Positions 1-42,648 of a DNA stretch of 42,648 nucleotides are shown here, piece after piece. A model generated the notes under the pieces. That model was not told where the DNA came from and made no database searches. It was given only the letters and a program-made list of their open reading frames with translations. Position 1 is the stretch's first letter; every line of letters starts with the position of its first letter. Both the position numbers and the translations under genes were made by a program. Origin of the DNA: Phoronis australis (lineage: Eukaryota > Animalia > Phoronida); the NCBI GenBank assembly GCA_002633005.1, contig NMRA01001090.1:6751-49398 (forward strand), given 5' to 3'.

Positions 1-251
1 GCCCTCCTTTTTGTCACGTGGTGAACGCAAAATTCGACCCTGAAGAAAGCAACTTCTCGCAACACTTTGGCTTCCGTTTACTCAAATTTGAAAGTCAAAG
101 GATATACATCCACGCAGTACCACTACTTATCAACTATATTAAATGGTTTTTAAAATATACCTAGAATGACGACTTTTGGTGTACAAGAATACTGAAAATC
201 ATTTTCATACCCAGGACACAACCTTTTCGAGTTTAACTTCTTCATGCCTAC

Positions 252-2072
252 CTTCGTCCCATCTGTTGAATGGGCATGATCACCGTGGCTATGTCATCGT
301 TGCACTTCACGTCACAGTAATGTAAGGGATTGGAACCTGAAACTAAAGTTTGTTAATGTTACCAGAGCCTTGTCGAGACGACTCACACTACGTTACTCTC
401 TGCCCAGATACATAACAGACGTTCAACTCTGAGGTGAGTTCTGAGGCTATAAAAATACCCCCAGGTATTCCGAACAATCAGACTGATCAAGTTGCTCATC
501 ACGGAGGGTAAATTTTAGCCACCAAACCAGCATGACTATCAGAAGAACGTGTTTCTGTTACCACTTTTAATTCAAATAAAAGATATGAGTGCCACGATTT
601 TGCTTTGAGAAAATGATGAGCAATAAAAGCTTCAAGCCAATATGTAGCGGCTCTAAGTAATGCATTCGTAGACCTTATATCTGTGAATAGACCAAAATAG
701 GATTAGCATCTTCCAAAATTACCAAACTTACTGTAAAGGCCCACAAGTTTCTGGTCTCTAGGGAAACTGAGAACCTTATAATAGTCACGTGAAAACTCTA
801 TCCTCTTCACCGTTGATGTCGCATTAAACAGAGCAAAACTGCTCAAGGATGGTGCGTCAAAGTACTGGCCGGATATGGCGTCAAGCAGTTCGTCACAGGA
901 ACCTTGAAGGTAGACGTAAAGCATAGTATCAAGAATATAAAAATGTTGTCATGCAGGTAACATGTACGTAACATGTTGTTCCATAACCTCATTTTGGAAG
1001 CATCTCATAACATCAACATATGCATAAAGGTGAGGTGATGAGTCACAACGCAATAATAAAGACTTGTCACGTGACCAGACACTTGCCTTTCAAGAGCAAG
1101 TGCCTCATGGCAAATTCGGTCACATGTTACAAACATTCTAAAACGTTTGGAAGAGTCTTATGGTCATCTTAAGTGAGTTTGTTTACTAGTAGTGTGCAAA
1201 TTCATTAGCTAATAAAGAGAGAGATTCTAAAATTAATTAAAAAGCAGATTAAGAGCTCGGTGAAATGCACTGTGAACAGCAACAATCACGTTAAAGTGGT
1301 GTTGCCAGAGAGAACGTATGGCGAATTTGAATTTGTCTATACCTCAGTTCAATTCAACTGAAATTTTCTGGTTCCATCGAGGTCTCACCGAATGAGACTA
1401 ACGTCCAGATATAGTGTTACGCAGTCAGCTTGTCAGACAATCAACCCTTTAGCAACTGAGTATTGGCTACTAGTCGGGTAGCTACATGTATCTGTATGAA
1501 GGCTTAGCTATTTATACAGTTATGCATAAAAGGCTTTAGGATTCCTTTCCCAATAGCCTAGGTCATATACATTGTACATGTATAGATAGAAAGCTGACTA
1601 TTGTCACATGTGATTTGTAAGGCTGAATTGATATGGAGCATTTTTGGAGATTTTGAGAGACCTGCCAAGTCCGAAAAACCAGTGGAGTTGGTTTAAGGAA
1701 CTCAATCAGACCATATCAACTGTTATCTTACTTACCAGTGCACTTGACTGCTGATGCAAGGTATCAAAACAATGTTTGAATCGTGGTAGAAATGATTTTG
1801 AGTTACGAAATGTCGGAAACAGACGTTGCAGTTAAACAGAAACCGTAAGGCCTATTTCCAAAAGGTAAATAACTGATGCTCTGGTGTATCTTTGGCGACT
1901 CCCAATACTTCAAGTTGGTTTAATGACCATACAATCTGTTGCTTTTCAAACAGTTTAAAACGATCGATACTTGCGGATCAGAGAGACAATTGCACTAACT
2001 AGGTTCTATAAAGTCCTTACCTGCAAAAACTACGGCAACGTTCAGTAAAACAAGAAGTGTTTCCAATTCCAT
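252..2072 (-). CDS. 5' portion of an unknown secreted-protein gene (probably continues past the left edge)
   Basis: Exon 2072-2021 encodes signal-peptide-like MELETLLVLLNVAVVFA with donor G|gtaagg. Candidate 15-nt micro-exon 1750-1736 (AVKCT, donor gtaagt). Exon 902-732 (GSCDELLDAISGQYFDAPS...KLVGLY, donor gtaagt). All are phase 1. Downstream exon candidates (from 680, and ~337-252 with DDHSHGDHAH) are not firmly phased. No recognisable domain. Confidence 0.45.
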
Positions 2073-3055
2073 TGTCGACCATTTTTATAACACAAAATGG
2101 CTTCACTCACTAGAACATTCGTGCTGTCAATGGAGCGTGACGTCGTATCTCGTGCATGTGTTTCTTGAACAAAATGAGATGTTTACGTTTACCAAACCTT
2201 GCAACAGGAAGCACGGACTCGATATTGGGAAGATGGTATTAAGAGGTGGTAATATCTAATTTATGAAAGTAGCACATTTGTTTGCGTTTTTAGAACGTTG
2301 TTAAAACCTGAAATTTATGTCAATTTTTGAAGTGGACACCAGCTTTGTCGAACGATGCTGGAATTATACATTTTCAGGGTCTAGATTTAACACTTGACGT
2401 TTATTCCTTAGTTTCTCGTGCCGGTGTATGTGATTAGTATTGTGTCGGCAAAGTGGATATGATTTTTATCGTTTACACCCGAAAAGACAACGCCAAAGCA
2501 CGGCACTTGTAATGCGACCATTACGCGATAACATTTAACAATGTTCAATGCTCCTTAAACTCTCACTGCATGTGTGAAAATTCCAACAAAACTCTCTGTA
2601 ATGTTGTTTTGAAAAATGATTCCTCATTCCCATCATAACTCCGTCCTTACCATTTTGGGACACATACTTCCCATCTTAAGGTCCATCTTTTCCATTTCTC
2701 GTGACCAAGACCAACTATATCAAGTATTTTCATAGGAGGCAAGTTTACAGAATATTAAAACGCTATAACTCTCGAACAACAGAAAATTCACGCCCTCTAC
2801 CTAAGGCCCGGTTCACGTTAAAGCTTGCGTTGTTGTTGGCGCCTTGTCGGTACGTTCTTGGGTGTAGCGTACACTGTTCCGGTTTAGCCTATTTACGTAC
2901 ATTAAAGCCTAACTTCAACGGAAATTTGTTAATTTAGATGTATTGGGCTAACCAGGTACTTCTAGCAAAGCCTTAGAAAAATAAGAAAGCACGAGTTTAA
3001 TCACGCAAATGTAAGCCCGTCAAGTGTTGGTTGTAGTTGCCTTTTCGCGCCCTAT

Positions 3056-3191
3056 TACGTCACCGCGAGATCCTGCACAAACAACAAAAAATCGATAACA
3101 GTGTTACTGATAGGGGTCTGAATATAACACCATTGCGTGCGGTAGTTATTCGCAACTGTTTGAATTAAAAGGTGATTCTCGCGGTGACGTA
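3056..3191. repeat. Short inverted repeat / MITE-like palindrome
   Basis: tacgtcaccgcgaga (3056-3070) is the reverse complement of tctcgcggtgacgta (3177-3191). Confidence 0.55.
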
Positions 3192-4916
3192 GACAAAAGC
3201 ATACCAATACGCCTAACAGTTCGTTACATTGACAATTTCTGGCACTAGTGGGCTCAGAGCAATGCTCTTAATATTCTGTAGGATCCAAATTTACAAGTGT
3301 TGCCGTTCAAGATAGGCTTCAGGGAGATAACCCAGAATTCGGGTGATCTGTTTCATTGTCAAGTCTTTTTAGAACTGCATTTCCCAGTGCTAATTAAATT
3401 TTGAGTATACGAAGAACATAGGGTGCAGTCACTATACATGTACATGTTATGCAATTGTTATTTGACAGTGGACTGCAATGAAACTTTGACTGTAAGTTAC
3501 ACAATGCCTAAAAAACTACAGCGCTGAGGCAGCTAGGGTACTCAGGACTGCAGGTAAAAAACTATTGTCAGCGGTTAAACAAAGGGTTTTGGTTAGCAGA
3601 GATACCCGCAGGGTACATAGCTTGTCTCACGAATGACATTTCAAACTCGGAGTACCAAATGAGAAACCTTTTGAATTTGAGTTAATTAAACGCCTACGAT
3701 GGGCAATTTAGAAGCAATTACATCATTTTCAATTCGACAGGTAAGCATTAGATTGCATAAGTTATTTTTAAACTGGAAAATATGAAAATTGTAAAACCTG
3801 TTTTTGTATGGGAATGTCCATGAATAGTAATTATCTAAATGAAATTTAGGATTAATTATGTCAAGAAAGGGGCATCGTTACGTAGACGCGGAACATCGCG
3901 GTAACGTAAGATCACGCAAGTAAAGTCGAATGTTTCTTGAGTATGATCGAAACCTTGCTAACCTAGACAATGGCAGCCAATGAAATGATTAGGTAGTCAG
4001 GTGTTGAATAATGGGATAGAATTTATGAATTTTACGATAAAATTCAATTTCTCCATTCTATGAGTTCATGTCTTGGGTCTAAAGGAAAAAACTCCGGCCT
4101 AGTACTGAACTCTCCAACTGGTACATTGTCGGGTCCAGGGCCGTGAATTTGTTCAGCAGCTAGAAACACAGTTAGGGGCCGTCGCAATTTTTGCGAAAAT
4201 TTTTCCGTCCTCGAATACCCAATTGGCCTTTTATGGAAAGCAAAATCGATGCATACGCATCACAGAGCATGGACTTGTGGGATACAAATCCTCTGATTAA
4301 TCTGCAGATCAGAATGAGTCACCAGATGAGCTGGTTTAAGGCGGATGCTATCAGTTCATTAACTCGTTTCTGTGACATCCTGGCTCTTGCTTGTACGTGA
4401 CGAGTCTAACTATTATTCTAAAGGTCAATAGGGGGAGTACCTTCTGACACAGCTCCACCTACATGTATACTAAAAAGTGGCCCTGTGGAAACATGATGAA
4501 CGACACACGGAATTCCTTGTGTGAGCATCAATACGCATGCTTGGTCGGAAGTTTACCGATCATTTCGTAACCACTTGCGAACTCCTTCTATGCACTGTAC
4601 TTGTTTGGGCTTAAACCACTGGATCGGGGTTTCCTTGATTTGTTTACTTCCATCATTGCCCGTTTTAGTAAATTGCAACTATTCAAGTCAAAGGTCGTCG
4701 CCATACTACATAACAGTAACCTGAAAGGGGTTTCTCAGATTTCAACCAATGGTAATGACTGAATGTTATGACTTTGGTTTCATTACTTTAACCAATGACA
4801 AGCCATGTTAAAAACTTTCGTAACATTGCGAAAGAGTTCATAGGAAGATCCATGCACTTCTGCGGCGTCCAACAACGTCCAAAAGCCTCAAGATGACGCT
4901 AATCGGTTTAGCCATT

Positions 4917-5886
4917 CACAGGCGGATTAAGGGGGGGCCTAGGGCCCCCCCCCCCCCTTGGCTGCCGCAAAAAAATAAAACCGTGAGCAAGGGAAATGTT
5001 GAGTTTATTAATTAACCCCGGTAATTAAAATCATACGGATGAAACAAGATTTAAATATGTGCAGTTTTAGTGCTTTGGGGGGGCTCAGATCCAATTTCAA
5101 GTGTCAAATTCGGAAAACGGCGCATTCGTAACGGAACTATGGCTAAATATAGGCTCTCCCGCGATATCCCAGGCGACCGGCAGTGGCGCTGCGCACTAAG
5201 ACCCCGTTTCCGTCGTCTGCTCCACTGTGCTATGAAGAAAATTTACTTCATTTTTAAAGAAAATGGAACCTGAGTGACGATGAAAAAACAGAAGCTGTTG
5301 GTAAGGTGTAAATTATAATCGAAGCCTTAGTGAATCACTCAGAAACTCGCAATACTCTCTTTGTCAAACCTTAACATACGACCATTTCCAAAGCAATCCC
5401 GTCATTATTGCCAACACGAAAAACGGATTTGGTTTTTTGGGCATTTGAAGACTATTTTAAATACAACAAATTTGTTAAGAGCCGATTGCACAAATTATAA
5501 AACATGTAACAAGCATTACAAAAAGAAGTAGGTTTCGCGTTCAAACGCTGTGGACCGTAAACAATTAGGTCTCTTAGTAAAAGATTAGTAGTTAAATCGT
5601 TGTGGCGTAGTGGTAAAGCACGCCCGCGCTATCCGCCAGGTCGTGAGTTCGAGACTTCAGTTTTTCCTGTTTGACACGTTCTCGTTTTTTTCCTTTTTTT
5701 CTTGGATAATACTTCAGGAATCAAGGAAAATGCTTGATTTTTAGAGAAAAAAAACAGAAAAATTTCCTTGGCTGGAGGGGGGTTTGCCATTCGGTGCTAT
5801 ACGCATCTACAATCGTGGTTAGCGCGAATGCTTACAGCCGGACAAAATGTTGCCCCCCCCCTTGTGATATTCTAGATCCGCCACTT
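4917..5886. mobile_element. Non-autonomous DNA transposon (TIR like CAGTGGCGGAT, hAT-like) inserted in the middle of a palindromic element
   Basis: Left end cacaggcggattaagggggg; right end ccccccc...tagatccgccact. Same terminus family as the 23423 MITE. The flanks 4876-4912 and 5889-5925 are inverted repeats of each other. Confidence 0.55.
5597..5665 (+). ncRNA. tRNA-derived (SINE-like/pseudo-tRNA) sequence with Pol III A and B boxes
   Basis: A box tggcgtagtgg (5603-5613), B box gagttcgagac (5645-5655), then a T-run. The acceptor stem does not close, so this is not a functional tRNA. Confidence 0.5.
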
Positions 5887-6903
5887 TTGCTAAACCGATC
5901 AGCGCTATCTTGAGGCTTGTGGACGAGGCTGCGTGATGTCGAGCGGAATTACAGAGAAAAGGTGTCAGGTAATTTTGATTGATAATTTGTGCATAATCGT
6001 CTACTGTACGCATTTGCGCGCCGTACACGTTATATGTTCTTGGCATAGACCACACGCGAATGAATCTTGTTTGAAAATTACCTAGAGACATCTGGCTCCA
6101 CACAAAGCCTACATTATACGTGTGTCTTGGTTCCGCAAGCAGCCAATGGTATTATCAAAGTCACGTCCAACGCAGTCTCTCGTTGGCTCCATTGCATTAC
6201 GTAGCAGGATGAAAAAATCCGCAATGTCGTTTTCGTGTGTAAAATGAAATAAAATAAAAGGAAAGGCGATTGCAAACGAAGAATTGACGGAATTGAAAGG
6301 CCCACTGTCGTGGTCATGAGAGAAGTGTTTCTAACATATGCAATACCTGTGGAAAGGCGTGTGTTAAGATGGTCTCGGCAATTGGTTGGCCCCGCGTTCT
6401 ACACGCCACAGGCAATACCAATTAATATTGATTAATATTGTCTGTGCATTCGTTCTATTGAGATTGTCGTGATTCGCCACCTGCCACTCTTACTTGGACC
6501 TCAATACACAACCTGTGTCTAAAACCGCTGCATAATTCAATGCAATTACGTGGTCAGCCGTCATTGCGGTAAACAGTAATGTTGAATTTTCCTTTTTTTC
6601 TTTTTTCTCGTAAGCCGTTTACATACGGTCCTCCAACATGTACGCTCGCGCGTAGTCGCGTCACTGTTAGTAACTGCACGTGCTGCCAGTTCAACGAATC
6701 CTTTCTTTGGCGCGACATAATTGTAAGCAGCATAAGACAAAGTACTGTTACAAACATTTTAATTCGAAATGTTGCTTTGGGCAATAATTAACATTTCATT
6801 CTTGCAAGGGAACCAGGATTTTGCTATATTTCACAAAACGTTTTAGGAATGTTCAGACTTGATTCGACTTAGCTGCTTCAGAGGTACTTGTAGAATAGAC
6901 AGG

Positions 6904-7388
6904 CTATTGTCCTTTAAAAAGTCCCTCTTTAACCATAGAGCGAATGGTTTTTCCCGCATTCTTAAACCTGCCATGTTTGCTCTGTGCAGATCGGTGTTTT
7001 GATGCTCTGGATAACTTAAACGACTGACTTAAAGATCGGCTCGGTCTCGCTGAGGTGTTCAGAGCAGTTTCTTCTGCGTCGTTTTCCTCTTCAGCATTGT
7101 CGCTCTTCAACTCTTCTTCTTCTGGTTCGTCAACATCTTCATCATTGCCCTCACCTTCAGCCTGTGTACTCATCTCAGTGGCGTCCTCGTGTATCAGGAG
7201 GGGTTCGTTTTCCTCCGCTTCAGCTCCACCTTCCGGCTCACCAGTGTCATCGACATTACCGTCTTCACCAAAATCATTTTCACTGTATAATCTCTGAATT
7301 TCTTGGATATCAGCTACGCTTATCTTTGATCGATTTGGGATGACCGTTTGCGATCTGATTCTTTCCAGAGACGTCATACTAAGCATAT
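6904..7388 (-). CDS. Gene A last exon: acidic-then-basic cytoplasmic tail
   Basis: Acceptor tttacag in phase 1; ORF 6904-7386; D/E-rich block containing EENEPLL, followed by a K/R-rich C-terminus. Confidence 0.8.
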
Positions 7389-10300
7389 CTGTAAATCATC
7401 AAGTATTATTATGACGTTACAACTCCTGATTGGAAATGTGGGCCAGTTGTTCTGGAACAATCTCCATCGTGCAGTAATTTAAAAATCAACTGAACAAGAA
7501 GAAATGCACCAAAGTTTTGACGCACAAAAACGAGGTTTAAAATATCCGTTTATACGTCTTTTAATTACGACAAAAGTTTGACTTAGTGTCAAATAATTGT
7601 GACTTGTTGTAATTCAAGTTTGCAGAGTCTATCTGAGTTTTGTCGAAGTCTGCTTGGCATAAATCAAAAAGTAGTGTATCCTGTGATAAATTCTGGAATG
7701 AAGGGAATTGGTGTCAAATTGCGCCAGCCATACCAATTTGACAAGCTGACACCTGAGCCGTAACAAATTATACCTAGAAGATCTTGCGCCCAATGTTATT
7801 CTAAGTTAACACAGGAACTTAGCAACAAGTCTCTATATTTAGTCAAACATCTACGAAACTATAAAATTGAACATAATAAAGGGTGTTACGTGACCACATG
7901 CTTTGATATTGAATTTTTCCAACCGTCATAGAACCACTGCTTCGTACATCCTAGACGCGTTTCTGCATTAACTGGTTTCATAAACAAATGTGACAATTTC
8001 AGGTCTCATTTTCAGGAAGAAAGCGGTTCCATGACCTCGCCTCTCAAGTTCCACGTAGGGCCTTCTGAATCCCACCTGACAACAAATATGCGATGCACAT
8101 CCCCAGACCAGGCTGCCGCAGATGCTAAGAATAGTGACCATACTCCAATCCAGGGGACCTAACTCCAGTGTCGGGGACCCAACTCCACCCCCAGGGATCA
8201 AACTCCAGTTCTGGTGACTGGAATTGTTTCCAACATTTGATTTTGTGGAGTTAAATGCAGAGAGACTAGTTAATTAAGATAGTGTATTTTTAATTTATCA
8301 GCCAGTCTGTATGTTTTCTTAGACGTCTGCAAAGCTATAAGATAGAAACTAGTATCTGCCAAGTTTTACCAAAATTTAGCGAAAACTAAATGTACATTTA
8401 TTGCAAGGAAGTTTTTGTGATAGAAATATTCAAAATGAATTTTCGAAAACGCTGTTACTTTTTTGTTTTAAGCAGTAGTTTTAATAATAAGGACAGTACA
8501 TTGCCAAAGTGAAATTTTCAACCATCACTGTGGAGAGGAGATCATGAATCATGTGTGAAATTTTTATTTAAATCCAATCCCCTCGCCTAGATGTAATGTC
8601 TCTAACTTAGTCAAATTTTGGGTATTTTCTAGGATTACGTCAGTGATTTAACTTTAAGTTAAGTATGCTCACCTTCTTCAGCAGTTGGCATGTTCGTAAA
8701 TATACTGAAATAGACAAAGACGTGCCGTATACCATGAATTATAATAACATGCCCATCATACACTGTACTTGTACGTTCACCGAGTATCAGTGGTACGTCG
8801 GAGAAGAAGCAATAGTGCCCACTGGTGCTATTTAGTTTTCCACATGTGAACATATGCAAAGATCTCGCAGTGTATAGTTTTACAGAACTGCCTTTCTTAG
8901 TCTAAAGTCTTGTAAACTGTACCTCTTTCGTTTTAGTTGCGGTACAGCCCACACCACCCAGCCGATGATCAACAGTATACCAAAGGATATCGCAAGAGCA
9001 ACGGCAGTTTCAACGGTCACTGTCATTGGTTTCGTAGTAGCTGGTGGGAGGTTTTCTTGGAAAAATAATTTTACCAGTCAAAACAAACGCTGACAAACTT
9101 TGAAATGGAGCACAAACAGAATTAGAGTTTTTTTTTTCGAAATTCGACATCATGTGCAGTTGGTGCACGTCTCAGTCGATATTTTTTTCAAATATCTCAG
9201 ACAAGAATGCTTCAGATGCCCAAATCTCTCTTCAGACTTTTGCACAAAACATTTAGAAATCTGAAAACGCACTGGTCGTGGAAAACATTCATCTAAAGAC
9301 AAAACTTGCGACGTTGGTGTACAGAAAAATGTCTTCGCTGATACGACCTCATCGTCGCGTTCTGTTTTATAAACGTCATTACTGATACGGATCGTTCATT
9401 GGTTCATGTATTGACCTTTCATCTCACAATGCTTTCCTTCAAATCCACGTTGGCATATGCAAGCATAACCTTCCTCAGTGTTGACACATGTTGCACTGTT
9501 TCGACAAGGCTTGGAGTCGCACGAAATTCCCACTGTAACAAAACCGAGCACGTGAATAGTCCCTCCAGCGTCGTACAGAGGGAGGTCAGTACTATTGTGA
9601 ACTGATCGCAGCGTTTGGTCTTATACACTAAATCACCGCTAATAACTTAATGTTCTGAGCCAACAAACAGCTAAATATTGTATAGTGTCTCATAATTAAA
9701 AGATTGGTTAAACATGGATATTAGCTGTTGTTCGTTTTTTTCCGCATCAGGAATCAAAAATCAAAAGAATTACCTCGAGATGTTCGACAGACTAGTCAAT
9801 AGTATAAGCTGGCCATTAATGACTGATTCGTACAACCAGGCTTATTGCAAACGAGTTCAGCGAGACCATTTTGTAGTAAGATATCGTCAGGCGTGTCTTT
9901 CGTTACGCAACGGTCCCTGTGTGACTCAAAAGTAGGAATGACGGTTTTCGCACGGTGTGCTTTACATGGAGCATGCGTTTCATCCGGAATATCAGGAACC
10001 ACGGGCAAAACCCGACCACAAGAGACCGTGGCTGAGTAGTGTGGCATGGGCGATGCAACACTGAAAAAGTGGGGGGCTAAAGCCATCCAGCCCTCCTTTG
10101 ATGCACCACCCATAGACCATGGGCGGTCCCGCACTGAAAAAGTGGAGTGACTATAGACCCTCCAGCCCCCTTTGGTGCGCAGCCCATGTGTGGAACTACT
10201 CAACGTATATGTCATGGTTACCTGCAATAATTTACCTTAAAGTATAATGAACTCTTACCGATTTCACAAAAGTTTCCTTGGACTCCGTACGGGCAAATGC

Positions 10301-12828
10301 ATTCAAAATGCGTTCCTTTGTCCATGCATGTCCCGTTGTTTTGACATTGTGATTTGACACATGGCTTGGTCTCAGCTGAAACATAATAAGAACAGGAGTA
10401 TGGACGTCGGTACATGTATGTGTGTGCGTAGTTGAATGCCTCGCAGTCGAGCACATCACCGACGTGCGGGTACACGACAGATCGCATGGAGAATGTGTTT
10501 GAACCTGTCCATTTTTGTTGTTTTGTCTTGTCTTGCCACGTCCATCACTTTTGACGCCTATTTATCAAAATTAACAGACTGAATGAGCCAACTCTTCATC
10601 AAATACTCTTAAAAAGACAAAATTTTAGACTGTCAAAGGATAGAAAGTACAGTGGTTAGACAACCTTTAGGCCAATCGTGATGCGACTTCCAGCTAATAT
10701 TTACATCGGCATACCTGGAATATTTTGGTGAACACAAACCAAATTAAATAACGGAAGTGCTGAACGACTTGAACATGAATTTGAAGTTCTTCTTCTCCAA
10801 GAGTGATATACAGAAAATTGAAGTCGAGAACAGGAAAATGTCAAGAGAGAAATGCAGACCAATATTAACTAATGACCATAGAGCTGCGCAAGTAAATAAG
10901 TACATGGTTTTGGGTAGATGCCTGAAGCACCAAGTACAAGTGTATTTAATATAGGTACCAAACTCGGTTTTGGCCTATTAAATATACTAAAAGCAACTCT
11001 CCTGTACAGTTATTTTAAACAAAATAATTTTCTCTAACTTTCGACAACTCTGAAAATTTTGGATGAAAATTTAAAAACTCCTTTCAAAGTCTGGCGTGAC
11101 CTACGCTAATAGAGAATTACATAACAAGGCAGCTGTGGGGAACGACTACCCACCAAGGACCATGATGTCCAATATGTGAAATGTGTGATACACTGTATGA
11201 GTTTATACTTGATTCCTGTTTTGTCTTTCAAAATTGATGTCAATGATGTATTATTAGGTAACAGAACGAAGGTTGGTTGAAATCATCAAAACAGGATTTA
11301 GTATCCGCTCAAGTAAGTAATCGCTGGAATAAATATTACCGTAAATAAGTAAGGAAGTAATTGACTTGGTAAGTATTCGAGTGGTGAAGGAATTATTTTA
11401 ATCAAAAGACGGCGGTGTTCCACTGGAGTTGTGTTGGTATGGATGCTTACGTATGCACAACATGCCGTCTCCATGGTAGCCGCTGTCGCAAAGACACTCG
11501 TACGACCCGTCTGTGTTCATACATAGGGCCTTCTCGTGACAAGGTGAGCACGTGCACTCATCGACGTCATTTTCACATTGGTTTCCCGTGTACCCCGGCT
11601 TGCAAATGCATTCCATGGCACTGTGGAAACACGTCCCATTATTTTGACAAATTCCATTTCTGCAGTCTGAAAATTGGACAAAATGCGGTACCTGGGGAAA
11701 ATATTCACGTTAAAGTTAAAATTACGTTTTACGTAGAATGTATACCATGGTGATTTACGAAATAAAACATCAATCAGTATTCGGTATTTTTCGCCTACCC
11801 GCACTCGTATTCTGTTGGTTGTGTGCTAGCTGCCTGATAGGGTAATTCGAAAATACGAGGAACAAGAAACACATAATTGTATGTAGCACATTGTTTACCT
11901 GCATGTTGGATGGTTTCATTCTGAACGTCAAAGCTTGGTGTAGACTTCATAGAGAAAACGCCTGTAACGTAAAGGCCATCATTACCTGAATTTTCTACAG
12001 ACAGGTCCATCTTTAGATGAACCCAGTGGGCGTATATAAGGAAATGTTTCCGTAGATTCTCCCAAGGCGTCTGTTTTGAAAAGGATGTATGAATCTTGGA
12101 GCTGTCCCGTAATGGAAACCAAAGCCACAGTTAAAGCTAAAGGATGAACTCCTAACTGAGGGTATGAGCGTATGTCGATCATGTTGGGTATTGGCGTACT
12201 TGGCGTTTCAATTTGCGTGCCAGCATAGACTATAGTACATGGACTGCCAACTCTGTATATTTTCAATGAACGAAATCTATTACTACCTTAGGCTTAAGAC
12301 GTGATGTCACTATTCATTAACGACACCTGGCGGACATAGCACTCTTTACTTCCGACAGTTACGTCGTGTACTATACTGGACAGTAAAATACATGCAAGAA
12401 CTGCCTCCTCTAGGATATTTCGCAAGACAATGTGGAGTTGCAAGTCTGTTGTCTGAATTACATGGTGCCAGCTACGGTATTAATACACTCGATTTGGATG
12501 AACGTGGTTTTTAATTCCCAAAATGATTTTTTATATAAGCCCCGAAATTGCTTGCAAAAACTCCTTTATCTGTCTTAAGAATTTTAACTTACAGGTAATA
12601 CAGGCATATAAGCAGGTGTAAGGCGATCCGAACTTACGAATATTAAGTCCGTTATAAAAGGATTCAATTTTAAAAAGTTGAAACGACCATTTGTTTGTAA
12701 CACTAAGCGTGCCAGTGTCGGACATAAATCTGTGATACTGTTTATTATCAGTGATTTCAAGGATATTTTGCACCCTTACCGCATGCAGTTTGTAGACCAA
12801 ACCAGTAGAATAGATATCGTCTGCTCAT
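6904..12828 (-). CDS. Gene A: Ig-less EGFx4 single-pass membrane protein (~444 aa model)
   Basis: Exons 12828-12780, 12136-11986, 11833-11799 (signal peptide MSRRYLFYWFGLQTACALTVALVSITG plus linker; less certain), 11666-11451 (EGF + cbEGF), 10375-10259 (EGF), 9532-9416 (EGF), 9055-8923 (TM), 8704-8673 (micro-exon), 7388-6904 (tail). All introns are GT-AG with compatible phases. Confidence 0.75.
8673..8704 (-). CDS. Gene A 32-nt juxtamembrane micro-exon
   Basis: tatttcag|...gaag|gtgagc. Bridges phase 2 (TM exon) to phase 1 (last exon); encodes SIFTNMPTAEE. Confidence 0.75.
8923..9055 (-). CDS. Gene A transmembrane exon
   Basis: ENLPPATTKPMTVTVETAVALAISFGILLIIGWVVWAVPQLKRK: hydrophobic span followed by a basic stop-transfer; donor gtacag. 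Confidence 0.8.
9416..9532 (-). CDS. Gene A EGF4 exon (117 nt)
   Basis: GISCDSKPCRNSATCVNTEEGYACICQRGFEGKHCEMK; six-Cys EGF spacing; phase 1-1. Confidence 0.9.
10045..10188. mobile_element. Dimeric MITE (catgggc...gcccatg termini) with 5-bp TSD TGTGG
   Basis: Two ~72-bp units in tandem; tgtgg is duplicated on both flanks; sister copy at 39384-39535. Confidence 0.75.
10259..10375 (-). CDS. Gene A EGF3 exon (117 nt)
   Basis: ETKPCVKSQCQNNGTCMDKGTHFECICPYGVQGNFCEI; ttcag acceptor, gtaaga donor. Confidence 0.9.
11451..11666 (-). CDS. Gene A EGF1 + calcium-binding EGF2 exon (216 nt)
   Basis: DCRNGICQNNGTC...CENDVDECTCSPCHEKALCMNTDGSYECLCDSGYHGDGMLC; same length as the paralogous gene C exon 26727-26942. 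Confidence 0.9.
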
Positions 12829-13226
12829 ATCTTCAATAGTATTGCAATGCGCGGGCTACCTTATGCTCATGTCATGTCTCGAGATAGATAACGTGCCACG
12901 AGAACGGCATTCCGTGATCTTGAGAACATGACTGCTTTGCTGAATGCAATTGCAGCGCGTGTCATGGAACACATGTTTAGGTTTTGTTATGCCTTCTTTG
13001 TCATAATTATTTCAAAACCTTTTGGCGCCAAACGTCCGACACAAAATTTGCATACAACTTTTGGTAAAGTAACAGATTTGCGGTAGAAAGCGAAGCTTGA
13101 AAGCTGTATCCCAAACACCGGAGCCTGGAACTATCGTCGCAAGCGCATGTTTGTCACTAAACGCTACTACTGTTGTCACGTAAAACACAGTCAAGAGTTT
13201 CCTGAGACGTAAATTACTCTCATAAT
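12829..13226. promoter_or_regulatory. Putative bidirectional promoter between genes A and B
   Basis: The inferred start codons at 12828 (minus) and 13227 (plus) diverge 398 bp apart. Inferred from geometry only. Confidence 0.35.
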
Positions 13227-13421
13227 ATGTCTCATTTTTCTTTCGTGGCCCTCTCTGGAACCATTGCGTTGCTCTTCGAAGTATCCCGTATCTCAGCGGT
13301 CGTGGTGATTAGGCCAAAAGGTCTCAATGGGACAATTTCAGTATCACCAGGAACCAAACTTGTGCTTAAATGCATTGTTAAACACTCGCATCTTGACAAG
13401 AACGTGTCTTCAATGAGAAAG
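13227..13421 (+). CDS. Gene B exon 1: signal peptide + N-half of V-type Ig
   Basis: MSHFSFVALSGTIALLFEVSRISAVVVIRPKGLNGTISVSPGTKLVLKC...MRK; ends AAG|gcatgt (phase 0), matching the paralogous exons that end AAG|gtttgt and GAG|gtttgt. Confidence 0.7.
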
Positions 13422-16400
13422 GCATGTGGAGTTTTAATAGGCTTATTTTAATGTAACGGAATTATGTACTATAGTTTCTTCACGAAAACAACAACGGTTT
13501 TAAAACTTGACATGTTTCGGTGTCATTTATTAAACACCATCCTCAGAAGTCATAATACAGTGGCCACCTAGCTAGGCCCAGCAACAAGTAATGAAGCACA
13601 GATAGAGTCAGTTACAGGGAGTGACAATGAACTACACCAACAATGACAACCTGTGGTGTGTCAGTTGCCTATTGAGATTGGGCTTGCACCAACTGATATG
13701 TAAAGCCTCACGAATTTTAAGCTCCTTTGTTGTTACTGCCTGGTACTATAGTTTCTGTTGTTTGTGATTTATGAGGTAATATTTGCTGAGAACTGGCACG
13801 TTTATTCTTGCAACACTAATGACACATGGTGACAGGTAAGTGCTTATCGATGCTTCATGAGTAAGAGGTAATGTCCCCCAAGTTTGTGGCATCAGACACG
13901 AGGTAAGCTTAAACCCATCCCGTACGCAAGTCGTCTTGATGATGTGTAACTTTTTCCCAGTAACTGGAGATCTTTGCGTAATTAAAAAATAAAATAGCCG
14001 GGCTGCAGCGACTGTTGGCCCAGCCGCCATAGAGACAAACCTACTAATCGAAGTCGTTTGTTCATAAGGTCAGGATGCGCGAATCTTCTAGATTACGTGT
14101 AAGTAAAATAACTAAAACGTTTATTTTAAATCGGTGTGGGTAGACACAACTGAAGAAACTTTAGCACGGGTGCTAACTACAGATAAAAAATAAACGTGTA
14201 TAGAATTGTTTACATTGAGTTATAAGAACATATACAGAAAGAATTGGTGTTTATCGTTCGCATTGCTCACAAGATGTCGCATTGGTCTGAAGAAGTACCT
14301 CTGTCACAGATACTCCGCTTTATTTTCCCTTAGGTTCACTGGCACTTTAAACCAGTCGGTAGTGAGCAGTGGATTGAAGTTTCCTCTGAAACGGAGCAGG
14401 GTTCCGGTTTCAAATACATTCTTGTGGAAACCAACAACGAGAAGACGTGTAGTATTTCAAAGATGAATGTGACTGCTGAAGACGCAGGAGTTTACAAATG
14501 TTTTGTACAAAGTCGATCGGGCGAAAAGGATACGGCTCGGGTCAGAATAACTGTGCAAGGTGAATTTACGATATTTTTAAAATGAAAAATTTTCTGAAGT
14601 GGCACACGTACTGTATCTTCGATTGGTTGATCGGTTCCGAAAATTTGCTTCCAACACGTGCAAGTTGTATACTTTGGTAGAATTCCAAAAATTTCTTTCT
14701 CAAACTTGCAGCAAGGATCAAGCCACGTGTTGTCAAATACCCCACAAGCATGCATGTTCCCAACCAAGACAATTTGCCTAACATGACCACGCCCGATATC
14801 AGCCGGCATAATGGTAAGCCTTGCACTTTCACAGTGTACCTTTGCACGTACTCTAATGACTCGTTGCTGAAGCACAGACTAGTCTTTGCGTTGTTATAGA
14901 AATTAGATGTGTAACACAATTTGGTCATTTAGTCATGACGTTGTTCGCATGTTGTTCTCAAATAATTTCTTCACTGCTGTAATTTTACAGGATTCATGGT
15001 TTCTCTGGCGGCTGCGAAGAACTCGCTTCGTGTGACTGAAGACACCTCCATACTTCTCACGTGCACAGTTGTGAATATCTCCGAGAGTATAACGGACATA
15101 ACTTGGCGAAGGACACTAATGAAGAAAACTGCCCCGTTTGAGATATTTCATTTCGAATTATCCTCTGGTAATTGGAGTATCCCAGAAATTGATAGTGTTC
15201 CCACGCTAAATTTCACTCACGACTTCAGGAAAGAAGCGTCTAACATAACAATGACACTCTCAATAAGTAACTTTACTTCGTGTGATCATGCAGAGTACAG
15301 CTGTGAAGTTCACGGTGTGTCTACAGTAGCCGGAGATTCTATACTGATTAAAATTGACAGTAAGTATCCAGTGTGTCGCCCAGTGTGTCGCCCAGTGTGT
15401 CGCCCAGTGTGTCGCCCAGTGTGTCTTGATACTTTTAGTGTTCCCAACACGGCTCTTTCGGTTGAAAGATTAAATGTACATTTGTACTAACATCATGATG
15501 CCTTATTTCCCAAAGACTTTCATTTACAGGACGTTGAAATTTTGATTTCGGTTTGATGAAACCTTTTATCTATATTGTCAGTTGTAGCTCAAAACTGCTG
15601 TTACCTAGCTGTTGTGGCTGCAACTGCTGCAGCTGCTGCTACTGCTTCTGGAGATGGTGCTTCTACTGATGGTGCTTTTGTTGCTTCTACTGATGCTGCT
15701 GTTGCTGCTGCTGTTGCTGCTGATGATGCTACTGTTGCTACTGCTTCTGCTTCTGGTGACGGTGCTTCCGCTGATGGTGGTTCTGCTGCTGCAGCCGCTG
15801 CTGCTTGTCCTGTTGCCGCTGCCATCCCTTCTATCGCCACTGTTGCTGCTGTAACTGCTGTTGGTACTGATCCCTGTAACTGTTGCTGTTACTGATCCCT
15901 GTACTAGTCAGGAGACACCTATGTATTCTTTAAAACAATCCTTGCTTATAGCTTGTACTGGCTCAAAAACATGGATGTCCTGTCCCCGCTGCTTTTCCTG
16001 TTGCTGTTTCTGCTGTTGCTGCAGCCGCCACCGCCACTGCTACTGTTGCTGATTTTCGTGAGATACCTTGGTATTTTTATAACAATCCTTTGTTACAGCT
16101 CCTAGTGGCCCAGAAAACATGGATGTCACTCCAACCACCATTGACTGGTCATTAACTGAAGAGGCTCTTCTCACCTGCCAAATGGACAAAGTCAGGCCAG
16201 TGCCAGAAGTCACTTGGATATGGAGGGAAAATCTGACTTCAAAGTGGGAAGAGATAAAGAAAACTTTAGGCTACATCCATGTTCATCCGATGACGTATGA
16301 TTATCACAGAGATTCGTGTACATTTTTGGTGAAACGCGAACTAACCCTAGGGCGAAAACTCAAGGATGGTGGAAACTTCACATTTTCATGCAGAGTTTCC

Positions 16401-19400
16401 GGGGATCCACTTTTTGAGCCTGTGGAAAGTCCAACGTCAGCTGAGATAATGTTTGAAAAAGGTTTGGTTGAGATACTGTCTCTGTGTTTGTTAGCGCTAA
16501 GTTGAATTCGTGGGTTCCATTTCTTTTATGCCATTTTCTTTGGTAGACCTGCTGTAGAATCCATTACCTTGGTCTTCAACAACCAGAGCATCTAACTGTT
16601 ATTCGGTCCACTGTTCAAGCTAGGAGCCACAGCCGTTCTAATCCTCATTACACGTTGTTATCGACTACGGTTGATGAAGCAACGTTCCTAACCTAAACAG
16701 CATAATATATCTAACGTCATTTTCATTGATGCTTGACAATTTCAGATACTAGCGATCCATGCAGTGACTTCACTTGTTTCAACGGTGGAACTTGTCATCA
16801 AAATGGAAGCGAAGCGTTTTGTCGATGTGTCTACGGATTTTCAGGAAAACGCTGCAAGAAAAGTTGAGAATTCGCTTGTTGATAAATTTTAATGCAATAG
16901 CCACCATTCCATTTTTTTAACTCATTTCCCGTTTTCTTCAATTACTCACCTTCCTTTATTATCTTATGTAGCCTCCTGTGTGTACTTAAAGTAGCGAAAT
17001 TCATTGCAAAACGTACATTCTGGGATGTTCGTGCTTGACCTTGCCAAGCTCTCAAGATATTAGCTCAACTGCTTGCATCCTGAAAATTCTAAACTATAAT
17101 AATAGCACCGTGCTTTTCATCCATTCAAATGATATCGAGAGACACAATATAATCAACCTACAAAAACACAAGAGATGCGGGTACTTAGATGTAATTGTAT
17201 ATGTACTCGTTGCGAATGGTTTATTACGACGTGTTCCAGAGGTTAGAACATGCGAGTCCAAACCGTGTGCGAATCAGGCTGAATGTATTGATACAGACCA
17301 GGGCTTCTCATGCCGTTGTAAAACTGGATATGTTGGAAAGCTCTGTCGACGGAAGAAAGGTAAGTTGAAAAATAGGCAAGTGGCTTGGTACCTTCTGCGG
17401 TCAACCAGGCGTGCTTAAGCCACACAATTGGACCCACTGCGTTAAAGGTAAGTTGGATGAGGCTCTTTGCCTCGTGATGTAATGGTATTTCAATTCACTG
17501 AAATGAGCATACAAAGTCCTCTGTTCTCACGTATTGTAAAGAATTTGAAAAAATGTGAATGACACGTGATACGATGCTTGTACTCGTTTGTCTTGTATAT
17601 ACAACTAAAAGAACAAATTTGAACGGCCATGATGTTCTGTCACAGCAATAACGAATAACACCAACGTGATACCTGGCAGTCGGGAAGAGGTTCTAATCGA
17701 TATGCTCCAGCAACCAGTGTTTATCCTATCTGCAGTTCTGTTGGTATTACTGATACCTGTTCTAGTGTTGCTGATGTGGCTGATAGTTCGATGTCACTAC
17801 AGACGGTAGGTACATACACGTACGTTGTTGACTTGGTGAAACAGCATTACAGGGAGTCCTTTCCCTAAATACATGTTGTTTGTTTTGAATTAACATTCAG
17901 TTACAGCTCAAATGGATTTCAACTACATGCAGCTTTGTTGAATTATGTTTAATCGTCGTAAACAACCTGCCAACACTGGGCGAGATTTTCCTGCAACAAC
18001 TTGGGAACGGTCTTAAAGTGACGTCAACAACATGTAAGATGTTGGCATCTCTCTTTTTTAGAAATTTGGAAACAGCAATGCGGCACATCAACCACGAAGG
18101 TCAGTTTTCCTACAACTTACCATATTTGTGTGATGGAAGGCGTTTTGAAAATCTTTGTAGTAACAATGAACTGAATGTAACCTGTTCATGCATGGGTATG
18201 CCTGTGGTGTATTTTAGCAGTTGAAGAGCATTTTAAACTTAAACTAGCTTGAAAAAATAATTGACATTTGGAACTGTACAAAAGCTATAATGAAGGCAGT
18301 AGAGGCGTCCGTCGCCAGACACCGGACACTGTTTTATTGTGTGCGCTGGACAACGACTTTCGCCAATATATTGTTATGTGTTATTCGTACGGTTCTATAG
18401 TTTGAGTCCTTTTGGTTCCGTGTTTTCTTGATCCAAGTTCGTCTATGCAATGGGTTCTTTTAACGACAATGCATTGTTCAGTTTACTAGCGTGTTGATAG
18501 CAACATTGGTGCGACTAGACCTTCGAAGCAGAGGGAGCTCACAAAAAGTGAGAATGTTCCTTTCACGGAAAATTATATCATTTCTAAGTTGTACGCAACA
18601 CTTATATATAACGCTGTCTTTTCTCCTTACTTTATGTTTCTACGGTCTCCCAAAAATTAACTCACTCTTCAAATGACAATACGTGCGTTGTTTTTGACAA
18701 AAATATTACTGCCTTAAATTAGTAAAATAGTCATAACGGGGCACTACTGTTAATTATCTTGAGGAAAAAATAATTGTCTTTACACTTCCTTGACTCTGTT
18801 GGTTTTCCAGAAGCAAGTCTGTTTGCCATTCCTGTGTATACTGCAAACGCGATGACACGTGCACCAACATTCGCAGCAGTAGGCGCAGTTGCAGTGTCTG
18901 ATCCTTAAAACTGAATTTGAACCCCCGGCATTGCGCTGAGGTGCAAGTGCATTTTCAGCGACACCCGACATATGTTTATTTTTATTGTCCATCAACGTAC
19001 GTGATTGAGTGTTATATAATTTCTTTTCTTGCTTTTTGTAACGATACCCTGCCAGCAATATAGGCAGTTGTGTGGGTGTTTCTTGTTTTGTCTGTTTCAC
19101 TAATGATGGGAATGTGTTAATGCTAAAGGTGGCTCTTGGAGATTTTTAACATGTTTTCACTAAGTCTCGTGTAATGTCATTTTACTTCTATCATTACACT
19201 GTCTCTATTTTACACGTCAAATGTGATATTCAAATCTCCCTGCCTCTCCTGCTCTCTCCCGCCACCTTTCCCCCGTTCCCTGTGTCACTCCCCCTCACTT
19301 CCCTCGCCGCCCCCCCCCCATATTTCTTGTAAACTTAGGTTTATGTCCAGCTTGTTAAGCAAACATACACTGTGGAACTGCGCAGGTTCCGTGCCATAAG

Positions 19401-20330
19401 TCTCTCAGGCTGTGGAGTTACTTCACAAGTATGCATGGAGGACACACGTTCCCTACACATGCAAGACACCGCATTTTACGACCACTGCTGTCCGATCTCC
19501 CCCGTCCTGATCTGCGTTCATGCAATTCAGTGGGGATTCCCAACAGCCTTCAAACCCGATGGTACGTCTACTCAGCAGGTTGTGGGTGAAACCCAGTTAA
19601 TCTTCAAACGTTACAAGAGTTCACTGATTTTGATAGCCTTTGTTGTTGAGTCTTTTGGCGTATGTAGACGTGATAACAGTCTCCCCATTTATGATTTAGA
19701 ATGACATTTCTCTACGATGCTCACAAAATTGCCATGTTGGCCAGCAGATAACAAATCCCCACGGCGAGGACGTCTCACCAACTTCACTGCTCTGTTTTTA
19801 CGTTAATAATGCCTCACGATTCTGGTCATAGGGCAAACAGATTTGACTCCCTCATGTAGCTTACTTGTAGCTCTGTCGTTGCTCATCGTCGATGTTCCTT
19901 CACCTGACGCTACAATAAGTCAGTCTGTTGTTGTAAAGGACAACGTGTAGCGCCATATATTGAGCACTTTTAAACAAACCAGTTCGTCATGCATATGAAC
20001 ACGATAGTAAGTCTAATAAAAGACATTTTTCCAGATTTAAGAGTGATCACCCAACTGACACAACTGCAAACGAAACCGTCTAGACTACAGTTGACAAGCA
20101 ACCCCAGAGTTAACAACGTAAAATTTCAAGAGAGGGCGCCATTACTTGAATGTGGAGAGAATGACATACAGAGTGTTGAGAAACGAGGGAAATTTGATTA
20201 CAATGGCATTGATAGTGCACAAAAGAAAAGTGGGTCTGCGAAGATGACACAATCTCAGGATCAGAGTGAGAGGGTTGAACTTTTGCCTCGCAGAATTCTG
20301 ACGAAAAAAGCCGTCAAAGCAGAAAGCTAG
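13227..20330 (+). CDS. Gene B: Ig(V,V,C2-like)-EGFx2 single-pass membrane protein (~630 aa model)
   Basis: Exons 13227-13421 (signal peptide + first half of V, GC donor), 14334-14559, 14991-15359, 16099-16461, 16746-16862, 17240-17359, 17646-17805 (TM), 18501-18547 (micro-exon), 20035-20330. Phases are consistent throughout. Confidence 0.8.
13504..13551 (-). ncRNA. Minimal type-I hammerhead ribozyme motif (Penelope-like-element type)
   Basis: Minus strand reads gactt CTGAGGA t ggtgt ttaataaatg acacc GAAA catg TC aagtt. It has the CUGAnGA and GAAA core, stem II ggtgt/acacc, stem I actt/aagt and a palindromic minimal stem III ACAUGU. Confidence 0.7.
14334..14559 (+). CDS. Gene B exon 2: C-half of V-type Ig
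   Basis: VHWHFKPVGSEQWIEV...NVTAEDAGVYKCFVQSRSGEKDTARVRITVQ; DAGxYxC motif; missed by the ORF track. Confidence 0.88.
14991..15359 (+). CDS. Gene B exon 3: second Ig (V-like)
   Basis: LLTC...ITWRR...LSISNFTSCDHAEYSC; ttacag acceptor, gtaagt donor. Confidence 0.9.
15368..15424. repeat. 12-bp tandem repeat (ccagtgtgtcgc) ~4.8 copies, intronic
   Basis: Directly after the exon 3 donor; explains the PVCR repeats in the ORF track. Confidence 0.9.
15595..16051. repeat. Degenerate (GCT/GTT)n trinucleotide tract in gene B intron 3
   Basis: Low-complexity gct/gtt/gat triplets that produce poly-Ala/Leu/Cys pseudo-ORFs. Confidence 0.8.
16099..16461 (+). CDS. Gene B exon 4: third Ig (C2-like), 363 nt
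   Basis: LLTCQMDKVRPVPEVTWIW...DSCTF...FTFSCRV; same 363-nt length as gene C exons 37767-38129 and 28353-28715. Confidence 0.9.
16746..16862 (+). CDS. Gene B EGF exon (117 nt)
   Basis: DTSDPCSDFTCFNGGTCHQNGSEAFCRCVYGFSGKRCKK. Confidence 0.88.
17240..17359 (+). CDS. Gene B EGF exon (120 nt)
   Basis: VRTCESKPCANQAECIDTDQGFSCRCKTGYVGKLCRRKK; donor gtaagt. Confidence 0.9.
17646..17805 (+). CDS. Gene B transmembrane exon
   Basis: ...QQPVFILSAVLLVLLIPVLVLLMWLIVRCHYRR; phase 1 to 2. Confidence 0.85.
18501..18547 (+). CDS. Gene B juxtamembrane micro-exon (47 nt)
   Basis: gatag|c aac att...aca aaa a|gtgaga; the phase 2-to-1 bridge required by the flanking exons. Confidence 0.6.
19370..19740 (+). 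mobile_element. Decayed Ty3/Gypsy-like retrotransposon protease-region fragment
   Basis: AFKPDGTSTQQVVGETQLIFKRYKSSLILIAFVVE, then after a frameshift VDVITVSPFMI*NDISLR. Resembles from memory the QADG..VVGET..LVVE.LDVD.LAG.PFM..NDI pattern of invertebrate Gypsy pol; not database-verified. Confidence 0.5.
20035..20330 (+). CDS. Gene B last exon: cytoplasmic tail
   Basis: tttttccag acceptor, phase 1; contains QERAPLL, FDYNGI and ERVELL. Confidence 0.75.
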
Positions 20331-20831
20331 CGATTCACTTCGCGGAGAAATTCTGAGGAACATGATCGCACCGGAAAACCTTAATAATACTTTAAAGTAG
20401 CGCAAAACGCAAATCAGATGAAGTCATTGATCTTATTTTCTATGCTACGAATAGTACTGCACTCTTATTGAGAATCGAATGAATTGAGAAATTTATATTA
20501 AACACCTCTTCATAAATTTTACACTTGTATTCCAAAGTTTTTTTTCACTGGGATTCTGTCCATTTAACCGTAAACGGACTTAAATAGACGTTTACGACAC
20601 CAAAATAATTTTTTTACATGTACACTGTACACACGTAAGCTATTTTAAGTAAATTTCAGACCAATATTTGTGAAAATGGCACACAATTGGGTGACCGCAG
20701 TTAACCTGTTTTCGTTTTAAAAACATGGAAATTCTTGAGGCGTAATTAAGCTAACTCCCAAAACGAGGTCATCGCGTTCTCATCTTGTGTTTGAATTTAA
20801 CTGGTTACAATACAGTGCGTGCCTGCAATCC

Positions 20832-20997
20832 CCCATACTGCCCTGTCGGCCATGCTGCATTGGCAGCCATACTGCCCTGGCGGCCATACTGCATTGGCAG
20901 CCATACTGCCCTGGCGGCCACATTGCCCTAGCAGACACATTGCCCTGGCGGCCATACTGCCCTGGCCACACGGCCCCGGCGGCCATACTGCCTTGGT
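20832..20997. repeat. GC-rich minisatellite (~18-nt ggcggccatactgccct variants)
   Basis: About 8-9 degenerate units between the stop codons of genes B and C. Confidence 0.85.
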
Positions 20998-21328
20998 CAC
21001 TGAAATCGACCCTCCGTTAGATGCAACGTCTGGTGTGAAGCAATAATGACATATCAGTTCTTTTCGAGTCCAGAAGAAGGGGGGCCGATTTTGTAACAAT
21101 GAGTAGCCTAAATCAAAAGTTGGTCTTCGGCAGAAAGCGCGGATTAATTATCCCTTCAACTTCAACTAACAATCTCAAAGAGCACCGAACCCAAGTTAGT
21201 TAATAATCTCAATCGTTTCATGTTCAAAAAGATTCGTGTTTAAGAAGGATTACTTCCGAAACGCACATTTTCAAAATCCACAAAGACTGTTCACTATCTG
21301 TCTTCAATAACTATCCTCATCATTTTCT

Positions 21329-21927
21329 TTAACGGGTTATTTGCGCTCTCTTTGCAAAGCTACGAGCCTGCCCAGACCTGTTTGGTATTGTAACAGCGTG
21401 TGTGTTCTTAGTAGCCTCGTTATCAAACGTCCTTCTTTTCATGTGCTTCATTTGTCTTAAAAACTTTTTATGCTGCGCCGCGCAAAATGCCTCATACCCT
21501 TCCTTTGTGCGTCGAGCTAAGATAACCCTCCCCTGTCTGTGGCCATGCCGCTGATGGGGTTTTAAGTGCCTTCTAGTTCTGCTGGAGTTGTTCCGTGTTG
21601 CAGATTCATTCTTGTTCATAAAGTCGTCACTCTCAACTTCTTCACCTTCTCCTTCGTCTTCTCCTTCATATTCTTGTTCCCTTGCGTTCTCATAATTTAT
21701 TTCTTCGTCCTCTATTTCTTCTTCACCGCCTCCATTGCCGTCTTCTTCTTTCTCATCATCTTCTTCCCAACGATCCAACACTTCACCTTCCTCGTCATCT
21801 AATAAGCCTTTGCTTACACGACCGCCTAGTAGGGAAGCTCTTTCCTCACCCGAATATGTGCTTCGAACAGTGCTCGGTCGGTAACGACCATTATATGGCT
21901 TGTCCACTATGGTAAGCCGCCTGACGT
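21329..21927 (-). CDS. Gene C last exon: acidic-then-basic cytoplasmic tail
   Basis: gttgtttcag acceptor, phase 1; KPYNGRY, EERASLL, a long D/E tract, then an R/K/H-rich C-terminus. Confidence 0.82.
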
Positions 21928-24900
21928 CTGAAACAACGGAATATTCTAGATTAATTGCTTTTGTTTCCGATACTTCTCTGTAATCACTTCTGAAGTCGGT
22001 GTGTATAGTAAATTTAAAACATCTGCAAAACAATGAATTTACTGGTCCATAAATTCACATTTTTGTTTAAAGCATTTCTGAAATGTCAGTGACAACATAA
22101 TATCCGAGGAAAAGGCTGACGTGAGCTAAATTTTAGGCTGTCTCCATTCAGGACCTGATACAGTTGTTCATCAGGACAATATTGGTAAGACACATGTTTA
22201 ATATACAGCAACTGCTTTTTATACTTACCTTCAAAACTGTGAGCTACTGCTTGACTGAAAAATAAAAAGAAACATGCATTAAATGTCTCTTTAACGGTTG
22301 AACAGATAGACTTGTAAGTCTGATTTTTGCTCAGAAGTCAAAAAAGTTTTATTTTTGTTTTTGTTTTTTGTTTGCTCGCACGTTTTTTAACCCAGTGCTG
22401 ATCCAAACCCTGGCCTTTGAAGAAACTGCGTGTGGAAAACAGTTCTACTTCCATGACGTTGTATCCCCTCAAGGAGTTCGTGGCACTTCCAGGGAGAAAG
22501 GTTGAATAGCAGGCTAATTTTAGAACATTAGCGTACTCCATGCCTAGTTACACACTGGATTCTCAGATAATTCAACATGTTGGTGTAATTGTGCATCCCT
22601 ACTGATGTCGGCCATTTTGCTAATATGCGCCAGAAAGGTCGTGAGTATTACCCGCCAAAATGTGGTGAGATATTTCAATGCACCAGCGTTACCTCTCGAC
22701 AGTCGCACGGTGCTATCCATTCCCCGGTCTCGGTTAAGGTACGTAGAGAATTAGGGCTTTGTGGAGGTGTTGTGGCCAACCGGCAGCCGGCTCCCACAAT
22801 AAAGACTGTAAATTCAGATTCCACAAGAACACGCCACTATAGACTCTTGAGTACGGCATCTTACTCAATTACGTTTGCTAATTTTCAATGCAATACTTAA
22901 AACCAATAACTTTTATGTACAAGTGTCTTGTAGAGTGTATATGTAGAATACATCAAACCGTTTAGATCATCTCTAGTGGTTAAGCACTTTGAATGTAAAA
23001 TAAATGAATGCATGAAATACAATTTGATGGCAGTGTACTAAACTGACCTCCTGTTCAACATACAGCACACTAACCACACCATCAAGCCGAGGAAGGACAG
23101 AATGCCGAACGCTATTATAACGTAGATGTAGACCGGATGTTCGAAAATCTGCGACTGGACGGTATCCTCTGTATCTGTGTCGCTCCTGCTGCTGTCTGTT
23201 GAAATCACACAAAACCGATGATCATTTCATAAATTCCGTATTGAGACATAAATCGGACCAGACCAACATTCCGTAGATCAAAGATACTTGCGATGCACTA
23301 ACGGCGTATCACAGCCGGTCTCGCCGACCAATTTTTTTCTGTGGTCGCCATTATGCTAGGCTAAGCAAGTAAGGTCCCAGCATTCTTCCAAAACACTAGC
23401 CTTTGTTTTGCTAGGTTGTGCGCAGTGGCGGATTTAGAGGGGGGTCAAGAGGGGCCATGGCCCCTCTAAAATTCACCAAGATTCCATTTGGCAGTTCGGG
23501 GGTGCAAATGTCTGACTGGCAAAATCCTGGTTAATACTGTGCCCTGTCCCCCCAACTCAAAATCCGGGATCCGCCTCTGGTGCGTGATCTTTTTTGCAAG
23601 ATCCCTGTGTCTACGGAGTGCTACTCAGCACTTAGCTGCACCCAAACTCGCGTTTGAAAGTAAGTTTCCTTTTCAAGACCTAGAAAGTGCGAAAGTAGAA
23701 TCTTAGTCGAACAGTATCCTAATTGTACACAGGACTGGGACTTGTGACTGTACTACAAAATGCCTATACGCGTCGGTGGCTTTGAGAGCTGCGATTACGT
23801 ACACACAATCGACTATCTTTGGATGAATGACCTGGATCAATAGAAGGGATCAACTGACTGTGCCCCAAAAAGAGGGTTAACCGGTTGATTCCCTGCCTAA
23901 ACTCTAACTTTTTTATGGAGACGTACGTCATTGTGCGAGACAACTAGGTAAAAATTCGACTACACATTCTGGATAATGAGAAGTCCACGTTGCATTTTAA
24001 CTGTGTTGACTGATACGAGAGGTGTTGCAGTAGCCAATCGGAGTAGACACTTGATGAAAGCGAGACCTATCGGGATAAAACTAGTGAGCGAACGACTTCC
24101 GCCTCACTTCATGAATGAAGATTCATCAAACCACTATAAAGAGTTGAAACCATGTTTCATTTATTTTCGTGCATAAAGTTGTTTTTTCGTCAGTCAACAG
24201 TAAATGCGAAATGCTTAGTATTGAAAAGTACACGTAGTTTGAGAAACACAGAGGGAATATCTTTCCAAGAGAAACTGCAGGAAATATCCCGTTTTATGTT
24301 TAAACCAAAGCTTGTTATTGTCAGACATAACCAGACCATGAACACGTCGTCCACACTGGTGGTACCACACCTAGTGCCAGATTTGCCACTGAAGTAGGTT
24401 ACAAACTGAAGGATCAAATGTCCCACTGAACACCCGCTGGTTTCACCAACACTAGACAGGCACTGTATCAAAAACTCACCCTTCATCTCGCAGTGTTGTC
24501 CTTCGTAGCCCTGTTGACACTTGCATAAGTAACCCTGGTCCGTGTTGATGCATGTCCCGTTATTCCTACATGGCAGTCGATCGCACCTGGCTAGAGCTGA
24601 AAACAATTTCATTTTGCTTTCATCATATGATATACCATCGTTGGGTGGATTTAACTAATTCCCATCTACATTCGCTAGTGATTTTCACCCATCATAACTT
24701 ACTGATGGACACGCCTTCTTTCTTCCGTACAACTCTAAGTCAGTACAGTGCACATGATTGCTCAGCAGTATTCCTGGGTTGTATCAAAATTCCATTCCCA
24801 AGATGCTACTACCCAAGGGCCCGTTCCATGAAAACTAACTTAGCTAAGACAAATCTTAAATTCCAGTCAATTTTAAAATAAAAATTAAATTTGTCTCTGG

Positions 24901-26266
24901 TCCGATTCAAGAAAGAAATCTTAAGTTTGACTTAAGTTTTTGACTGACTTTTTGCCTCAATTTTGACTTCCTTATCGAACGTGGCAATTTCCAAGTTTGG
25001 AAGTGGAGGCAAATCCTAGAATTGCGTCGAAAATGAACTTAAGTCAATTTCTTATAATGGGTCTCTAGCCTGTATTTCACTTCTTAACTCTAGTGTCAAG
25101 GATACGAGTTCGAGTTTCAACCCAAAATTTCGAGTTTTTACCTGTAATTAAGTTTTTGCTCGAGTTTGCTGTCCGAAACTAGGGGTCATGAAGTACTAAC
25201 TTGGGCTGGAAACTCAGGTTCCATTTCAATTCTGAATAAATTTTGTCTTGACAAGTGTTACTCCACACACTTTGTCGAAGTCGCGAAGAAGCTGTTTTGC
25301 AAATCCGTCATATGACAACTAGTAAGCAGCTAGTGGTCAGTTGCAATAATGTCACTGTAAATTGTGCGTTACGTTCGGCAAAAATTATTGCGACAAACGT
25401 TCCACCGAGCTGCCAAATTATAGTGACAAGGAGTTCGTCCAAAATTGTCATGGTCCGACAGGGTTCAGTTTATTTCGAAAACTACTACTACATATTTTTT
25501 AATTGAGAAAAAGTCGTGGACGGCTTACCTTGCTATACGTGCTTTGATTGGTCTTCGTAGTTTTGACCTATTCCCTTAAATGTGTTATCGTAACATTATT
25601 TCTAAAATCCTCAACACTATTTTAATAAGACTTTAATTACCGCGTTCGCAGTGTTTTCCCGTGGAACCATCGGGACATAGACATGTCGCCTCTGTCGCAT
25701 TCATGGTACACGAACCGCCGTTTTCACAAACGTTGGTTGTACAGTCTTTAGTAGTATCTGAAAACGAGTCCATGCTTGAGATTCAAAACTGTTTCGAAGT
25801 GAAGAGTGCATTGGTTCAGGTCGTGCAGGTTTTTCTACCTATCACCAGCCTTAAAACTCCCGATCAAAATGAACATTTAAAGCAAGTCATGGGTACACGT
25901 ATGCGGTGGCCGAAAGATTGCCATCCCTCTGGTGATGTTGTTGAAAGCATCTTGAAGCAAAAGATAAACTATGGGCTTTTGGTGTTGAGATTTATTGAAA
26001 ACTGAAAAAAAAATTTCCAATGCTAGAATCTTTTGCGTCATAATCGTGAGTTCTAACATCGAGTCGGACTCGATGGGAATCATTTGGTGAGAGACTCGAA
26101 AGGAAACATTTACTGGCGAGAGACTCGTTGCCAGGAAATATTTGGTGACTAAAGACTCGGCGGGAAACATTTACCTTTCCATTTTGCAAGAGGCTGCAGA
26201 GAATACTCAAATCACCCGTTATTTGAATGTTGTTGTTGTTGTTGTTGTTGTTGTTGCTGCTGCTGC

Positions 26267-26335
<69 letters not shown>

Positions 26336-29300
26336 GTATTAATCAGTTAATATCGAACATGTTTCTAACAACTCTTACGTATCTTATAAGCCGTGCGATA
26401 TTAATTTTTGTAGCCTTAGGTATGCGCTAGGGCTGTGTTCTTACCACAAACCGACATCAGCGCAGAGTGAACCTGTAGACGTGCTGCTCTTGACCTTGGA
26501 ACCAAGCAATTATATTGAGGTGACCACTTAGTACCCTAGTTGTGAGGGTCAGCCTTCGATATTAGAATACTTGGCGATATCTAGTCTATGTTAGGAATTA
26601 ATCCTGAAGGGCATTGAGAAATTAAATTGTATCGAGTGCCAAAATTAATGGTGAAGAAAATACTACTGGTTGCGGAAGTTAAGTCATGACCTAAAGGCTG
26701 CCCGGAGTGGAATTATGCGTCCGTACTTCTGCAAGACACTCCGTCACCGACATAGCCCTGGGCACACTCGCACTCGTAAGATCCCGCCGTGTTTGTGCAC
26801 ACCGCGTGCTCGTGGCACGGTTTCAAAGCGCATTCGTCAATGTCGTTTTCGCAGTGTTTGCCGTCGTAGCCGGGCGGACACTCGCATTCTCCTGTTGACG
26901 CCAGACAGCGACCGTTATGTTGGCAGCCAACACGTGTACAGTCTGCAACATTTTTGAGCACTTTTAGATGACGAATTAACGAAAAACGTATTTAAACGAT
27001 GCAAAAGGATATAGGGAAGAGTATTTCTTGTTGTATATTAAATGCTAAAATAATTGTTCCCCACTCAACATAGTTGGTTCGAAAAGCATCCTTCCCATAT
27101 CATTCGATCTAAAATCATGACATCCAAATGCATTGGCAACGATTTAAAACATGTTTTTGACAATTTAGAGAAATGTTATTCTATGGATGTGAGTGTACAA
27201 CAAGTATTTTGAGTAAAATCGTGCCTTAGTACAATATAGGTACTAACATGCCAAAGTTGAATTGAGCATTATGTTCGCCTCTCTTGTCTCGTTGATCAAT
27301 TTACTCAGCACAAGCTTGCCTTGTTGGCCTCGCAGGTTTTCCAATGTCTCGAGCTCGCTTGCAATCACAGCCAGTGCATCTTAGTTAAGAATGTGAAAGG
27401 TAGAGGGCGTTATTTTAAACTAGAACAAGGCAAGTCAGTTTTGCAATTCTTCCTGGCCGGATGCAGCTCAACGTGTGCGCATTACTAACACGTAAAAGAT
27501 GTGATTAAGTGAGCTAAGTTGTTGTGAAGCTAAACACAGTAAACTTTGTGAGACATTGCTAGATAGCCACAGTGTTGTACTGGAGACATCCACATGAGTT
27601 TTTCTCTGAAAGAATGCTCAAATTGGAGCTCCATTTCATAGAACTTTGGCTGTGAAAACATACCTTCGTTTTTGAAGAAGCCTAGGCAAACAGAATTCCA
27701 GAAAGCTAAACGTTGAATACTGTTTTGATGAATTATTAAGCAGACAAAGGTCCTTTAAAGTATTGTACTTGCGTTGTTTCTGGTTATGAAGACAATACAT
27801 GCTTTTGGTCAAAGTAAAATCAAGCACACACAATGCATAGATCTATCTGCACGGCTTCCCTGAATGTCCTCATTGTTAAATTCTACCGGCGTATTTCATA
27901 AGCTCACTAAGTCTCTCTACAGACGACTGCTCTCATTTAGAAACGCACGTTGTTCTTTAATCCACACGTACCCACTGTCACAAACGAAACTTTGGAGGCG
28001 CATCACGATAGTGTTGTCGTATTCGTGTGAACAGACAACTTATGTAACGTATTAGAGTGCTCGTGTCAGAACGTTTTGAAAACCAAATAAAAAAACAATC
28101 GTGTAAAAGGAGAACGTTTGAACGAGATGGGAATGGCCGAAGAACGTTTTCAAAACCAAAGAATTCGCGTATTCAAATGAAACCTGAGTCACTTGGCCAT
28201 TGCAACGAACACAACGTGGCTCCAATTGATGAAATCCACAAATGAACCAATCAAAACTGAATACATGACAGCGATTTGCAGGCGATAAAATTGTTGGAAA
28301 CTGCATCACACAGATAAGAGAGCTCTTTCTAATACCACCAGCAGGAGCTTACCCATTTTGTAGACAACTTTTGTAAACGTGGTGCTTTCCAATGATTCTT
28401 TAAATGGTCCACCAGATACTACGCAATGATACGTGTAATTTCCCGCCTTTTCTTCGTTTCTTAACAAAGTCAGTTTCCGCTTCACTTCGTACACACAGTT
28501 TATGCTACGGAAATGGGATTTCATTGCGTGCACATGCACAAAATCTGAACCGGTTGTTATCTTCCCTGTTGCATCCGTCGAATCATCCTTCCATACCCAC
28601 ATGAGGTCCGGTTTGGGCTCAATCTTTTTGACTTTACATGTCAGCAGTGCCTTTTCCTCCCTGGAACTGTCGACGATAGGTGGCGTAATCAAAATATCAC
28701 TGGGGTTGCACGGAGCTGAAACAGGGCAAGTATTACTTCTGTAAACGGGAGCGAAGATCGCAGTTGGCCATGAAATCGTTTAATAGTCACGTGACTTGAA
28801 ACTAGATTAAAATTTGAGATTCATGTAAGTCTGCTGATATTCATAATGCTCAGATTGTGCGTGTCTTAGTAATCAAACTTTGCCGTTTACCATGACGAAC
28901 CGTAACTTTGAAGCTATAAAGGTTTTTAAAAACATTTTGAATTTCATTTAGGCGCATTTAGACTTACTGTCAACTATTACTTTGGTGACAGCTTTTTTTG
29001 ACATTCCATTGCTTTTAAACGTGCACTTGTACCAGGCTTGGTCGCACGAGTTGAAGTTCTTTAACGACAAAGTTACCGATGTCCCATACGTAGTTTTTGT
29101 TGTCTCCATTGATAATTTAAGACCGGGCCTCGATTTCTTGAAGGCGTCTGGCACGTGACCAATGTTGGTTTTGAGGTTGTGCTCGTAGATTACTTCCATG
29201 CGAGAGCCACGTGACGCACCACGCCTCCACGCTACTTTCATACTTGTATAATTTAGACTTCGTAGTTTACACGTAAGCTGGATGCTGTCGTCCTCGCCTA

Positions 29301-32300
29301 CGTGTATCGGCTCTTTCATTGGCTCAATGCTGACTGAGAACCCTGTTAATTTTATCGCACATCTAAGAAATTCAATGTGAATGTAAATTTGCCGAAGAAC
29401 GAACAACAATCATCATTGTTTATGAAACCATTTGCTACCATCACAATGTACTTCAAATGTTTTTATTTCCTGTAGTAACCAGGCCTTTTGAACGAGAGTG
29501 TAAAACTGGTCTATTTCCCAAAATGCCTTTTGCCCCCAAAATAAAGTTTTTCAGTAAGAAAAACCACGACGACTGTATATTCGCTAACTGCAGAATTTCC
29601 GTTCATGTCCTCCTTTCGCCGCATGTCGGTTTCATTGGTCCTATTTCGCTAAATAGTCCCAACGTGTGTTACGTTTAATCTTAACAGAGATTCACTTGAG
29701 TCTCAGTTGCTTTAACATTGGTGTTCGAGTTAGACAGTTATTCAAATATGGGCAGATACCGTACGTGGGTGACATCTGGTCATTTCAATCGACAGAGAGC
29801 AATGCTATCGAGGGCCGAATTGTTCTCCAACCACTGATGGTTCTTTCCTCTGCTTTTATTGTGTCATTTTAGGTGGTGATAGGTCAGATTACGAATAGCG
29901 ACATCCAACGTCCGGACGGCATGGAAAGTGGAAGTTTGTGGCTAGCCGGACAGCATTACATCACACCGGAAGTTGCCAGTCAGGAGAAAGAAACGTCTGT
30001 GGTCACGTTATGATTATAGGTGAAGAATATTCGTGCAGCGCCACCTCACATTCCTCTTAGTGTTAAAAACTGGAAATGTCTGAGTGGTCTTGAAAAACCC
30101 GAGTGCTTGCGGTATGGGCACAAAAAAACATACCTTGCGGTATGGTAATAAACAACATACCTTGAATAGTACGGTATACGGTTCGTTGATTGTCCCAGAC
30201 ATGTTTTCAGAGAAATCCCGTAATTTAATTGATTAGTTAGAAATCTTTAGCATGACGTCATTTTGACGTCATTAGGACGTATTGGACCAATGTGACGGCA
30301 TGTCTGTTCTTATTTCAGGGTCCAAATTGCGTCATCTACTGCCTAGACACGTCATCACCAAACTGAGTTCTCTAACAACCTAGCTTGCCCTAGAATATTC
30401 ATCGATGGGAAATGGTGACGACAATTTTAGGACACCAGCAGGTAAACAACAGTAGAACATATCCTCACAATAAATGCGAACGCAAAAACAAAGTGGCGGG
30501 AAATTCTAAACCCCCTCAACGTCACTTCCAGAATAGGGCATGACTAATAAATTAAGTTACGGGAAGCCATACTTATCAGAAAAATATGTCTCGGATAATC
30601 AAAGCTATGAAAAAAGATTGCTTTCTCCATTAACGTGTGTGTCGTGACTTACTTGATTGTTGAATCGCTTTGACTGTGCTTGATGTCCCGTGGCTGAGGC
30701 ACCTTTTAAAGACGCCTGGGGCGTGACTAAATTTTATTATACAAAGTGGTTCTCTGCCACTCAAAGCGAAGTAAACTGTTCAAATTGTTCTCCGACCACT
30801 GATGGTTCTATCCTTTACTTTTATTTTCTCATTTTAGGTGGTGATAGGTCAGATTACGAATAGCGACATCTAACATCCGGACGGCATGGAAAGTGGAAGT
30901 CTGTGGCTAGCCGGACAGCATTACATCACACCGGAAGTTATAGTAATAGAGTGTTAGCCAGTCAGAGGAAAGAAACGTCAGTGGTCACGTTATGATTATA
31001 CCTGAAGATTATGCGTGCAACGCCACCTCACATTCTTCTTAGTGTTAAAAACTGGAAATGTCTGTGTGGTCTTGAACAACCCGAATGCTTGCGGTAAGGG
31101 CACAAAAAACATACCTTGCGGTATGGTAATAAACAACTTACCTTGAATAGTACGTGGCTTTTGAGTGGTTGTTGTCTTTACAGTCTTAGCTATGGTAGGT
31201 AATTTTGATTGGCTCCGGATTTGTGGTCTTGTTGTTTTCTTTTGTCCTGGATAATACACCAAATACTGTGAATGATGGGTTCTGTGAGGTCAGGAACCCC
31301 TACATTTCTTCACTCAAATTAAAGTAATCTACGCACGCATGCAAACACAAAACACATGTACATATACATACCTGCGTGCATGCATGCACGAAATAAAGGT
31401 TTCTTCACTTTTAAGCGAAATGCTTACAATTGACCTCGCAACTGTACCAAGACTGAACACTTGAGCGATACAAACAATGTTATCTCGCTGCGTTTTAGCC
31501 AGTCTNCTGTCCACAGATAGTGTCCACAACCGCCACTGCTTCCATTCGTCCGGTCATCTCACTTAACCTTATACCCAGAAGGATCTGTGATCCCCCAGAG
31601 CAGCACTGCCCAGAAGGAGTGGAGATTCCCCACAGCAAGTCAGGTCATGTTACCATAACTTCTGACCCCTGTCCACATATAGTGTCCACAACCACCACTG
31701 CTTGCATTCGTCCGGTCATCTCACTTAACCTTATACCCAGAAGGATCAGTGATTCCCCCAGAGCAGCTCTACCCAGAAGGAGTGGAGATTCCCCACAGCA
31801 AGTCAGGTCATGTTACCATAACTTTTGACCCAACACGGTAGTGTCTAGTGCTTCCCCAGAACAAGTGTATGCAGTAGAAGTTGCTTCCACACATTGTGTA
31901 AAGAAGTCTTTATATGAGACAAACGCCTGTAGCCGAGAAGGTCACATTCATCTGTTCTTCATGCTTAGTATTTTACATTCCTCTATCCTTCGTGCTTGGT
32001 GTTTGATCCAAGTTGGTGTCCACACACTATCACCGTGACTGCTTCCACTTGTCTGGTCATCTCACTTAACCTTCTTCCCAGAAGAATCAGTGATTCCCCC
32101 AGAGAAAGTCTAGTCATGTCAGTTTCACTTCTGTCCCGATACGGTGAGGTCCAGTGATTCTCCAAAACAAGTGTCCACATGGGGTATTATTTCCTCTTCA
32201 ATGAGACAGGGGTCAGGTCCAAAGCCAGGTAAGCTACATTCCTCTGTTCTTGATGCTTAAGATGTGGGCAAAATCAATACGCACAGAGAGAGTCCACAGC

Positions 32301-35300
32301 CACAATTGATTACGCTTGTCTGGGCATTTGAATTTTTGTCTACCCCGCAAAGTAGAGTGATTCGTCACGAGAACAAGTGTCCGCAACACAAGATGGTTTC
32401 TCTCACCGCATTAAATGGGAGAGGCACTATTTTACTCAAGAGTTCGAACGTCAAGTGTTTGAAGTTCTTAAAGTACGAATCTGATCCCGTATAGTTCAGA
32501 TTGGGCTCCTACCCAGCCAGTGTGTTGCCATCTGGAGGCACTGTACGAATCTTGTTGAGAAAAAACCATGGACTGACGGACAAGGCCGGTCAGCGATGAC
32601 AGCTGAAAGCAATCACTAGGCAAAGCTAGGCACAACAATATTACTACTGCTCACCACACTAGACGCTTTACCACAACTTGTGGTCAAATCTCCAACACAA
32701 TCAGTGTTCTCTTATATCGGGGCATAATTCCATCGACCAATGGTTATGTCTAGGAAGATACACTGCAAAAGGGGTCAAATGTTCATAGTTTTTAATGGAT
32801 GTGCCTCACTCAGGACTTAGCTCATGTCACCTTCATGCATTTTTACCATCAGTATATACCTGGACGTTGTTGTTTATTTTGGTCCTAAGCTATGGATTGT
32901 CCATCTGTTCTGTCTACAATAACTTAATAAGAATTTTGAATTTTGAAAATTTTGTTCTTTCTGTGCTTTCCTGACACGTAAATTAAAGGCGAAAGCAACA
33001 TTCTTTCATGTCATTTTAGTAAAAATACGGTTCGTTGATTGTCCCAGCCATGTTTTCAGAGAATTAAGGGTTCCCGTAATTTAATTGATTAGTTAGAAAT
33101 GTTCAGCATTACGTAATTTTGACGTCATTAGGACGTATTGGACCAATGTGACGGCATGTCTCTTCTTATTTCAGGGTCCAAATTGCGTCATCTACTGCCC
33201 AGACACGTCATCACCAAACTGAGTTCTCTGACAACCTAGCTTGCCGCAGAATTTTCATCGATGGGAAATGGTGACGATAATTTTAGGACACCAGCACGAA
33301 AACAACAGTAGAACATATCCTCACAGTAAACGCGAACGCAGAAACAAAGTGGCGGGAAATTCTAAACCCCCTCAACGTCACTTCCATAATAAGGTATGAC
33401 TAATTAATTAAGTTACGGGAAGCCGATACTTATCAGAAAAATATGTCTGGGATAGTCAAAAACATGAAAAAAGATTGCTTTCTCCTTTAACGTGTGTGTC
33501 GTGAATTACTTGATTGTTGAATCGCTTTGACTATGCTTGCCGTCCTCATCGCACGATTCTTGTATAAATGACGATATACTGTATGACGTCACGTGGCTGA
33601 AGCACCATTTAAAGACGCCTGGGGCGTGACTAAATTTCATTATTCAAAGTGGTTCTCTGCCACTCAAAGCGAAGTAAACTGTTCAAATTGTTCACCGACC
33701 ACTGATGGTTCTTTCCTTTGCTTTTATTTTCTCATTTTAGGTGGTGATAGGTCAGATTACGTATAGCGACATCTAAAGTCCGGACGGCATGGAAAGTGGA
33801 AGTCTGTGGCTAGCCGTACAGCATTACATCACACCGGAAGTTATAGTAATAGAGTGTTAGCCAGTCAGAGGAAAGACACGTCAGTGGTTACGTTATGATT
33901 ATACGTGAAGATTATTCGTGCAACGCCACCTCACATTCCTCTTAGTGTTAAAAACTGGAAATGTCTGTGTGGTCTTGAACAACCCGAATGCTTGCGGTAT
34001 GGGTACAAAAAACATACCTTGCGGTATGGGTACAAACAACATACCTTGAATATGACGTGGCTTTTGTGTGGTTGTTGTCTTTTCAGTCGTAGCTATGGTA
34101 GGTAATTTTGATTGGCTCCGGATTTGTGGTCTTGTTGTTTTCTTTTGTCCTGGATAATACACCAAATACTGTGAATGATGGGTTCTGTGAGGTCAGGAAC
34201 CCCTACATTCCTTCACACAAATTAAAGTAATCTACGCACGCATGCAAACACAAAACACATGTACATATACATACATACATGCATGCACGAAAAAGTTTCT
34301 TCATGTTTAAGCGAAACGCTTACAATTGACATCGCAACTGTACCAAGACTGAACACTTGAGCGATACAAACAATGTTATTTCGCTGCGTTTTAGCCAGTC
34401 TGGGAAACAAGTGTCAGTGGTTTGGTAATGAATATAGATGAAGAGCATACATCCAAGGTGTTACATGTTAGAATGTGTTGGACAAGTCAGAGTGCATAGT
34501 ACAGTTGGTAGTTGTCTTTGCAGCCGATGCTACTGTAAACAATTTTAAACACTGCTCAAAAGTGTACGTCAAAGTCTTTTGTTACCTAGGTTAATTAAGT
34601 GAGATTGGTTGGTAGTAAACTTTTGTCTCTTTAAAACCTGTAGACTGATAGAGTTTAAACACTTCATCGTCTGGATCGCCGTTCACTAAACCTGTGTAGT
34701 CCTACAAAGAAATTGTGGCCTGTGACACTTCGCTGGGACGATGTTTTTTTACACCAACTATATCCCTTCTCCAATAACATTCAGCTTGTCGTAGAAAATT
34801 ACAGACAGTCGGTACCTGAATAGCACCAGACGTCCGTAGCCAATTAGGCCGCATTCATCTCCTACGGATGCTAGGTAATTGAACCAAGTTACTGTCCACA
34901 TGTAGTGTCCACAACCACCACTGCTTCGATTCGTCCGGTCATCTCACTTACCCAGAAGGAGTGGAGATTCCCCACAGCAAGTCAGGTCATGTCACCATAC
35001 CTTCTGTCCCCGTCACTTCCAGAATAGGGCATGACTAATTAATTAAATTTCGGGAAGCCATACTTATCAGAAAAATATGTCTGGGATAATGAAAGACATG
35101 AAAAAAGATTGCTTTCTCCTTTAACGTGTGTGTCCGATCGTGACGTACTTGATTGTTGAATCGCTTAGACTGTGCTTGCCGTCCTCATCGCACGATTCTT
35201 GTACAAATGACGATACACTGTATGACGTCACGTGGCTAAGGCACCTTTTAAAGACGCCTGGGGCGTGACTAAATTCCATTATTCAAAGTGGTTCTCTGCC

Positions 35301-36296
35301 ACTAAAAGCGAAGTAAACTGTTCAACAGGTATTTTTACGATTCGTTCATAAAAGATTCTTAATTTCTGTTGATGTCAAAGCACGTCTCCTTATTTGGTAT
35401 GCAAGACATAGACGTAGCGCATTGCTCTTAAATGGAAAATGTGATTTTTGACCTTTGATGTGAACTAAACAATGGCGATTTCAAACAGCAGTCAATACGA
35501 CTTTTTGAGCGCATGCGCGAATACATATCATTAGAGGTGGACAGTTTGAAATTGTATTGGGATGAAAGAGTTTATATTTCTTCTGTGTTTCAAAAATATT
35601 GAATTTTTTTAAATATTCTCACTGAATAACTCTCACGTTAGAATTCCTAAGAAGCACGATCTGTTTTTACTAATTCTCGCGTTCCAATTGCCTCTTTAAG
35701 AGCAGCTAACATTGACGTGATTTTCGTTTGGTAACTATTGATCCTGAAACATCTGTATTAGATAACGTTAGTAGGTTATGGAAAGGAGACCTTATTTGTT
35801 AACCATTTGGAGTTTCACAGTTTCACTCCTGTAAGTCCCATAAAAAGTGATTCAAGAACATTCTGTGCTGACGTGTCATGCGTAATCTAAAGTGGAAAAA
35901 AATTCAGCGTGCCATGCAAGTCGGTAAGCGTTCATTTGCTATAGTAGAATTGCTTATCCTTGCACAAATCGTGCTAAATTGAGTATTAATCCATTAAAAG
36001 CCACTCTTGGTGAACGATTACACAAGAATATGCATTAGCATCACATAACCATGTGCTTTAAAGCACGTTTTGGGAACTGGCTTAAAATTGGTCTACATTG
36101 TTGGAGTATGCAGTCACTTTAAACAGCATAAAATTTAGGTATGATTTTTGCCTGATAATTGCCAGGAATGTTGTAGGACAGCATTGCTTGTCTAGGTCAT
36201 GGGGCTCTGGTCGTTCTCGCCTGGAATCTATGACCTTTTTGTGTGTTGCGGGTGTGCGCGCGTGCGTGTACGTGTGTGTGTGAAACAGAGAAGGGG

Positions 36297-36335
<39 letters not shown>

Positions 36336-39300
36336 GGGGTCGGGGGGTGATAGACAGACAGAGGGAGTGAGAGATTGTCACCAGTTTTCATCAATTGTTT
36401 TCAGTTTCTAACTTTTTGAATAATAGGCCTAATTCGTATTTGCTTTATTATTCCTCATTTCGGTGGAATATGTTGAAATGTGTGTTGTCTTTCACATACT
36501 TTCGTACGTTCCACTCACATTACGAAAAAGGAAAACGTTGCAGCTTACCAGACACAACAACTGTCACGTGATCACTTTCAATAAGGTCAGCCGATGTCTG
36601 CACAGAACATTGGTACACACCAGCATCTCCGATTGTTACTTCGGGTATCAGCAACGTGTAGCGGGTTTCATTCTTGTCAACAGTCACAGAGCTGATCAGT
36701 TCTACCCATTTTCCAGCCCTTTCGCTGCTTGATCGGTACGTCCAACGAACCTGCAGGGAGAATCCGTTATCGTCGCCGCCTCTTATTATTAGTAGTATTC
36801 ATGCCGAATCACCGGATTCTTTGTTATCAGTTTCGTCATCATCTTGTCATTTAATAAAATTGGCCTCAAGTGATCTTAGATTTTGTTCATACAAGCAATT
36901 ATATGTGACCTTGTTTGGCATTTCGAGTAATAACCAGAAGCTATTTTATTTATAAGAAGAGAGTAGCGCCTCCTGGGAATTCCATAGGTAAATGTAGGTG
37001 TTGCGAGTCTGCTGTCTGTGATCTAGGTTGGAATTTTGTTATCAAAAGCCTTTCGAAGATTTAGTCTTGGTAATGCAGTGCACATTACGTTGGCTATACT
37101 GCGTAATAGTGCATAGGACAAGGTATGGCCTGCTACAAACCTTCGGTTTCTCGCCCTTACAGAATATTCGATGCCTGTTCTCAGCTACGCATACTAGCTC
37201 CAGAGTACTTCCAATGGACGCGTAAACATTACCAAACTCTGCCTTTGACGTGATGGTGACTTTTGTCTCGTTACGGGGCGTGTCTAAAATTCACGAATAA
37301 TATAGATCCCACTGTATGTGCTGATAACGAGAATACAATTAAGGAATACAAAAGCATTTCGATAATTAGAAACATTATAAATATAAGTCGTACCAGAGCA
37401 CGTTGTCGAGTTCCCAGTCTTTGCAGTCGCCATAACAGCATCTGTAAAGCGGTAATGCTGGTGAAAGTCAAAACAATGTGTTTTAAGGTTTAGGCGCACA
37501 ATGAACATTTATAATTGTTATAGAAAAAATGCTTTCTCTGTAATGGTTGAATTTATATCACAGGCAGGTCATTAACGTTGCACGGAGTGTTACCACAATT
37601 TCGAAGGAAACATCGGCTTAAGTCCTAAAAACGGTATTCTGACGACGCTTTTGTTTGGTCGTGTCCCTAGGAAGAATTGAGGTCAAGTGAGAAAGGCCGT
37701 GAGGAATCTCTGCGCATCTGTATTTTTTCGAATCGCCGAGATGTGCTACTGGACGGGATTTCTTACCGTTCACGTACTTGATAGTGGTATAGGATGAGCT
37801 TATGATGGATTTGCTAAGCGCTTCTCCTCTTAGTCTGCAGTAGTACTGATAATGTCCCTTTCTCTCGGGGTCATAACCCACCCTAATCTTTCTCGTCACA
37901 GAATACGTGCACTTGCTCTTGAGGCGCTTCGACGTCACAGGTTCACTGTGATGGAAATCGGAGTCGCGCGTTATTTCCCCCGACGACCTGGTTGACGGAT
38001 GTCTCCATACCCAGGTGATTTGTGGAATAGGCTCGACACGCTTCACATGGCACTTCAATGTAGCCTCGTCATCTTTTGATAGAACTACTTTCCTCGGTCT
38101 CACGACAATGTTGTCTGCTTCGCAGGGAGCTAAATGTCAAGAAAGACTTCATCAACCATAATTTGGAATAGGATTGCGTGATGAACTGAGATTAAAAGAC
38201 TGAAAGGTCTTTCGGGAAGTCCGCAAAAATCTTGTGGGAGTGAGAAAATTGCTCTGACGTCATGTAAGTCAAGTCACTTTCACCGATATACAGTGATCTC
38301 GCGAGACAATTTGTACAACACTCTGTTTTTTTTGTTTCAGATCTCGAAGTCGAGTTGGGTTAGATATTTCAACAATAACTTTTAATTGTGCCCATTTCTT
38401 ACTATTAATTTTGACTATTTTCTTCCTTGACTTGATCGTCGAATTTAACTGGCATATGTAGGACCCTTCGTCGCAGGAACTGAAGTTTCTGAAGGTCAAG
38501 GTCATATCAATCCCGTCTTTTGTCGTCTGCGAGAGTTCATGAGTAACAACTGCTTGCGGTGAGCCCACGCTGGGCATGACTTGACGCATTTCGACATTGA
38601 ACGTGTAAATTGCCGAGCCGTTGCGAAGCAAACTAATAAAGATGGGCTGTCCGTTCTCAGGAATCGTCTCACAGGTTATATTAAATGACTCGTCGATTCC
38701 TACGAGCACGGGCTGGTTTGATACGCTCACAGTAATGAAGTGCTTTCCATCTGCAAATAGATGTTTTCCAGTAGGTTACACTTCATGAACACGGCATTTG
38801 AAAGTTCAGGATTTAATTTTCAACTCCCATATAATAACTTTACCTCATTGGTAGGTGTCATGTTGTGACTTCATTTCTGTTTGACGGTGCAATAAATTGC
38901 GTTCGTGACTTGTTTTTATCCCTAGTGAGTAAACTACATGCTCGTGAACCAACACGTCCAGCGTGTTTATCGGGCAGTTACTTGGGGATAACAGAAAAAC
39001 AATTTGTCGCTAGGCAACAGGTTGCATGATCAAAAATGTGTAACCAACACAGGAATTTTCAAACGGGCTTTAAATCAATGACATTTGCCAAGAAACAACC
39101 TTCTACAATGACGTGAACCTGGTCGTGTCTTAGGTGGCCTGATGACGTGTTTACGGCGCACTGGTAGACGCCGGCGTCACTCTTCTGGACACTGTTCTTG
39201 TAAATGGTGAGCTCGCTCCCTTCCGGGTTGCCCAGCACTTCGTCCACACGGGCTTTCTTCACGGAGTCCGACGATAATATGATCCACCTATGCCTTTGTG

Positions 39301-41817
39301 ATTTGAACCTCCAAAAAACCTAAGTTATAATAAAGCAGAGAGCCTATTTAGTATTTTGTTTGAAAAGTGTACATGCAAGTATACATGGGCGGCGCAGCAC
39401 TGAAAAAAATGGGGGGCTAAAGCCCTCTTAGCCCCCCCCTGTGGTGCACCACCTATAGATTACGAGCGGCGTAGCACTGAAAAAAGGGGTGGGGCAATAG
39501 CCACCCCCCCAGCCCCCTATGGTGCGCCGCCCATGGTATAGTCTGCCACACTAACACACAATGATAAGAATGCTGATGATTGTGACAATGGAGGTACTTA
39601 TGACTGAGGTGGTGGTAGAGATAGTGGTGGTAGTGGTGATAATGAGTCCTCTTGTTTGAGGTGGACGATCTTAACACACACTCGCCAGCCTCCGTCACGC
39701 CATTTTTCTGATGTATCAGGTATTCAAATTTATCGGGTAACATCTTGATTACATTTTATGAGACTGTTTCACTGCCAACATAGTCTGAATGTGTAATGTC
39801 CTTTATGTATTACGGCATTCACATGACGTCTGATCAGAAGGCAGATTGGTCAGATGATCCGCCGATTAAATAAAAATCACAAGTGAATTCTCGTGAGACG
39901 CTTGACTTGCTTTCTTATCGTCGCCCCCTCCTTGCCTCCTTGCTGTGGGAAAACTAATCTCGTTTTTCCTTGATCATCGTACCGTACGTGACGGTTGCAC
40001 GCGGCGATCGCACGCGGCTTTGCACGTGATGATCACACCTGTTGGCCAAAATGTTAAAAACAAACCTCGGGTCTCGAACTGCCAGGTTGAACGTATGGTC
40101 TGTTCTCAATTACGCAACTTAACACCAGACTTTGGCCACGTGTGACGTGCATTGTATCGTTCTGTATTTCATCCGACACTATCGTTACTGTGGTGGAATC
40201 CGTGTTGTTTGCTGCTTAAAAGTACAAATTCTTCATATAATTTAATGCCCACTGAACCCGTTCTTGAATTCTGCGTATTATATAATCAGCACTGTGATAA
40301 AATAAACTTCTACGAGCATCGGCGGAGTAGTTGAAACACGTTCTGCATTAGTTTCTTGGGGTCTGTTTTAAGAAAAAACATCTTTTAAAAGGTCGTGTTT
40401 GGCGTTCAGTTTAAGATTTGTCTTTTAAGATTTGTCTTAAACGCCGGTGATATGTGTCAGACTTCAAATTACTTTCCGTTCCAAACAATTTCTTAACCAA
40501 GAGAGATGACTTCAATATTTCTGCATCAAAGTGACATGGATGTCTTAGCCGGTTGTCCCGGATGTCAAGTGCAGTCAAAAATACACAGAAACTTTACCTG
40601 ATCCCAGCCTTCTGTTCACGTTTTCAATCATTTGTTGTTGACTCCCATCTTTTGATCTTTTCACTATTGTGAAAGAAATGAACATTGCAGACAAACGAAG
40701 GTCTTGTGGCATGGTTGGCATTTAATTGAAAACTCTATTGAGCGATCTAGGCTAGTGACCATCAAATTTTGCTCGCAGATCGCTCTATTTTTAGTCCATC
40801 TCAAGAAAAATTGCGTGGTCAGCGCCCCCTGTGATCGAGATACAATCTATGTACTTGGAAACGAACTCAAAATTTTACATCACCTATTTATTCCTACAAA
40901 ATCAAGATAAATGTTTCGTTATCGAGTACATTACCAAAGGCGTTTATAGTCGAAATTTGCATTTGATAGCCCCTAGAGTTGAACTTAGAAACTGATATAA
41001 AAACTCCAAATCTCAATTTCAGACTTTAAATTATGCCCTTAATGCAGAGGTCATCACTAGAGCAAACTAGCATTAGCCAGTCCTTCACGTGAACCATAAC
41101 ATACTTGAGCACAGTCTTATAGACACTCATCTTGAGTTTGTGTCAAAGCAGGGCGTAAAATGACAAAAATAATTTCGCTTTTGATTTCGCCAGTACAAAA
41201 AAGAGATCCCGGGCCGTTGACTTACGCCAATTCAAGTTCAGGTCGCAATATAATACTCCATTGAAAATTTGATTATGTGGCGAGTCTGTAAGTTTCTAAG
41301 AGACTGGTAACATAAAGGAGATTGCAGTTTAAAACGGGTTTAAAAATTGTCTTTCAGCAGACTGGACTGTAAGTTAAGAGATCCCACTGAGATTTCCCAC
41401 ACCGTTATGCAACAGATCTCAAATTTACCAGGAATATTTCATCTTCATACCTGTACAATAATGTATTTTGCACATTTTTTCTTCTTTGTCGTCTTCAACT
41501 TCTTTACAAAACTCTGTACATGAATTTTGGGGGGAGATATTGCATCTTTTTGTCCTCCATTGTTTTCCTTCGCCACAGGTAGCGCTGCAGGCAGTCCACG
41601 CGGACCACGAGCAATTATGTGTCCAACAGGACTTGCTGTCTCGGCTTGTATTCTGACAGAGACACTTTGTGAAACAACTTTCTTTAGCTGTGGTTTGGCA
41701 ATCCGCCGGTGGTTGGCAGGACATTTCCTTCGTGGAATTTACAAATACATTGTCTATCAAAGCCCAGGTAACAAGGAAAAATAAATGAAAGACGTCAGTT
41801 ATCGTGAATACAAACAT
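21329..41817 (-). CDS. Gene C: TSP1-(Ig V,V,C2-like)x2-EGFx4 single-pass membrane protein (~1280 aa model)
   Basis: Exons 41817-41451, 40663-40598, 40214-40066, 39319-39100, 38750-38403, 38129-37767, 37283-37141, 36750-36549, 29342-28968, 28715-28353, 27681-27664, 26942-26727, 25757-25641, 24596-24480, 23195-23048, 22254-22229, 21927-21329. All GT-AG, and they join in frame. Confidence 0.75.
22229..22254 (-). CDS. Gene C juxtamembrane micro-exon (26 nt)
   Basis: tatttttcag|tcaagcagtagctcacagttttgaag|gtaagt; phase 2 to 1. Confidence 0.8.
23048..23195 (-). CDS. Gene C transmembrane exon
   Basis: ...[32 protein letters not shown]; juxtamembrane CC may be palmitoylated. Confidence 0.85.
23423..23579. 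mobile_element. MITE with CAG...CTG termini and 5-bp TSD GTGCG (hAT-like)
   Basis: cagtggcggattt...gggatccgcctctg flanked by gtgcg on both sides. Confidence 0.8.
24480..24596 (-). CDS. Gene C EGF4 exon (117 nt)
   Basis: [38 protein letters not shown]. Confidence 0.9.
25641..25757 (-). CDS. Gene C EGF3 exon (117 nt)
   Basis: [38 protein letters not shown]; not in the ORF track. Confidence 0.88.
26228..26335. repeat. (GTT)n microsatellite with a (GCT)4 interruption
   Basis: Directly visible in the sequence. Confidence 0.95.
26727..26942 (-). CDS. Gene C EGF1 + calcium-binding EGF2 exon (216 nt)
   Basis: [13 protein letters not shown]...[42 protein letters not shown]. Confidence 0.9.
27664..27681 (-). 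CDS. Candidate 18-nt micro-exon of gene C (GFFKNE)
   Basis: tctgtttgcctag|gcttcttcaaaaacgaag|gtatgt; symmetric phase 1. Confidence 0.45.
28353..28715 (-). CDS. Gene C Ig6 (C2-like) exon
   Basis: [13 protein letters not shown]...[19 protein letters not shown]...INCVY...YTYHCVV; 363 nt. Confidence 0.9.
28968..29342 (-). CDS. Gene C Ig5 (V-like) exon
   Basis: [25 protein letters not shown]...VAWRR...[12 protein letters not shown]. Confidence 0.9.
31142..31246 (-). CDS. Candidate Thr-rich cassette exon, copy 2
   Basis: tattatccag|[35 protein letters not shown]|gtaagt; 105 nt, phase 1-1. Confidence 0.35.
34045..34149 (-). CDS. Candidate Thr-rich cassette exon, copy 1
   Basis: tattatccag|[35 protein letters not shown]|gtatgt; 105 nt, phase 1-1. 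Confidence 0.35.
36252..36374. repeat. Compound (GT)/(GA)n microsatellite
   Basis: gtgtgtgtgtg followed by (ga)n. Confidence 0.9.
36549..36750 (-). CDS. Gene C Ig4 C-half exon
   Basis: [18 protein letters not shown]...[19 protein letters not shown]...VTVVVS; phase 0 to 1; not in the ORF track. Confidence 0.88.
37141..37283 (-). CDS. Gene C Ig4 N-half exon
   Basis: [47 protein letters not shown]|gtttgt; phase 1 to 0. Confidence 0.8.
37767..38129 (-). CDS. Gene C Ig3 (C2-like) exon
   Basis: [42 protein letters not shown]...SKCTY...YQYYCRL; 363 nt. Confidence 0.9.
38403..38750 (-). CDS. Gene C Ig2 (V-like) exon
   Basis: FNITC...[16 protein letters not shown]; the C-strand Trp is replaced (ISLLR). 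Confidence 0.88.
39100..39319 (-). CDS. Gene C Ig1 C-half exon
   Basis: [15 protein letters not shown]...[20 protein letters not shown]; phase 0 to 1. Confidence 0.88.
39384..39535. mobile_element. Dimeric MITE with 5-bp TSD GTATA
   Basis: catgggcggcgca...tgcgccgcccatg TIRs; gtata on both flanks; same family as 10045-10188. Confidence 0.8.
40066..40214 (-). CDS. Gene C Ig1 N-half exon
   Basis: [49 protein letters not shown]|gtttgt; NAGNAG acceptor. Confidence 0.8.
40598..40663 (-). CDS. Gene C 66-nt linker exon
   Basis: ctttcacaatag|[22 protein letters not shown]|gtaaag; phase 1-1. Confidence 0.55.
41451..41817 (-). CDS. Gene C exon 1: signal peptide + Cys-rich segment + TSP1 (thrombospondin type-1) repeat
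   Basis: [22 protein letters not shown]...[22 protein letters not shown]...C; donor gtatga, phase 1. Confidence 0.82.
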
Positions 41818-42245
41818 AACAAAGTGGAGTCCGTCAACAAAACACCGATATACATGTATAGAGTTCGAAAATGCTTACAAACAAACACGAGCTTCAAAAT
41901 GTAATAAACTTTTTGCGTCAAGTGCTAAATCTCGAGATTTCAGCATCTGCTAAGTCAAATCGAACGCCACTGCACGAAGACGTCTAAACTAGCAGTTACG
42001 TATTATGTCATGTCGTGATGTTAAAATGTGACTGAAACATGTACAGGAACATTTAAGCTAGAAACAAATTTATGGATTCAGTGATATATTTAGGGGATTT
42101 AAAGGGGCATAATTGGTTTGATGACCAAAAAAACGCGTTTTTGGAATTATTACAAACTTGGTCAGAACTATAAAAGAGCTTAGTGTTCCTCAACTCTGGT
42201 GTTACTCCGGTTCGTTGTTTTGCAGATCAGATACTTCTTAAACCT

Positions 42246-42648
42246 GGGCCCGGTCTCTAATCTTTGTACTCGAAACGAACTCAAAACTATTTTTGGCAAT
42301 TTCTCTGCTCCTTTTGTGCGAACTTAAGATAATTGGTTATCAGACTGTGCTCGAATACATTATAGTTTATGCATAGGAGTTTCTAGTTCGAGTTTGCCCT
42401 TGTAGACCCTTACATTCGTGCTACAAACTCGAGTAAAAACTCGAAATTTCGAGTTCAAACTCGAACTTATTGCTTTAATATTGGGTTTACAAACTGTGAA
42501 CTAAGGGCAATAAATTTTCTACGTAAGTTATTGTGTACTCGAGCATAGAATAATAGACACTTATCTTGAGTTCGCCCAAAAGTAGAGTAGAAAATGCCAA
42601 ACCTAATTTCGAGTTCCATTTTGAGTAAAAAGATTGGAGACCGGGCCC
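42246..42648. mobile_element. Foldback/MITE with long (~90 bp) terminal inverted repeats
   Basis: gggcccggtctctaatctttgtactcg... at the left; ...gagtaaaaagattggagaccgggccc at the right edge. Related fragments occur at ~41100-41217 and ~25100-25230. Confidence 0.75.

Follow-up and report, generated by a model that had tools for sequence, protein, structure and literature searches.

Short acidic dileucine signals conforming to [DE]xxxL[LI] have been described in a range of proteins, among them ERAPLI of LIMP-II, EKQPLL/ERQPLL of tyrosinase, LL1 of OCA2 and ENTSLL of HIV-1 Nef (PMC2173715; available parts of PMC3418312 and PMC2882754), and it is through ERAPLI that LIMP-II binds AP-1 and AP-3 (PMC2173715). 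According to the available text of PMC3418312, Glu performs better than Asp at position −4, Pro at −1 suits AP-1, Ser at −1 retains AP-3 binding and Asp at −1 abolishes binding, with ExxPLL being the melanosomal consensus. The same text places lysosomal and melanosomal signals mostly 6–11 residues from the membrane, with distal signals tending towards internalisation; OCA2 is an exception, its signal being functional at 70 residues, and two of its three consensus matches are inactive. In published mutagenesis, uptake of a CD8 reporter was at least doubled by Pro at −1.

At the level of gene clusters, the Alr genes of Hydractinia and the fuhc-sec/fuhc-tm pair of Botryllus resemble the locus described here. 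The available part of the Alr study (bioRxiv 10.1101/2022.03.04.482883) describes lineage-specific, clustered single-pass Ig genes with exon shuffling, with tails too divergent to align yet sharing short motifs, and a tail micro-exon in Alr2 whose skipping truncates the tail. The Phoronis australis genes A, B and C show clustering and tail divergence of this kind and also have a micro-exon. However, Alr proteins have ITAM/ITIM tails, a Fn3-like spacer and one Ig domain per exon (same source), whereas A, B and C, compared by description, combine EGF (and TSP1) modules with Ig domains split between exons, and have dileucine motifs without ITAM or ITIM. The polymorphic fuhc-sec and fuhc-tm genes are likewise tightly linked, one being of EGF type and the other a three-Ig transmembrane (TM) gene (PMC3691228, available part). 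In that account fuhc-sec is secreted, carries two EGF domains and lies in tandem with fuhc-tm, for which the part available reports no signalling domain; in contrast, gene A, with its four EGFs, also encodes a TM and a tail and is arranged head-to-head with B, while B and C join Ig and EGF in a single chain.

The three genes were modelled within the window, that is, the whole 42,648-nucleotide stretch analysed, with domains assigned by Pfam. Gene A (6904..12828, minus strand, corrected boundaries; 8 coding exons, 403 aa) encodes a predicted signal peptide, an EGF plus Ca-EGF (216 nt), two further EGFs (117 nt each), a TM (exon 8923-9055), a micro-exon (8673..8704, 32 nt) and a last exon (6904-7388). 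Gene B (13227..20330, plus strand; 9 coding exons, 627 aa) encodes a predicted signal peptide, an Ig domain split over two exons, a V-like and a C2-like Ig domain, two EGFs, a TM (exon 17646-17805), a micro-exon (18062..18099, 38 nt) and a last exon (20035-20330). Gene C (21329..41817, minus strand; at least 19 coding exons, 1357-aa model) begins with a predicted signal peptide, TSP1, three Ig domains, a further Ig and repeated 105-nt Thr/Lys-rich stalk exons, followed by two Ig domains, four EGFs, a TM (exon 23048-23195), a micro-exon (22229..22254, 26 nt) and a last exon (21329-21927). The modules thus amount to four EGFs in A, three Ig and two EGFs in B, and TSP1, six Ig, stalk and four EGFs in C. 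All three have the same C-terminal layout of TM exon, micro-exon and last exon, each micro-exon running from phase 2 to 1 and ending in Glu, and each protein has a single TM besides a hydrophobic N-terminal start (weak in A). Exon for exon, the EGFs of A and C are identical at 41/71 and 23/38 residues, and the two EGFs of B match their counterparts in C at 16/38 and 17/38. Judged from sequence, A, B and C are paralogous type I membrane genes related through an EGF-TM cassette.

RNA expression of the cluster was seen in two of three raw-read runs, which had been picked by species label; X3 and the X4 contigs had no depth over the three last exons, which is taken to mean no more than that expression was not seen in them. 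Among the joints listed, reads backed at least 4/7 modelled joints in A, 3/8 in B and 12/18 in C. The frame of the gene C tail is fixed by two such joints, 21927/22229 (27+20 reads) and 22254/23048 (31+27 reads). In A and B the joint from TM exon to micro-exon is read-backed; that from micro-exon to last exon was absent among the 15 (of 31) joints listed in RNA reads and rests on GT..AG ends, phase 1 and an E|D junction as in C.

No orthologue of A, B or C was found in any sequence collection searched. An HMMER search of 1.84 billion representatives returned 40 matches, all generic multi-Ig proteins with a best single domain of 27 bits and an EGF pattern in 0/40; these were rejected as orthologues and their tails were not used. 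Candidates were likewise absent among longer proteins searched with a C2-domain profile (0/3964) or a V-domain profile (0/4289), among near-length proteins compared with tail C (0/293) and among pattern matches in metagenome contigs (0/39 and 0/92 confirmed), and PDB sequence searches gave generic Ig only. The order of a V-like then a C2/C1-like domain is that of nectin/CTX/CD80-type proteins (Pfam; Atlas feature scores 0.93-0.96), although the HMMER bit score and the lack of EGF in all 40 matches limit this likeness to generic Ig, and membrane-proximal EGF repeats are not known to belong to those families. In the main texts of the papers available, searches turned up no account of this family, nor any of dileucine signals in a cluster of this kind.

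Every last exon of A, B and C encodes E-x-x-[P/S]-L-L in frame and C-terminal to the TM. The motif of gene A is ENEPLL (7195..7212, minus strand; aa 302-307 of 403), 76 residues past the TM; it lies within an acidic, Glu-rich block, where Glu at −4 arises cheaply. In gene B, ERAPLL (20130..20147, plus strand; aa 562-567 of 627) is preceded by Q and lies 50 residues past the TM, and in gene C, ERASLL (21827..21844, minus strand; aa 1187-1192 of 1357) lies 39 residues past the TM, ahead of an acidic block. These are the only [DE]xxxL[LI] matches in tails A and C; tail B has a second, ERVELL (20268..20285, plus strand; aa 608-613). The coordinates in the preliminary description, including the extended forms EENEPLL (7195-7215, minus strand) and EERASLL (21827-21847, minus strand), proved exact on translation and in the last-exon frame. 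ENEPLL, ERAPLL and ERASLL have inner residues of the kind that published rules allow (Glu at −4, Gly absent from −2, and Pro, Ser or Ala at −1; PMC3418312, PMC2882754), whereas ERVELL, with an acidic residue at −1, does not and is probably weak or inactive. The motifs stop 60-165 residues short of the C-terminus, and none of the three tails contains an ITAM, ITIM, PPxY, GGA-type DxxLL or PDZ end. FoldIndex is negative round all three motifs. Single-sequence AlphaFold models of tails A and C, run without an alignment, place the motifs in coil, which is weak evidence at such low confidence (pTM 0.17 and 0.22); disorder of the tail context is thus a tentative prediction. Five polymorphisms are listed for the last exon of gene A, none within the motif, an outcome expected by chance in ~83% of cases and uninformative.

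The best explanation, to which we give a probability of roughly 0.6, is that the tail motifs act as acidic dileucine signals for AP clathrin adaptors, most likely AP-2, moving the receptors into endosomes. In the textbook model the leucine pair fits pockets of the sigma subunit with Glu −4 on a basic patch, and the same docking would apply here, with AP binding withdrawing the receptors from the surface into endosomes. With Pro at −1, A and B would bind AP-1/AP-2 more strongly, and C, with Ser at that position, would be biased towards AP-3. The interpretation in the preliminary description is partly supported: its adaptor reading has support from the motifs' sequence class, position, predicted disorder, non-random recurrence and favourable −1 residues, while its suggestion of ligand uptake is conjecture. 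In consensus, Glu −4, Pro/Ser −1, cytosolic location and predicted disorder the motifs are like published acidic dileucine signals. They differ in lying 39-76 residues from the membrane, against 6-11 for typical lysosomal signals (PMC3418312, available part), in being known from sequence alone, in being carried by large Ig/EGF receptors and in varying in position between paralogues.

It should be considered whether the motifs are a coincidence of acidic low-complexity tails, or once functional and now drifting. The chance of [DE]xxxL[LI] in a single tail was 12-22%, and the available part of PMC2882754 gives a base rate of 15% for human type I tails. Some classical class (dileucine, YxxPhi or NPxY), any of which the preliminary description could have picked, was common to all three tails in 2043 of 40,000 shuffles (5%), and the motifs of A and C are out of register. 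Against this, [DE]xxxL[LI] itself occurred in all three tails in just 160/40,000 global and 152/40,000 local shuffles (0.4%), figures for paralogous and hence non-independent tails, and E-x-[^G]-[PSA]-L-[LI], a pattern set post hoc after the motifs were seen, in 0/40,000. Over six frames the window holds 69 stop-free matches, six of them ExxP/S-LL; three of these six are the tail motifs, as are both of the window's ExxPLL (A and B). On these counts the recurrence is non-random, and coincidence or drift is quite improbable.

Where a working signal would lead is a separate matter. The preliminary description had offered endocytosis or routing to lysosome-related organelles or granules; the former is favoured and the latter weaker, since distances to the membrane of 39, 50 and 76 residues compare with the usual 6-11 (PMC3418312, available part). 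A main route by AP-3/AP-1 to lysosomes, lysosome-related organelles or secretory granules, with display on demand, would suit ERAPLL of B, which differs at one residue from the LIMP-II signal ERAPLI, a likeness named in the preliminary description and with ERAPLI confirmed in print (PMC2173715), and would suit ExxPLL, Ser −1 of C and the OCA2 signal active at 70 residues (PMC3418312, available part). However, ectodomains of this size, made of Ig, EGF and TSP1 modules and a mucin-like stalk, seem suited to the cell surface, and this route is considered unlikely. Adhesion proteins such as E-cadherin use dileucine basolateral signals, and the V-C2 module recalls nectin/CTX/CD80-type adhesion proteins, so that the motifs might be polarity signals for AP-1-type basolateral sorting in epithelium. 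Pro at −1 suits AP-1 (PMC3418312, available part), but AP-2 fits the motifs equally well, and basolateral sorting ranks with coincidence as a poor prospect. Least probable is selection of the motif as a dock for some other common partner, such as a scaffold, ER-export or degradation factor. Non-random retention does point to selection without naming the partner, and the identity between B and C exceeds the need of AP binding, yet all constrained positions (Glu −4, Pro/Ser −1, Leu-Leu) fit published AP preferences. LIMP-II belongs with CD36, whose ectodomain lies between two TMs. Membership of that family was also considered for A, B and C and rejected, Pfam giving only Ig, EGF and TSP1 families over 24 exon products and each protein having one TM.

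If AP-dependent endocytosis is correct, the motifs would provide the first functional handle on this orphan receptor family, and the proteins would be internalised or sorted instead of signalling through ITAM/ITIM, leaving them a narrower role, in the regulation of surface display, in adhesion turnover or in uptake. The mechanism is textbook, and what is new is likely its family members, a lineage-specific Ig/EGF receptor cluster. No new biology would follow unless the family is a recognition or immune system, since the mechanism is known and the consensus occurs in 15% of human type I tails (PMC2882754, available part). A bolder and doubtful possibility is that these are fast-evolving recognition receptors unified by an AP-sorting signal rebuilt elsewhere in one paralogue; the −1 residue would split AP-1/AP-2 from AP-3 routes, a tail-less read-through isoform of A would switch from endocytic to surface-resident, and trafficking rather than ITAM/ITIM would control recognition.

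The tails of A, B and C share their exon layout and are unalignable at the residue level, as had been stated in the preliminary description. The 32% identity given by MAFFT for tails A and C was not accepted as evidence for residue-level homology, being equalled in 85-244 of 600 local shuffles (unmasked); in a DNA comparison, 109/200 shuffles reached the observed value. Even for this closest pair the best alignment leaves the motifs out of register, and forcing them into register costs 37-49 score units under four gap settings. The claim that the motif is conserved in these tails is therefore unsupported as to position for A versus C. Selection may keep a working signal while the remaining tail drifts, and in the A lineage the signal has apparently shifted by ~30 residues, through loss and regain or compensating indels. 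If true, this shift between A and C would illustrate how a short linear motif can relocate from one paralogue to the next in nature. Tails A and C both have an acidic block followed by a basic block, and B and C have ERA-[P/S]-LL in common, which is more identity than AP binding requires.

Three neighbouring genes of the window, here called A, B and C, were modelled from splice signals, open reading frames and RNA reads under the same species label in intron-rich, eukaryotic DNA of about 41% GC, with RNA support drawn from 18–19% of the reads in each raw run. Each encodes a single-pass Ig/EGF-type membrane protein with a signal-like start, a transmembrane segment (TM) and a cytoplasmic tail. 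Between start and TM, A (12828–6904, minus strand, 403 aa) carries four EGF domains, B (13227–20330, plus strand, 627 aa) three Ig and two EGF domains, and C (41817–21329, minus strand, 1357 aa in the assembly) TSP1, four Ig domains, repeated Thr/Lys-rich exons, two Ig and four EGF domains. This Ig, EGF and TSP1 content identifies the DNA as animal. Judged by sequence, the three genes are paralogues. Their EGF exons can be paired individually by length as well as sequence, with identities of 41/71, 15/38 and 23/38 for A/C and of 16/38 and 17/38 between B and its C counterparts, while between B and C gap-free alignments of the C2-like Ig domains reach 36% and 28%, and alignments of the V-like domains 25–30%. 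A common 3′ layout was also found, in which the TM exon (phase 1-2) is followed by a micro-exon of 26–38 nt (phase 2-1, with Glu at its end) and a last exon which opens with Asp and holds the acidic dileucine motif ([DE]xxxL[LI]) of that gene.

The motifs read in the preliminary description translate exactly: EENEPLL in A (minus strand, 7195–7215), ERAPLL preceded by Q in B (plus strand, 20130–20147), with a second match, ERVELL, at 20268–20285, and EERASLL in C (minus strand, 21827–21847). The tails were described there as otherwise unalignable, which is true at the residue level, since no tail pair with masked motifs beats local shuffles. That the motif is conserved between them was borne out in part. 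In global alignments the B/C and A/B motifs fall into register with a small penalty or none. ERA-[P/S]-LL is common to B and C, 33 and 29 residues into the last exon; the A/C motifs, however, are out of register, and forcing them together costs 37–49 score units over four gap settings. A and C form the closest pair, with an acidic-then-basic block order in both tails and late landmarks 2–4 residues apart, and the motif precedes the acidic block in C (residue 29) and lies within it in A (residue 60). This suggests that the motif may have been relocated in A, a suggestion rather than a result because the A/C alignment is largely compositional. Word-seeded protein searches, HMMER against 1.84 billion representatives and metagenome scans returned generic Ig proteins at most, and no orthologue.

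Taken singly, the tails gave the consensus at rates of 22%, 16% and 12% when shuffled; in human type I tails it is carried by a similar share, 15% (PMC2882754). It was present in all three tails together in 160 of 40,000 global and 152 of 40,000 local (20-residue) shuffles, a joint figure which is no clean p-value because paralogues are not independent; any of three classical motif classes was common to all three in 2043 of 40,000. The tail motifs exceed the consensus, each combining Glu and Leu-Leu with either Pro or Ser at −1 (counted back from LL). This class, a pattern fixed post hoc, arose in 0 of 40,000 joint shuffles (product about 1e-5 or less). Across six frames, the window holds 69 stop-free [DE]xxxL[LI] matches, of which six fit ExxP/S-LL, three of these six being the tail motifs; both ExxPLL matches are tail motifs. 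The motifs are real and non-random, and their occurrence by chance is quite improbable. The motif was either retained while its flanks decayed or arose repeatedly, and either case implies selection.

Work on OCA2 (PMC3418312) states that AP-3 binding needs Glu at −4 and AP-1 binding Pro at −1, that Ser or Ala at −1 retains AP-3 binding, and that binding is lost with Asp at −1 or with Gly at −2. By these rules, which are mammalian, ENEPLL and ERAPLL would be strong signals, ERASLL would lean towards AP-3 and ERVELL would be poor. The −1 residue of ERASLL is that of HIV-1 Nef ENTSLL. The previously proposed likeness of ERAPL[LI] to the LIMP-II signal is right, because LIMP-II ERAPLI binds AP-1 and AP-3 (PMC2173715); A, B and C are not relatives of LIMP-II/CD36. 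By sequence criteria the motif belongs among the acidic dileucine signals, and it would work as they do; it is likely an ordinary AP-adaptor sorting signal that three paralogues in this uncharacterised cluster of Ig/EGF receptors have retained.

The reading of the motifs as signals for AP-mediated endocytosis is given a probability of roughly 0.6. They lie 39 (C), 50 (B) and 76 (A) residues from the membrane, distances which favour AP-2 endocytosis over granule routing: membrane-distal dileucine signals tend to serve internalisation, and lysosomal or melanosomal ones tend to lie 6–11 residues from the membrane, OCA2 being an exception (PMC3418312). Of the two routes proposed earlier, the endocytic one is therefore favoured, and delivery to lysosome-related organelles or granules becomes unlikely. 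The tails are predicted by FoldIndex to be disordered around the motifs, and single-sequence AlphaFold placed those of A and C in coil at low confidence. ITAM, ITIM, PPxY, DxxLL and PDZ ends are absent from all three tails; one YxxPhi each was found in B and C, and one YxN in C, a putative Grb2-type site. Polarised sorting is doubtful as the role of the motifs, and docking of another partner more doubtful still. In tail C (21329–21700) the YxN tyrosine is flanked by acidic residues and a long basic helix is predicted (model residues 141–173); tail A (6904–7000) has a shorter one near its end (model residues 140–153).

Likeness to Hydractinia Alr (bioRxiv 10.1101/2022.03.04.482883) is limited to a lineage-specific Ig receptor cluster with unalignable, motif-bearing tails, and that to Botryllus fuhc (PMC3691228) to the pairing of an EGF gene with an Ig gene; membership was rejected as the architecture fails in both. 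The Ig pair resembles the V-C2 module of the nectin/CTX/CD80 type, a generic similarity only. No description of the family was found in the part of the literature that was searched.

Among the RNA joints listed, at least 4 of the 7 introns modelled for A were confirmed, along with at least 3 of 8 for B and at least 12 of 18 for C. Both joints of the last two introns of C have read support (27+20 and 31+27 reads); the joint into the last exon of A and B is predicted only, being absent among those listed. Sense reads cover all three last exons in raw-read runs X1 and X2, with none in run X3 or the X4 contigs. A GC donor was modelled in the first intron of B (13421–13422), its joint absent among those listed, because the split Ig domain must stay in frame as in C. 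Only 399 bases (12828–13227) separate the start codons of A and B, which are arranged head-to-head, and this suggests a shared bidirectional promoter; both genes are expressed in X1 and X2, with no expression seen in X3. C-sense reads run beyond the C stop and antisense over the last exon of B (19675–21330); B and C are convergent genes whose 3′ ends possibly overlap. In X2, ten sense reads (seven starts) cover the base 6 nt within the last intron of A (8660–8672), with none in X1. A stop lies four codons past the micro-exon, so that a read-through form would lack the dileucine motif; such a tail-less isoform is a possible, if thin, lead, and the reads could be unspliced pre-mRNA.

Of 80 listed genome–RNA differences (510 in all), 37 were dropped as outside modelled exons and 43 classed, two as non-coding. 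The 41 coding ones comprise 22 non-synonymous and 19 synonymous, including 5/5 non-synonymous in tail A, which suggests high protein polymorphism and hints at a fast-evolving, recognition-type family. At the end of a 48-nt linker exon of C (37284–37441), RNA and assembly differ by four other letters at the joint, probably an allelic difference. The C stalk (30161–34149) consists of tandemly duplicated 105-nt Thr/Lys-rich exons (31142–31246, 34045–34149 and a degenerate third near 30161) within duplicated units of about 2.9 kb, and the sole N of the window falls within this region. Joints from the 105-nt exon back into itself are supported by 59 and 70 reads, pointing to more copies in transcripts than assembled, or to variable copy number. 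It should also be noted that a GCT-rich intronic repeat (15600–16050), an (AAC)n microsatellite (26228–26335) and, between the B and C stops, a 17-nt tandem array (20816–20983) are present.
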